53,937 nt of DNA from Coriobacteriia bacterium (GTDB lineage: Bacteria; Actinomycetota; Coriobacteriia; Anaerosomatales; Anaerosomataceae). Made by a program: the position numbers and the translations under genes. Position 1 is the stretch's first letter, and every line of letters begins with the position of its first letter. Where the stretch lies: NCBI GenBank assembly GCA_026416035.1, contig JAOAFY010000003.1, forward strand, positions 1 to 53,937, written 5' to 3'. The notes beneath the pieces are model-generated. The model made no database searches. It was not told where the DNA came from and worked only from the letters and a program-made list of their open reading frames with translations. Below, in pieces: positions 1 through 53,937 of the stretch.

Positions 1-11
1 ATAAGAGACAG
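1..11. other. Probable Nextera/Tn5 mosaic-end adapter remnant (technical artefact)
   Basis: ATAAGAGACAG is the 3' 11 nt of the Tn5 mosaic end AGATGTGTATAAGAGACAG and sits at the very first base, where gltX is cut off. Confidence 0.8.
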
Positions 12-950
12 GTCGTGCCTTGAGGGAGAAGGCGAGACGGACCGGATGTCGAAGACGGCGAGCAGGTCTGCCGGCCCTCGCACAACGAGGTCTTCTGGCC
101 CTTGCCATCCCAGAGACGCAAGGTACTCGACTGCCGCTGATGGAAGGAACCCCTCGGCGCGCAGGTCGGCCACCGCCCAACCGCCCTTGGACTTGGAAAG
201 CGGCTCCCCCTCGGGTCCTATGACGAGCGGCAGATGTGCGAAGCGCGGCACACGCTCTCCGAGCGCCTGTGCGAGCAGGATCTGGCGTGGCGTGTTGGCG
301 AGGTGGTCGTCTCCGCGCACGACGAACGAGATGTCCATGGCCGCATCGTCCACCACGCACGCAAGGTCGTACGTCGCACGCCCGTCCGAGCGCAGCACCA
401 CGAAGTCGCCGATATCCTCTGTCGAGAAGCGCATCGCTCCGTGCACCGCATCGTCGAACGAGACGATGGCCGACTGCGGCACGGCGAATCGCCACGCCGC
501 CTTGCGTCCCTCGGCGTGCAGCCGAGCGCGCTGCGAGTCCGTAAGCGTGCGGCACCTGCCGGCGTACCGTGGCGCACGCCCCGCTGCCCGGTCCACCTCA
601 CGGTCGGCCGCCAGCTCCTCAGGCGTGCAGTAGCACGGGTACAGCGCACCGGCTTCTCGCAGTCGCTCCGCCGCCGCACGATACAGGGCGCTTCGCTCCG
701 ATTGGCGATAGGGCGCGTACGGGCCGCCGACGTCCGGACCCTCGTCCCAGTCGAGGCCGAGCCAACGCAAGTCCTCGAGCAGCGAATCCTCGGAGCCCGG
801 CACCGTGCGCCGGACGTCGGTGTCCTCTATGCGGATGACGAACTCGCCGCCGGCGCTACGTGCGACCAGCCAGCTGAAAAGCGCCGTACGGGCACCGCCC
901 AGGTGAAGCGCGCCGGTCGGTGCCGGTGCGAACCGTGTCCGCACGCTCAC
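12..950 (-). CDS. gltX: Glutamate--tRNA ligase, 3' truncated by window/contig edge
   Basis: Manual translation from GTG at 950: MSVRTRFAPAPTGALHLGGARTALF (HIGH motif), IRIEDTD, PYRQSER, YPCYCT, VVRGDDH, PLSKS (KMSKS-like). Not in the ORF track because it has no stop; start overlaps the ispF stop (GTGA). Confidence 0.93.
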
Positions 951-1441
951 CGCGAGGATCCTTCCAGGAGGACGACGGCGTACGCCGCGGCGCCCTCGCC
1001 GCGGCCGACGAAGCCGAGACCCTCTGTGGTCGTCGCCTTCACGCCGATCCGCTCCACGGCCACGCCCAGAGCGCCTGCGATGCGCTCGCGCATCTGGTCG
1101 CGATACGGCGCGATCTTGGGCGCTTCGAGAGCCAGCACGCAGTCCGCGTCGATGAGCTCGAATCCCCGCGCCCGCATCAGGTCGCCGACCCTGCTGAGCA
1201 GTCCGATGCTCGATGCCCCGGCGTACGCCGGATCGTCGTCCGGGAACAACCGGCCGATGTCTCCCTCACGAAGCGCGCCTACGATCGCGTCCATGAGCGC
1301 GTGCACGAGCACGTCCGCATCCGAGTGACCGGCAAGACCGCGGGTGCCAGGAAGGGTGACGCCGCCGATGACAAGAGGCCGGCCGTCTTCGAATGCGTGC
1401 GCATCGAATCCGATGCCGACGCGAAGGAAGCCCCCAGTCAC
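947..1441 (-). CDS. ispF: 2-C-methyl-D-erythritol 2,4-cyclodiphosphate synthase
   Basis: RVGIGFDAH, GHSDADVLVHALMDA, GDIGRLFPD, KATTTEGLGFVGRGEG; GTG start at 1441 overlaps the ispD stop. Confidence 0.96.
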   Translation of the reverse strand: MTGGFLRVGIGFDAHAFEDGRPLVIGGVTLPGTRGLAGHSDADVLVHALMDAIVGALREGDIGRLFPDDDPAYAGASSIGLLSRVGDLMRARGFELIDADCVLALEAPKIAPYRDQMRERIAGALGVAVERIGVKATTTEGLGFVGRGEGAAAYAVVLLEGSSR

Positions 1442-2145
1442 GACGGCGCTCCTTTCAGATCGGACGTCCGAGCGCTCAAGAGCGCTTCTGCGATCGCGAG
1501 GTCTTCGGCCACGGTCACCTTCAGGTTGTCCCGCGGTCCCAGGACGACACGCACCCGCCCCCCATACCGCTCGACGAGGGAAGCGTCGTCGGTCGCCTCG
1601 ATGCCTTCGCTCGATGCCTGCTCCAACGCGTGGCGAAGGATTCCCGTCCGGAACGCCTGCGGCGTCTGCACGAGCCACAGACCGGAACGGTCTTCGGTCC
1701 GCTCAACGAAGCCGTCATCTCTCACGCGCTTGACGGTGTCGTAGCACGGATGCCCCACGATGGCAGCATCCGCACCCTCGCCGAGGGCCTCGAGCACGCG
1801 CTCCAAAGTCTCCGTCGTCAGCAGCGGGCGCGCGCCGTCGTGCACGACGACGATCTCGGCCCCGTGCGGGACCGCCTCAAGCCCCCGCCGGATCGATTCC
1901 TGCCGCGTAGCCCCTCCAGGGACGACGCACAGGATGCGCGGCACGCTCCCCGTCAAGCGTCGGACGGCGGCGACGTCACGAGGATGGGCCACGACGACGA
2001 TTGCGTCGACCAGCGGACTCGACACGAAGGGACGCAATGCGTGCTCGAGCACCGTTGCGCCCGCCAGTGACACGAGCTGCTTCCCGCCCGGCCGGCCGAA
2101 GCGCTCGCCGACGCCGGCAGCCGCGATGATCGCGACGACGCGCAC
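1438..2145 (-). CDS. ispD: 2-C-methyl-D-erythritol 4-phosphate cytidylyltransferase
   Basis: AAGVGERFG, GGATRQESI, VHDGARP, VQTPQAF, TDDASLVE, NLKVT; directly upstream of ispF. Confidence 0.96.
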   Translation of the reverse strand: MRVVAIIAAAGVGERFGRPGGKQLVSLAGATVLEHALRPFVSSPLVDAIVVVAHPRDVAAVRRLTGSVPRILCVVPGGATRQESIRRGLEAVPHGAEIVVVHDGARPLLTTETLERVLEALGEGADAAIVGHPCYDTVKRVRDDGFVERTEDRSGLWLVQTPQAFRTGILRHALEQASSEGIEATDDASLVERYGGRVRVVLGPRDNLKVTVAEDLAIAEALLSARTSDLKGAPS

Positions 2146-2148
2146 GGT

Positions 2149-3183
2149 TCACACCGCCTTCGCGAAGATCATGCGTCCAGCGGAAGTCTGCAGGACCGAC
2201 GTCGCCTCGACTTCGACCTCTCTTCCGATCGCATCTCGGCCGTCGGCGACGACCACCATCGTGCCGTCGTCCAGATACCCGACTCCCTGGTCAGGCTCCT
2301 TCCCCGGCTTGGCGACCCGCAGCACGAACTTGTCGCCGGGAAGATACACGGGGCGCAACGCTTGAGCGAGCTCATTGATGTTCAAGACGTCTATCCCCTC
2401 CACGCGCGCCACCTGCGTGAGGTTGTGGTCCGCCGTGACGATCGCCCCGCCGGACCCGGCAGCCAGCCGGATCATCTTCGCATCGACCGTCGGAACGTCA
2501 GCAAAGTCGGTCTCGACCACCGTGACGACGTCTCCCCGCGCGGCGAGCGCAGTCAGCGCATCGAGCCCGCGTCGGCCGCGAGCGCGCTTGAGGTCGTCTG
2601 CGGAGTCAGCGAGCGTCTGCAGCTCGGCCAGCACGAACCGGGGCACTCTTAGCGGACCCTCGAGGAACCCCGACTCGACGATCGCCTCGAAGCGGCCGTC
2701 GATGACGGCGCTCGAATCGAGGAACTTGGGACGCTCCGGGGTGCGAGAGGCGCCTTGCAAGGACACCTGCCGAGCGACCTCGTGCCGGCGAAGCAGGAAC
2801 AACCGCATGGCCCCGTAGCCGAAGAACGCATAAATCCCGGATACCGCAAGGAATGCGAGCCACGCGGGCTTGAGCAACCGAAGCGGATCCGACACGAAGT
2901 ACGCGATCATGAGGCCGACAATCAGACCCAGCGCGCCGAAGACCAGCTCGGCCGGCTGGAACTCTGAGACCTGCTGCTCGATCCGGCGGAACTGGATGGC
3001 GATCTCCCGGCCGAGGATGCCGCCGAGCAGGTATCCCAAGCTGCTCCCGAGGATGATGAATAGGATGATGACGGATTCTTGGGAGAAGCCCGTTTGGGAC
3101 GGCCAGTCAGCCAGCCGTGCGACCGAGTACCCGCCGAACGCGCCCGCCGTCAGCAGCATGAACCGCATCAGCTGGACGATCAT
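2149..3183 (-). CDS. PIN/TRAM domain membrane protein (YacL-like)
   Basis: N-terminal TM helices, LDSSAVIDGR PIN motif, RGRRGLD, GVGYLDDGTMVVV TRAM; usual position between disA and ispD. Confidence 0.92.
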   Translation of the reverse strand: MIVQLMRFMLLTAGAFGGYSVARLADWPSQTGFSQESVIILFIILGSSLGYLLGGILGREIAIQFRRIEQQVSEFQPAELVFGALGLIVGLMIAYFVSDPLRLLKPAWLAFLAVSGIYAFFGYGAMRLFLLRRHEVARQVSLQGASRTPERPKFLDSSAVIDGRFEAIVESGFLEGPLRVPRFVLAELQTLADSADDLKRARGRRGLDALTALAARGDVVTVVETDFADVPTVDAKMIRLAAGSGGAIVTADHNLTQVARVEGIDVLNINELAQALRPVYLPGDKFVLRVAKPGKEPDQGVGYLDDGTMVVVADGRDAIGREVEVEATSVLQTSAGRMIFAKAV

Positions 3184-3334
3184 GCATCCGACGACCGGAG
3201 ACGGTGCATCTGCCGGTGCGCCCTCACCTCCCTCTCGCGCACGACGACACGAACGCTTCGTTTCAGTCTACCACAGCCCGATGGACGGGCGCTCCGGGAA
3301 GACGAGCGGGACCTAGGCGTCGGGTCGTCCGCCG

Positions 3335-4396
3335 TCAGGCGCCCGCGTGCTCGCGCATCCGTCGCAACCCGTCGATGATCGCAGCCGCCCGGCGCGTCCC
3401 CACGCCTTCCACGTCGTCAAGCTGCTGCTCCGAGGCGCCGAGCAGCGCAGAGAGCGTCTGGAAGCGATCGACGACCCGATTGGCGACCGATCCCGGGAGC
3501 GCAGGGATGTGCCGGAGCACGCGATATCCCCGCGGACGGACGCGCTGCTCGACCACGTCGGCACCCCCAGCGTGGCCGAGCGCGTGCACGATCGCGAGCG
3601 GATCGAGGAGCTGGTCGGGCTTCATCGCCGCGATACGCTGACGCGCACGCGCGGCAGTCCTCGGCGAGGGATCTGCGGCGTAGTCTCTCACGAGCATCGT
3701 GTAGTCCTCGTCGACGCCGGCGGTCAGCTCCTCGGACTGCATCCTGACGAGCCTGCCGTCCTCGCCGAGCTCCACCACATACCTGGTGACCTCGCGGGCC
3801 ACCCTGAGCACCATCTCGGAGCGCTGGACCACCGTCGCCACGTCCCGGAAGGTCGCGACGTTCTCGAACTCGAGCATCGTGAGGTGGGCAGCCACCTCGT
3901 CGAACCGCGCTCGATAGCGCTCGAGCGTCTGCAGCGCCTGATTCGCCTTCGCCAACACGACCTCGACGTCGTCCAGCACGATCTTCTGCCCGCGGCGGTA
4001 CAGGCTTACGACGTCCCGGCGCTGCGAGATCGAGATCACGAGGGCGTCGGTCTGGAGGCTGACTCGCTCGGCAGTACGATGCCGCATGCCGGTCTCAGAC
4101 GTGGGGATCGAAGGGTCAGGGACCAGGTGGACGTTCGCCTTGAGGATGTGGCGCATGTCCGCGTCGAGTGTGATGGCCCCATCCATCTTCGCAAGCTCGA
4201 AGAGGCGCTGGGGCGTGTACGGGACGCCTACGACGAACCCGCCGTTGCTGATGCTCTCCACGCCGCGCTCGTCGCCGATGACGATGAGCGCACCCGTCCG
4301 CGCAGAGATGACGTGGTCGAGGCCTTCGCGCAGCGGCGTGCCAGGCGCCACCGCCGCGAGCGCCTGCAACATGAGGTCGTCGTGTGAGGGGTCCAT
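3335..4396 (-). CDS. disA: DNA integrity scanning diadenylate cyclase
   Basis: DAC motifs DGA and GMRHRTAER, C-terminal HhH (VEGVG); follows radA. Confidence 0.95.
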   Translation of the reverse strand: MDPSHDDLMLQALAAVAPGTPLREGLDHVISARTGALIVIGDERGVESISNGGFVVGVPYTPQRLFELAKMDGAITLDADMRHILKANVHLVPDPSIPTSETGMRHRTAERVSLQTDALVISISQRRDVVSLYRRGQKIVLDDVEVVLAKANQALQTLERYRARFDEVAAHLTMLEFENVATFRDVATVVQRSEMVLRVAREVTRYVVELGEDGRLVRMQSEELTAGVDEDYTMLVRDYAADPSPRTAARARQRIAAMKPDQLLDPLAIVHALGHAGGADVVEQRVRPRGYRVLRHIPALPGSVANRVVDRFQTLSALLGASEQQLDDVEGVGTRRAAAIIDGLRRMREHAGA

Positions 4397-4462
4397 GGTG
4401 ACCTCCGACCGTCGCGTACCCAGATTGTGCCACGCGAGACCCTGCGGTGCCAGCGCGCGACG

Positions 4463-5812
4463 TCACGGCGCGGAGCGAAGAGCGGCCGCGTCGAGCGCTT
4501 CTGCGACCGTCTTGGATCGGACGATGCGGATGCCGTCCGCGCTCAGAGCCGCGCGGCTGGCCGGCGCCACCAGCGTCTGGACGCCCACCCGCGCGCACTC
4601 GCCCGCGCGCACCCCTGCGTGCGGGACGGCCCGGATCTCGCCCGTCAGCCCGACCTCTCCGAAAGCCGCGACCGAACCGGCCAGCGGCTTGTCCTCGCGA
4701 GCGGACACGAGCGCAAGGGCCAGCGGCAGGTCGACCGCAGGATCGGAGACGCGCACGCCGCCGACGACGGACACGTACACGTCGTGCTCGCCGAACCTCA
4801 CACCGGCGCGGCCTTCGAGCACGGCCAGCATCTGATGCACGCGCCCCGCGTCGACGCCCACCGCGTGCCGGCGCGGTGCGGGAAGCCACGTGCGGGTGAC
4901 GAGCGCCTGCACCTCCACGAGCACAGGCCTCGTGCCCTCGACCGTCGGGAACACGCACGTGCCTGCTGCGTCGTGGCGCCGTTGGGACAGCATCAGCCCC
5001 GAGGGATCCTGTATCCCTTCGAGGCCGCGGCCCGTCATCTCGAACACCCCGACCTCGCTCACGGAGCCGAACCTGTTCTTGACGGCTCGCACCACACGGA
5101 ATGCATGGTCTCGATCGCCCTCGAACGACAGCACTGCATCCACGACGTGCTCCAGCACGCGAGGACCTGCAACTGTGCCCTCCTTGGTCACATGACCGAC
5201 GAGGACGACGGCGATGCCAGTCGCCTTCGCGAGCGTCACGAGCGCTTGCGCGCAGGCCCGCACCTGCCCCACGCTGCCGGGTATGCCCGGCGCCTGCGAG
5301 TCGGACAGCGTCTGGATCGAGTCGACGATGAGCACCTCGACGCGCTCTGCGGCCGCTGTCGCAACGACCCCGGCCACATCGCTGTCGGGCAGCAGCAGCA
5401 CCTGGCCGTCCGCCCCGAGCCGGTCCGCCCTCAGCCGCACCTGCTCTGCCGACTCCTCGCCGCAGACATACAGGACACGGCGGCCCGCAGCCGCCAGTCG
5501 GCTCGCCGCCTGCAGAAGCAGGGTGGACTTGCCGATCCCTGGTTCCCCGGCGAGCAGCACCACCGAGCCGCGGACGATGCCTCCACCGAGCACACGGTCG
5601 AGCTCGTTGATGCCTGTGCGGATCCTTGCGGCGGCATCCGCGCGCACGTCCTCCAGCCGCACCGGCGTCCGGGGAACCGCGGCGGCCACGTCTTCGCGCG
5701 GGCGCTCCTCGACGAACGTCCCGTACTCACCGCACGAAGGGCACCTGCCGAGCCACTTGGGCGCCACCTGGCCGCACTGAGAGCACCGCCACTCCGTGCG
5801 TGCGCGCGGCAT
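4463..5812 (-). CDS. radA: DNA repair protein RadA/Sms
   Basis: C4 zinc finger (CSQC..CPSC), Walker A GEPGIGKST, KNRFG motif, Lon-like C-terminus. Confidence 0.97.
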   Translation of the reverse strand: MPRARTEWRCSQCGQVAPKWLGRCPSCGEYGTFVEERPREDVAAAVPRTPVRLEDVRADAAARIRTGINELDRVLGGGIVRGSVVLLAGEPGIGKSTLLLQAASRLAAAGRRVLYVCGEESAEQVRLRADRLGADGQVLLLPDSDVAGVVATAAAERVEVLIVDSIQTLSDSQAPGIPGSVGQVRACAQALVTLAKATGIAVVLVGHVTKEGTVAGPRVLEHVVDAVLSFEGDRDHAFRVVRAVKNRFGSVSEVGVFEMTGRGLEGIQDPSGLMLSQRRHDAAGTCVFPTVEGTRPVLVEVQALVTRTWLPAPRRHAVGVDAGRVHQMLAVLEGRAGVRFGEHDVYVSVVGGVRVSDPAVDLPLALALVSAREDKPLAGSVAAFGEVGLTGEIRAVPHAGVRAGECARVGVQTLVAPASRAALSADGIRIVRSKTVAEALDAAALRSAP

Positions 5813-5815
5813 CCG

Positions 5816-8371
5816 TCACTCGCCCGCCAAGCCGTCCGCCTGCGGAGCCCTCGCCCCGCTCGACCCGCCGCGCGGCGGCATGGTCGCCTTGCTGCGCTTC
5901 GGCCGAGCCGGCTGGACGACCGTCTCTGCGGTCAGCTCGCCGTGCGCGAACGCGATCGCGCCGTCTTCGACGCGCAGCTCGACCACGTCGCCCGGATGCC
6001 ATTCGCCCGCAAGGATGCGCTCAGAAAGCGGATCCTCGACCAGGCGCTGGATGGCCCGCCTCAGCGGACGCGCCCCGAGCGCAGGATCGAAACCTTCCTT
6101 CGCAAGCAGAGTGCGGGCCTCCGGCGTGAGCACAAGCCCGATCCCCTGCTCGGCGAGGCGCTCGCGCAGCCTCGACACCATCAGGTCCACGATCGCCTCG
6201 ATCTCCTCAGGCGTGAGGTCGTGGAACACGATGACTTCGTCCACGCGGTTCAAGAACTCCGGCCGGAAGATCTTCTTCAGCTCGCCGGTGACGCGCTCCT
6301 TGAGCGTCTCGTACGGCATCGCATCGGTGGTCTGCATCGTGAACCCGATGGTCTTGCCCTTGGCGATGTCACGCGCGCCGACGTTGCTCGTCATGATGAT
6401 GATGGTGTTCTTGAAGTCGACACGGCGTCCTTGCGCGTCAGTCAGCCGACCTTCCTCGAGTATCTGCAGCAAGACGTTGAAGACGTCCGGGTGGGCCTTC
6501 TCGATCTCGTCGAACAGGACCACCGAGTACGGCTTGCGCCGCACGGCCTCGGTGAGCTGCCCCCCTTCGTCGAAACCGACGTACCCGGGAGGAGAGCCGA
6601 TGAGCCGCGAGACGGTGTGCTTCTCCATGTACTCCGACATGTCGAGCTGGATGAGCGCGTCTTCGCTGCCGAACAGGAACTCAGCGAGTGCCTTGGCAAG
6701 CTCCGTCTTCCCGACACCTGAAGGTCCCAGGAAGATGAACGAGCCTGCGGGGCGCGACGGATCCTTCAGCCCGGCACGGGTGCGGCGGATGGCCTTGCTC
6801 ACAGCCGTGACCGCTTCGTCCTGCCCCACGATGCGCTCGTGCAGCGACGCCTCCATCCTGAGGAGCTTCTGCGTCTCCTCTTCGGTGAGCGAAGCCACCG
6901 GGATCCCCGTCCACATCGAGACGACCTCGGCGATCTCTTTCTCCGTCACCTCGACGACTCGGTTGTTGTCGGGACGTCGCCACTCCTCTTCCATGCGGCG
7001 CTTCTCCGCGAGGATCTGCTTCTCCTTGTCACGCAGCGCCGCGGCCTTCTCGAACTCCTGGGCCTCGATCGCGGCTTCCTTCTCCTGGCGGACCTGCTTG
7101 AGCCGCTCCTCGACCTCGCGGATGCCAGGCGGTGCAGTCATCGTCTTGATGCGCATCTTGGAGCCGGCCTCGTCGATCAGGTCGATCGCCTTGTCAGGCA
7201 AGAAGCGGTCCGAGATGTAGCGGTCGGCGAGCGTTGCGGCCGCGTCGATCGCCGCATCGGTGATCGACACCCTGTGGTGCGCCTCGTACCGGTCGCGCAG
7301 GCCGTACAGGATCGCCTTGGTCTCATCGACGCTCGGCTCTCCGACCATGATCGGCTGGAACCGCCGTTCGAGCGCCGGATCCTTCTCGACGTACTTGCGG
7401 TACTCGTCGAGCGTGGTCGCACCGATCGTCTGGAGCTCGCCGCGCGCCAGCGCTGGCTTGATGATGCTCGCCGCGTCGATTGCGCCTTCCGCCGCACCTG
7501 CACCGACGAGCGTGTGCATCTCATCCACGAACAAGATGATGTCTCCGCGCTCGCGGATCTCCTTCATGACCTTCTTCAGACGCTCTTCGAATTCGCCGCG
7601 GTACTTGCTCCCCGCCACCAAGGCAGCCAGGTCGAGGGTGTACAGCTGCTTGTCGCGCAGCGTCTCGGGCACCTCGTCGCGTGCAATCTTCTGAGCGAGC
7701 CCCTCGACCACCGCCGTCTTGCCCACACCTGGCTCTCCAATGAGCACGGGGTTGTTCTTGGTGCGGCGGGAGAGGATCTGCATGACCCGCTCGATCTCCT
7801 GCTGCCTGCCCACGACCGGGTCGAGCTTGCCTTCGATCGCTGCACGCGTCAGGTTGCGGCCGAACTCATCCAAGAGCGAACCGCCTTCGCCGCCACGGGA
7901 ACGCCGTTCTTCTCCGCCCTCGGCCTGACGTCCGTAGTAGCCTGACAGAAGCTGGATGACCGCCGAACGCACCTTCTCGAGGTCGGCTCCGAGGTTGATG
8001 AGCACCTGAGCGGCGACTCCCTCTCCCTCGCGGATCAGCCCGAGCAGGATGTGCTCAGTCCCGATGTAGTTGTGGCCGAGCTGCAGCGCCTCGCGCAACG
8101 ACAGCTCCAGCACCTTCTTCGCGCGCGGAGTGAAGGGGATGTGACCCGTCGGGACGTAGGTGCCCCTGCCGATGAGCTCCTCGACCTGCTGCCGGACGTC
8201 GTCGAGCGAGATCCGCAGTGATTCCAGCGCCTTTGCGGCCACGCCGTCTGGCTCGCGGATGAGCCCGAGCAGCAGGTGCTCGGTCCCGATGTAGTTCTGG
8301 TTGAGCATCCGCGCCTCTTCTTGCGCGTAGACGACGACGCGTCTGGCTTTTTCGGTGAATCGTTCGAACAT
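5816..8371 (-). CDS. clpC: ATP-dependent Clp protease ATP-binding subunit ClpC
   Basis: [11 protein letters not shown] double Clp-N repeats, two Walker A ([16 protein letters not shown]), UVR-like middle domain, IGF ClpP-docking loop. Confidence 0.97.
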
Positions 8372-8460
8372 GGCGTTTGGCCTCGCTATCTGTGATGTCG
8401 TCCTCTGCGACAGGGATCTTCGAGGATATTCTACCCCCGCCCGGCGACACCGCGGGAGCG

Positions 8461-8483
8461 CGCATCTCCTGCCAGGAGGTGCG
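8461..8483 (-). terminator. Stem-loop downstream of lysS (possible terminator)
   Basis: cgcatctcct-gcc-aggaggtgcg, 10-bp stem with one imperfect pair; no U-tract. Confidence 0.4.
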
Positions 8484-8492
8484 ACAGCGCCC

Positions 8493-9998
8493 CTACGCCT
8501 CCGGGCGCATGTGGGGGAACAGGATCACGTCGCGGATCGACGGGCTGTCCGTGAGCAGCATGGCGAGCCTGTCGATGCCCACACCGAGACCTCCAGCAGG
8601 CGGCATGCCATACTCCAGCGCCCGCAGGTAGTCTTCGTCGTATCCCATGGCCTCCTCGTCGCCGCCCGCTTTCGCACGGGCCTGCGCCTCGAACCGCTCG
8701 CGCTGGTCGATCGGGTCGATCAGCTCCGAGAAGGCGTTCGCAATCTCGCGGCCCACCACGATGACCTCGAACCGCTCGGTGAGTTCGGGCGCTCCTGGCT
8801 TCTTCCGAGCGAGAGGCGAGGTCTCCAGCGGGTAGTCTGTCACGAACATCGGGCCGATGATGGCGTGCTCCGCCAGCTTCTCGAACAGCTCCGTGATGAG
8901 CTTGCCCTTGCCCCATGAAGGCTCGAACGGCACGCCGTGCCGGTCGCACAGGCGCCGGAGGTCTTCGACGGAGCGCGCGAAGGAGACCTCCTCACCGGCC
9001 GCCTCGCTTGCCAGTTCGACGAGGGTCCTGCGAGGCCACGGGGGCGTGAGGTCGAGCTGCACGCCCTGGTACTCGATCTGGAGCGTGCCGCACGCCGCTT
9101 CCGCAGCCGCGACGACGATGCCTTCTGCGAGGCGCATCATGCCCTGGAGGTCCGTGAACGCCTCATACGCCTCGAGCATGGTGAACTCCGGGTTGTGACG
9201 CACCGAGATGCCCTCGTTGCGGAACGACCGGTTGATCTCGAAGACCCGTTCAAACCCGCCGACGAGAAGCCGCTTGAGGTACAGCTCGGGTGCGATCCGC
9301 AGATACAGGTCCATGTCGAGCGCATTGTGATGCGTCACGAACGGGCGCGCCGCTGCACCGCCCGGGATGGGATGCAGCATCGGCGTTTCGACCTCGAGGA
9401 AGCCCTGCGATTCCATGAACCGCCTGATCGCCGAGATGATTGCGAACCGCTTCTCGAACGTCTGCCGCACCTCAGGATTCGCGATCAGGTCCACGTACCG
9501 CTGACGGTAGCGCGTCTCGACGTCGGTCAGCCCGTGGAACTTCTCGGGAAGCGGCCTGAGCGACTTCGACAGAAGCACCACGTCGGCGGGGACCACCGAA
9601 AGCTCGCCTCGCCGGGTCCGGACGACCTCGCCCTCGGCGCCCACCCAGTCGCCGACGTCGATGCGGTCGACTGTCTCGCGGAAGCGCGCCTCGCCGAGCG
9701 CATCGGACCTCAAGAAGAGCTGGATCTCACCGCTGCCGTCCCGCAGCACGAGGAACGCGATCTTGCCCTGGTCACGCTTCGCCATGATCCGTCCGGCGAC
9801 AGACGCCGATACGCCTGAGCCCTCGCCGGCAGGCAGGTCTTTGTGCTCAGCGTGCAAGCCGGCTGCGAGGTGGGTGCGATCGTACCGGGCCTTGTACGGT
9901 TCGTCGCCAGAAGCACGCATCGCCGCGACCTTGACCAGGCGCGCCGCGAACGGGTCGTCTGGCTGCTCCTGGCCGAGGATGTCGCTCTCGTCCGGCAT
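8493..9998 (-). CDS. lysS: Lysine--tRNA ligase (class II)
   Basis: [60 protein letters not shown]. Confidence 0.98.
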
Positions 9999-10001
9999 GC
10001 G

Positions 10002-10475
10002 TCAGTTCTTGATGGAGAGGATCTCGTACTCGATGATCGCGCCGCGCGGCGTAGTCACGGTCGCGACCTCGCCCTTCTTCTTGCCCATGATGGCCTGGCC
10101 GACCGGTGACTCGTTGGAGATCTTGGCATGCGAGGGGTCGGCCTCGGCAGAACCTACCACCGTGAAGACCTGGATCTCGCCGGTCGACAGGTCCTTGAGC
10201 TCGACGCGTGATCCGAGCACGACCTTGCTGCTCTTCTTGGGCGACTCGATGATGGTGGCGTTGGAAAGGATGGCGTTGATCTCGGCGATCCGGCTCTCGA
10301 CCCAGGCCTGCTCGTTCTTGGCATCGTCGTACTCGGAGTTCTCGGAGATGTCGCCGAACTCCTTGGCTTCTTTGATGCGCTCGCCCACCTCGCGCCGGCG
10401 CACCGTCTCGAGGTGACGAAGCTCTGCTTCCAGACGCGCCTGGCCTTCGGGGGTGAGCACGACTTCCTTGTGCAT
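10002..10475 (-). CDS. greA: Transcription elongation factor GreA
   Basis: MHKEVVLTPEG, GDISENSEYDDAK, ISNESPVGQA; ATG at 10475 preferred over the longer ORF. Confidence 0.96.
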   Translation of the reverse strand: MHKEVVLTPEGQARLEAELRHLETVRRREVGERIKEAKEFGDISENSEYDDAKNEQAWVESRIAEINAILSNATIIESPKKSSKVVLGSRVELKDLSTGEIQVFTVVGSAEADPSHAKISNESPVGQAIMGKKKGEVATVTTPRGAIIEYEILSIKN

Positions 10476-10565
10476 GGCGGCTCCTGATCTGTCCTGCAGC
10501 CGTCGGGCATTGCGCCCATCGCCGGAAAAACGCTCGTGAGAGTATACATCATGCGGCACGACGCA

Positions 10566-10604
10566 CAAGCGCCCGCCCCGCCCGAAGGCGTCGGCGAGCG
10601 CTTG
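10566..10604 (-). terminator. GC-rich hairpin downstream of tatA
   Basis: CAAGCGC...GCGCTTG outer arms; on the minus strand the loop is a C(UUCG)G tetraloop. Confidence 0.5.
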
Positions 10605-10620
10605 CAGGTTTGACGCTCGC

Positions 10621-10842
10621 TTACTCGTCGGACCCGGAGTCCTTCTTCTCGGACTTGGCAGGCTCGCCCTTCGCGGCGTCCTCTTCCTCGCCGAGCCCCG
10701 ACTCCATGCCTTCCTTGAGCGCTTTGGCCGACTTGCCCACCATCTTGGCGAGCTTGGGCAGCTGCGAGGGCCCGAAGAGGACGAGCACGATCAGAAGAAT
10801 GAACAGCCACTCGCTACCGCCAGGCAGACCGAACACCGCCAT
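10621..10842 (-). CDS. tatA: Twin-arginine translocase TatA/TatE subunit
   Basis: MAVFGLPGGSEW..LIVLVLFGPSQLPKLAK..GK, single TM + amphipathic helix + acidic tail; AGGAGGAG RBS. Confidence 0.93.
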   Translation of the reverse strand: MAVFGLPGGSEWLFILLIVLVLFGPSQLPKLAKMVGKSAKALKEGMESGLGEEEDAAKGEPAKSEKKDSGSDE

Positions 10843-10937
10843 GTTGCCTCCTCCTGACTCTTTCCTCACCGGCGGGCACGAAGCCGCGCGGGCGTCCTCA
10901 TACAGTAGCACCGTGCAGGCAGTGATGCCACAACCCG

Positions 10938-11588
10938 CTAGACGCGCTCAGACCCGTCGGCCCGCGACAGGTAGTACAGCGTGTGGAGCAGCTCGAGCAC
11001 CGGGTCCGTGTTGTGGAGCGTGACCCCCTCGGGCACGTGGACGAGCGCCGGGGTGTAGTTCAAGATGATGCGCACCCCGGCGCTGCACACCAGGTCCGCC
11101 GCCGCCTGTGCCGCCTCCGGAGGAACTGCGAGCACCGCAATCCGGATGTTTTGGTCCGCCACTACCTGGGGCAGCTCGTCGACGTGCCGCACGATCACGT
11201 CGCCGATCCGCTTGCCGACTTTCTGCGGGTCGTTGTCGAAGACCGCCGTGACGTAGAACCCGTGCTGCCTCAGCCCGTCGTACCCCGCGATGGCCGATCC
11301 GAGATTCCCGGCGCCGACCAGAGCGAGGCGATGCACATGATCGGCTCCCAGGATTCGCTGGATGCTGTCGACGAGCAGTGCGATGTCGTATCCGACGCCG
11401 CGCTTCCCGAACGAGCCGAAGTGCGTCAGGTCGCGGCGGATCTGGGCCGGGTTGACACCGGTGAGCTCCCCGAGACGCGCAGACGACACAGTCGTCCGAC
11501 CCTCGTGACGGAGCTGGATCAGTGCACCGAGGTAGACGGGCAAGCGTTCGACGACGCCAGCCGGGATGTCGTGCTGCGTACCGGTCAT
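10938..11588 (-). CDS. rex: Redox-sensing transcriptional repressor Rex
   Basis: ERLPVYL, SSARLGE..G..PAQIRRDL, FGKRGVGY, VGAGNLG Rossmann, LNYTP. Confidence 0.96.
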   Translation of the reverse strand: MTGTQHDIPAGVVERLPVYLGALIQLRHEGRTTVSSARLGELTGVNPAQIRRDLTHFGSFGKRGVGYDIALLVDSIQRILGADHVHRLALVGAGNLGSAIAGYDGLRQHGFYVTAVFDNDPQKVGKRIGDVIVRHVDELPQVVADQNIRIAVLAVPPEAAQAAADLVCSAGVRIILNYTPALVHVPEGVTLHNTDPVLELLHTLYYLSRADGSERV

Positions 11589-11614
11589 CAGGGATCCAAT
11601 CGTAGCGGACCGAG

Positions 11615-11641
11615 GACATTGTTACTCAGAGTCACAATGTC
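11615..11641. promoter_or_regulatory. 13-1-13 inverted repeat upstream of rex (candidate autoregulatory operator)
   Basis: GACATTGTTACTC-A-GAGTCACAATGTC, one mismatch; core TTGT-N11-ACAA; next to -10-like TACGAT (11599-11604, minus). Confidence 0.7.
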
Positions 11642-11663
11642 GCGCAAGCAGCCGCCCCCGTCG

Positions 11664-12782
11664 TCATGCCTCGGGGAGGCTCCTCAGGACTCGGATGATG
11701 TCCGCACGCGTGACGATGCCCGCCAGACGGCCGTCTTCGACGACGAGCACCGCCCCTGGACCGTCCGGCTCCATCTTCGACAGCACGCTTTCGACCGTCG
11801 CCGCCGGCGCCGCAACCACCTGCGCCACATCGTGCATCGCGATGTCGCCGATCGTGGTCGTCGGCCAGGCGTCGCGGGGCACACGCCTCACGCTCTGAAG
11901 GTCCACCAGGCCGACGACGCGGCCGTCGGAGACGACGGGATACCGGGAGTGGCGACCGCCGAGCACGTACGCCTCCGCCACCTCGGAAAGCGGGGTGTCG
12001 GCGGGAACCGTCACCACCGGCGAGCTCATCACATCGGCCAGCACCACACGGGCGAGGCGGGCACGAACGAGCTGCTGGGCGTATGCGTTGGCCGCCAGGA
12101 TGGAGATGAACCAGCCCATGATCGCCAACCAGATCGCATCGAGCGCTCCGCGCAGGACCCCGAGAACAGCCGCCGCCACGAGCGCATAGCCGATGGCTTG
12201 GCCCATCCTCGACGCCCACCGTGTGGCCTTGAGCAGGTCTTTCGTGGCTCCCCAGAGAATCGCCCGCAGCACGCGGCCTCCATCCAGCGGAAAGCCTGGC
12301 AGCAGGTTGAACGCCGCCACCGAAAAGTTGATGAACGTCAGGTACTCGAGCGGGACGTGCAACGGACCCGGCATCCGGTCCCCGAACGCACGAAGCACGG
12401 CCAGACCTGCACACCCGAGCACGAAGCTGGTGGCTGGACCGGCCAGCGCCATCGCGAGCTCACGCAACGGGCTTCGCGGCTCCTCTTCCATCTGGGAGAC
12501 GCCGCCGAACATGAACAGCGTCACCCGTGCGATCCGCAACCCGCCCGCCCTCGCAACCAACGAATGCGCCAGCTCGTGCACGACGATCGATCCGAAGAAC
12601 GCCAGAGTCGTCGCGAACGCCAGCACCGCGTGCACGGATGCGGGAAGCTCCGGAAGAGCCGAAGGGAAGTAGCTCGTAGCGAGCCCCGCCGCCACGATGA
12701 AGAACACGAGGAACCAGCTCGCGTTCACTTCGATCGGTATGCCGAAGACGCGTCCGATCCGCAGCGACGGTGCGCCGAACAT
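11664..12782 (-). CDS. Site-2 protease (M50) with CBS pair
   Basis: HELAH zinc motif, FGG, AGP, NLLPGFPLDGG, C-terminal CBS domains. Confidence 0.95.
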   Translation of the reverse strand: MFGAPSLRIGRVFGIPIEVNASWFLVFFIVAAGLATSYFPSALPELPASVHAVLAFATTLAFFGSIVVHELAHSLVARAGGLRIARVTLFMFGGVSQMEEEPRSPLRELAMALAGPATSFVLGCAGLAVLRAFGDRMPGPLHVPLEYLTFINFSVAAFNLLPGFPLDGGRVLRAILWGATKDLLKATRWASRMGQAIGYALVAAAVLGVLRGALDAIWLAIMGWFISILAANAYAQQLVRARLARVVLADVMSSPVVTVPADTPLSEVAEAYVLGGRHSRYPVVSDGRVVGLVDLQSVRRVPRDAWPTTTIGDIAMHDVAQVVAAPAATVESVLSKMEPDGPGAVLVVEDGRLAGIVTRADIIRVLRSLPEA

Positions 12783-12817
12783 GGCGCCTCCTCCCAGAGT
12801 TGCCCGCGATCCCTCCC

Positions 12818-13612
12818 CTAGAATGCCGCGCCCTCAAGCGCGTGAGCGCACAGGCACTCGCGCTCCGACGGCAGCGCCGGGATCATGGCGTGGAGCAACG
12901 CCTTGAGCTTCTCGTTGTTCTGGTTGAAGACCCGGATGACCTCCTCGTTGGTGACCGGCTCGACGCCTTCGGTACCGGCGTCGTGGTCGGTGATGAGGGA
13001 GATGTTGCAGTAGCAGATCTCGAGCTCACGAGCCAGGTAGGCCTCCGGATACTGGGTCATGTTGATGACCTCCCAGCCTTGCGAGGCGAACCACTTCGAT
13101 TCGGCCCGAGTGGAGAACCGTGGACCCTGTATGACGACGACTGTGCCGCGCTCATGCACCGTGATGCCGAGCTCACGGGCCTTGTCGATGGCGACCTGGC
13201 GCATGACGGGACAGTAGGGGTCGGCTGAGGAGACGTGGGTCGTGGTCGGACCATCGTAGAAGGTGTCTTTGCGTCCCCAGGTCCGGTCGACGAACTGGTC
13301 GCAGATGACGAAGTCTCCAGGCTTCACGTGCGGCTGCAGCGATCCGCACGCGTTCGGGCCGATGATGCGACCCACGCCGAGGAGCTTCATCGCGTAGACG
13401 TTGGCTCGGTAGTTGATCATGTGCGGCGGGAATTGGTGAGCATTCCCGTGCCGCGGAAGGAAAGCGACCGTACGGCCGGCTATCGTCCCATAGGTCACCG
13501 GAGCCGAAGGCGCCCCGTACGGCGTGTCGACACGGATCTCCTCGGCGTCATCGAGCAACGAGTAGAACCCGCTGCCCCCGAAGACGCCGATCTCTGCCTG
13601 TGGATACCGCAT
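12818..13612 (-). CDS. mtnP: S-methyl-5'-thioadenosine/nucleoside phosphorylase (PNP family 2)
   Basis: IGVFGGSG, FLPRHG, INYRAN, QGPRFSTRAES, INMT..PEA.LARE, ITDHD. Confidence 0.9.
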   Translation of the reverse strand: MRYPQAEIGVFGGSGFYSLLDDAEEIRVDTPYGAPSAPVTYGTIAGRTVAFLPRHGNAHQFPPHMINYRANVYAMKLLGVGRIIGPNACGSLQPHVKPGDFVICDQFVDRTWGRKDTFYDGPTTTHVSSADPYCPVMRQVAIDKARELGITVHERGTVVVIQGPRFSTRAESKWFASQGWEVINMTQYPEAYLARELEICYCNISLITDHDAGTEGVEPVTNEEVIRVFNQNNEKLKALLHAMIPALPSERECLCAHALEGAAF

Positions 13613-13675
13613 GGCTGCTCCTCCTGGTGCTCGAATCGACTGCCTCTGCGATTGTAGAGCATCAGCGCACGAGGC

Positions 13676-14623
13676 TCAGGCGGTCCTCAGCCGTTCGGTG
13701 GCCGCAGCGTACAAAGGGCGGCCGAAGCGGTTCGACGAGTCCGTCCACTCCTCTTCGACACGCATCGCCCCCGTGAGCGCAGCGCTAAACGAGTCCGCGT
13801 CTCTGTCGGCTGCATCGATGTGGCTCAGCACCAGCGCTTCCAGCGTGCACGGGTGGGGTGCGCTCTGCTCGCCGTCTCTGTGGTGGCTCAGCACGAGGTG
13901 CGACAGGTGCGCCGCGATCTCCGGCCGGATGCCCGTACTCGCTTGTGTGAGCCGACGCTCACCGAGGACGGCGTGACCCAAGAGCCTTCCTTCTCGCGTG
14001 AGCTCGAACCCCGCCCCTACCCTGATCGCGTCGACTACGCCGATGTCGTGGAGAAGCGCTCCGGCTACAAGCAGGTCGCGATCGAGGCCCGGGCACACGC
14101 CCGCGTACGCCTCGCACACAGACGCGACGGCAACCGTGTGGTCGAGCAGCCCACCTACGTAGGCGTGGTGGTCGGCAACGGAGGCGGGCGACCGCGAGAA
14201 CGCCCGGAAGAAGCGTTTATCTGCGAAGACCGCCTTGACGACCGTTGCGATCGCCGGATCGCGGATCGCCTTCACCAGTTCGCGGAGCTGCTGCACTGCC
14301 TCGCTGGCCTCGCGCGTCGACCGAGGCAGCAGGTCGCCTACGTCGTAGTCCTCCGCGATCCGCATCTCCTCCACCGAGATCCGTCTCACGCCTCGGAAGC
14401 TGGTGACGACGCCTGAGACCCGCACGACCGTCCCAGCAGGAATGCCCTCGGCCGTCCTGGGCGGCTTGAACATCACACCCGGAACGATTCCCGAGCGGTC
14501 GGCGAGCTCCAGGGCGAGATAGGCCTCTCCGTGCCGCGTGGAACGCAGCTCACGGGCACGGATCGAAAACACGGTGTCGACGCGCTGGCCCTCCACGAGC
14601 GCTGCCGCAAGTTGCGTCTTCAT
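13676..14623 (-). CDS. OB-fold + HD-domain nuclease (YhaM/CBF-like 3'-5' exoribonuclease)
   Basis: N-terminal OB fold (YLALELADRSG), HHAYVGGLLDHT, GALLHDIG, GHAVLG, SHH; start set at MKTQL. Confidence 0.85.
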   Translation of the reverse strand: MKTQLAAALVEGQRVDTVFSIRARELRSTRHGEAYLALELADRSGIVPGVMFKPPRTAEGIPAGTVVRVSGVVTSFRGVRRISVEEMRIAEDYDVGDLLPRSTREASEAVQQLRELVKAIRDPAIATVVKAVFADKRFFRAFSRSPASVADHHAYVGGLLDHTVAVASVCEAYAGVCPGLDRDLLVAGALLHDIGVVDAIRVGAGFELTREGRLLGHAVLGERRLTQASTGIRPEIAAHLSHLVLSHHRDGEQSAPHPCTLEALVLSHIDAADRDADSFSAALTGAMRVEEEWTDSSNRFGRPLYAAATERLRTA

Positions 14624-14676
14624 CGTCCCTCCGCTCTGCCGCTGCACACCAACAGCATCGCAGGGGGATGTGACAT

Positions 14677-15477
14677 CTACTCGAAGCGCACCCTGAATGC
14701 GGCTCCCGGCTCGATGCCGTACCGATCGGCCGCGCTCCCCTTGAACACGGCGAGCGTGAGCCACCCGGACGAGTCGACCAGCGCGACCGGCTCGCCTTCG
14801 CCGACCTCCGAGAACGTCCTCCTGAACGGCACCGCCATCACGGTGTGGCCGAACGACATCTCCACGCGCTGTGGCGGTTCGCGGAACTGCAGGTCTTGCG
14901 ACGAGACCGAGATCCGCACCGAACCGAAGCGATCGATGTCCACCGCCTCTGCCACGTATACCTCCCCCTCGCGCCGAGCTGGCAGGAACGGCGGAGGCGC
15001 GAGCGCATCAGGATCGACGCGTTCTCCAAGCGCCGACGGCTCGATGCCGCACGCCAGAGCGGCCGCGGCTGGCGCGAGCACATCTCGCGCATGGAACGTG
15101 GCCAGCGGGCCTTCGAACTTCAGGACTTCTGGCTGTATGGCGTACGCTTCAGCGACTCCCCCGGCACGCCACGAGGCAGGAAGAAGGACGCCGTTATCGG
15201 GACCGACGAGCAAAGCGCCCGTCGTCGTCACGAGGCAGAGGTCTTTGCGCGGCCCGCCGACTCCCGGATCGACGACGACGAGGTGGATCGCGTCTGGAAG
15301 CTGCCAGACCCCAGCGGCAGCGACTGCTGCGGCCTTCCGGATGTCATAGGGCGGCACGTCGTGAGCGAGGTCCACGACGCGGGCCTGAGGGCAGGCCTTG
15401 TAGATCACCGCGTGGCAGATGCCGACCCAGGTGTCTCCGGTCCCGAAATCAGAGGTGAAGCAGATGATCGCCTGCAT
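14677..15477 (-). CDS. SAM hydrolase (SAM-dependent chlorinase/fluorinase superfamily, DUF62 type)
   Basis: FTSDFG, VDLAHDVPP, VVVDPGVGGPR, GPDNGVL, TFHARD, IDRFG, DSSGWL; Asp-Arg-His triad of the hydrolases present. Confidence 0.9.
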   Translation of the reverse strand: MQAIICFTSDFGTGDTWVGICHAVIYKACPQARVVDLAHDVPPYDIRKAAAVAAAGVWQLPDAIHLVVVDPGVGGPRKDLCLVTTTGALLVGPDNGVLLPASWRAGGVAEAYAIQPEVLKFEGPLATFHARDVLAPAAAALACGIEPSALGERVDPDALAPPPFLPARREGEVYVAEAVDIDRFGSVRISVSSQDLQFREPPQRVEMSFGHTVMAVPFRRTFSEVGEGEPVALVDSSGWLTLAVFKGSAADRYGIEPGAAFRVRFE

Positions 15478-15550
15478 ATGCTCTCCTCGACCGCGGTCGC
15501 GCCGCACCGCTCCTTGTCGTACGATGGCAGCACCAGGGAGGAGGTGCTCC

Positions 15551-16009
15551 ATGAAGCCTCGCATCGTCCACATGATACCCGTCGCCGTCGCGTGGGCGCT
15601 GCTCGCCGTGATCGCAACGGGCTGCGCATCGACCACGCTCAGATACCGCGACGGCAACCGAGCACTCACCCGCGAGAACGTCGTAGAGATCGCGCGCGAG
15701 ACTGACCTGGGCGAAGTCGGGAAGGCGTCAGCGAGCGAGGCACAAGATCTGCGGACACAGGCCCTGACTGAGCTGCGTTCCCATGGCCAGGACGCACAGA
15801 GGCTGGCAGACGCCCTTACTGCGCAACTCCCATCGGACTACGCCGGTGTCCCGGTGTATGTGGAAGCTGCGAACGTCGAGGGCCGCGCGTGTTGGATCGT
15901 CGTCGAGGCGCGTCCGGCCTCTGATTCCGAGAGCCGGCTCTCGTCCCGCAGATACTGGGTCTTCGACCGCGACGACTTCGCCGTCGTCGAGTCCGGAACG
16001 CTGCCGTAG
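15551..16009 (+). CDS. Predicted lipoprotein, unknown function
   Basis: Basic N-terminus, hydrophobic stretch, lipobox IATG-C; GAGG RBS before the ATG at 15551. Confidence 0.75.
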   Translation: MKPRIVHMIPVAVAWALLAVIATGCASTTLRYRDGNRALTRENVVEIARETDLGEVGKASASEAQDLRTQALTELRSHGQDAQRLADALTAQLPSDYAGVPVYVEAANVEGRACWIVVEARPASDSESRLSSRRYWVFDRDDFAVVESGTLP

Positions 16010-16018
16010 CGAGGCCCC

Positions 16019-16276
16019 TCAGCCCTGGGACTGCGTGTCGACGGGGAATATCGCCGTGATGGCGTCCCTGGCCACTGCGATGAACTCAGGCGCCGCGATC
16101 AGCGCGCCGTCGCAGACGTTGTAGATGCGCGCGCTCGTCAGTGCGTAGAAGTCCTTGCCCTTCGCATTCAGAGAATCAGTGAGCCGGCTGCCCTCGAGGA
16201 CGTACATGTCGCCCTCGATGCGATGGTCCTTGGTGATGATCATGACCCGAAGGGTGTCCTTCTTCGTGTACACCAT
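16019..16276 (-). CDS. Small conserved hypothetical protein (DUF6812-like)
   Basis: RVMIITKDHRIEGDMYV..GSRLTDSLN...FYALTSARIY pattern recalled for this family; GGGGAG RBS. Family name from memory. Confidence 0.65.
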   Translation of the reverse strand: MVYTKKDTLRVMIITKDHRIEGDMYVLEGSRLTDSLNAKGKDFYALTSARIYNVCDGALIAAPEFIAVARDAITAIFPVDTQSQG

Positions 16277-16342
16277 GGCATCTCCCCTGTCCGCCGCCCA
16301 CGCCATCATACGCCCCAGGTTGGGACGCAACAAGCAACGACA

Positions 16343-17020
16343 TCAGCCGATCGCATGCTCCAGCCACGACCGGAGCAAAGCGGCGCCCACGAGCTCAAGC
16401 CCGGTCAAGACCGCTGCAACCGCCACCTGCGGAGCGAGCGAGCGCACGCTTGAAGCCGACCGTTCGAACGCCGGTATCAGGCTGACGAACACGAGGTTCA
16501 CCACAGCGAGGGTCGCCAGGATCGCCACGCTCACGAGAAGCGGGAACATCACTCCAGCACGGGGCAACAACCAGTAGATGGCCGCGAAGGCGAGCGGCAG
16601 ACCAGCAAGCCACGCCGCCGCCTTCCTTCCCTCCAGCAGGCGGACATCGTCCCATCTCCGCCACAGCTGCCCATGGAGCATGGGGACGACCACGAGGGGC
16701 ATCGCCCATCCCGCAGCCAGGCCGGTCGCTAGCCGGATCGCGTTCGTCGTCTCGCGTACGCCCGCGTACGAGGTCACTCCGTCGACGACCATGGCGAGCA
16801 CCCCGGCCGAACCTGCGACGAGGAGCCATGGTGCAGGCAACCCTGCAGGCCGTCGGCCCCGTTCCAGGGCAGCGATGAGCGCGAGCGAGAGAGCGAACCC
16901 GGCGTAGATCCCGGTATCTCTGGCGCACACAGGCACCTGCCAGCCGCCCGCGAAGAAGGATCGGGATGGGAGCTGGTGGCACAGGCCATAGCCCAGCCAG
17001 TGGAAGAACGACCCGAGCAA
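16343..17020 (-). CDS. DUF2085-like membrane protein
   Basis: CHQLPSRSF and PVCARDTGIY motifs, several TM helices; TTG start. Confidence 0.82.
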   Translation of the reverse strand: MLGSFFHWLGYGLCHQLPSRSFFAGGWQVPVCARDTGIYAGFALSLALIAALERGRRPAGLPAPWLLVAGSAGVLAMVVDGVTSYAGVRETTNAIRLATGLAAGWAMPLVVVPMLHGQLWRRWDDVRLLEGRKAAAWLAGLPLAFAAIYWLLPRAGVMFPLLVSVAILATLAVVNLVFVSLIPAFERSASSVRSLAPQVAVAAVLTGLELVGAALLRSWLEHAIG

Positions 17021-17041
17021 GCCGCTCCCTCCTGACAGGAA

Positions 17042-17071
17042 GGCGGCAGGCTCCTAGCGGAGCCCGCCGCC
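17042..17071 (-). terminator. Stem-loop 3' of tRNA-Pro
   Basis: ggcggcaggctcc-tagc-ggagcccgccgcc, 13-bp arms with one imperfect pair. Confidence 0.6.
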
Positions 17072-17081
17072 CGGCTTCCGA

Positions 17082-17158
17082 TGGTCGGGATGGCGGGATT
17101 TGAACCCACGACCTCTGCGTCCCGAACGCAGCGCTCTACCAAGCTGAGCCACATCCCG
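17082..17158 (-). tRNA. tRNA-Pro (anticodon CGG)
   Basis: Reverse complement CGGGATGTGGCTCAGCTTGGTAGAGCGCTGCGTTCGGGACGCAGAGGTCGTGGGTTCAAATCCCGCCATCCCGACCA folds as a cloverleaf with TTCAA T-loop and encoded CCA. Confidence 0.97.
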
Positions 17159-17168
17159 GCGAGGACAC

Positions 17169-17197
17169 ATCATAGCGTGAGGCCAGCAGCGGGTAAA
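17169..17197 (-). promoter_or_regulatory. Sigma-A type promoter for tRNA-Pro
   Basis: TTTACC-N17-TATGAT ending 10 nt upstream of the tRNA 5' end. Confidence 0.6.
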
Positions 17198-17201
17198 GTG
17201 A

Positions 17202-17230
17202 GGCGCCCCCGGCGTCAAGCCGAGGGCGCC
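17202..17230 (-). terminator. Terminator-like hairpin after the multiheme cytochrome gene
   Basis: 12-bp stem, fully paired on the minus strand with one G-U, 5-nt loop, followed by TCACTTT. Confidence 0.6.
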
Positions 17231-17250
17231 AGTGGCTTCTTTGCCGACGA

Positions 17251-19326
17251 CTAGTGAATCAGCCGCACGTGGCAGTACGAGCACTCGGTCGGCTTGTGGC
17301 AGTCGAAGCAGGGCTCTGCGCCGGTCTTCTTGACGATGTTCGGGTGATACGTCCGCCACGCCTGGTTGGCCACCGCACCCTTGTGATGGCAGTTGTCGCA
17401 GAAGTACTGGCTGTGGCAGTTGACGCACACTGGCTTCGTCAGCTTCTTGGCCTGGAAGTCGGCCTTGTGGGTGTCCTTGAAGTCGGCCGGATGCGGCATC
17501 GGCAGCTTGTGGCAGTTCTTGCAGAACTTGGCCTCCACACCGCCCACCCCGTGGCAGTAGTCGCAGCTGTCGGTCTGCGCCTTGTAGGCAGCCGAGTGCT
17601 TCGCTGCCTTGCCGAGCGCAAGGTTGCGCGTCCAGTCAGCAGCCTTGTGCGAAGCTGGCAGCGCCTTGAGCTTCGTGTGGCAGTCCACGCAGAACTGCTT
17701 GTTCTCGTGGCACTTCTCGAAGCACGGTCCAGTGCCCTTGGCGGCCACAGCCTTCGGGTGCTGCTGCTGCCATGGCACGCCGTTGATGGCGCCAGCGTGA
17801 TGGCAGTCGGAGCAGACCTCCTTGAAAGTGTGGCAGTTGGCGCACAGCTGCGGAGTCTTGCGGCCGGACACGTGGTTCTTCTTGAAGGTGTCAGGGTGCG
17901 GCATCTCCATGCCGTGGCAGCCCTTGCAGAACTTGGCGTTCGTACCGCCTGGGCCGTGGCACACGTCGCAGCTGTCGATCGCCTTCATCGCAGACAGCGC
18001 GTGCTTGCCGGACGGCTCAGCCGCCTTCTCGCCGTACTTGGTCACGGTCAGCCTGTCGCGCAGCCACTTCGCATCCTTGTGCGAGCTCGGCAGGGGCTTG
18101 AGCCTGGTGTGGCACTCCACGCAGAACTTCTGATCGTGGCACGCGCCGAGGCACGGGCTCACGCCGTTCGTCGTGACCGCCTTGGCATGCTGCGTCCTCC
18201 AGGCCACCTTCGGATCGAACTTCCAGTTGACCTTCGTGCCGTGATGGCACTCGTTGCAGAACTGGTAGTTCGTCTTCTTGACCTGGTGGCACAGGTCGCA
18301 CTTGTCCATCTTCGTCTTAGCGACCTGCGGGTGCGTCTTCTCTTTGAATTCGGCCGGGTGCGGCATCTCCATGCCGTGGCAGCCCATGCAGAAGGTCGCC
18401 TTCACGTGGCAGGTGGCGCAGTAGTCGACCTTGTCGACTGCGACCAGGTGCAGCCCCTCGCCTTCGGCGCCCTCTTCAGCCTTCTCGCCCTCCGCGGCCT
18501 TCTCGCCCTCCGCGGCCTCTCCGCCTTCAGACGCTTCGGCTTCTCCCTCGACAGGCTTGCCGGTCGAGCGATCCACCTTGGCCATGGCAAGCTTCGCGTG
18601 GCCCTTCGGGTAGAAGTCCTTGGCCTTGTGCGACGGCGGCTTCAGATCGAAGTCGGCAGGATGGCATGCCGAGCACTTGCCCGGCGCCTTGATGCCGCCC
18701 GCGGGCGGCTCCGCCGTGAGCGTGTGGCACCGGAAGCACGCGGTCATCGACATGAAGTTCTGGTGCTTGACGCTCTTCTTCTTGGTCTTCGGGTCGGTCA
18801 GGACCGGTTCCCAGTCGCCGCTCTCGTTGTGAGCGACACGGTTGTGGCACGCGGTGCAGTGGATCTCCTTCTTCTCGTGCGCCTCGTGGTCGATCTTGAT
18901 CCCGGGGCTCGGGGTCACCTTGCGCGTGGCGAGGTTGTGGCACTGCGTGCACTGCCGCGAACCCATCTCCTCGGTGTTCATCGCGAGGTGGCTGTCGGGG
19001 TTCAGCGGAAGCTCGAAGTTGTTCGTCACGGTCAGCACGAGCTCGCCGAGCGCCTTGGCCTTCTTCAGGGTGAACGTGATGGGATCGGAGTTGACCGGCT
19101 CGTGGCACGACATGCACGAGACCATGTTGTGGGACGAACGGTCGTACGCGGCGATGGAGTCATCCTGGACCTTGTGGCACACGCTGGCGCAGAACCAGTA
19201 GGTCGACGTCGCGCCAAACGCGATCACGATGAACGCTGCAAGCGCCAGGACGACGACGCCGGTCCAGATGACGTACCGTGGTCGCCGCACCGGATCTTTG
19301 AACCCGGCCAGTGAGATCTTCGCCAT
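17251..19326 (-). CDS. Membrane-anchored 24-heme cytochrome c (NapC/NirT-like head + three hexaheme modules)
   Basis: Counted 21 CxxCH + 3 CX3CH (CASVCH, CLGACH, CFEKCH); one N-terminal TM helix followed by TYWFC..CH..Y..S.H...C.SCH as in NapC/NirT; RBS GAGGAG spacing favours ATG 19326 over 19332. Confidence 0.93.
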   Translation of the reverse strand: MAKISLAGFKDPVRRPRYVIWTGVVVLALAAFIVIAFGATSTYWFCASVCHKVQDDSIAAYDRSSHNMVSCMSCHEPVNSDPITFTLKKAKALGELVLTVTNNFELPLNPDSHLAMNTEEMGSRQCTQCHNLATRKVTPSPGIKIDHEAHEKKEIHCTACHNRVAHNESGDWEPVLTDPKTKKKSVKHQNFMSMTACFRCHTLTAEPPAGGIKAPGKCSACHPADFDLKPPSHKAKDFYPKGHAKLAMAKVDRSTGKPVEGEAEASEGGEAAEGEKAAEGEKAEEGAEGEGLHLVAVDKVDYCATCHVKATFCMGCHGMEMPHPAEFKEKTHPQVAKTKMDKCDLCHQVKKTNYQFCNECHHGTKVNWKFDPKVAWRTQHAKAVTTNGVSPCLGACHDQKFCVECHTRLKPLPSSHKDAKWLRDRLTVTKYGEKAAEPSGKHALSAMKAIDSCDVCHGPGGTNAKFCKGCHGMEMPHPDTFKKNHVSGRKTPQLCANCHTFKEVCSDCHHAGAINGVPWQQQHPKAVAAKGTGPCFEKCHENKQFCVDCHTKLKALPASHKAADWTRNLALGKAAKHSAAYKAQTDSCDYCHGVGGVEAKFCKNCHKLPMPHPADFKDTHKADFQAKKLTKPVCVNCHSQYFCDNCHHKGAVANQAWRTYHPNIVKKTGAEPCFDCHKPTECSYCHVRLIH
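17894..18385. repeat. 30-bp exact direct repeat inside the cytochrome gene (17894-17923 and 18356-18385)
   Basis: gggtgcggcatctccatgccgtggcagccc occurs twice, 462 bp apart, in the GCHGMEMPHP segment of modules 1 and 2. Confidence 0.9.
18479..18518. repeat. 18-bp tandem repeat encoding AEGEKA in the acidic linker
   Basis: gccttctcgccctccgcg twice plus a partial copy. Confidence 0.85.
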
Positions 19327-19404
19327 ACGCATCTCTCCTCGCTCGTCCCGGATCTCAGCGTCGCACGCGACAGAAGCGGCCCCTCGGCCCGCTGCATGCG
19401 CCTA

Positions 19405-19438
19405 ACTGTATCCGAACCCTTGTGACGCGACAATACAA
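19405..19438 (-). promoter_or_regulatory. Promoter of the cytochrome gene with overlapping TTGT-N11-ACAA site
   Basis: TTGTCG(19433-19428)-N17-TACAGT(19410-19405); TTGTGACGCGACAATACAA at 19420-19438 covers the -35. Confidence 0.55.
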
Positions 19439-19502
19439 GCCACGGACGCATTTCGCTCCAGTGCCTGAGATTCCTGCCTGGCGCCGGAGCACGCTGTCCG
19501 AA

Positions 19503-20648
19503 TCACTTCACGGCCATGGAATCGACGAGGCGGTTCAGCTCCGTGATCGCAGCCGCGACCTGGCGAGCCGCCTCGGCGGCCTGCTGCGAGACCGATGCGA
19601 TCTCCTTCATGGAGAGCACGACCTGGTCAGACGCGCTTCGCTGCTGCTGGGTCGCGATGGATATCTGCTTGGCTGCGTCGGTCGTCTCCTCGACTTGCGC
19701 CACGATGCGCTCGAGCGCGTCTTGCGTGCTTTCTGCCAGCCGCTTGCCCTCGTTCACCTTGTTCGCTGCCTTCTCCGTCTGCATGATGAGCGCCGAGGTC
19801 GATGCCTGGATCTCTCGCACGACCCTGCCAATCTCCTGGGTGGACTCGGTCACCGACTCGGCAAGCTTGCGAATCTCCTCGGCCACGACGGAGAATCCTT
19901 TCCCTGCTTCGCCCGCACGAGCGGCCTCGATGGCAGCGTTGAGCGCGAGGATCTTCGTCTGCTCGGCGATCTCGTCGATGATGGTGAGCACTCTGCCGAT
20001 CTCTTGGCTGCGCTCCCCCAGGGCGAGGATGCGGTCCGAGGACTGCTGGGTCGTCAGGCGGATCTCCTCGATGCCCTCAGCCGTATCGTGGACCGCCTGC
20101 AACCCTTCTTCGGCGCTCGCGAGCGTCCGCTCTGCGATGCGCACGACGGCGGACGAGTTTTCGGCTATCTGGCTGGAGGTCTGGGCAAGTTCCTCGACCG
20201 TCGCCGATGTCTCGGTCACCGCAGCAGCCTGCTCGGCAGCTCCGCTCGCCTGCTCCTCGGTCGCCGCCAGGACTTGCGCCGTGAGTGCCCGGATGTTCGT
20301 CGTCATCGCACGGATCTGATCCAGCAGCGTCGAGATGTTCGAGAACACCCGGTCTGCCTCGGAGGCCAGACCCTCAAGCCCCTTCGCATCGTGCACAGAG
20401 ATACCAAGCGTGCGTCCGGCTTTAGCCAACACCTCCCTGAACGGACGCTCGGAGATACGCTGCGCCAGGAAGTGGCACCCGATGCCCAGACCTACCCCCG
20501 CCCCAACACAGGCCAGCACGAAGAGAGCCAGCGCTATGCTGCTCTTCGGAGTGACGAAGAGCAGTGCGAAAGGCGGGAACAGAAGACCGACGACCATTCC
20601 CGCCACGACGAACGCGTACAGCTCCCGCTTCTTCACGCCGTTGCTCAT
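19503..20648 (-). CDS. Methyl-accepting chemotaxis protein, two TM helices, no extracellular sensor domain
   Basis: [38 protein letters not shown] signalling hairpin; start set at MSNGVKKR. Confidence 0.93.
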
Positions 20649-20756
20649 GTGCAACCCCGTTCCGCTGCGACTCCTCCGAACCGTGGCCGCCCCTCGCCCC
20701 GTTCGGACACATACTAGCAATTAGGGCGCTGCACCGCACTGGCAGCCTCAACACGC

Positions 20757-20786
20757 TTGCTAGACATACCCGTTGGGGTATATCAT
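20757..20786 (+). promoter_or_regulatory. Promoter with a CsoR/RcnR-family-like palindrome between -35 and -10
   Basis: TTGCTA(20757-62)-N18-TATCAT(20781-86); perfect ATACCC-GTTG-GGGTAT at 20766-20781. Confidence 0.65.
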
Positions 20787-20814
20787 GGTCTCGAACGAGT
20801 GCTGAGGAGGATCA

Positions 20815-21018
20815 ATGCGAGCATACTCTGTCGACCTGAACGTGTGCGACCGGTCGCCTGCCTGTCCGGCCCGACGCATCTGCCCGAAAGGCGCCATCGT
20901 CCCAAGGCCAGGCGGCCCATATCCGGGCTACAATGGGTACGAGGTTGACGAGAGCCTGTGTGCCGGATGCGGCGTGTGCGCACGCGTGTGCCCGACCGGC
21001 GCCGTCACGCTCGCGTGA
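20815..21018 (+). CDS. Small 4Fe-4S dicluster-type ferredoxin-like protein
   Basis: Canonical CAGCGVCARVCP plus atypical CDRSPACPARRICP; GAGGAGG RBS. Confidence 0.9.
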   Translation: MRAYSVDLNVCDRSPACPARRICPKGAIVPRPGGPYPGYNGYEVDESLCAGCGVCARVCPTGAVTLA

Positions 21019-21031
21019 GAAGGGAAGCGAC

Positions 21032-21367
21032 ATGTCAGAACCCATCGTGACGGTGCAGGTCTTCGACTTCCCCGTCGAGACGAACTGCTTCTCGGGAGGC
21101 TGAGGCCCATCGTGGTCTCCGGCGGAGATCACTGAGCTCGTACGCTCTGAGGTGCAGACCCGGTTCGGGGACGCCGCTCGCGTCGAGTACCTGGACACCT
21201 CACGGCCGGACGTGCTGACAGAGCATCGCGAGATGATCGATGCGATACGGGAGAACGGGTGGATCTACCCCGTGACCGTGATCGACGGCGAACCGGTCTA
21301 CGAGGGGGCGGTCTCGTACCCGGGCATCCTGCGCGCGATCCAGGCGAAGCTCCAGCAGCTCGCCTGA
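21032..21367 (+). CDS. Candidate selenoprotein, thioredoxin-like fold, C19-x4-U24, 111 aa
   Basis: ATG 21032 with AGGGAAG RBS; MSEPIVTVQVFDFPVETNCFSGG-UGA(21101-21103)-GPSWSPAEITELVRSEV continues in frame into the 21152..21367 ORF (YPVTVIDGEPV cis-Pro-like motif); SECIS-like hairpin follows the UGA. Confidence 0.85.
21104..21138 (+). promoter_or_regulatory. Bacterial SECIS-like stem-loop
   Basis: Upper stem GTGGTCTCC(21112-20)/GGAGATCAC(21124-32), 9 bp with one G-U; apical loop GGC starting 17 nt after the UGA; lower stem GGCCCA/TGAGCT with one mismatch; UC bulge. Confidence 0.8.
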
Positions 21368-21392
21368 AACGGCTTCGTCGAAGCGTCTCCCC

Positions 21393-21680
21393 TCATCGCG
21401 CGTAGCGACGATACAGGCCGACCAGCCCCGACTCCCAGAAGATCCGCGCGACCTCTGATACCGGGAGGCGCCGCCCGAGCGTCGCGTCGTAGGCAGCCCG
21501 CCTTCTTGGGTCACTGAGCACGGCATACGCCTCGTTGAGCGCGACCATGGCCTCGTGCGCGGCTTCGTCCCCAGCGTGCACGTCAGGGTGCCGCTTGCGC
21601 GCGAGCACGCGGTAGGCCTTCTCGATCACCTCGGGATCGGCGTCCCGGGAGACCTGAAGCACGGCGTAGTGGTCGCGCAC
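21393..21680 (-). CDS. Small J-domain (DnaJ-like) protein
   Basis: DHYAVLQV..A....IEKAYR.LARKRHPD...LNEAYAVLSDP.RR..YD with HPD motif. Confidence 0.92.
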   Translation of the reverse strand: MRDHYAVLQVSRDADPEVIEKAYRVLARKRHPDVHAGDEAAHEAMVALNEAYAVLSDPRRRAAYDATLGRRLPVSEVARIFWESGLVGLYRRYAR

Positions 21681-21681
21681 C

Positions 21682-23673
21682 TCAGTGCTCCCTGCACACG
21701 GCGGTCGGTGCGACGCCAGGGTCGAGGTAGAGCTCCATCACGTCCGGGCACCGTTCGTTCGCGAGCAGCATGGTCTGCGTGCACACCCGTACCCGCACGA
21801 GGCCGTCCGGGGCATCTCCAGCAGCCGGCTGCCCACCGTCAGACGGGCGGGCGCTCTTCGCCTGAACGGCCTTGCTCATGAAGCGTTGCCAGATACGGGC
21901 AGGATAGCTCCCTCCAGTGACCTTGATGCCGTGGACGTTCGTCATCGAGACCTGCCCTTGCCGATAGCCGACCCACACGGCGGTGCACAATCGACCCGAC
22001 CAGCCCACGAACCAGGCATCACGGTACGCCTGGGTGGTCCCCGTCTTGCCAGCGGCCCAGGTCTGGATCTTCGCGGCCTGTCCGGTTCCCTGCTCGATGA
22101 CGTCGTGCAGCATCGCCGCCGCAACGCTTGCGACGGCGGGCGGTATCACGCGGCGCTGGACGGACGCGGGTTCGAGCACCGCCTTGCCGCTGCTGTCCTC
22201 GACCTTCCTCACGGCAACCGGTTCGCGACGGATGCCGCCCGATGCGATGGTCCCGTAGGCGCTCGCCATCTCCAACGGAGAGACCCCTGTCGTCAGCCCG
22301 CCCAACGCGATCGCTGGATTCGCATCCAGCTTCGTGACGATGCCCATGTCCTGAGCGATCCGGACGACGTTCTGGGGACCGACCTTCATCACGAGCCGCG
22401 CGTACACGGCGTTCACCGACCAATTGGTCGCAGCAGCAAGCGTCATCGAGGGCGCCGTCTTGTCGTTCTCGTAGTTCTGCACCCGCCAGATCCCGTCCTT
22501 GACCCGCGTGGTGTACGGAGTCGCAGAGAACACGTCTGCTGGTTTCACTCCCTGTTGGAGCGCCGTGACGAGCACGAACGGTTTGAACGCTGAGCCAGGC
22601 TGCCGCTTGCCTTGGACTGCGAGGTTGAACTGCTCCTGGGAGAAGTCCCTGCCGCCGACCATCGCGAGGACCTCGCCGTTGCTGACATCTACGCACACGA
22701 GGGCGACTTCCGGGTCCTTGGGATCGGGAAGCAGCGCCTGCGCCGCCTCCTCAGCGTAACGCTGAAGGACCGGGTCGAGCGTCGTGAAGACGCGCAGCCC
22801 TCCTTCGAAGACCTCGCGAGACCCCAGCCGTTCTATCAGCTGCTGTTTGACGTGCTCGACGAAGTAAGGGGCCGCATTCGCGGACTCTGCCTTCCGTGGC
22901 GCGAGCCTGATGGCTGCGGCCTTGGCTTGCACGAGCTCCGCATCGCTTATGTATCCCAGCTCACGCATCCGCTCAAGGACCCGGTCGCGACGCTGCCGGG
23001 CAGCGTCGGGGTGCACGACGGGGTCGTATCGCCCTGGAGACGCGATGATGCCCGCGAGCAGCGCCGCCTCCGCGAGGTCCACGTCAGCGGCACGCTTGCC
23101 GAAGTACCGCTGCGCGGCGCTCTCGACACCGTATGCCCCCTCGCCGAAGTACACGAGGTTCAGGTAGGTCTCAAGGACCCGTTTCTTGTCGGTCCGGGCT
23201 TCGAGCTGATACGCGAGCAGGGCCTCCTTGATCTTCCTCGTGAGCGTGCGCTCGCCACCGGTGAACAGCAGCTTCACGACCTGCTGAGTGATCGTGCTGC
23301 CGCCTTGGGTCGCCTCTCCCGTGCTCGCGTTCTGCCGCAACGCCCGGGCGATCCCCTCGAAGTCGACGCCTTCATGCTGGTAGAAGCGATGGTCTTCGAT
23401 CGCGATGACGGCGTCTTGCAAGTGCTGTGGGACCTGCTCGAGCGGCACCACAGTCCTGTCCTGCTCCGCGTGCCACTCGGCGAGAACGGAGCCGTCAGCC
23501 GCATACACGACCGTCGTCTGGGCGGGCCGGAACGCGGGGCTGTCAGAGCTCAGATCCGGAAGCGTCTTGCTGAGGTTGTAGAGGTACACACCGGCCGCAG
23601 TGAACATCACGACGAGCAGACCGAGCACCGTCGCGATCGTCTTGAGCACCCGCTCGAAGGTCTTCGTGCGCAC
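21682..23673 (-). CDS. Class A penicillin-binding protein (PBP1A family)
   Basis: IEDHRFYQH, GGSTITQQ, RKIKE, YLNLVYFG transglycosylase motifs; RQPGSAFK (SxxK), SVN, KTG; start GTG 23673 after GGAGGA. Confidence 0.95.
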   Translation of the reverse strand: MRTKTFERVLKTIATVLGLLVVMFTAAGVYLYNLSKTLPDLSSDSPAFRPAQTTVVYAADGSVLAEWHAEQDRTVVPLEQVPQHLQDAVIAIEDHRFYQHEGVDFEGIARALRQNASTGEATQGGSTITQQVVKLLFTGGERTLTRKIKEALLAYQLEARTDKKRVLETYLNLVYFGEGAYGVESAAQRYFGKRAADVDLAEAALLAGIIASPGRYDPVVHPDAARQRRDRVLERMRELGYISDAELVQAKAAAIRLAPRKAESANAAPYFVEHVKQQLIERLGSREVFEGGLRVFTTLDPVLQRYAEEAAQALLPDPKDPEVALVCVDVSNGEVLAMVGGRDFSQEQFNLAVQGKRQPGSAFKPFVLVTALQQGVKPADVFSATPYTTRVKDGIWRVQNYENDKTAPSMTLAAATNWSVNAVYARLVMKVGPQNVVRIAQDMGIVTKLDANPAIALGGLTTGVSPLEMASAYGTIASGGIRREPVAVRKVEDSSGKAVLEPASVQRRVIPPAVASVAAAMLHDVIEQGTGQAAKIQTWAAGKTGTTQAYRDAWFVGWSGRLCTAVWVGYRQGQVSMTNVHGIKVTGGSYPARIWQRFMSKAVQAKSARPSDGGQPAAGDAPDGLVRVRVCTQTMLLANERCPDVMELYLDPGVAPTAVCREH

Positions 23674-23752
23674 GCGTCCTCCAAGCCGCTGCTGCCGGTC
23701 TACCCCTTCGTCAGGTATGCTGGCGGGGGCAGCGGGCGAGACGGTCGGGAGA

Positions 23753-24496
23753 ATGGTAGCACGGCAACCCAATGAGGTCGGAACGAGGCGTGCGCCGATC
23801 ACGGCACATGGCCTGTTCGTCTGGTGGAGGCGGTCCTTGTCGAAGGCCGTCGGGTTCGCAGGAGCCCTCTGCAGATCTGTAGCCCGCCCTCTCGCACGCA
23901 CCATCCGGGCCACGCAAGCAGCCACGGCAGCCACTGTGCGAATCTCGTTCGGGTGGTGGCGTCGAAGTCTGACACGAGCGGCGTCTGCGGCGAGGACCGC
24001 AGCTCCCTCGCCGCAGATCCTCGGGACGCTCGTCCGCACGACGAAGGCGTGGGTGCGGCCGTCGGCCGCAAGCAGCATCGCTCCCTCGGAAGTACCTCTG
24101 GCAGCCGCCGCCGGCATCGCCGCCCTCGCCGTTTCAGTAGCGGCCTCCGGCCTCACTGGCTTGCGTAGCGGATCTGCCCTGTGGTGGTACGTTGCACAGC
24201 TCGCCATCTGGTCAGCCACGAGGCTCGGCGTGCTCGCCGCGCTCTCTCGGACGTACGGAGTGACGCCCGCCGCGACGGCTGCCGCATGGGCCGTTTCGTT
24301 GCCACCGTTCGCGCTTGGCGCGGTTCCTGGAGCGGGCCTAGTGGCGTTTGTGGCGTCAGCGCTCGTCGCTCGAAGCGCGCTCGTCGCCCAAGGAGCTCAG
24401 CCTGCCCACGCCACACGGCTCGTAGCGTGGGCGTACCTTGGACACGCAGCCGGAGTCGCTGCCGCCACGGCGATCGGCGCGGTCGCCGCGCTGTGA
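23753..24496 (+). CDS. Hypothetical multi-pass membrane protein with Arg/Ala-rich N-terminus
   Basis: Fills the gap between divergent PBP and convergent EamA genes; several Ala/Leu-rich TM segments in the C-terminal half; start uncertain (23717 or 23753). Confidence 0.6.
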   Translation: MVARQPNEVGTRRAPITAHGLFVWWRRSLSKAVGFAGALCRSVARPLARTIRATQAATAATVRISFGWWRRSLTRAASAARTAAPSPQILGTLVRTTKAWVRPSAASSIAPSEVPLAAAAGIAALAVSVAASGLTGLRSGSALWWYVAQLAIWSATRLGVLAALSRTYGVTPAATAAAWAVSLPPFALGAVPGAGLVAFVASALVARSALVAQGAQPAHATRLVAWAYLGHAAGVAAATAIGAVAAL

Positions 24497-24501
24497 GCGC
24501 G

Positions 24502-25410
24502 CTACACGGAGGCGAGCTCGTCTGGCGCAGCTTCGCCCGCCTTCATCTCAGCAAGCACGACGCCCGCAAGGACGAGTGCGGCGCCCAAGGCCTGGGCCGC
24601 GGACAAGCGCTCCCCCAGCACCACGGCGGCGAAGCAGATGGTGAACAGCGGCTCGGTCGTCGAGACGATGGCGGCCTGCGAGGCTCCGAGCCGACGCATC
24701 CCTCCAAGGTACAGGAGCACCGCAGCCACCGTGGGAACAGCCACGATCGCCGCGAGCAGGACCCATCCTGCAGGAGTCCAACCCGCTGGCGAGAGGTCCT
24801 GGCCTGACGCCACGCACACGGCTGCGATCGCCATCGCAGACAGCGCGAACGTGTAGGTCATGATGACCAGCCGCGACCGACCCGGCAGCCATCTGTACGA
24901 GAGCACGTTGAACACGGCATAGCCGAGTCCCGCACCGACCCCCAGCGCCACGCCGGCGATGGAGGCGTGCGAGCCAGGAGCGAACGCCTCCACTACCAGG
25001 GCGCACCCTGCAGCCGTCAGCGCGATCGCTGCCACCCGCGCCGAGGTCATGCGCTCGCGGAACAGAATCGCGCTCAGAACGGACACGATGGCAGGGTAGG
25101 TGTACAGCAAGACTGCCACGATCGAGGCGCTGGCATGGGTGAGCGCGAAGAAGTAGCACACCGACGCTGCTCCGTAGCCGGTGATCGAGAGCGCCGCGTA
25201 TCGCCATAGGTCGGAGGCCCCTGCGACCAGAGCGGCGGGATCCTTGACCGCCTGGTACGCACCCATCAGCAGGGCCACGAGTGCGAACCGCCACACGAGG
25301 AGCGGCAGCGGCCGCATCCCCTCACCATAGGCAAGCGACGCCAGCACTCCCAGCGTGCCGAAACACGCCGCAGAGACGACGACCGTGACGAGAGCTGATG
25401 TCCGGCTCAC
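24502..25410 (-). CDS. EamA/DMT family transporter
   Basis: About 10 TM helices in two repeats, LLYTYPAIV, STTEPLFT..FA.VVLGERLS; GGAGGT RBS, GTG start. Confidence 0.92.
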   Translation of the reverse strand: MSRTSALVTVVVSAACFGTLGVLASLAYGEGMRPLPLLVWRFALVALLMGAYQAVKDPAALVAGASDLWRYAALSITGYGAASVCYFFALTHASASIVAVLLYTYPAIVSVLSAILFRERMTSARVAAIALTAAGCALVVEAFAPGSHASIAGVALGVGAGLGYAVFNVLSYRWLPGRSRLVIMTYTFALSAMAIAAVCVASGQDLSPAGWTPAGWVLLAAIVAVPTVAAVLLYLGGMRRLGASQAAIVSTTEPLFTICFAAVVLGERLSAAQALGAALVLAGVVLAEMKAGEAAPDELASV

Positions 25411-25553
25411 ATGACCTCCGCCGTTCCGACGGGAAACGGCAATCACGGTCGCACCGACGACGGCGCGCGTCAAGCGCGCTGCCTAGCAGCGACGTCCGTG
25501 GTACACTCGCTGCCCATATCGAACCCGCATCCCCCGAAAGGTCGACGAGGACA

Positions 25554-25907
25554 GTGTGGCCCCGGCTCGCACGATGGGTGCCGTCGCTCGCGTGGATGAG
25601 CGTCATCTTCTGGTTCTCTTCGCGTCCGGGTTCTGACGTCCCCGGCAAGATCGCGCCGTTGGCGCACTTCGCCGAGTACGCCATCCTCGGAGCGCTGCTG
25701 ATGTTCGCGGCTTCCGATCCAGCACGATGGCTCGATATGGCGCTCGTGGCCTCCACGTACGGCATCACCGACGAGATCCACCAGGCATTCGTGCCTGGTC
25801 GGACGCCTGACGTGGGCGACTGGGTCCTGGATACGGTCGGGGCGCTGGCAGGTGCCCTGATCGTCGCCCGAGTGCTGCAGAGGCGGCAACGGGCGGACAC
25901 CCGATAG
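25554..25907 (+). CDS. VanZ family membrane protein
   Basis: WMSVIFWFSS, AHFAEYAILG, YGITDEIHQAFVPGR...DWVLDTVG. Confidence 0.9.
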   Translation: MWPRLARWVPSLAWMSVIFWFSSRPGSDVPGKIAPLAHFAEYAILGALLMFAASDPARWLDMALVASTYGITDEIHQAFVPGRTPDVGDWVLDTVGALAGALIVARVLQRRQRADTR

Positions 25908-25937
25908 GGCGCCCGCCCGGTCTCGTGCCCCGAAGCG

Positions 25938-26453
25938 CTACAGCTCGCCGAGCCACTCCTGCAGACGCTCGGCCAAACGGAGCGCTACGCTCAGCACTCC
26001 ATCAGCAGGCTCCTCGTACCCGTCGAGCTGCCGCAGCCGTGCCTCTATGCGAGCGAGCGTCTGGACCGAGATCCTGCTCCGCACCTGGGCGACCGAGACT
26101 GCGCCAGCCCGGTTCTGGCTCGCATCAGCGGGGGACGCACCCCGCTTGCCGGCAGCAGCGCTCGCGGCCGACGCGGAGCCGACCTTGCTCCGCGTACGCG
26201 ATTGGGCACAGTCGGTCGAGCCGGCGTCGCACGAGCCATCCCGCAACCTGTCCTGCTCGCACAGCCTATCCCGCGTCGGCGACGCGGCGTCCGAGGGCGG
26301 GACCTGATCCCACCCCGACCGGGCCTCTGCCATTGCTGCGCCGCTTCCCGGCTGTCCAGAACCGGATCGCTGGCCGGACGCGAGCGCCGACGACGGCAGC
26401 CACACAAGAATGGCAGCAACAGCGAAAGCCGCTACCCTGGCGTACAAACGCAT
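25938..26453 (-). CDS. Hypothetical secreted protein
   Basis: Signal peptide ending ALA-S, Gly/Ser/Ala-rich body with RDRLCEQDRLRDGSC; GGGAGG RBS. Confidence 0.7.
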   Translation of the reverse strand: MRLYARVAAFAVAAILVWLPSSALASGQRSGSGQPGSGAAMAEARSGWDQVPPSDAASPTRDRLCEQDRLRDGSCDAGSTDCAQSRTRSKVGSASAASAAAGKRGASPADASQNRAGAVSVAQVRSRISVQTLARIEARLRQLDGYEEPADGVLSVALRLAERLQEWLGEL

Positions 26454-26546
26454 TCGTCTCACCTCCCGCATAGTGACCTTACGCCGACGAGAACGAAGGG
26501 CAGGTTGTCCGGGTGACGGCGCTCTCGTTAAGAGCGTGTTGCGACC

Positions 26547-27344
26547 TTACTGGCGGGATCCGGCCCCTTGCGTGCTCCCGTTCTGCCTGGGCTGCTCGTG
26601 AGCGCTGCTGGTGGCGTCGATCGACCCGCCGGGTCGGGGCGCCGAATCGCCCTGGCCGCCGTGTCCGGGAGAGGCCGGCGCCGACGGCTCCCGCGAACTG
26701 CCAGGAGCGCTGTCTGCAGGATCCGTGCGGTCATGCGGCTGCCGGGTCGCCGGACGCGACTGGTCGCCTTCAGGCTGTTCAGCGCCCGAGTCCGAACCGC
26801 TGCCGGTTCCGCTTCCAGGTGGAGTCCGCACCGGAGAGCCCTGGAGCCGGTCGAGCTCGCGTCGGATGATGTCGAAGGCCCGGTCGCTCTTCACACCGAA
26901 GCCTCCCGGCGGTTCCAGCCCCATCTCCCACAGCGCCTCCTCGAGCGCCGCCTCATCGAGTGCTTTGCCCGACACCCGGCGAAGCTCGACCGGCCGCCGC
27001 CGCTCGAACCGCGCTGCAAGGGGGTCCTCGACCGCCCCTGCGGGAAGGACCGACAGCGTCAACCGCTCCGCGGCTCGCTTCAGCCTGTAGCCTGGCTCCC
27101 CAGGAAGCGCCGTACCCGCGGCTGCACTCGCAGCCGCAGCAAAGAGCGATATCACGGCGAGCACGGTCGCAGCGCGTGCCGACAGCGTGCGATACGGCCT
27201 CCATCGCCTATCCCGGCGAGCCGCCGTGAGCACTGCCCGTCTGATCTCTCTGCGCGCCGATGGCGCCTGCTCGGTCAGCGCAGCGCGGAGCGCAGCCCTC
27301 AGAGCTTGCTCTGCGCGTTGCCCGATGTCGTCACGATGAGGCAT
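26547..27344 (-). CDS. Putative anti-sigma factor (TM + DUF5667-like domain + low-complexity tail)
   Basis: Overlaps the ECF sigma stop; one TM; ALPGEPGYRLKRAAERLTL resembles the DUF5667 ALPGDxLYxxKR motif. Confidence 0.75.
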   Translation of the reverse strand: MPHRDDIGQRAEQALRAALRAALTEQAPSARREIRRAVLTAARRDRRWRPYRTLSARAATVLAVISLFAAAASAAAGTALPGEPGYRLKRAAERLTLSVLPAGAVEDPLAARFERRRPVELRRVSGKALDEAALEEALWEMGLEPPGGFGVKSDRAFDIIRRELDRLQGSPVRTPPGSGTGSGSDSGAEQPEGDQSRPATRQPHDRTDPADSAPGSSREPSAPASPGHGGQGDSAPRPGGSIDATSSAHEQPRQNGSTQGAGSRQ

Positions 27345-27891
27345 CCTCGCCCTCCGACAGATATCGCGCAAGAGTCCGAACGGCTCGGTGCTGCATCGCT
27401 TTCACGGCACCCTCCGTCTTCCCGAGCGCGCTCGCCACATCAGCGACCGGCATGTCCCAGAAGAACCGCAGGACGACGACCGCTGCCTGTTCGTCCGTCA
27501 GCCGCCTCAGGGCCCGCCTCAGGTGCTCCGCATCGCACCGGGCCAACACCGTCTCATCGACCGCAACGATGTCCGCCACTTCGGCCGCATCGTCATCGCG
27601 CACGCGCTGCGGCTCGCGCGACGTGCGGCGGTACTCGTCGATGACAGCGTTCCGGGCTATGCGGAACAGCCAGGCAGCGAAGGGGATCCCTCGCGCGTCG
27701 TACGAAGGAAGCGCCTCCCACGCCCGCATGAACACGGTCGCAGTGAGGTCCTTCGCATCCTCGAAGTCGGCCACGCGCGCCCTGATGAACCCGTACACCC
27801 GGTCGTAGTGCGTCTCGTACAGCCGCTCGAACGCCCGGACGTCACCGCTTCGGGCCTTCCGGATCAGCCTCTCAACGTCCCGCTGCTGCAT
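27331..27891 (-). CDS. ECF RNA polymerase sigma factor
   Basis: AFERLYETHYDRVY, AKDLTATVFMRAW, FAAWLFRIARNAVID, LTDEQAAVVVLRF, EGAVKAMQHRA. Confidence 0.95.
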   Translation of the reverse strand: MQQRDVERLIRKARSGDVRAFERLYETHYDRVYGFIRARVADFEDAKDLTATVFMRAWEALPSYDARGIPFAAWLFRIARNAVIDEYRRTSREPQRVRDDDAAEVADIVAVDETVLARCDAEHLRRALRRLTDEQAAVVVLRFFWDMPVADVASALGKTEGAVKAMQHRAVRTLARYLSEGEDASS

Positions 27892-27966
27892 CGTGGCTCC
27901 ACAGACGGGCCACGCTGCCGCTACCAGCAGAAACGCGCCCGCCGCACATGAAGATACGCCTCGTCG

Positions 27967-27975
27967 TGCTAGAAT
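27967..27975 (+). promoter_or_regulatory. Extended -10 element (TGcTAGAAT) for the radical SAM gene
   Basis: TG-N-TAGAAT about 45 nt upstream of GTG 28020. Confidence 0.5.
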
Positions 27976-28019
27976 ATCCGCTCGAAGAACGCATCGCCGA
28001 CCCATCCGAGAGGACCATC

Positions 28020-29486
28020 GTGAGCCCTCGTGCCATTCGCCGCATCGCGTTGGTCACGCCACCGTACCACAGCGGCGTGGTGGAGACAGCAGGCTCCTGG
28101 CCGAACGCCGCGTTCGTCTACCTTGCCGGCTCACTGAGGGCCGCCGGTTACGAACCGGTCATCTACGACGCGATGACCGCCGACCACGACGCCGAGGCCA
28201 TCGCTCGCGAGCTGGAGCGGATTCGGCCCGACATGGTCGTCACGACCGCGTACACGTCGTCGTATCCGAAGGCGGTAGAGCTGCTCCGCCTGGCTAAGCA
28301 CACCGTACCGGGCGTAGTAACGGGCATCGGCGGCGTGCACGCGCACTTCATGTACGAAGAGGTGCTCTCTCGCGACGGCGATGCCGTCGACATCGTGTTC
28401 CGCGGAGAAGGCGAACGTACGCTGCCTGAGACGGTCGCCTGCCTCAACGCTGGCGATCGCCTGGACAAGGTGCCAGGTCTCGCCTTTCGCGACGAGAGCG
28501 GCTCGGTCGTGGCGACAGCGACGCGGCCCTTCATCGCAGACCTCGACTCCCTGCCGACCGCATGGGACCTCGTCGACTGGAGCCTGTACCGGTTCTACCC
28601 GATGCCCGACACGAAGCTCGCCATCATCTCCACGTCCAGGGGATGCGACCAAGCATGCACCTTCTGCAGCCAACAGGCGTTCTGGTGCAGGACGTGGCGC
28701 TCACGCTCCGCGGAGAACGTGGTGCAAGAGATGGAGATGCTGCGGGATCGGTTCGGGGTCGGCGTCGTGATGTTCTCCGACGAAACCCCGACGCTCGATC
28801 CCGTCCGGTGGCGCAGACTGCTCGACTTGCTGATCGAACGCGACGTCGGGCTGCACCTGCTCATGGAGACTCGGGTGGACGACATCCTGCGCGACCGCGA
28901 GCTCATGCCCCTGTATCACCAAGCAGGCGTGCGCCACATCTACGTTGGGGTGGAGCGAACAGACCAGGCGACTCTGGACCTGTTCAAGAAGAACACCGAG
29001 GTCTCCATGGGCAAGGAGGCCATAGACCTGATCAACTCGCACGACATGATCTCGGAGACCTCGCTCGTGCTCGGGCTGCCGGACGACACGCACGAAACCA
29101 TCGAGACGACCTTCCAACTCGCCCAGCACTACGACCCGGATCTGGCGTTCTTCCTCACGATCGCGCCGTGGCCGTACGCCGACATGTACAAGGACCTCGA
29201 GCCATACATCGTCAGCCACGACTACGAGGATTACAACCTCGTCGCGCCCGTCGTGAAGCCCAAGGCCATGACGACCGACGAGCTGATGAAGGAGATCATC
29301 GGCTGCTACCGACGCTTCTACATGGGCAAACTCAAGCGCATTCCCACGATGTCGCCGTTCAAACGCGAGTATTTCCTGGTCACCATGAAGCTCCTCATGG
29401 AGAACTCGTATCTCAGACAGTACATGGGCGGCCTCGGGGAGATGCCCGCAGAAGTCGCAGCGCTGTTTTCTGCTCGCAAGCCGTAG
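28020..29486 (+). CDS. Cobalamin-dependent (class B) radical SAM protein
   Basis: N-terminal B12-binding domain (GGVHAHF, VFRGEGE), SRGCDQACTFC CxxxCxxC, YVGVE; start GTG 28020. Confidence 0.92.
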   Translation: MSPRAIRRIALVTPPYHSGVVETAGSWPNAAFVYLAGSLRAAGYEPVIYDAMTADHDAEAIARELERIRPDMVVTTAYTSSYPKAVELLRLAKHTVPGVVTGIGGVHAHFMYEEVLSRDGDAVDIVFRGEGERTLPETVACLNAGDRLDKVPGLAFRDESGSVVATATRPFIADLDSLPTAWDLVDWSLYRFYPMPDTKLAIISTSRGCDQACTFCSQQAFWCRTWRSRSAENVVQEMEMLRDRFGVGVVMFSDETPTLDPVRWRRLLDLLIERDVGLHLLMETRVDDILRDRELMPLYHQAGVRHIYVGVERTDQATLDLFKKNTEVSMGKEAIDLINSHDMISETSLVLGLPDDTHETIETTFQLAQHYDPDLAFFLTIAPWPYADMYKDLEPYIVSHDYEDYNLVAPVVKPKAMTTDELMKEIIGCYRRFYMGKLKRIPTMSPFKREYFLVTMKLLMENSYLRQYMGGLGEMPAEVAALFSARKP

Positions 29487-29523
29487 CCGGCCTCTTCGAA
29501 AGCGACCTTGGCTCGCGTCGCTC

Positions 29524-30627
29524 CTAGTAGATGCCGCTCTCGGCCGCCTGCTGCGGCGTGATGCCGAGCTGCCGCACCTTGATCTTGAAGTCGTGGGCGT
29601 TCGCGGCCATCGAAGTCGCGTCGTCGAGCGTGATCTTGCCCTGTTGATACAGCGTGAGCAGACTCTTGTCGAAGGTCTGCATGCCGTAGTACTCGCCGTC
29701 TTCCATCGCGTCCCGGATCAGGTAGGTCTTGTCCGGATCGATGATGTACTCACGGATGGTGCCGGTCATCACCAACACCTCGACCGCTGGGACCAGCCCG
29801 CCGTTGATCGACGGGATGAGCCTGAGCGAGATGATGCCCTTGAGCGTCGAAGCGAGCATCAGTCGCACCTGCTTCTGCTGATACGGCGGGAAGAAGTCGA
29901 TGATGCGGTTGATCGTCTCGGTCGCATCGATGGTATGAAGAGTAGACAACACGAGGTTGCCGATCTCGGCTGCGGTCAGCGCGGCGGAGACGGTCTCGTG
30001 GTCGCGCATCTCCCCGATGAGGATGACGTCCGGGTCTTGGCGGACCACGTGCCGGAGCGCATCAGCGTAGCTCTCGGTGTCGATACCGATCTCACGCTGG
30101 TTGATGATGCACTTGACGTCCTGATGTAAGACCTCGATGGGGTCCTCGATGGTGATGATGTGCCCCTCGCGTGTGTGGTTGATGTGGTCGATCATCGCTG
30201 CCAGTGTCGTCGTCTTGCCAGACCCCGCAGTGCCCGTCACCAGGACAAGGCCGCGTGGCTCGTCAGCGAGACGCCGAACGACGGGCGGGAGCCCCAGCTC
30301 CTCGATGCTCGCGCGCTCGGTCGAGACCCGCCGCAGGGTCATCCCGACGCTGCCGCGCTGGTGGAAGACGTTCACGCGGAAACGGCCCACGCCCGGAACC
30401 GAGTACGCGAAGTCGATCTCGCGGTGGTTCTCGAAGGACTGCCGCTGCCGCTCGTCCATCATGCCAAGCGCCAGCGCTTTCGTCGCCTCTGGCGTCAACA
30501 CAGGCAGCTCACGCAAGACGACGAGCTTGCCGTTCAGCCGGATGGCCGGAGGGCTGCCGACTTTCAGATGAAGGTCGGAGCTGCCGCGGTCTGACATCAG
30601 CTTCAGCAGTGCGTCGATCTCGGCCAT
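29524..30627 (-). CDS. pilT: PilT/PilU-family type IV pilus retraction ATPase
   Basis: SSDLHL, GRFRVNVF, GTAGSGKTTT, TIEDPIE, QREIG, RQDPDVILIGEMRD, STLHT, GMQTFD. Confidence 0.93.
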   Translation of the reverse strand: MAEIDALLKLMSDRGSSDLHLKVGSPPAIRLNGKLVVLRELPVLTPEATKALALGMMDERQRQSFENHREIDFAYSVPGVGRFRVNVFHQRGSVGMTLRRVSTERASIEELGLPPVVRRLADEPRGLVLVTGTAGSGKTTTLAAMIDHINHTREGHIITIEDPIEVLHQDVKCIINQREIGIDTESYADALRHVVRQDPDVILIGEMRDHETVSAALTAAEIGNLVLSTLHTIDATETINRIIDFFPPYQQKQVRLMLASTLKGIISLRLIPSINGGLVPAVEVLVMTGTIREYIIDPDKTYLIRDAMEDGEYYGMQTFDKSLLTLYQQGKITLDDATSMAANAHDFKIKVRQLGITPQQAAESGIY

Positions 30628-30698
30628 GGCTCCTCACCAGATGAACGCGACCTCGTGCAGTACGAGGATACCGCGTTTCGACGCCGCTGGCACGCAGC

Positions 30699-31907
30699 CT
30701 AGGCGTGACGAAGCGGTTCCTGCGTCCAACCCGCGATGGACACGCACACCATCGAGGTGCCGATCACGGCAAGGGACGCAGGGACCCCGATCCGCTGCAC
30801 GAGGATGCCTGCCAGCACGTAGCCAGTCGCAAGCGCTGCCCCAGCGAGCATCCTCTGGACGGCGTAGATCCTGCCCAGGTGGCGTGCGGAAGCGTGCGCC
30901 TGCACCATGGCGCGCGCCGGCACGTAGAACCACATGTTCGCGAAGCCCACGAGAAAGACGAACGGCAGCGCCATGACCAGGCTCCTGGAGGTCGCCGTCG
31001 CAGCGATGAACACGCCAGCAGCAGCCAGGCCGATGATGTACTTGATGCCGGAACGCTCTGATCCGCTCTGACCTACAGCGACGCTTCCGACGAGCAAGCC
31101 GACCGTGATCGCAGCGTCGAGCGCCGCCAGCCCGACGGCTCGACCATCCACCGGTCCTGAGCCGAAGTGCTTGAGCGCAAGACCATGCATGGCCGTGTTC
31201 GCCGCAGCGATGGGCACTGCAGCGAGGGCATACGTCGCGGTAAGCGGTCGGATCAGCGCGTTGTCACGAATGCCCCGGAGGCCATCGGCGATCTGTGCGA
31301 GCATCGGCCCGGCCGCCGATGCCTCACCAGCCGCCCGTCGAGGTACCCGCATGCTGGCGATGACCAGCGCCGAGACCGCGAAGGTGGAGGCGTCGATGAA
31401 GAAGGCGTTCGACGCACCGAGCCTCGCGACCAGGCCCGCGCCAATGGCCAGACCAGCAATCTCCGACACGGACATCGTGGCTTGGTCCAGCGAGTTCGCT
31501 GCCACTAGGTCGTCTTCCGCGACGATCTCTGGGACGAGCGAGAATCGCGCCGGCTCGAAGAACAGCGAGGCAGTCGAAACGACGAAAGCAGCGGCGTAGA
31601 AGAACGCGATGTTGCGCTGCGCCAGGAAGGGGATCGCGCACACGAGCACAGCTCGGATGACGTCCGCTCCCACCATGACCCGCTTGCGGTCCGACCTGTC
31701 TACCGCAGCACCGATGGGAAGAGCGAACAGCACCGCCGGGAGGGTAGTGACCGCCAGCATCGCGCCGACGTGGACCACCGAACCTGTGAGCTTGTAGACG
31801 AGGATGCTTGCGCCGATCTGATGGATCTTGTCTCCGAGCACCGAGACAAGCTGAGCGATCCACAACGCTCGATACTGCCGGCTCCTGAGCGGCTGGATGA
31901 TGCGCAC
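30699..31907 (-). CDS. MFS transporter (DHA3/macrolide-efflux-like)
   Basis: About 12 TM helices, GAAVDRSDRKRVMV motif A, LVAANSL. Confidence 0.9.
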   Translation of the reverse strand: MRIIQPLRSRQYRALWIAQLVSVLGDKIHQIGASILVYKLTGSVVHVGAMLAVTTLPAVLFALPIGAAVDRSDRKRVMVGADVIRAVLVCAIPFLAQRNIAFFYAAAFVVSTASLFFEPARFSLVPEIVAEDDLVAANSLDQATMSVSEIAGLAIGAGLVARLGASNAFFIDASTFAVSALVIASMRVPRRAAGEASAAGPMLAQIADGLRGIRDNALIRPLTATYALAAVPIAAANTAMHGLALKHFGSGPVDGRAVGLAALDAAITVGLLVGSVAVGQSGSERSGIKYIIGLAAAGVFIAATATSRSLVMALPFVFLVGFANMWFYVPARAMVQAHASARHLGRIYAVQRMLAGAALATGYVLAGILVQRIGVPASLAVIGTSMVCVSIAGWTQEPLRHA

Positions 31908-31964
31908 GACGAAGCCTCTCCCCCTCTGCCACCCGTCCGCGGCCAGCGGAGCGGGCGGTGTACG

Positions 31965-32993
31965 TCATGGACGGCACGCGCCGACGTAGTCGGCCCTGTC
32001 CAAACTCGAGATCCGAACCACGTCCCCCGTGTGCGGCGCGTGCACGTAGCGGTTCCCGCCGATGTAGATTCCGACGTGGTGTATCCGGCTCCTGCCGAAG
32101 AACACCAGGTCGCCCGGCCGAAGGTCCGCACGCGATACGCGCTCTCCGCAGTCGTATTGGGCTCTGGAGCTGTGAGGGAGGCTCACGCCCACCTGGGAGT
32201 AGACCCACATCGTGAATCCGCTGCAGTCGAAGGCGTCCGGCCCATCGGCGCCCCACTGATACGGAGCGCCAAGCTTGCTCAGGGCGATCTGCACCACCGA
32301 TCCGCGCGGCGCACGCACCGGGTCCCCGAGGCCGGCGGGCGGGGTCCAGCTGCGACGCTCGCGCTCGCGCTCCTCCGCTTGAATGCGCTCGATCTCGTCC
32401 TCGAGCCCGGCCAGCCGTCTCTTGCGTTCGGCGATCTGCGCTTCGATGCTGCGCTTGCGCGCGAGCATGATGTCCCGATTCCGCTTCGCGTCGGCCTGCT
32501 GCGATGCGAGCGCCGCACGCGCCTTGGCGAGCTCAGCTCTCGTCGACTTGAGCGCCGCGACCGCATCCGCGTCCTGTTGGTTCATCGACTTGAGCAGGTC
32601 CCACGCCGTGACGAACTCCTCGAAGGTGGTCGCACCGAACAGAAGGTCGAGAGTCCCGAGGGGGCCCTTTCGGTACATCTCCCTCGCTCGGACGCTCAGC
32701 CGCGCCTGGAGCTTGGCCTGTTCAGCCGTCAGTCCGCTCAAGCGCCGCTCCGTCTTCTTCAACTTGGCGGTTACTGCGTCATACGCGATCTGGGCGTCGT
32801 TGTACTCTTCAGCGGCGATTTCGATCTTCTCGTCGAGCTGCGCGATCTCGGCCCGGACCCGCTCGGCCTGCTGCCGCTTCGACGCTGCTGGAGTGCCAAC
32901 GGCCGACGCAGGCATCAGCACGATGGCGAGCGCCACGATCAAAGCCGCGGACGCTTTCGAGATGGAGAGCGACAACCGCACTATCCGCTCCAC
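31965..32993 (-). CDS. Secreted coiled-coil NlpC/P60 peptidoglycan endopeptidase (CwlO/RipA-like)
   Basis: Signal peptide, long coiled coil, LGAPYQWGA..FDCSGF, PGDLVFF, HVGIYIG. Confidence 0.94.
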   Translation of the reverse strand: MERIVRLSLSISKASAALIVALAIVLMPASAVGTPAASKRQQAERVRAEIAQLDEKIEIAAEEYNDAQIAYDAVTAKLKKTERRLSGLTAEQAKLQARLSVRAREMYRKGPLGTLDLLFGATTFEEFVTAWDLLKSMNQQDADAVAALKSTRAELAKARAALASQQADAKRNRDIMLARKRSIEAQIAERKRRLAGLEDEIERIQAEERERERRSWTPPAGLGDPVRAPRGSVVQIALSKLGAPYQWGADGPDAFDCSGFTMWVYSQVGVSLPHSSRAQYDCGERVSRADLRPGDLVFFGRSRIHHVGIYIGGNRYVHAPHTGDVVRISSLDRADYVGACRP

Positions 32994-33019
32994 TGACGAG
33001 ACGACAGGACAACCGGCGG

Positions 33020-33028
33020 ATTATACCA
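33020..33028 (-). promoter_or_regulatory. Consensus extended -10 (TGgTATAAT) for the NlpC/P60 gene
   Basis: Perfect TATAAT with TG extension, 27 nt upstream of the start. Confidence 0.6.
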
Positions 33029-33040
33029 TCGGCCGGCCGA

Positions 33041-33931
33041 TCACCCAAGGGCGGCAGCCAGGGCATCGACGAGCAGCACGGCCAGCCGCTGCGCCTCCTC
33101 TTCGCCGCGCGGTGCAGGCATGGATGCCGCGATTCGTGCGGGCCTCCCTTCGACAGAGGCCAGCGCGGTCACCATGCGTGCCGCAGAGCGCACCGGGTCG
33201 TCGAGGTCGAGCCGAACCGTCGGCACCGGTATCGCGCCTTGGGAAACCAAGCCTACCAGCACCTCTACGTCTTCCTCGCCGGAGCCCACAGGGTCCCAAG
33301 CCCGGACAGCAACGCGCGCGTCGTCGGAGACGGCCTTCACGAGATTCGCCGCGCGCCTGCACACCGGCTCAAGCGCAGAATCGCACCACGCAAGGCAGAC
33401 GGTCGCGTCCGCGAACGCAGCCCCGGTGCGCGCCGGGCCAGGCGTCAGCGCTGCGGGGACCGCCGGATCCTTGCCCGACCATACGTGGCGTAGCCGCTCG
33501 ATCGCACGCAAGGTCTCATCTCCCGCGACCCCGTCAGCCGGAAGCCCCGCGTTGAACTGGAATTCCCGAACCGCGCCTTCCGTGCAGGGACCGAAGATGC
33601 CATCGACCTCACCGCACGGGAATCCGAGGACGTTGAGGGCCGTTTGGAGCGTCGCGACGTCCGCGCCATGAAGGTAGGGATAGCGCAGGTACAGGATCCG
33701 GTCGCCCAGGGTGAAGGTGGCGTCGACCAGTGCGGCCCAGGTCCGAGGACCGACGACCCCGTCCTCGACGAGCCCGTGCTCCCGCTGGAACCTCCGGACG
33801 GCTTCCAGCGTCGCGCCCATGAAGACGCCATCGACGCCGGCCCGACCGAGGTCATACCCGAGCTTGAGCAAGCGCTTCTGGACGTCTTCGACTGCCGGGC
33901 CTCGTGCGCCCCGTTGTATCCGGACGGTCAT
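33041..33931 (-). CDS. Peptidoglycan-binding protein (two PG_binding_1 domains, CwlM-like N-terminus)
   Basis: RGARGPAVEDVQKRL..DGVF...T.EAVRRFQ...GL..DGVVGPRTW, then LGDRILY..GADVATLQ; C-terminus not recognisable as an amidase. Confidence 0.85.
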   Translation of the reverse strand: MTVRIQRGARGPAVEDVQKRLLKLGYDLGRAGVDGVFMGATLEAVRRFQREHGLVEDGVVGPRTWAALVDATFTLGDRILYLRYPYLHGADVATLQTALNVLGFPCGEVDGIFGPCTEGAVREFQFNAGLPADGVAGDETLRAIERLRHVWSGKDPAVPAALTPGPARTGAAFADATVCLAWCDSALEPVCRRAANLVKAVSDDARVAVRAWDPVGSGEEDVEVLVGLVSQGAIPVPTVRLDLDDPVRSAARMVTALASVEGRPARIAASMPAPRGEEEAQRLAVLLVDALAAALG

Positions 33932-33963
33932 GACGATCGCTCCATGCCCCGGTGCTGGGCGGC

Positions 33964-34302
33964 TCAGTAGCGGTCTCGGTTCAGCCGGAAGCGCACTACG
34001 TTCCCCTGCAGATGCTCGCGATGCGCGCGAAGCCTGTCGCTGAGCGAACGCAGCTCCAGCTCCACGGCGACGTCGCGTTCGTACCGGTAGCTCCCGACAT
34101 CAGTGCAGTCTAGCACGAGGGCCGCCGAAAGCGCGTCGAGGACCCTCTTGGCCCGATCGCACGGAATCCCGGTCCGACGGCTGAGGTCCTCGACGCAGAA
34201 CGCCTCGCCGGGGTGCCGCGCAAGAACGGCCATGATCGCCACCACGTCCTCATCGGACTCAGGACGCGAGGGAAGCAGTGCGAGCGCTCGGGCAAGCGTC
34301 AC
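33964..34302 (-). CDS. Small hypothetical protein, probable winged-helix
   Basis: VEDLSRRTGIPCDRAKRVLDAL helix-turn-helix-like segment; GGGAAGAGG RBS; co-oriented after the DGC. Confidence 0.6.
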   Translation of the reverse strand: MTLARALALLPSRPESDEDVVAIMAVLARHPGEAFCVEDLSRRTGIPCDRAKRVLDALSAALVLDCTDVGSYRYERDVAVELELRSLSDRLRAHREHLQGNVVRFRLNRDRY

Positions 34303-34333
34303 GGCGCCTCTTCCCTCGGGAGCATCGGCCCTG

Positions 34334-35830
34334 TCACCTCGCCAGGACCACCTTGTTCTTGCCCTGGCGCTTCGCCTCGTACATCGCACGGTCCGCTGCC
34401 TCGACCAGCCTCGCGACGGTCTGGCCGTGGATGGGATACGTCGCCACGCCAAGCGACACGGTCCGACGATCACGGAGGCCGGCGCCGTCCACCTCGATCT
34501 CGAATGCCTCCATCGTCTCACGGATGCGCTCCGCCACACGCATCGCGCCAGCTGAGTCCGTCTCCGGCAGGACCAGGACGAACTCCTCGCCTCCGTAGCG
34601 GGCAGCGACGTCTATCTCGCGCAAGTTCTGACGGATGACCGCGCTGACCGCCTTCAGCACCTGGTCTCCGCGCGGATGTCCGTAGGTGTCGTTGAACTGC
34701 TTGAAGTCGTCGATGTCCATCATGATGACCGAGAGGCGGTGCCCGAACCGCGTCGCACGCCCGAGCTCCTCCTCCAGCCGCTGCAGCAGATACCCGTGGT
34801 TGTACAGGTCAGTGAGCCGATCGGTCACCGACAGCCGCTCGAGCTCCTCGTGGAGCAGGGCGTTCTGAAGCGAAAGCGACGACTGGTTCGCAATGACCTG
34901 GAGCCGGTCCCGTTCCGCCACTCCTAGCTCGCGATAGGTGGTCCACGCCACGACCAGCACTCCCAGGATCGCGTCACCAGCACGGAGGGGAACTGCGGTC
35001 TGGGAGCGGACGTCGTCTGGCTCCTTGACCCAGTTCGCGAGCTCGCTGCCGTGAGGGACATCGGCTTGCTGCGTGAAGCCGTCGCGGAAGGCGGCACCGA
35101 GAATCGTCTCGGAGACAGGAACGACGGCCCTGAACCACTCGTCCGGCCGTCCCTGGCACGCACGCAGCCGCAAGGTCCAGGTGTCCTGGTCGAACAGATA
35201 CACGCACGAGATTTCCGCACCTAGGATGCCGTTCGCGCCATCCACGACAAGAGACGCGACGTCATCCACGGACGAGAACACGGTCAGCGCCTTGAAGAAC
35301 TCGTGGGTGAAGAAGATCTCGGCAAGGCGGTTCTCCAGCTCGGCATTGGCGCGCTCCAGCGCCTCCTTGCTCGCCTGAAGCTTCCGCTCGTGGCTGCGGA
35401 TCTTGTCGTACGCAACCTGGAGCTCGACGAATATCTTCTCCTGCTCTTCGCTGCGTTTCTTGGCTACCAGCAGGTCCCAGACGAGCTCGGTTCCCGCGCC
35501 AGTGATGATGTCGACGCCCGCAGGGCATCGCTCTCCGATGCTCCTCGAGACCAGGGGGTCGTCCGACAGGTCCAAGATCAGGTCGAGCCCTTCGATCTGT
35601 GCGAGATCGTCGGCCTCGGTAGTCACGAAGATGCCAAGGTCCTCGGCCAGCCGCATCGCCGGGGCGCTGCGGCTCGAGTCGTACACTCCGACGACCCGGA
35701 GGTCCTCGACCTCGGACAGCAGCCGAAGCACCGAGGTCGCCCGGAGGCCCCCTCCCGCAATCACGACGCCGACGGGACCCGACCGTCGTCGGGTCGTCGT
35801 GCCGGTCGCGTCTAGGCCGTCGACAACCAT
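34334..35830 (-). CDS. Diguanylate cyclase: Rossmann-like N-domain, coiled coil, GAF, GGDEF
   Basis: VIAGGG N-terminus, GAF (RSQTAVPL..LGVL), TDRLTDLYN, DIDDFKQFNDTYGH, I-site REID, active site GGEEF. Confidence 0.93.
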   Translation of the reverse strand: MVVDGLDATGTTTRRRSGPVGVVIAGGGLRATSVLRLLSEVEDLRVVGVYDSSRSAPAMRLAEDLGIFVTTEADDLAQIEGLDLILDLSDDPLVSRSIGERCPAGVDIITGAGTELVWDLLVAKKRSEEQEKIFVELQVAYDKIRSHERKLQASKEALERANAELENRLAEIFFTHEFFKALTVFSSVDDVASLVVDGANGILGAEISCVYLFDQDTWTLRLRACQGRPDEWFRAVVPVSETILGAAFRDGFTQQADVPHGSELANWVKEPDDVRSQTAVPLRAGDAILGVLVVAWTTYRELGVAERDRLQVIANQSSLSLQNALLHEELERLSVTDRLTDLYNHGYLLQRLEEELGRATRFGHRLSVIMMDIDDFKQFNDTYGHPRGDQVLKAVSAVIRQNLREIDVAARYGGEEFVLVLPETDSAGAMRVAERIRETMEAFEIEVDGAGLRDRRTVSLGVATYPIHGQTVARLVEAADRAMYEAKRQGKNKVVLAR

Positions 35831-35843
35831 CGTCCTTCAGACC

Positions 35844-36374
35844 TCACAGTTCACGGATACCGTATAGGTAGCTCCGAACGATAACCAACCCTGTGTCGAG
35901 ATGAAACTCCATGGTGCGCGCGTGGCTTCCCCCCGTATCTTCGGCAAGCACGGGTATCCGCAACAGTGCGAGCTGCCTCTTGACCTCCTCTACGTTGCGA
36001 TCGCCGATGGATGCCATCGCGGTATCGCCCTTGAACATCGCTGCGCCACCGGCGATCTTCGCAACGTACCGCCTGAGCCCGCCGCCTTGGGCGAGCATGT
36101 CGACCATCTTCGGCAGGGCGACGGTCGCGAAGCGGTCGGGGTTGCCGTCTGCAAGCGCGTTTTGCGGGGAGGGCAGCATGACGTGTGCGAGAGCTCCACG
36201 CCGCTTCGCCGCGTCCCAGACCGCCACGCCGACGCAGGAACCCAGCGCGGGCGTGAGCAGCACCTGGGGGTGCTCCGCCACGGCCACCTCGCCGGTGGTC
36301 ACCATGACGACGTGCGGCTCGCCCCCCGTGACGGGGCCCTCTGTGGCATCGTTCAACACGCTTCCCCCAGTCAC
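35844..36374 (-). CDS. cheD: Chemoreceptor glutamine deamidase CheD
   Basis: LGSCVGV, AHVMLP, AKIAGGAAMF, IGDRN, EDTGG..ART. Confidence 0.95.
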   Translation of the reverse strand: MTGGSVLNDATEGPVTGGEPHVVMVTTGEVAVAEHPQVLLTPALGSCVGVAVWDAAKRRGALAHVMLPSPQNALADGNPDRFATVALPKMVDMLAQGGGLRRYVAKIAGGAAMFKGDTAMASIGDRNVEEVKRQLALLRIPVLAEDTGGSHARTMEFHLDTGLVIVRSYLYGIREL

Positions 36375-36982
36375 ACGACGCCGAGCTTGCCCAGCATGAC
36401 CTCGAGGCTGTCAGGGTCCGGCATGTACAGCACGACCGCGTCGATCCGCTCCTCCTCGGTTGCGAACGCCGTCTTGACGAGGACGGCCGTGTCCGCCTTC
36501 ATGCCCACCTCTGCGGCGACCGAATCCAGGACTGCGCCGGTCATGTCGAAGGCGAACATGGGCTTCGACGGGAGCACGGTGAGGTCGGTCAGGCGACCGA
36601 TGGCCGTGAGGTACGCTGTGATCAGCACGAATCCGGTCTGGGCGATGATGCTTTCCTCAGCAGAGCCCAGCGACTTCGTCGAGCCCACCGGCCTGTTGTG
36701 AAGCAGGTCGACGAGCCCGAGGAGCGCTTCGCGACCGCCCACGAACAGGACGCTCCCCTCGACGTTCCCGTACAGTCGCGCGAAGACGGCGCCGACCAGC
36801 GTCTCTGCTCCTCCGAGGACCTGCGGCACCTCGACCACCGGGACAAGCCGGACCTCCGGCACCTCGACCCCGACGGGTCTGCCGGTGATCTGCGCGAGCG
36901 CGGTGGCGGCATGTCCGGCACCGATGTTGCCGAGCTCGCGTATAGCGTCGAGCTGCAGGTCGGAAAGCGATTCGGGTCTCAC
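36371..36982 (-). CDS. cheC: CheY-P phosphatase CheC
   Basis: DAIRELGNIGAGHAATAL, DMTGAVL, YMPDP. Confidence 0.93.
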   Translation of the reverse strand: MRPESLSDLQLDAIRELGNIGAGHAATALAQITGRPVGVEVPEVRLVPVVEVPQVLGGAETLVGAVFARLYGNVEGSVLFVGGREALLGLVDLLHNRPVGSTKSLGSAEESIIAQTGFVLITAYLTAIGRLTDLTVLPSKPMFAFDMTGAVLDSVAAEVGMKADTAVLVKTAFATEEERIDAVVLYMPDPDSLEVMLGKLGVV

Positions 36983-36995
36983 CGCCCCTACCCCC

Positions 36996-38933
36996 TTAGC
37001 CGAAAAGCGTCCGCGGATCGAGGATCAGCGCCACGCTTCCGTCGCCGAGCACGGTCGCTCCGCCGAGCCCCTTGATACCCCTGAACAGCGGCGAGAGCGG
37101 CTTGATGACGACCTCCTGCCGCGACACCAACCGCTGCACCGCTAAAGCGTTCCTCGTGCCAGCCACGTCGACCAGCACGACGTGGTCTTTCTTCCGCGGC
37201 CGACCGCGGCGCCCGTCAGACTCGCCCACCAGCTGGTCAAGCCGCCACGCGGGGACGACCGAGCCATCGCGCAGAACGACGCACGGGCTCCTGTCGACCG
37301 TAGTGACTCGAACCTCATCGGTGGGCAGCACCTCTGCGACCGCCGAGAGAGGGAGTGCGAACGTCTGGTTGGCGGTGCCGACGAGCAGCGCAGGCACGAT
37401 GGCGAGCGTGAGCGGCAGGCTGAGCGTGACTTCGAGCCCGGCTCCGACCTCCGTCTTGAGCGAGACCGTGCCACCGAGGTACTCGATCTTGCCCTTCACG
37501 ACGTCCATCCCGACACCGCGGCCGGAGACTTTGGTGGCGCGCTCCGCCGTGGAGAAGCCCGGGGTACAGGTGAGCATGAGGACGTCTTCGTCGGTGTATG
37601 CTTCGCGGTCGGACGCCGAGACCAGGCCTCGAGCGCACGCCTTCTCCCAGATCCGTTCCACGTCGATGCCGCGTCCATCGTCGGCGACCGTGACGCGCAC
37701 CTGATCGCGTTCTCGCTCAGCGCTCAGGCGTATCCACCCCCTCGGTGGCTTGCCCGCAGCCACCCGCTCCTCGACGCTCTCGATGCCGGGGTCTCCCGCG
37801 TTGCGCCGCAGGGGGACGATGGGGGGGCCGAGCTCGGCGAGCGCGGTCCGATCGAGCTCGATGTCCAAACCGGCCATCTCGAAGTCGACCTGCTTGCCGA
37901 GATCCCGTGCGAGGTCTCTGACCATGCGCGGGAACCGGTTGAAGATGTTGCCGACCGGCACCATCCTCGTCTGCATGACTTCGTGCTGAAGCTCAGAGGT
38001 CACCTGCTGCAACCCGGAGACCGCCTCGACGAGCTCGTGGTCGTCCCTGTCCCGGGCGATGCGTTCCAGCCGCGCACGCAGGATGACGAGCTCCCCGACC
38101 AGGTTGACCATCGCGTCGAGGTGACCGATGGACACTCGAACCGTCTGGGTCTCGGCGAGCTTCGGAACGATGCGCCTGCTGCGAGATTCGCGGCCCTCCT
38201 CGTCACGCGCCACCGTCGGCCGTGCAACATCGGATTCCACGTTGACTGATGCGATCTCACTGATGCCGAGGAGCGCCCGCTCGATAGCGTCGGGAGGCTC
38301 TGCCGTCTGCACCACCACGACGAAGCTGCGGTCGAACCGCTCGTCCTCGATGTCCCTCGCGCTCGGCTCTGTGTCGAGCACCGACCCCATGTGCCCGAGC
38401 CGCTTGATGGCCATGTAGGCCCGGACCGCCTTCAAGACGCTCGTCTCGTCGATCGTCACCGTGACCCGGTAGACCGCTCCCTCCGGCTCCGGTCCGCGCT
38501 CCGGCTCAGACGAGAGCGCGCCCTCATCCGCCGGAGCCGCCTGGCGAGCACCCGGCTCGGCACTCGCGACGAGATCGGCCACGATGGCGCTCGCATCGTA
38601 TCGGCTTCCGCCCTCGCTTTCGTCGCTGATCAGCTCCCGGACGGCGTCGACGGCGCGAAGCATGAGGTCGATCAGCCCGGCGTCCACGGCCCTCTCGCGT
38701 TTCCGCACCGTGTCCATGAGGCTTTCCATCTTGTGGGTGAGGTCGGCGGTGCGCTCGTATCCCATCGCCGCCGCCATGCCTTTCAAGCTGTGCGCGCCGC
38801 GGAAGATCGTCTCGACGGGCTCGAGGTCGTGCGGGTCGGCTTCCAGCGAGAGCAGCCCGTCGGTGATGGCTTGGAGGTACTCCGCGCTCTCAGACAGGAA
38901 GACCTCCCGGTAGGCGGACATGTCGTCGCTCAC
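36996..38933 (-). CDS. cheA: Chemotaxis histidine kinase CheA
   Basis: P1 IFRGAHSLKG, P2, dimerisation VRV..LDAMVNLVGEL, DDGRGID, GFST, GRGVGMDVV, C-terminal CheW-like domain; N-box region anomalous (see findings). Confidence 0.95.
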   Translation of the reverse strand: MSDDMSAYREVFLSESAEYLQAITDGLLSLEADPHDLEPVETIFRGAHSLKGMAAAMGYERTADLTHKMESLMDTVRKRERAVDAGLIDLMLRAVDAVRELISDESEGGSRYDASAIVADLVASAEPGARQAAPADEGALSSEPERGPEPEGAVYRVTVTIDETSVLKAVRAYMAIKRLGHMGSVLDTEPSARDIEDERFDRSFVVVVQTAEPPDAIERALLGISEIASVNVESDVARPTVARDEEGRESRSRRIVPKLAETQTVRVSIGHLDAMVNLVGELVILRARLERIARDRDDHELVEAVSGLQQVTSELQHEVMQTRMVPVGNIFNRFPRMVRDLARDLGKQVDFEMAGLDIELDRTALAELGPPIVPLRRNAGDPGIESVEERVAAGKPPRGWIRLSAERERDQVRVTVADDGRGIDVERIWEKACARGLVSASDREAYTDEDVLMLTCTPGFSTAERATKVSGRGVGMDVVKGKIEYLGGTVSLKTEVGAGLEVTLSLPLTLAIVPALLVGTANQTFALPLSAVAEVLPTDEVRVTTVDRSPCVVLRDGSVVPAWRLDQLVGESDGRRGRPRKKDHVVLVDVAGTRNALAVQRLVSRQEVVIKPLSPLFRGIKGLGGATVLGDGSVALILDPRTLFG

Positions 38934-39991
38934 GCGCCCACCCCCTCACGGACCGACCGCCGTATCTCTGCCGGGATCTTGTCCAGCGGGACGACCCTGT
39001 CGACCGCCCCGGCTTTCAGGGCCGCCTTCGGCATCCCCCACACGACGCTCGTGGCCTCATCCTGGGCGATCGTGGTACCTCCGCAGTTCTTGATCGCCTT
39101 GAGCCCGGCAGCCCCGTCGGAGCCCATGCCGGTAAGCACGACGCCTACTGCATGCTCTCCGTACGCGTGCGCAACGCTCTCGAACAACGGGTCGGCTGCC
39201 GGCCGCACGCCGTGCAGCGGCGAGCCCGACTCCAGGCGCACGCGATGCGTCGCACCACGCTCGACCACCATGTGCGTTCCGTGCGGCGCAACGTACCCCT
39301 TGCCAGGAACCAGACGCGCCCCGTCAGAGGCCTCAGCGAAGTCGATCCTCGACGCCTTCGTCAGGCGTTTCGCGAGAGAAGCGGAGAAGCCGGACGGGAG
39401 GTGCTGCACCACCAGGTACGAGCACGGCAGACCAGGCCCGATCGCTGCAAACAGCCGCTCGAGAGCTGGAGGGCCCCCTGTCGAGGCAGCCACGGCTACG
39501 ACGCTGCGCAGAATCGTCGATCCGGAACCCCCCGCAGAGCCAGCGGCGGGCCCGCCAGGCTCGGCCGGACCTAGAGGCACTCGCTTCGCAGGATCCACGC
39601 GATACGCAGTCTTGATCTTCTTGAGCATGACTTCAGAGAGCTCGGTAAGCGAGGTGGCCACTCCGCTCCTCGGCTTCACGACGAAGTCAGAGGCCCCTGC
39701 CGAGAGAGCCTGGTACGTCGTGTCTGGATCGTCCAGGCTCGACAGCATCACCACGCGAGACTTGGTCGACTTCATCAGCACCGGCAGCGCCTCAAGGCCG
39801 GTGAGATCCGGCATCTCGATGTCGAGCGTGATGACGTCCGGCTCGAGCTCGATTGCTCGCTCGATCGCCTCGACCCCAGTCTTCGCCGTTCCGACGACCT
39901 CGATCCGCGGATCGACTGACAGCGCCCGCGACAGCATCTGCCGGATGAGCGCTGAGTCGTCGACGATGAGGACCTTGATCGTCGGCAGCAT
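38930..39991 (-). CDS. cheB: Chemotaxis response regulator methylesterase CheB
   Basis: REC (IVDDS, TLDIEMP), catalytic ASTGG, QHLP, RPAAD, LTGMGSDG, QDEATSVVWGMP. Confidence 0.96.
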   Translation of the reverse strand: MLPTIKVLIVDDSALIRQMLSRALSVDPRIEVVGTAKTGVEAIERAIELEPDVITLDIEMPDLTGLEALPVLMKSTKSRVVMLSSLDDPDTTYQALSAGASDFVVKPRSGVATSLTELSEVMLKKIKTAYRVDPAKRVPLGPAEPGGPAAGSAGGSGSTILRSVVAVAASTGGPPALERLFAAIGPGLPCSYLVVQHLPSGFSASLAKRLTKASRIDFAEASDGARLVPGKGYVAPHGTHMVVERGATHRVRLESGSPLHGVRPAADPLFESVAHAYGEHAVGVVLTGMGSDGAAGLKAIKNCGGTTIAQDEATSVVWGMPKAALKAGAVDRVVPLDKIPAEIRRSVREGVGA

Positions 39992-40000
39992 CGGCGCTCA

Positions 40001-40372
40001 TCACCGTGGGGAGGACTGAAGGCACTTCTTGACCGTCTCGAGCACCTTGGTCGGCTGGAAGGGCTTCACCAGGAAATCCATCGCACCGGCCTCCAGCGCC
40101 TCCACGATGAGCTTCTGCTGACCCATCGCGCTGACCATGAGCACCCGTGCGTGAGGGTCGTGCTCCCGGATCTTCCTCAGGGCCTCGATGCCATCCATCT
40201 CCGGCATCGTGATATCCATGGTGGTGAGGTCTGGCCGCACCTCCAAGTACTTCTCCACGGCGTCCCTGCCGTTCACGGCCTCGTGGATGACGTAGCCCTC
40301 CTTGGACAGGATGTCGCGGATCATCATCCGCATGAATGCTGCGTCGTCGACGACGAGCACCGACCTAGACAT
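40001..40372 (-). CDS. cheY: Chemotaxis response regulator CheY
   Basis: LVVDDAAFMR, TMDITMPEMDG, VSAMGQQ, KPF. Confidence 0.95.
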   Translation of the reverse strand: MSRSVLVVDDAAFMRMMIRDILSKEGYVIHEAVNGRDAVEKYLEVRPDLTTMDITMPEMDGIEALRKIREHDPHARVLMVSAMGQQKLIVEALEAGAMDFLVKPFQPTKVLETVKKCLQSSPR

Positions 40373-40856
40373 CTGCGCTCGCCTCCTCTGCATCCGTCAC
40401 GGAGACGAATACCGCAGGTGGAACCAGTTTGTCGGGCACGAGCAGCATCACTAGCCGCCCTTCATGGTCCGCAACTCCCTCAAAAGCGTCGGCAAGCTCG
40501 CTGGACGCAAGCGACTCGGGAGTCTGCATAACCGCAGCAGCCGACATGCGGGCGACCTCGTGCGCTGAGTCGACGGCGAACCCCACGAGCCCGGCAGTGG
40601 TCTCCGTCACGATCACGCGAGAGCTTCCTGAGCGCGAGGAGCCTTCGCCGAACAGCCGACGGCCAAGATCCACAACGGGCACGATCTGCCCGCGCAGGTT
40701 TATGACGCCTTCCACGAAGTCGGGAGCGTGCGGCACGGGAGTCGGCTTCTCATACCTGATGATGCTCGTGACGCGCTCGACCGGCAGCCCGAACTCCTCT
40801 TCACCGAGCGTGAAGAGCACCACCTGACGGACGGCGTCGCTCGAGGTGCCTTCCAT
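40365..40856 (-). CDS. cheW: Chemotaxis coupling protein CheW
   Basis: VLFTLGEEEFG, PHAPDFVEGVINLRGQIVPVVDL, GFAVDS. Confidence 0.95.
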   Translation of the reverse strand: MEGTSSDAVRQVVLFTLGEEEFGLPVERVTSIIRYEKPTPVPHAPDFVEGVINLRGQIVPVVDLGRRLFGEGSSRSGSSRVIVTETTAGLVGFAVDSAHEVARMSAAAVMQTPESLASSELADAFEGVADHEGRLVMLLVPDKLVPPAVFVSVTDAEEASADV

Positions 40857-40865
40857 GACGAGCTC

Positions 40866-42194
40866 CTACTCCACCTTGAAGCGGCGGACGGACTCTTCGA
40901 GCCGCCTGGCCATCTCGGCGAGCTCCTGCGCGGACGACGAGATCTCCTGCATGCAGGCCGTTTGCTGCTGGGCCGCAGCAGCGGTCTCCTCGGCGGACGC
41001 CGCGTTCTCCTCGACGACCGCCGCGATGTCGTGCATCGCCTTGTCCACTTCCATGGTGCGCTGCGCCTGCTCAGCCATCGCGGCAGCGATCTCCTCTGCA
41101 AGCGTCGCGGTCTTCGTGACCGCCTCCGTGATGCTGCGCAGCGCCTCGCCCGTCCGGCCGACGACCTCGCTGCCGATGACGACCTCGTTCGCGCCGCGCT
41201 CCATGTACTTGAGCGCCTTGGCCGTCTCGGCCTGCACGTCTTTGATCAGCTCCCCGATCTGCTGGGCCGCCTTGCCAGAACCTTCTGCGAGCTTGCGGAC
41301 TTCCTCGGCCACGACCGAGAAGCCACGGCCTGACTCTCCGGCACGCGCTGCCTCGATCGCCGCGTTCAGAGACAGCAGGTTCGTCTGGTCGGCGATCGAC
41401 GTGATGACATCGACGATGTGGCCGATCTCCTCTGAACGCTTGCCGAGCATCTCGACCGACTCGGCGAGCGTCTCGATGGCGTTGCGAACATCGGCGATCT
41501 TCTCGATGGCCTCGGCGGTCGCCTGCTCGCCTTGCAACGCAGCCTTGGCCGCTTCTTCGCTGGTCTTGCTCGCCTCCTCGGCGCGCCGCGCCACGGCATT
41601 CACCGTTCCGGTGATCGACTCCATGGCCGAGGTCGTCTCCTCGACCTTGCGAGACTGGAGCTCCGCGCCATGCGCGATCTGCTGCACCGAGGAGGAGATC
41701 TCCATCGAAGACGAGTTGATTTCCTCAGATGACGCCGAAAGCTGGGTCGCCGCGTTCGTGACCTGCTCGGAGGAGCGGCGCACACCGGCTGCGATCTCGC
41801 CGAGCGATGCGATGAGGTGGTTGCAGTCCTCCGTCAGCCTGCCGATCTCGTCATCGTGCAGCTTCTCGGCCCGCACCGTGAGATCGCCGTCTGCGGCCCT
41901 CGCCATGACTGCACCGAGGTCTTGCAGCGGCTGGAGGACGCGTCGCCGGAAGGCGCGCCACCAGGCGAGCTGGCCCGGAACGGCGCAGATCAGCATGGCG
42001 ATGGCGCCGAACAGGGCCGTGTACAGGAGCTTGTCGCCATGGATGCCGAGCACGGCCACCGCGAACACCCCGGTGAGCGTCAACCCGATCGCTACCGCCG
42101 GACCGATCGTGGCCCAGGTCCAGAGCGTGAACGTGAGCAGCAGCCCCTTGCGAGCGTCCGAACCCGGCTGGAACATGCTGTCTCGCGCCATCAA
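40866..42194 (-). CDS. Methyl-accepting chemotaxis protein (2 TM, minimal loop, HAMP)
   Basis: Two TMs, HAMP (QPLQDL..GDLTVR..DEIGRL), [38 protein letters not shown]. Confidence 0.95.
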
Positions 42195-42276
42195 CGACCC
42201 CTCCTCGGAACGGTCTTCCGCCTCGCACCCGCCTAAGGATACTACACGCCCTCGGACGCGACTCCTCAGACCCGCC

Positions 42277-43119
42277 CTAACGCTCGTACGGCTTCCTGTA
42301 CACCCGCTCCCGGCCGTTCACCAGTTCGAAGCTCGGCTTGGTCCCGGGCGGTATACGCTCGCTCCTTCCCAACACCAGGTAGCCCCCGCGCGCGAGGGCG
42401 GACCAGAACACCCCAAGAAGCCGGTCCTGCTCCTGCCGGTTGAAGTAGATGAACACGTTCCGGCAGAACACCACGTCCACGACGTGTATCGGCGAATCGG
42501 TGAGCAAGTTGAGCTGCTGGAACTTGCATAGACGCGCAACCTCGGGCTTGATGACGAAGGTGTCCTCGCGCTCCTCGATGAAGCGACGCCTGTCTGCGGC
42601 AGGGATGTGGGCCAGCTGTTGCAGAGGGTATTCGGCTCGGCGCGCGATCTCGAGCGCCTTCGGATCGATGTCGGTCCCGAGGACAGACAGCAGGAATCCG
42701 CCGTGGTCGGGTCCCATGCCCGCGAGGAACGACATGGCGATCGAGTACGCCTCCTGACCGGTCGAACAGCCGGCTGACCAGACACGGATCATCCGCTGGT
42801 GGCGCCGCCGCTTCTCTTCGAGGAGCTGCGGCACGATCTGAGAGCGGAAGACATCGAACACCGTCGGGTCGCGGAAGAACTGCGTCACGTTAATCGTCAG
42901 CGTGTCGATGAGCTTCGAGTACTCTTCCGGATGCTCATCGAGGTACGCAGCGTACTGACGGTAGCTGTGGAGGCCGAGCGCGTTGAGCCGCGTGGCCAGC
43001 CGACGCTCGACGTAGCGCGTCCGGTATTGCGCCAGGTCCAAGCCCCGTTCATCGCGGATCTTCGCGATGATGCGATCGAGGTTGCCCCGGTAGACCGTCT
43101 CCGCCGCGTGGGGATCCAT
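42277..43119 (-). CDS. cheR: Chemotaxis methyltransferase CheR
   Basis: [51 protein letters not shown]; start MDPH after GGGAGG. Confidence 0.95.
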
Positions 43120-43150
43120 TCGCCTCCCGACTGCCGAGCTGCCACCCTCC

Positions 43151-43160
43151 ATTGTAGAAT
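43151..43160. promoter_or_regulatory. Overlapping divergent -10 hexamers (TACAAT minus, TAGAAT plus)
   Basis: attgtagaat in the 74-nt gap between divergent cheR and L,D-transpeptidase genes. Confidence 0.5.
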
Positions 43161-43193
43161 ACGCGTACCACTCCTCCGTGCGACAGGAGCCGC

Positions 43194-44231
43194 ATGCACC
43201 GAGCACCGACGCACCTGCGCATCCTCGCGTGCATCGCCGCCTGCGCCTGCTTCGTGCTGAGTGCGGGTGCGGCAGCGGCGATCGCTCAGGACTACGTCTC
43301 CCGCGACGTCCTCGCGCCCGGGTCGGCGGTAGCGACCACCTCGGTGGGCGGCATGAGGCTCAGCGAGGCCAAGCAGGCGATCGAACGAGATCTCGCTGCC
43401 TCGTTCGGGCAGACCATGACCGTGATGGCCGGACAGCGCACCGTGCAGGTGCAGCCGTCACAGTTCCTGCGCGTAGACCTCGCCCGGACGTTGGGAAGCC
43501 TCGCGCAAGCCAAGGGCCGGACGCCTACGGCGCGCAGGCTGCTGGCTCAGGCCACCGGCGCACCGTACGGTACCAAGGTCCCTCCGCAGATCGCCGTCGA
43601 CCGCGCCGCACTCGATGCGTGGGTGGCTACCCTCGCGGCGTCGGTGGGGACCCCGGCTTCCGATGCCACACTCACGGTACAGGACCGTCAGCTCGTGGCG
43701 ATCCCTGAACGGGTAGGCTTCTCCATCGACCCTCGCAAGGCCGCAGACGCAGTGGCTGTGGCACTGGCACGCGGAGACGACAGCGTCCGTCTCCCCGTCA
43801 CCCGGATCGAGCCGAAGGTCACGCGCGAGGACCTCGGCATGGCGATCCTCGTCAGACGGGCCGACCGTCGGCTCTTCCTCTACGAAGACGGCAGGCTCGT
43901 GAAGGTCTATCGCGTTGCGGTCGGCGCGCCTGGCTTCCCGACGCCTCGAGGTCGCTGGACGATCGTCCGAAAACGCTACATGCCGACGTGGGGAAACCCG
44001 GGGTCGGACTGGGCGAAGGACATGCCTCGGTTCATCCCGCCCGGACCGAACAACCCCCTCGGCACGCGCGCTTTGGACCTGAGCGCGCCGGGAATCCGCA
44101 TCCACGGCACGAACAAGGACTACTCGATCGGTCAAGCGGCCTCGCACGGTTGCATGCGGATGCACCGCTGGGACATCGAAGACCTCTACGACCGAGTGCC
44201 GGTCGGCACACCCGTGTTCATCATCGACTGA
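43194..44231 (+). CDS. L,D-transpeptidase family protein with N-terminal PG-binding region
   Basis: Signal peptide; RRLFLYE..YRVAVG..TPRG, NPLGTRAL, IRIHGT, SHGCMRM. Confidence 0.93.
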   Translation: MHRAPTHLRILACIAACACFVLSAGAAAAIAQDYVSRDVLAPGSAVATTSVGGMRLSEAKQAIERDLAASFGQTMTVMAGQRTVQVQPSQFLRVDLARTLGSLAQAKGRTPTARRLLAQATGAPYGTKVPPQIAVDRAALDAWVATLAASVGTPASDATLTVQDRQLVAIPERVGFSIDPRKAADAVAVALARGDDSVRLPVTRIEPKVTREDLGMAILVRRADRRLFLYEDGRLVKVYRVAVGAPGFPTPRGRWTIVRKRYMPTWGNPGSDWAKDMPRFIPPGPNNPLGTRALDLSAPGIRIHGTNKDYSIGQAASHGCMRMHRWDIEDLYDRVPVGTPVFIID

Positions 44232-44475
44232 GATCGCCCGGGACGCGATCCTCGATCTCGACGCGACCCGTCCACGCGATGCCGGACGCCGAAAGGACCG
44301 ACTCCGTACGCTCCGCGTCTTCCAGCGCCGTCCTGACGGCGATGCCGCACAGCGCCCCCAGAGACTTCGGGGTAGGCACGGCCGCAACGGGAATCCCCGC
44401 ATCGGCAAGCGCCTTCTCGGCAGCCAGAGCATCGTGGGTCGTCCCGAACCCATACACGACGAAGCGGAGCATCAC
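44221..44475 (-). CDS. DUF3343 protein (putative S/Se carrier)
   Basis: F.TTHDALAAEK.L...I....VPTP..L...CGIAVR; start overlaps the desulfurase stop. Confidence 0.85.
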   Translation of the reverse strand: MMLRFVVYGFGTTHDALAAEKALADAGIPVAAVPTPKSLGALCGIAVRTALEDAERTESVLSASGIAWTGRVEIEDRVPGDLSR

Positions 44476-45626
44476 GCCTGGCACACCTCGCGCACGGCCT
44501 CGACCGCCCGCTCCACGTCGTCTTCGGTCACACCACGGCCCACGCTGAAACGGACCGCGCCCGTCTCAAGCGTTCCAGCCGAAGCGTGTGCCGCTGGCGC
44601 GCAGTGCAGTCCTGAGCGGACTGCGATGCCGAAGCGCGAATCGAGTTCGTATGCGATCCGGTCCGGTTCGACCGACTCGTGGATGATGCTGACGACCGGG
44701 GCCCGCTCTTCGCCGGGAGCCGGTCCGAGCACGGCAATCCCGGGGACTTCGAGCAGTCCGTCCACGAGCCTCTGCACGAGACGCCGCTCGTGCGCCATGA
44801 TCGCATCCAGCTCGCGCGCGAGCACTCCCACGCCTGCCGCGAGTCCCGCGATGGCGGGGACGGGAGGGGTGCCTGCTTCGTAGCGATCCGGGCGTGCGTC
44901 AGGCATGGCAGGCGAGACCGACTCCCCTCCGCTTCCGCCCTGGACCAGCTCGGGCAGCTCAAGACCCGGTGCAAGGTACACCACGCCGACGCCCTGGGGT
45001 CCCAGCAGCCCCTTGTGGCCGGACGCCACGTAGACGTCCGCGCCGAGAGCTCGCACGTCGACACGCAGGTGTCCGGCCGCCTGGGCTCCGTCGACCACGA
45101 GCACGGCACCGTGCTCGTGGGCGATGTCGGCCAGGTCGGCCACGGGCTGGATCGCGCCGGTGACGTTCGACGCGTGCTGGCACACGACCGCCTTGGTCTT
45201 GCCTGCCGCGATGATCGCCTCGGCCGCATCGAGGTCCACGCGCCCAGCGCCATCGACGGGCATGCGCACCACCTCCACGCCGTGTGCTTCGAGCACCGCC
45301 AGGGGCCGCATCACTGCGTTGTGTTCCACGCTGGAGATGACGACGCGATCACCGGCGCCAAGCAGGCCCTTGAGCGCCATGTTCAGGCCGAAGGTGCATC
45401 CCGGCACGAACAACAGGTCGCGAGCATCGCCCGCTCCGAGGAACGACGCCACTGCGCTTCGGGCCTCCAAGACGAGCCGCGCCGCCTCCAGTGCCAGCCG
45501 GTGCGCACTGCGATGGGGGTTGCCGCCCGCTGGTCCGAGCGCCCGCTTAACCGCCGCGAACACCTCGGGCGGCTTCGGCCACGACGTCGCTGCGTGGTCG
45601 AGGTAGATGATTCCATCGTGTGGCAT
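44472..45626 (-). CDS. Class V PLP enzyme, cysteine desulfurase/selenocysteine lyase-like
   Basis: YLDHAATSWPKP, GNPHRS, EHNAVMRPL, HASNVTG, DGAQAAG, GHKGLLGPQG (PLP Lys), YEAGT, RSGLHCAP (catalytic Cys). Confidence 0.92.
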   Translation of the reverse strand: MPHDGIIYLDHAATSWPKPPEVFAAVKRALGPAGGNPHRSAHRLALEAARLVLEARSAVASFLGAGDARDLLFVPGCTFGLNMALKGLLGAGDRVVISSVEHNAVMRPLAVLEAHGVEVVRMPVDGAGRVDLDAAEAIIAAGKTKAVVCQHASNVTGAIQPVADLADIAHEHGAVLVVDGAQAAGHLRVDVRALGADVYVASGHKGLLGPQGVGVVYLAPGLELPELVQGGSGGESVSPAMPDARPDRYEAGTPPVPAIAGLAAGVGVLARELDAIMAHERRLVQRLVDGLLEVPGIAVLGPAPGEERAPVVSIIHESVEPDRIAYELDSRFGIAVRSGLHCAPAAHASAGTLETGAVRFSVGRGVTEDDVERAVEAVREVCQA

Positions 45627-45629
45627 CCG

Positions 45630-46109
45630 CTATCCGTGCCCCCCGCCGGCCATCATCTCGACCGCGTGCTCCAACTGGTCCGCGACGATAGCGAATGCCT
45701 GCCGAACCGCTTTCTCGCTGCCAGGGAAGTTGATGATGAGCGTCTTGCCCCGCTGGGCCGCGACGCCGCGGGACAGCATCGCGCGCCTCGTCGTTGCAAG
45801 GCTCTCGGCGCGGATCGTCTCCGCGATTCCCGGCACTGCCCGCTGCGCGAGCGACATCGTCACCTCCGGGCACACGTCCCGTGGCCCAAGGCCGGTGCCG
45901 CCCGTCGAGAACAGGACGTCCACCTCGTCCACGTCGCACATCTCCGTGATGGCGAGCGCGATCGCCTCCGCTTCGTCCGGCACGACGTGGTATGCAGCCA
46001 CGAGCCATCCGCGGCTCTCCGCGAGCTCGATCAGCGCCTTGCCGGACGTGTCTTCAGCTTCGCCGGCTGCACGCGTGTCAGAACACGTGAGCACCCCGAT
46101 CCTGAGCAC
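45630..46109 (-). CDS. mogA: Molybdopterin adenylyltransferase MogA/MoaB
   Basis: LTCSD, EDTSG, STGGTGLGPRDVCPE, LSRGVA, NFPGS. Confidence 0.92.
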   Translation of the reverse strand: MLRIGVLTCSDTRAAGEAEDTSGKALIELAESRGWLVAAYHVVPDEAEAIALAITEMCDVDEVDVLFSTGGTGLGPRDVCPEVTMSLAQRAVPGIAETIRAESLATTRRAMLSRGVAAQRGKTLIINFPGSEKAVRQAFAIVADQLEHAVEMMAGGGHG

Positions 46110-46583
46110 CTAGGCCTCCCCAAGACGTTCGACCGCAACCGTGTCACCGACGCGCACCGTACCACCACGCCTGACCACTGCGAAGATGCCCTCCCGGGGC
46201 ATCACGCAGTCGCCTGCCTGGTAGAAGATCGCGCACTTCGTGTGGCAGACCTTCCCGATCTGGCTCACTTCGAGCACCGCGTCCTCGCCGATCCGGAGAA
46301 CCGTTCCCACCGGAAGTGAAACCAGGTCGATGCCCTCAGTCGTGATGTTCTCCGCAAAGTCGCCGGCATCCACGTCCAAGCCTTTGGCCCGCATGTAGTC
46401 GATCGACTCCCGGGCAAGCAGGCTCACTTGGCGGTGCCAGTCGCCTGCGTGCGCATCGCCTTCGAAGCCGTGGCCTTCACGCAGCACGCCTTCTTCTCCC
46501 CGCGACTTACGGACCGTCTTGCGTTCCGAGAGGTTGACTGAGACGACGGTCCCTCTGGGGAGCGCATGTGCCGTCTCGCTCAC
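46110..46583 (-). CDS. Stand-alone MOSC-domain protein
   Basis: [49 protein letters not shown]; GTG start overlaps the moaC stop. Confidence 0.92.
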
Positions 46584-47065
46584 CTCGACTCCTCTCTGAC
46601 GAAGCGGCCGGATGCGCCGCCTTCCTTCTCCAGAAGCATGACGTCCGTGACGACCATGCTGCGGTCGACGGCCTTGCACATGTCGTACACCGTGAGCCCC
46701 GCGACGGCGGCCGCCGTCAGCGCTTCCATCTCGACGCCTGTCTTGCCGTCCGTCTCGGCGGTCGCAGTGATGACGATGGCAGAGTACTCGGGCTCGAGGT
46801 CGACTGCGACGTGCGTCAGCGACAGCGGGTGGCACATCGGGATGAGGGCCGCAGTCTGCTTGGCCGCCATGATGCCCGCTATCCTCGCCGTGGCCAGCAC
46901 GTCGCCCTTCGGAGCCGTGCCGCCGAGGATCATCTCCAGGGTCGAGGGCTCCATCAACACCTTCGCCTGTGCGACTGCCCGTCTGTGCGTCACCGGCTTG
47001 CCGGACACATCCACCATGCGCGCCGCTCCGCGCTCGTCGATGTGCGTGAGCTTCTTGTCTTCCAT
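46580..47065 (-). CDS. moaC: Cyclic pyranopterin monophosphate synthase MoaC
   Basis: [47 protein letters not shown]. Confidence 0.96.
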
Positions 47066-47066
47066 C

Positions 47067-48092
47067 TCACCCTCCGATCTGCGACATGCGCCGGATGGTG
47101 CCGACGCGCATGTTGTGGTGCTCTGGCTTCGCAGCCAGCGCACGCTCGATCAGCGCCCGCACTGCGTCGTCGTCGCCGGTACGCAGAACGCTGCGGGCAT
47201 CCAGCTCGTCGTCCGAGAACAGACAGGTGCGAAGCCGGCCGTCCGCCGTCAGACGCAGACGGTTGCACTCACCGCAGAAGTGGTGCGAGAGCGGCGAGAT
47301 GACGCCGAGCGTGCCCGCCGCGCCGTCGAACCGATAGTACCGCGCAGGCCCCCATCCGCCGGGCGCCTCCTCGCGGGAGACCGCCTTCAGCTCGCCGAAT
47401 CCCGCTGCAGCACCCTCTGCGGCGAGGCGTGCAAGGATCTCGTCCGAGGGAACCTCGTCTTCGATCGTCCAGCCGTCTGCCTCCGCGCCGCCGCACACGG
47501 TCCCATCGTCCGCACCGCCGACGGGCATGTATTCGATGAACCGCACGTGGACGGGCCGCTCGAACGTCATCCGAGCGAAAGCCGCGAGGTCCTGATGCAA
47601 GCGCCGCACGACCACGACGTTGAGCTTCACCGGATCCATGCCGGCATCGAACGCCGCGTCAAGCCCTGCGAGCACCTCCGACAGCCGGCCCCCTCGGGTG
47701 ATGCGGGCGAAGACGTCGGGGTCGAGGGTGTCGAGCGAGACGTTCACCCGTCGGAGCCCCGCAGCGGCGAGTTCGTGCGCGTAGCGCGCAAGGAGCGTGC
47801 CGTTGGTCGTGAGCGCAATCGCCTCGATGCCAGTGACCTCCAGCAGGCGCCGCACGTGGCCGACCAAACCTCGCCTGACGAGCGGCTCGCCCCCCGTCAG
47901 CCTGATCTTCGAGATTCCCTGCCCTGCCGCAACGGCAGCGAACCGCTCGATCTCCTCGTACGTGAGCAGCTCGTCGTGAGGCTTCCAGGCGACGCCGCCT
48001 TCCGGCATGCAGTACACGCACCGCAGGTTGCACCGGTCCGTGACCGAGATGCGCAGGTAGTCGATCCGTCTGCCGAAGGAGTCAGTCGCCAT
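47067..48092 (-). CDS. moaA: GTP 3',8-cyclase MoaA
   Basis: [50 protein letters not shown]-terminal MSQIGG. Confidence 0.97.
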
Positions 48093-48612
48093 CTCGGACT
48101 CCTCGGAGGAACTCGCGCTCGACGAAGTCGGCGAGAGCGACGCGGTCGCCGAGCGAGAAGCGCGGCACGCCTGGCGCGTCGATGCCTTCATCGTCGGTCA
48201 CGATAGCGACGAGCTCGGACGGGGCGCTGATGAGCTCGCGCGAACGCGCGCGCCGCACGACCTCGATACGCACGCGCGCCGTGCGCTTGAAGCCCTCGGT
48301 CACGAGGAGGTCGCATCCTGCACGCTCGGCCTCCGCCGCGATATCGTCGAGCGAGAGCTCCTCCTCGAGGCGCCGAATCGTCACCAGCTGCGAGGGCGAC
48401 GCGACCATCACGACGCGCGCCCCGGCGCGTGCGTGACGCCACGAGTCCTTGCCCGCCACGTCGATGTCGACTTCGTGTGCGTGATGCTTGCATGTGGCGA
48501 CCACGTACCCGCGCGCAGCGAGCTCGGCGACCACGCCTTCGAGCACGGTGGTCTTGCCGACATCGCTCTTGCCGACGATCGACACGACCGGTATGCCTGG
48601 TGCGCTGCTCAC
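48082..48612 (-). CDS. mobB: Molybdopterin-guanine dinucleotide biosynthesis protein MobB
   Basis: GKSDVGKTT, KHHAHEVDID..GKDSWRH, LVTEGFK. Confidence 0.92.
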   Translation of the reverse strand: MSSAPGIPVVSIVGKSDVGKTTVLEGVVAELAARGYVVATCKHHAHEVDIDVAGKDSWRHARAGARVVMVASPSQLVTIRRLEEELSLDDIAAEAERAGCDLLVTEGFKRTARVRIEVVRRARSRELISAPSELVAIVTDDEGIDAPGVPRFSLGDRVALADFVEREFLRGVRDGD

Positions 48613-48613
48613 C

Positions 48614-48835
48614 TCAGAAGCACCCGAGGTCGCAGTTGACGACCTTCGCGCCCACCATGTCCGCGGCAGCCCCGGCGACCTTGTACGGCACGCCGAAGTC
48701 CTCTGCCAGCTTGCGCAGCACCGGGCAGGTGATGCGACCGTCGGCGGCCTTCTCGCGCACCGCAGCTTCAAGCTCCGGCGTCACCCGTTCCGCCCAGCGC
48801 GGATCGATCTGCTTCGCTCCTTTGTCGGTGCTCAT
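48614..48835 (-). CDS. Small conserved Cys-motif protein ending in CDLGCF
   Basis: 73 aa, ITCP...LAE..GV....AG..AD..G.KV..CDLGCF; ATG overlaps the moeA stop (ATGA). Confidence 0.85.
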   Translation of the reverse strand: MSTDKGAKQIDPRWAERVTPELEAAVREKAADGRITCPVLRKLAEDFGVPYKVAGAAADMVGAKVVNCDLGCF

Positions 48836-50061
48836 GGCGTCCCTTCCTCCATGTCGAGACGGATGCACTCCACCACGCTTCCCTGCTCGAATCGCGACTC
48901 GCCCTCCGGAAGCACCAGCAGTGCGTTCGCACGATGCATCGAGGTGAGCATCGCGGACGACTGCGCGCCAGACAGGCGCGCCACGTACCCGCCCTTCCCG
49001 TCCCGTTCGACCCGGGCACGCAGGAAGTACCGGCGGTCCGGCTTCTTGTGCACGTCGTGGGCGAGCGTCACAGGATGGCGGGGGCGGTCGAGCGCCGTGT
49101 GTCCAGCCATCTTCCGCACGACCGGCCGCACGAACAGTTCGAAGCCCACCATCGTCGAGGTGGGATTCCCCGGCAGGCCGAAGAACGGCGTCGTGCCGAT
49201 GCGCCCGTGAGTCTGCGGTGCACCGGGACGCATCGCCACCTTCCAGAAGTCCATCTCGCCCAGGCGCTCGAGCACGCCCTTGACGACGTCGTAGTCGCCC
49301 ATGCTCACGCCGCCGGTGGTCACCATCAGGTCGAACTCCGGCGCCCGGGACAACAGCGCCTCGGTCGCGGCCGCATCATCGCGCGCGACGCCGAGCACGT
49401 GCGGCTCGCCGCCCGCAGCGATCACCTGCGCCGACAGCGAGTACGAGTTCGAGTTGCGGATCTTGCCCGGCCCGGGCTTCTCACCCACGTCTACCAGCTC
49501 GTCGCCGGTGGCGACGATTGCAACGCGCGGCTTCCGGTACACGAGCGGCTCGGAGCAGCCGACCGACGCCAGCAGCCCGACGGCGGCTGGCCCCACGACC
49601 TCGCCAGCGGACAGCACGACCTCGCCTGCGCGAACGTCCTCGCCCTTGCGCCTCACGTTCTCGCCCGGCCGCACCGCAGCGAAGATGACCGCCGTCGCTC
49701 CCCCGTCCTCCGCCCGCGTCCGCTCGACCATCACGACCGCATCCGCGCCGTCCGGGATCGGGGCGCCCGTCATGATGCGCGCTGCCTGACCAGGGCCGAT
49801 CTCACGCGAGGGGAAGACCCCTGCCGGCACGTGCTCGACCACCTCGAGCCGGACGGGCGTCGCCTCGCTCGCGTCGTGCACGTCAGCGGCTCGAACCGCG
49901 TAACCATCCATGGCCGAGTTGTCGAACGGCGCGACGTCGATGTCCGACACCACGTTCTCGGCAAGCACGCGACCGAGCGCCTCGACCAGCCCGACGCGTT
50001 CGGTCCCGAGGGGCACGATGCCGGCGAGCACGCGCTCGCGAGCCTCATCGACCGTGATCAT
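48832..50061 (-). CDS. moeA: Molybdopterin molybdo/tungsto-transferase MoeA
   Basis: PFDNSAMDGYA, RIMTGAPIP, TGDEL, NSNS, TTGGVSMGDYD, PGNP, SSAML; ATG 50061 overlaps the mobA-fdhD stop. Confidence 0.96.
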   Translation of the reverse strand: MITVDEARERVLAGIVPLGTERVGLVEALGRVLAENVVSDIDVAPFDNSAMDGYAVRAADVHDASEATPVRLEVVEHVPAGVFPSREIGPGQAARIMTGAPIPDGADAVVMVERTRAEDGGATAVIFAAVRPGENVRRKGEDVRAGEVVLSAGEVVGPAAVGLLASVGCSEPLVYRKPRVAIVATGDELVDVGEKPGPGKIRNSNSYSLSAQVIAAGGEPHVLGVARDDAAATEALLSRAPEFDLMVTTGGVSMGDYDVVKGVLERLGEMDFWKVAMRPGAPQTHGRIGTTPFFGLPGNPTSTMVGFELFVRPVVRKMAGHTALDRPRHPVTLAHDVHKKPDRRYFLRARVERDGKGGYVARLSGAQSSAMLTSMHRANALLVLPEGESRFEQGSVVECIRLDMEEGTP

Positions 50062-51464
50062 CTGGCATCCCGCCCTTCGACGACGCGATACGGGTTCGTG
50101 TACACGACCAACTTGCCTCCCCGCGCGTAGCCCACGAGTGTGAGCCCCACCGCTTCCGCGACGTCGGCGGCGAGGTCGGTCACCGCCGTGCGCGACACCA
50201 CCACGGGCACCTTCGCTTTTGCCGCCTTCACCGCCATCTCGTAGGAGATGCGCCCGGTCGTGAGCAGCACCGCGCCTTCGGTGCTCACGCGGTCGAGCCA
50301 CGCCCTGCCGAGCACCTTGTCGACCGCGTTGTGACGCCCCACGTCCTCTCGCACCAGCAGGACCCGCCCCTCTCGCGCGAGTGCGCACGCATGCACGCCG
50401 CCCGTGTCGCGATACAGCGCTGCTCCACGCGCCATCTGCCCGACGAGGTCGTACAGCTCGTCAGCAGTCACCACGGTACCGTCTGTCACCGCCTCCAGCC
50501 CGAGGGTGTGGCCGAGCGACGCGAAGGTCACCCCCTTGCCGCAGCCGGCGGTGATGTAGCGGCGCCGGTACACGAGGTCCTCGGGGACCGCTTCCGCGCT
50601 GCGGACGTAGACGAGTCCTCGCTTGTGATCGACGTCGATGCCCTGCAAAGCGTCCCGAACAGCGAGCAGCCCCTCGGAGACGAGGAATCCGACCGCCAGC
50701 TCCTCCAAATCCGCAGGCGTGGCCTGCACGGTCGCGATCTCGGCATCATTCATGTTGATCGTGACGGCCCGCTCGGCAGGCATGCGGCGGCCGCGTCGCG
50801 TCCCCACCTCGATCACGGCCGCGGGCGAGGTCGCCTGCAGCTCCTCGTGAGCTGACTCGCGCACCTCAGCGAGGTCCTCCGGCGTGTTCACATTCACGAA
50901 GCTCAGCAGGCCCGGGTCGACGGCGCGCAGCGTCTCGGCGTCGACCTCCCGAACGGCGAGGGCCGGGAACATGGCAACGAGGCGCCGCCGACCAGTCTCG
51001 AGCACGCGGCGGGCGTGCGGGAGGCAATCACGGTGGTACAGGGCGAGCAGCGGCTCCACGCCCTTCTCGGTGCGCGGGACCACGACCTGTGCGCCCTCGC
51101 GCGCGTCCCACAGGGCGCGCACGACCTCAGGGTTGAGCCACGGCATGTCGGCGGCGAGCGCGAGCACCCACTCGTCGGGAGCGTTCTTCAAGGCGGTGGC
51201 AAGCCCGCCGAGCGGTCCCTGGTACGCGACCTCGTCGATCCACACCTCCACGCCGGCAGGCAGCCCCGCGTCTGCCAGAGCCTCGGGACGGTTCGTGACG
51301 ACGGCGACGCGCTCGCACACCGCCGCAGCGGCTTCGGCGACCCGTGAGATCAGCGGCTCGCCGTCCACGAGCAGCAGCGTCTTGTCGACCCCCATGCGCA
51401 TCGAACGACCGCCGGCCAGCACTGCCGCGGTGGCCGGGATCCTCGCTTCTGACGCTCCCATCAT
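50058..51464 (-). CDS. MobA-FdhD fusion (Moco guanylyltransferase + formate dehydrogenase sulfurtransferase)
   Basis: N-half LAGGRSMRMGVDK, GPLGG, ADMP, EPLLALY, NVNTPED; C-half TPADLEELAVGFL.SEG, TAGCG, TGGVHA, EDVGRHNAVDKVLG, TGRISYEM; one continuous frame. Confidence 0.92.
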   Translation of the reverse strand: MMGASEARIPATAAVLAGGRSMRMGVDKTLLLVDGEPLISRVAEAAAAVCERVAVVTNRPEALADAGLPAGVEVWIDEVAYQGPLGGLATALKNAPDEWVLALAADMPWLNPEVVRALWDAREGAQVVVPRTEKGVEPLLALYHRDCLPHARRVLETGRRRLVAMFPALAVREVDAETLRAVDPGLLSFVNVNTPEDLAEVRESAHEELQATSPAAVIEVGTRRGRRMPAERAVTINMNDAEIATVQATPADLEELAVGFLVSEGLLAVRDALQGIDVDHKRGLVYVRSAEAVPEDLVYRRRYITAGCGKGVTFASLGHTLGLEAVTDGTVVTADELYDLVGQMARGAALYRDTGGVHACALAREGRVLLVREDVGRHNAVDKVLGRAWLDRVSTEGAVLLTTGRISYEMAVKAAKAKVPVVVSRTAVTDLAADVAEAVGLTLVGYARGGKLVVYTNPYRVVEGRDAR

Positions 51465-52570
51465 CCCGATGCCCCTTCGTGCGACGACGGCTCTTCCGCG
51501 ACGCGGACCGCCGTGGCCTTGAAGACTGCCAGCACCTCAGCACCCGGCGCAAGCCTGAGCTCCCGCGCCGCTGCCCTGGACACGCGCGCTGCAATCCGGA
51601 CGCCGGCGCACTCAAGGATCGCCCGGAACGTCACCCCCGCTGGCTCCAGCTCGCGCACTACGCAGGCAAGCCTGTTGCGCGCCGAGCTCGCAGGGACGTT
51701 CGCGCCCGCCTCGAACAGCACGACGTCTTCGGGACGGACCCCGAGGCGCACTCGCGCGCCCGGCTCGACCGGAGCGACGGCGAAGAGATCGACGCCCTCG
51801 CACACGATGCGCGCCACGCCTTCTTCGACCTCCGCGACGACCCCCGCCACTGGCGCCTCCAGCCCGAGGAAGCCGGCGGCCCACGGATCGCCGGGCACGA
51901 GGAACACGTCGTCCGCCGGCCCGCTCGCGACGATGCGTCCCTCTCGCATCACGGCGACGTCGTCGGCGACGAGCGCGGCTTCGTCGTGGTCGTGCGTGAC
52001 CCACAGCACCGTCATGCCGTCCTCGTGCAGCAGCCGCGCGAAGTCCTGCGCAAGACGCAGCTTGACGACCGGGTCGAGGGACGCGAGCGGTTCGTCCAGC
52101 AGCAGCACGCGCGGCCGCACGGCGAGCGCCCGAGCCAGCGCAACCCGCTGCGCCTCCCCACCCGAGAGCGCAAGCGCCGAGCGGTCTTCCCATCCGCCAA
52201 GGCCGACCCGTTCGAGCGCCTCGGCCACGCGGCATCGCCAATCCGCGGTCGGAAGCCCCCTGAGCGCGAGCCCGTATCCGACGTTCTCGCCGACGGTACC
52301 CTTGAACAGCCAGGGGCGCTGGAACGCAGCCGCGATCTGCAGACGGGCCTTCCGATCGCCCGCGCTGACCTCGCGGCCGTCGAACACGATGCGGCCCGCA
52401 TCAGGCCGCTCCAGGAGCCCGAGCACCGCGAGGAGCGTCGACTTGCCTGCGCCGGAGGGGCCGAGCAGCGCCACCGTCCGGCCGGCTTCGAGCGCAAGCC
52501 GGTCGACTGCGAGCACTTCTCGCCGCCGGTAGGACTTCCGGATGCCTTGCGCTTCGAGCACCGCGCTCAT
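51461..52570 (-). CDS. tupC: Tungstate/molybdate ABC transporter ATPase with TOBE domains
   Basis: GPSGAGKST, LSGGEAQR, LLLDEP, VTHD, C-terminal TOBE; ATG 52570 overlaps the permease stop. Confidence 0.88.
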   Translation of the reverse strand: MSAVLEAQGIRKSYRRREVLAVDRLALEAGRTVALLGPSGAGKSTLLAVLGLLERPDAGRIVFDGREVSAGDRKARLQIAAAFQRPWLFKGTVGENVGYGLALRGLPTADWRCRVAEALERVGLGGWEDRSALALSGGEAQRVALARALAVRPRVLLLDEPLASLDPVVKLRLAQDFARLLHEDGMTVLWVTHDHDEAALVADDVAVMREGRIVASGPADDVFLVPGDPWAAGFLGLEAPVAGVVAEVEEGVARIVCEGVDLFAVAPVEPGARVRLGVRPEDVVLFEAGANVPASSARNRLACVVRELEPAGVTFRAILECAGVRIAARVSRAAARELRLAPGAEVLAVFKATAVRVAEEPSSHEGASG

Positions 52571-53274
52571 GATCGCTCGAACCTCTCGGCAGAACGCTGG
52601 ACGCGCGCCAGCACAGCGTTGACCGCTACGACCAGGGCGAGCAGCACCGCCGAGAGCGCGAGCGCCGGTCCGTAACGGCCCATGCGCGTGTACTGCACGA
52701 TCGCCGTGGTCATCACGCGAGTCGAACCCTCGAGGTTGCCGCCGACCATCATGACGGCTCCGACCTCGGAGATCACCGCGCCGAAGCCCGCAGCGACGGC
52801 GGCGACCACACCCATGCGCGCCTCCTTGAGGACCAAGACCGCCTCGTGCCATCGCGATGCCCCGAGCGAACGGGCCTGCAGCCGCAGCTCGACCGGAACC
52901 GATGCGACCGCCGTGGCCGTGACGGCCGCCACCACCGGCATGGCGATGACCGCCTGGGCGATGACCATCGCCGGACGCGTGTAGAGCAAGCCGAGCGATC
53001 CGAGGGGTCCACGGCGCGACAGAAGCATCGCCACCACCAGGCCGACCACCACCGGCGGCAGACCCATCCCCGCGTTCGCCAGAACCAGGAAGACGTTCCG
53101 GGCGGCCCCGCGACGCATGCCCAGGTACAGACCAGCAGGGACACCGAGCACGAGCGCGACCGCGACCGCCGCGCCCGACACGCGAAGCGAGGTCGCCACT
53201 ACCTCCCACACGTCGACGCCGCCCGATGCAAGCGCCTGCACGCCCTCGCCGATCGCATCCAAGAACAGGTTCAC
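52567..53274 (-). CDS. tupB: Tungstate ABC transporter permease
   Basis: SLRVSG, MGLPPVVVGL, LSRRGPLG, LLYT..AMVIAQ, FGAVISEVGAVMMVGGN, TRVMTTAI. Confidence 0.9.
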   Translation of the reverse strand: MNLFLDAIGEGVQALASGGVDVWEVVATSLRVSGAAVAVALVLGVPAGLYLGMRRGAARNVFLVLANAGMGLPPVVVGLVVAMLLSRRGPLGSLGLLYTRPAMVIAQAVIAMPVVAAVTATAVASVPVELRLQARSLGASRWHEAVLVLKEARMGVVAAVAAGFGAVISEVGAVMMVGGNLEGSTRVMTTAIVQYTRMGRYGPALALSAVLLALVVAVNAVLARVQRSAERFERS

Positions 53275-53937
53275 GACCCGCCCCCTTCGGCATCCGGCAC
53301 GAACAGCGGTGCGCCGAATCGGTCGACTCCGAACCTGCCGATGAGCCGCTGGCCTTGCGGGCCGCATATCCACTCGACGAAGTCCCGTGCCCCGCGCTCG
53401 TTGCGCGCCCCCGCGACGGGGATGACCCCGTACTGGTTTCGCAGGGCCGGATCGCCCGAGAAGAGCACCGCCAGGTCGAGGGCGTCGCGCATCGCGGCGA
53501 ACGTCGCTTCGTCCGTCAGGGCGTACGCCTGCTTCTCTGACGCGATCTTGAGCGTCTCGCCCATGCCCTGTCCCGTGATGAGGTACCAGTCCCCCGCAGG
53601 CTCGCCCCCAGCCGCGGCCCACACCGCCCGCTCCTTCGCGTGCGTCCCTGAGCCGTCGCCCCGTGAGACGAACGCCAAGCGTGCGTCGCGGATGCGCTTG
53701 AACGCTTCTGCAGCCGACCGCGCCTGGCGGGTCCTGGCCGGGTCGTCTTGAGGGCCGACGATCACGAAGCGGTTGTAGCAGACCTGGCGTCGCTCCAGCC
53801 CGTGACCGTCTGCGACGAACGCGGCCTCCTGGTCCGGCGCGTGCACCAGCAAGACGTCGGCGTCCTTCTGACGGCCGAGGCGAAGCGCCTCGCCCGTACC
53901 GACGGCGACCACCTCGACCGACCACGCAGGATACGCC
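53271..53937 (-). CDS. tupA: Tungstate-binding protein TupA, 5' truncated by window edge
   Basis: VAVGTGEAL..DADVLLVHAP, YNRFVIVGP..DPA, FVSRGDGSGTH.KE, GQGMGETL, Y.LTDEATF, L.NQYGV. Confidence 0.9.
   Translation of the reverse strand, partial: AYPAWSVEVVAVGTGEALRLGRQKDADVLLVHAPDQEAAFVADGHGLERRQVCYNRFVIVGPQDDPARTRQARSAAEAFKRIRDARLAFVSRGDGSGTHAKERAVWAAAGGEPAGDWYLITGQGMGETLKIASEKQAYALTDEATFAAMRDALDLAVLFSGDPALRNQYGVIPVAGARNERGARDFVEWICGPQGQRLIGRFGVDRFGAPLFVPDAEGGGS

Follow-up and report, generated by a model that had tools for sequence, protein, structure and literature searches.

How cPMP is turned into dithiolene-bearing MPT, when the operon that encodes the rest of the pathway carries no MPT synthase, is the question raised by this locus from an uncultured hot-spring, Anaerosomatales-like member of the Coriobacteriia. 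The window (the whole 53,937-nucleotide stretch of DNA analysed) ends in a minus-strand run of 13 genes (44221-53937; Table 1), established with Pfam, NCBIfam and coordinate checks, whose translationally coupled genes form one operon for a tungsten (or molybdenum) bis-pyranopterin guanine dinucleotide (bis-PGD) cofactor. Formate dehydrogenase is most likely the destination of this cofactor in the host.

The operon and its missing step

Read 5' to 3' the order is tupA, tupB, tupC, mobA-fdhD, moeA, Cys73, mobB, moaA, moaC, MOSC, mogA, desulfurase and Se_S_carrier, and the steps encoded are uptake (tupABC), cPMP synthesis (moaA and moaC), adenylylation (mogA), metal insertion (moeA), guanylylation (mobA and mobB) and cofactor sulfuration (fdhD). 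The initial annotation described a tightly overlapped cofactor operon, and this is borne out by an intergenic spacing of -11 to +3 nt throughout the run; none of the 13 genes has an internal stop codon, and no promoter-like or terminator-like minus-strand sites were found within it. tupB overlaps each neighbour by 4 nt, and GTGA junctions link the moaC stop to the GTG start of MOSC and the desulfurase stop to the Se_S_carrier start.

Table 1. Genes of the cofactor operon, 5' to 3', with positions in the window
Gene product	Position	Strand	Basis of assignment
tupA-like tungstate/molybdate-binding protein	53271..53937	-	5' end cut by window end; best NCBIfam NF041772 TupA 171 bits (cutoff 400)
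tupB ABC permease	52567..53274	-	orthologue in locus L001 matches ABC_perm1 and TupB models
tupC ABC ATPase with TOBE domain	51461..52570	-	orthologues match Pfam ABC_tran and TOBE; best NCBIfam WtpC, below cutoff
MobA (guanylyltransferase)-FdhD (cofactor sulfurtransferase) fusion	50058..51464	-	PF12804 residues 13-164; PF02634 residues 230-461; TIGR00129 fdhD 185 bits (cutoff 141)
MoeA metal insertase	48832..50061	-	MoeA_N, MoCF_biosynth and MoeA_C domains
Cys73, 73-aa tri-Cys protein, C-terminal NCDLGCF	48614..48835	-	unannotated family; no Pfam or NCBIfam matches
MobB	48082..48612	-	PF03205; TIGR00176 129 bits (cutoff 76)
MoaA radical-SAM GTP 3',8-cyclase	47067..48092	-	TIGR02666 357 bits (cutoff 284)
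MoaC cPMP synthase	46580..47065	-	NF006870 228 bits (cutoff 162)
stand-alone MOSC protein, 157 aa, three-Cys subfamily	46110..46583	-	PF03473; 195 bits to MOSC half of NF011069 MoaC/MOSC fusion model
MogA/MoaB MPT adenylyltransferase	45630..46109	-	PF00994; TIGR00177 119 bits (cutoff 85)
class-V PLP cysteine desulfurase / selenocysteine-lyase-like	44472..45626	-	PF00266; TIGR01977 365 bits (cutoff 377); SclA 314 bits (cutoff 525)
Se_S_carrier (DUF3343) small protein	44221..44475	-	PF11823 60.7 bits (cutoff 25)

An identical gene order is found in six loci of relatives, the longest contig measuring 2.04 Mb, and these resolve the earlier caveat that the operon start lay beyond the window. In the relatives the 5' boundary is tupA, behind a Moco/Tuco riboswitch and a LysR gene, with fur and cbiM divergent and upstream of both; the riboswitch, which controls the operon there, is of the P3-less, tungsten (Tuco) type and was seen before the full-length tupA orthologue of locus L001. 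No moaD or moaE lies at the operon start of these relatives (±10 kb covered), and neither Pfam on the other genes nor six-frame phmmer found MoaD, MoaE or MoeB in the 54-kb window. As seen in the window and in ±10 kb of relatives the MPT-synthase step is the sole gap in a complete operon, as had first been claimed.

A MOSC subfamily with three cysteines

Judged by its sequence the operon MOSC protein is a member of a distinct, uncharacterised subfamily with three nearly invariant Cys. The C-x3-C-x8-C motif initially noted corresponds to C113, C117 and C126, which are conserved in at least 90% of subfamily representatives (n=150), and the residues nearly invariant in this subfamily itself comprise a 15-residue stretch, GDFAENI and QIGKxCHxxCAIYxxxGDCIMPREG. 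MOSC proteins of the YiiM type align with the Cys-rich motif in part only, the YiiM Cys matching the canonical Cys of the operon protein and C117 being missing. An AF2 model (pLDDT 89) matches YuaD, YiiM and mARC1 at a TM of about 0.7 (Foldseek TM 0.68-0.71 against 1ORU, 5YHH and 1O65), sequence similarity to YiiM, YcbX, mARC and YuaD is marginal (profile E = 0.003 to 0.7), and by Pfam the MOSC_N domain is missing.

The MOSC motif was used to retrieve 80 species-level loci, which total 1.24 Mb and represent at least seven phylum-level groups; their usual setting is moaA/moaC, MOSC, mogA: directly upstream stand moaC (23/80) or moaA (17/80), directly downstream mogA (32/80), and 66 loci contain other Moco genes. 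The place between moaC and mogA, previously read as pathway order, is kept in many phyla and is fixed as MoaC-MOSC and MOSC-MogA fusions. Fusion partners among the 150 representatives are MogA/MoaB (20), MoaC (7), XdhC (5), MobB (2) and FdhD (1), every one of them a pterin-handling protein. The core conserved neighbourhood has been described as MoaD-MoaE adjacency (PMC1779556); MoaD(GG) and MoeB adjoin moaA-(moaC)-MOSC, without MoaE, in seven loci from Desulfotomaculum, Pelotomaculum, Peptococcaceae and Geobacteraceae. In three Desulfobacterales loci nifS-nifU adjoin the MOSC gene, which ties it to sulfur/Fe-S mobilisation.

MoaE and the MOSC loci

With E. coli and Bacillus seeds no MoaE was found within 10 kb of MOSC in the 80 genome loci, nor near MOSC in 120 further metagenome loci (0.66 Mb). 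The same pipeline recovers MoaE and MoaD in a Bacillus locus, and the E. coli MoaE seed picks up its counterparts from S. aureus, M. tuberculosis, human and Aquifex. The complete circular chromosome of Acetoanaerobium noterae (2.63 Mb, beginning dnaA-dnaN-recF-gyrB) carries mogA-moaA-MOSC and gave no tblastn match to MoaE at E<=10.

That some anaerobes lack MoaE, and that MOSC proteins had been suggested as substitutes, was stated in the initial annotation and is found in the literature: MoaE is reported missing from acetogens (PMC5039349), T. thermarum is without moaD and moaE (PMC4148951), G. metallireducens respires nitrate with moaD, moeB and two mosC genes present and moaE missing (PMC2700814), and for Dehalobacter, without moaD and moaE, the authors propose MOSC as the substitute (PMC4751268). 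No biochemical test of this idea was found in the literature, just as no proof had been known at the outset.

A proposed MOSC substitute for MoaE

The best explanation of the locus as a whole, to which a probability of roughly 45% is given, is a W/Mo bis-PGD operon in which the three-Cys MOSC protein stands in for MoaE. The MOSC protein would bind a pterin intermediate and take the job of MoaE in converting cPMP to dithiolene-bearing MPT. In lineages with MoaD(GG) and MoeB beside MOSC the sulfur donor would be the MoaD thiocarboxylate, and in this clade sulfur may come from the class-V desulfurase of the operon, possibly via the DUF3343 carrier, or alternatively from MoaD and MoeB, with their genes at another place in the genome. 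Persulfides could be carried on the three invariant Cys or, speculatively and by analogy with the 3-Cys [4Fe-4S] sulfurtransferases, these Cys could bind an Fe-S cluster in which one site is open. The initial placing of MOSC at the missing step gains from the consistent absence of MoaE nearby, whereas a stand-in for the whole MoaD/MoaE/MoeB system is weakened, since the seven loci that keep MoaD(GG) and MoeB point to replacement of MoaE instead.

Several observations count against this reading. Characterised MOSC proteins either bind mature Moco (YiiM, YcbX, mARC) or serve in Moco sulfuration (ABA3/MOCOS), the MOSC fold is unrelated to that of MoaE, and we know of no chemical precedent for MOSC-catalysed dithiolene formation. 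This operon lacks genes for a thiocarboxylate system, the XdhC and FdhD fusions indicate late steps that follow insertion, MOSC stands without Moco genes nearby in 14 of the 80 loci (gut Coriobacteriia), and on a Clostridium plasmid a homologue adjoins genes for a purine (8-oxoguanine) deaminase and for a nucleobase transporter. Since mosC and moaE occur together in G. sulfurreducens (PMC2700814), the two are not strictly exclusive, and some Moco-using Coriobacteriia are without any MOSC protein (Table S1, PMC6147048). If the proposed role is true it fills an enzyme gap long noted in many anaerobes, for which the three-Cys MOSC protein is the best candidate.

Sulfur or selenium delivery

The desulfurase has the PLP-lysine motif SGHK and a catalytic Cys342 in SGLHCAP, and Se_S_carrier a single conserved Cys, kept in relatives, in LGALCG. 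Together with the neighbouring LysR gene, which in relatives lies directly upstream of the riboswitch and scores above the cutoff of NF040786 ('selenium metabolism-associated LysR', 286 bits, cutoff 250), they look like a selenium/sulfur trafficking module, and the pair may deliver selenium or terminal sulfido instead of feeding a MOSC relay. It is possible, if somewhat doubtful, that these last two genes free Se from selenocysteine and pass it on, either to selenophosphate and Sec synthesis, which would supply a Sec-containing W-formate dehydrogenase, or to a labile Se ligand, and that they share their regulation with cofactor synthesis. This fits the best-scoring lyase models, TIGR01977 and selenocysteine lyase SclA, although the curated cutoffs of both are missed, and fits the annotation of PF11823 as 'Se/S carrier' and the comparative genomics that ties DUF3343 to selenium metabolism (PMC9312934). 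Among the MOSC-selected loci Se_S_carrier occurs with MOSC solely in this Coriobacteriia clade, and so is not a general partner of the subfamily. However selD, selA and selB were seen neither in the window nor in the flanks, the translation of both genes is coupled to that of mogA and MOSC, and S versus Se specificity is not readable from sequence. Selenium trafficking would bear on the relay alone and fits either role of MOSC; the relay from desulfurase through DUF3343 to MOSC, as initially drawn, is weakened.

So is the inclusion in that relay of Cys73, in which C37, C68 and C72 are invariant. Its AF2 model (pLDDT 84) is small, helical and wHTH-like, no matching fold was found in the PDB, and 48 of 116 homologues head hemX-hemA-hemC (haem) operons, so the family is not Moco-specific and a dedicated dithiolene sulfur carrier is unlikely. 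Cys73 is a general small protein, more often ahead of haem-biosynthesis operons, and is probably a regulator/sensor of cofactor operons or their general metal/Fe-S-binding factor, and probably no part of a sulfur relay.

A possible late or redox role for MOSC

MOSC might act late instead, as a cofactor-binding sulfurase or chaperone equivalent to a split eukaryotic Moco sulfurase (NifS-like plus MOSC), taking persulfide from the operon desulfurase and installing or protecting the terminal sulfido, or handing cofactor to apo-enzymes, alongside FdhD and with canonical MoaD/MoaE/MoeB elsewhere in the genome. A class-V desulfurase and MOSC in one operon mirror the ABA3/MOCOS domain pair, and such pairing was the original MOSC prediction (Anantharaman and Aravind 2002, cited in PMC1779556 and PMC4751268). 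XdhC and FdhD are both sulfurated-cofactor chaperones, MOSC adjoins fdhD or nifS-nifU in several loci, MoaE and mosC are both kept by G. sulfurreducens, and the canonical Cys is shared with YiiM. Yet late action leaves unexplained why MoaE is never near the subfamily and is reported missing from genomes carrying MOSC (PMC5039349, PMC2700814, PMC4751268); the top partners, moaA/moaC upstream and mogA downstream, belong to early and middle steps, MOSC_N, the partner of MOSC in MOCOS and mARC, is absent, and for formate dehydrogenase the insertion of the sulfido ligand is already provided for by FdhD. The late role is judged unlikely. That MOSC is itself a small Mo/W-dependent enzyme, such as a YiiM-like reductase of N-hydroxylated bases merely co-expressed with cofactor synthesis, is very improbable: its structural neighbours YiiM and YuaD, the classing of MOSC proteins as molybdoenzymes by Peng et al. 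(PMC6147048), the plasmid homologue and the 14 orphan loci favour it, but the protein consists of a 145-aa barrel alone, with none of the additional domains that YiiM, YcbX and mARC use, its kept position and fusions are with biosynthetic enzymes and not redox partners, and YiiM lacks the subfamily-specific Cys, notably C117.

Comparison with known systems

A MoaE-replacing MOSC protein would share with the E. coli MPT synthase (MoaD2-MoaE2 with MoeB) the cPMP to MPT position, implied by gene order and the missing step, and in the seven related loci the normal setting of MoaE beside MoaD(GG) and MoeB. It differs in sequence and fold, with no similarity in either (a MOSC beta-barrel against the MoaE alpha/beta hammerhead), in its three conserved Cys and in an operon without MoaD/MoeB, and its activity is putative. 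ABA3/MOCOS likewise combines a class-V PLP desulfurase and a MOSC domain of conserved Cys; here the genes are separate with mogA between them and no MOSC_N. ABA3 acts on Mo-MPT for enzymes of the xanthine oxidase family, its target being the terminal sulfido, whereas the cofactor made by this operon is bis-PGD and FdhD is already present. The MOSC proteins of solved structure, YiiM, YcbX, mARC and B. subtilis YuaD, have the same fold and an aligned canonical Cys, but carry extra domains, lack the full C-x3-C-x8-C and GDAHAGxWHRQ, and stand outside moa operons.

With the E. coli FdhD-IscS sulfuration of bis-MGD the locus shares FdhD (here fused to MobA), and its operon also encodes a dedicated desulfurase, so the same sulfur flow is plausible. 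The desulfurase, however, resembles TIGR01977/SclA and not IscS, and there is a DUF3343 carrier in addition. Geobacter mosC and the MOSC of the Dehalobacter moa cluster are members of this subfamily too and raise the same question of a missing MoaE, with the same mobA/B-moaA-MOSC order (loci L036, L013 and L019 against GSU3147-3145; PMC2700814); those clusters are without the desulfurase/DUF3343 pair, and in Geobacteraceae MoaD and MoeB are kept. All three elements of the SclA/DUF3343/LysR_Se selenium set are present in this clade, the LysR gene just past the window, but here they accompany a W/Mo cofactor operon and are not beside selD.

Operon content and genomic setting

The contig of 53,937 bp has a G+C content of about 67%, and the one public run found with near-identical sequence is a hot-springs metagenome. 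Among the matches listed, the proteins most similar to those of the window carry the labels uncultured Coriobacteriia or Anaerosomatales. Cultured Anaerosomatales have genomes of 1.8-2.1 Mb with 66-68% G+C, and in them a molybdopterin formate dehydrogenase serves the reductive glycine pathway (PMC9686372). The operon consists of 13 genes with spacings of -11 to +3 nt and no internal stop codons, the moaC stop and the MOSC start overlapping as GTGA, and neither promoter-like nor terminator-like sites were found between the genes on the minus strand. By Pfam and NCBIfam the order of transcription is tupA (cut at the window end), tupB, tupC, a MobA-FdhD fusion, moeA, a gene for a 73-aa protein (here Cys73), mobB, moaA, moaC, a gene for a 157-aa MOSC protein, mogA, a class-V PLP desulfurase gene and a DUF3343 'Se/S carrier' gene. 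MoaA, MoaC, MogA/MoaB, MoeA, MobA and MobB of the canonical Moco/bis-MGD pathway are all encoded (NCBIfam/Pfam), and scores for the moaA, moaC, mobB, molyb_syn and fdhD models exceed their cutoffs. The only model matched by tupA is TupA, at 171-187 bits against a cutoff of 400, and tupB reaches 139 bits against the TupB cutoff of 320. With the 13 genes identified and their spacing checked, the operon as first described in the initial annotation is correct in every detail, and only its MOSC, Cys73 and desulfurase/DUF3343 genes set it apart from an ordinary gene set.

The rest of the 54-kb window carries housekeeping, cell-wall, chemotaxis and cytochrome genes and no Mo/W enzyme gene. One multihaem cytochrome c combines a NapC/NirT-type N-terminus with cytochrome c3/c7 repeats and a double zinc ribbon; its gene adjoins DUF2085 and DUF6812 genes and a tRNA-Pro, and the antisense ORFs within it have a GC3 of 0.92-0.95. 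Between the genes for an EamA transporter and a B12-binding radical-SAM protein lie about 2.3 kb in which no ORF is clearly coding-biased; the longest candidate ORF there has no Pfam match. The tRNA-Pro(agg) called by ARAGORN was not reported by Rfam at the gathering score, and may be either an unusual tRNA or a spurious prediction.

Coordinates of features in the window and in related loci
Feature	Sequence	Position	Strand	Size
Multihaem cytochrome c gene	window	17251-19401	-	716 aa
tRNA-Pro	window	17082-17158
Stretch between EamA and radical-SAM genes	window	25500-27800		~2.3 kb
Longest candidate ORF in that stretch	window	26547-27401	-
B12-binding radical-SAM gene	window	27789-29486
tRNA-Pro(agg), ARAGORN	window	30643-30737	-	95 nt
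Operon	window	44221-53937	-	13 genes
MOSC gene	window	46110-46583	-	157 aa
Cys73 gene	window	48614-48835	-	73 aa
LysR regulator gene	L001, syntenic relative (just past the window's right end)	1355-2242
RF01055 riboswitch	L001, syntenic relative	2302-2431
RF01055 riboswitch	L004, relative	2132-2260
RF01055 riboswitch	L038, Moorella mulderi	5272-5414
Aldehyde:ferredoxin oxidoreductase cluster	L018, Desulfotomaculum/Peptococcaceae	4373-11705
Aldehyde:ferredoxin oxidoreductase cluster	L041, Desulfotomaculum/Peptococcaceae	3-4921

The missing MPT-synthase step

MPT synthase (MoaD/MoaE) is usually taken as a universal step in making the Mo/W cofactor. Six-frame searches with the validated E. coli MoaD, MoaE and MoeB found none of the three within the window, and none lies within +-10 kb in six syntenic loci from relatives. 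Relatives whose MOSC is 77-86% identical have the same 13 genes, on contigs as long as 2.04 Mb, and there the operon starts at tupA with an RF01055 Moco riboswitch ahead of it. Because this complete operon starts at tupA, the step from cPMP to MPT is missing from the whole transcription unit and not just from the part visible here. The gene content of the relatives rules out a moaD or moaE upstream of tupA beyond the window, and so resolves the caveat raised at the outset that the operon start was out of sight.

The window stops short of the riboswitch, which in the relatives lacks the P3 hairpin, a variant tied to the tungsten cofactor by Regulski et al. (PMC2408646), and this supports tungsten as the transported metal. 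Upstream of the riboswitch lies a LysR regulator matching the NCBIfam model 'selenium metabolism-associated LysR' at 286 bits (cutoff 250), and beyond it in the relatives are divergent fur and cbiM genes.

A three-cysteine MOSC subfamily

The MOSC protein scores 52 bits against PF03473 (cutoff 22.7), a model also matched by 149 of 150 representatives. An exhaustive HMMER search found 3037 representatives at E <= 1e-3, of which 217 reach E <= 1e-30. Three motifs are kept in at least 90% of the best 150 of these 3037, namely a stretch of 15 residues (letters not shown), GDFAENI, and QIGKxCHxxCAIYxxxGDCIMPREG; the last contains all three cysteines of the subfamily, and the C-x3-C-x8-C motif claimed for the window protein is indeed present. 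Among the best 150 representatives the fusion partners are MogA/MoaB (20), MoaC (7), XdhC (5), MobB (2) and FdhD (1), with no fusion to MoaE or ThiS, and the gene order of the window is mirrored by the MoaC-MOSC and MOSC-MogA fusions.

A PDB profile search found no solved structure of any subfamily member. The AlphaFold (AF2) model, at pLDDT 89, is predicted to have the MOSC beta-barrel of YuaD, YiiM and mARC1 (TM about 0.7). Neither phmmer nor Pfam finds a likeness to MoaE (PF02391), and the predicted fold is that of MOSC and not of MoaE. Because there is no similarity of sequence or fold, MOSC can at most be a functional analogue of MoaE and not a member of that family.

Neighbourhoods of the subfamily

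With a locus-search alignment trimmed to the MOSC domain, 80 species-level loci (1.24 Mb) were fetched from GTDB genomes via two subfamily motifs and annotated with iterated HMMs from the window proteins. Going by their record titles, they span Firmicutes, Coriobacteriia and other Actinobacteria, Chloroflexi, Desulfobacterota/Geobacter, Nitrospirota, Planctomycetes, Deferribacterales and Bacteroidaceae. Directly upstream of MOSC is moaC in 23 and moaA in 17 of the 80, directly downstream is mogA in 32, and 66 have other Moco genes nearby; the remaining 14 are orphans, gut Coriobacteriia included. MoaE was found within 10 kb of MOSC in none of the 80 loci, nor in 120 further metagenome loci (0.66 Mb), and a re-scan with a Bacillus MoaE seed again gave none, while the same pipeline recovers both MoaE and MoaD at a Bacillus mycoides control locus.

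Seven loci (Desulfotomaculum, Pelotomaculum, Peptococcaceae and three Geobacteraceae) carry a MoaD ending in GG and a MoeB beside moaA-(moaC)-MOSC with MoaE absent, and in two of these an aldehyde:ferredoxin oxidoreductase is the first gene of the cluster. These loci are noteworthy because the adjacency of MoaD and MoaE has been described as the pathway's core conserved neighbourhood (PMC1779556). The two Desulfotomaculum/Peptococcaceae clusters in the table read aldehyde:ferredoxin oxidoreductase, a beta-grasp protein, MoaD(GG), an ABC transporter, moaA, moaC, MOSC and a MobB-MoeB fusion, with no MoaE; their beta-grasp protein has no C-terminal GG and ends PPGTPGPYRV... In three Desulfobacterales loci (L049, L052, L064) MOSC adjoins nifS-nifU and a small HTH gene, with fdhD next in L064. 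The desulfurase there was considered as a TIGR01977-type gene and rejected, being nifS paired with nifU.

At the level of genomes, moaE is missing from Geobacter metallireducens, a nitrate respirer that retains moaD and moeB along with two mosC genes (PMC2700814), and moaD/moaE are missing from Thermotoga thermarum and T. lettingae (PMC4148951). The PLSDB 'plasmid' NZ_CP154629.1 of Acetoanaerobium noterae is a circular chromosome of 2.63 Mb that starts dnaA-dnaN-recF-gyrB, carries mogA-moaA-MOSC (59% identity) and shows no detectable MoaE. By tblastn of PLSDB with E. coli MoaE (E <= 0.1) and Bacillus MoaE (E <= 10), 92-96 records matched and all 37 genera were enumerated; Acetoanaerobium, Clostridium and Cetobacterium are not among them. 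A Clostridium botulinum plasmid in PLSDB (NZ_CP063818.1), itself devoid of MoaE, has a modA-ABC-DUF364-mogA-moaA-moaC cluster and a subfamily MOSC about 8 kb away beside an 8-oxoguanine deaminase and a nucleobase transporter.

The role of MOSC

Overall the three-Cys MOSC is the strongest candidate to do the work of the catalytic subunit MoaE, and we give this a probability of about 0.45; the candidate activity would be the conversion of cPMP to MPT with a sulfur donor. Its proposed substitution at this step is favoured for the MoaE part, given no MoaE in 200 loci, and is a narrower claim than that of the initial annotation. Replacement of MoaD/MoaE/MoeB as a whole is less clear because MoaD and MoeB accompany MOSC in several lineages. 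MoaD and MoeB genes are absent from the operon of the window's clade, where sulfur might be donated by the desulfurase of the operon itself, perhaps carried by DUF3343, or by a MoaD/MoeB pair whose genes lie elsewhere.

The three invariant cysteines might act as persulfide carriers, or might ligate an Fe-S cluster with an open site. In sulfurtransferases of the TtuA/Ncs6 type three cysteines ligate a [4Fe-4S] cluster with an open Fe site, and by analogy the MOSC cysteines could hold such a cluster. The nifS-nifU genes beside MOSC in the three Desulfobacterales loci fit the persulfide and the Fe-S mode alike. There is a real chance that the finding conceals a non-homologous MPT synthase. The fuller proposal is a long shot: an unrecognised enzyme, possibly Fe-S or persulfide dependent, that would make the Moco/Wco dithiolene in the many MoaE-less anaerobes and here would work without MoaD and MoeB on sulfur passed straight from the operon desulfurase via DUF3343.

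Of the other explanations, one concerns the sulfur-handling genes and is compatible with either role of MOSC, namely that the desulfurase and DUF3343 move selenium, or sulfido sulfur for FdhD. The desulfurase has the PLP lysine and the catalytic cysteine, and its best models are TIGR01977 (365.4 bits, just under the cutoff of 377) and the SclA selenocysteine lyase (314 bits, cutoff 525); on these sequence matches it is classed as a generic class-V desulfurase. The DUF3343 protein, at 60.7 bits against PF11823 (cutoff 25) and with the LGxLCG cysteine conserved, belongs to a family linked with selenium trafficking (PMC9312934), and among the MOSC-selected loci this carrier joins MOSC only in the window's clade. 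The LysR regulator adjoining the operon passes a selenium-associated model, and selenium-linked genes therefore stand on both sides of the cofactor operon. We regard this reading as tentative.

A role for MOSC as a late sulfurase acting after metal insertion, or as a chaperone, with an MPT synthase encoded elsewhere, seems rather unlikely in our estimate. In its favour, the MOSC proteins characterised so far either bind mature Moco or act in its sulfuration, the pair of desulfurase and MOSC resembles the eukaryotic Moco sulfurase, and the XdhC and FdhD fusions indicate late steps. Further, G. sulfurreducens keeps both moaE and mosC (PMC2700814). The orphan loci, the Clostridium plasmid homologue beside purine-handling neighbours (the deaminase and the transporter), and the Moco-using Coriobacteriia that lack any MOSC protein also argue against a MoaE role, and with these counterpoints the late sulfurase or chaperone stays a serious rival. 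Set against it are the absence of MoaE from the 200 loci and the placement of MOSC by moaA, moaC and mogA. That MOSC is simply a YiiM-like enzyme is very improbable. In the alignment C113 pairs with the YiiM cysteine and C117 is missing in YiiM, which the PDB profile search reached only at E = 0.003.

Cys73, a recurrent small protein of cofactor operons

Cys73 truly starts at MSTDKG, ends in C-x-L-G-C-F and has invariant C37, C68 and C72. It has no Pfam or NCBIfam match (at Pfam E <= 10 there are scattered weak HTH matches), it is predicted to adopt a small helical fold of wHTH-like form, and a PDB structure search with the model gave no neighbour better than E = 1. Identity with the 'FeS/unknown domain' fused to MobB in PRK14494/14495 was considered and rejected, there being no match at E <= 0.01.

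A hand-made degenerate DNA pattern of the C-terminal motif, scanned on JGI metagenomes, gave 120 loci, 116 with a homologue, of which 48 lie directly upstream of hemX(CcsA-like)-hemA-hemC, 39 in Moco operons and 24 elsewhere, five loci being too short for a context call. The proteins are of 56-73 aa, some of them tandem two-repeat forms, and in Moorella mulderi a Moco riboswitch is followed first by this gene. Because the family heads haem and Moco operons alike, Cys73 fits better as a regulator or sensor, or as a general metal or Fe-S factor, than as a dedicated carrier of dithiolene sulfur. Its place in a sulfur relay to MOSC, as put forward in the initial annotation, is therefore demoted by the 48 homologues at hem operons. 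The family has no annotation and seems to be widespread among cofactor gene clusters.

Significance and comparison with known systems

Both the hole in the pathway and the suggestion of MOSC are already published, as remarks in genome papers, and the gap has been reported and left unfilled for acetogens, Dehalobacter, Geobacter metallireducens and Thermotoga; a literature search for an experimental or biochemical test of MOSC as an MPT synthase found none. The present analysis newly defines the three-Cys subfamily, describes its fusions and its conserved position in the order moaA/moaC-MOSC-mogA, finds not one MoaE in 200 loci, shows MoaD and MoeB accompanying MOSC where MoaE is absent, adds a chromosome-level absence of MoaE in one carrier, and demotes Cys73 to a general cofactor-operon factor. 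If MOSC fills the gap, a cofactor pathway that is among the oldest would have undergone a non-orthologous replacement. This would alter the scoring of Moco capability in metagenomes, where MoaE-less genomes can now look 'incomplete', and would be relevant to engineering formate dehydrogenase and aldehyde oxidoreductase in acetogens for CO2/CO conversion. The operon is a compact test bed, with 13 coupled genes, riboswitch control and its own sulfur-mobilising enzyme.

One known system for comparison is the eukaryotic ABA3/MOCOS Moco sulfurase, in which a MOSC_N beta-barrel domain stands ahead of MOSC, whereas in the 157-aa window protein PF03473 is the only domain found and MOSC_N is absent. 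The operon encodes both a desulfurase and a MOSC protein, as separate genes, whose products may be coupled in function as in ABA3/MOCOS.
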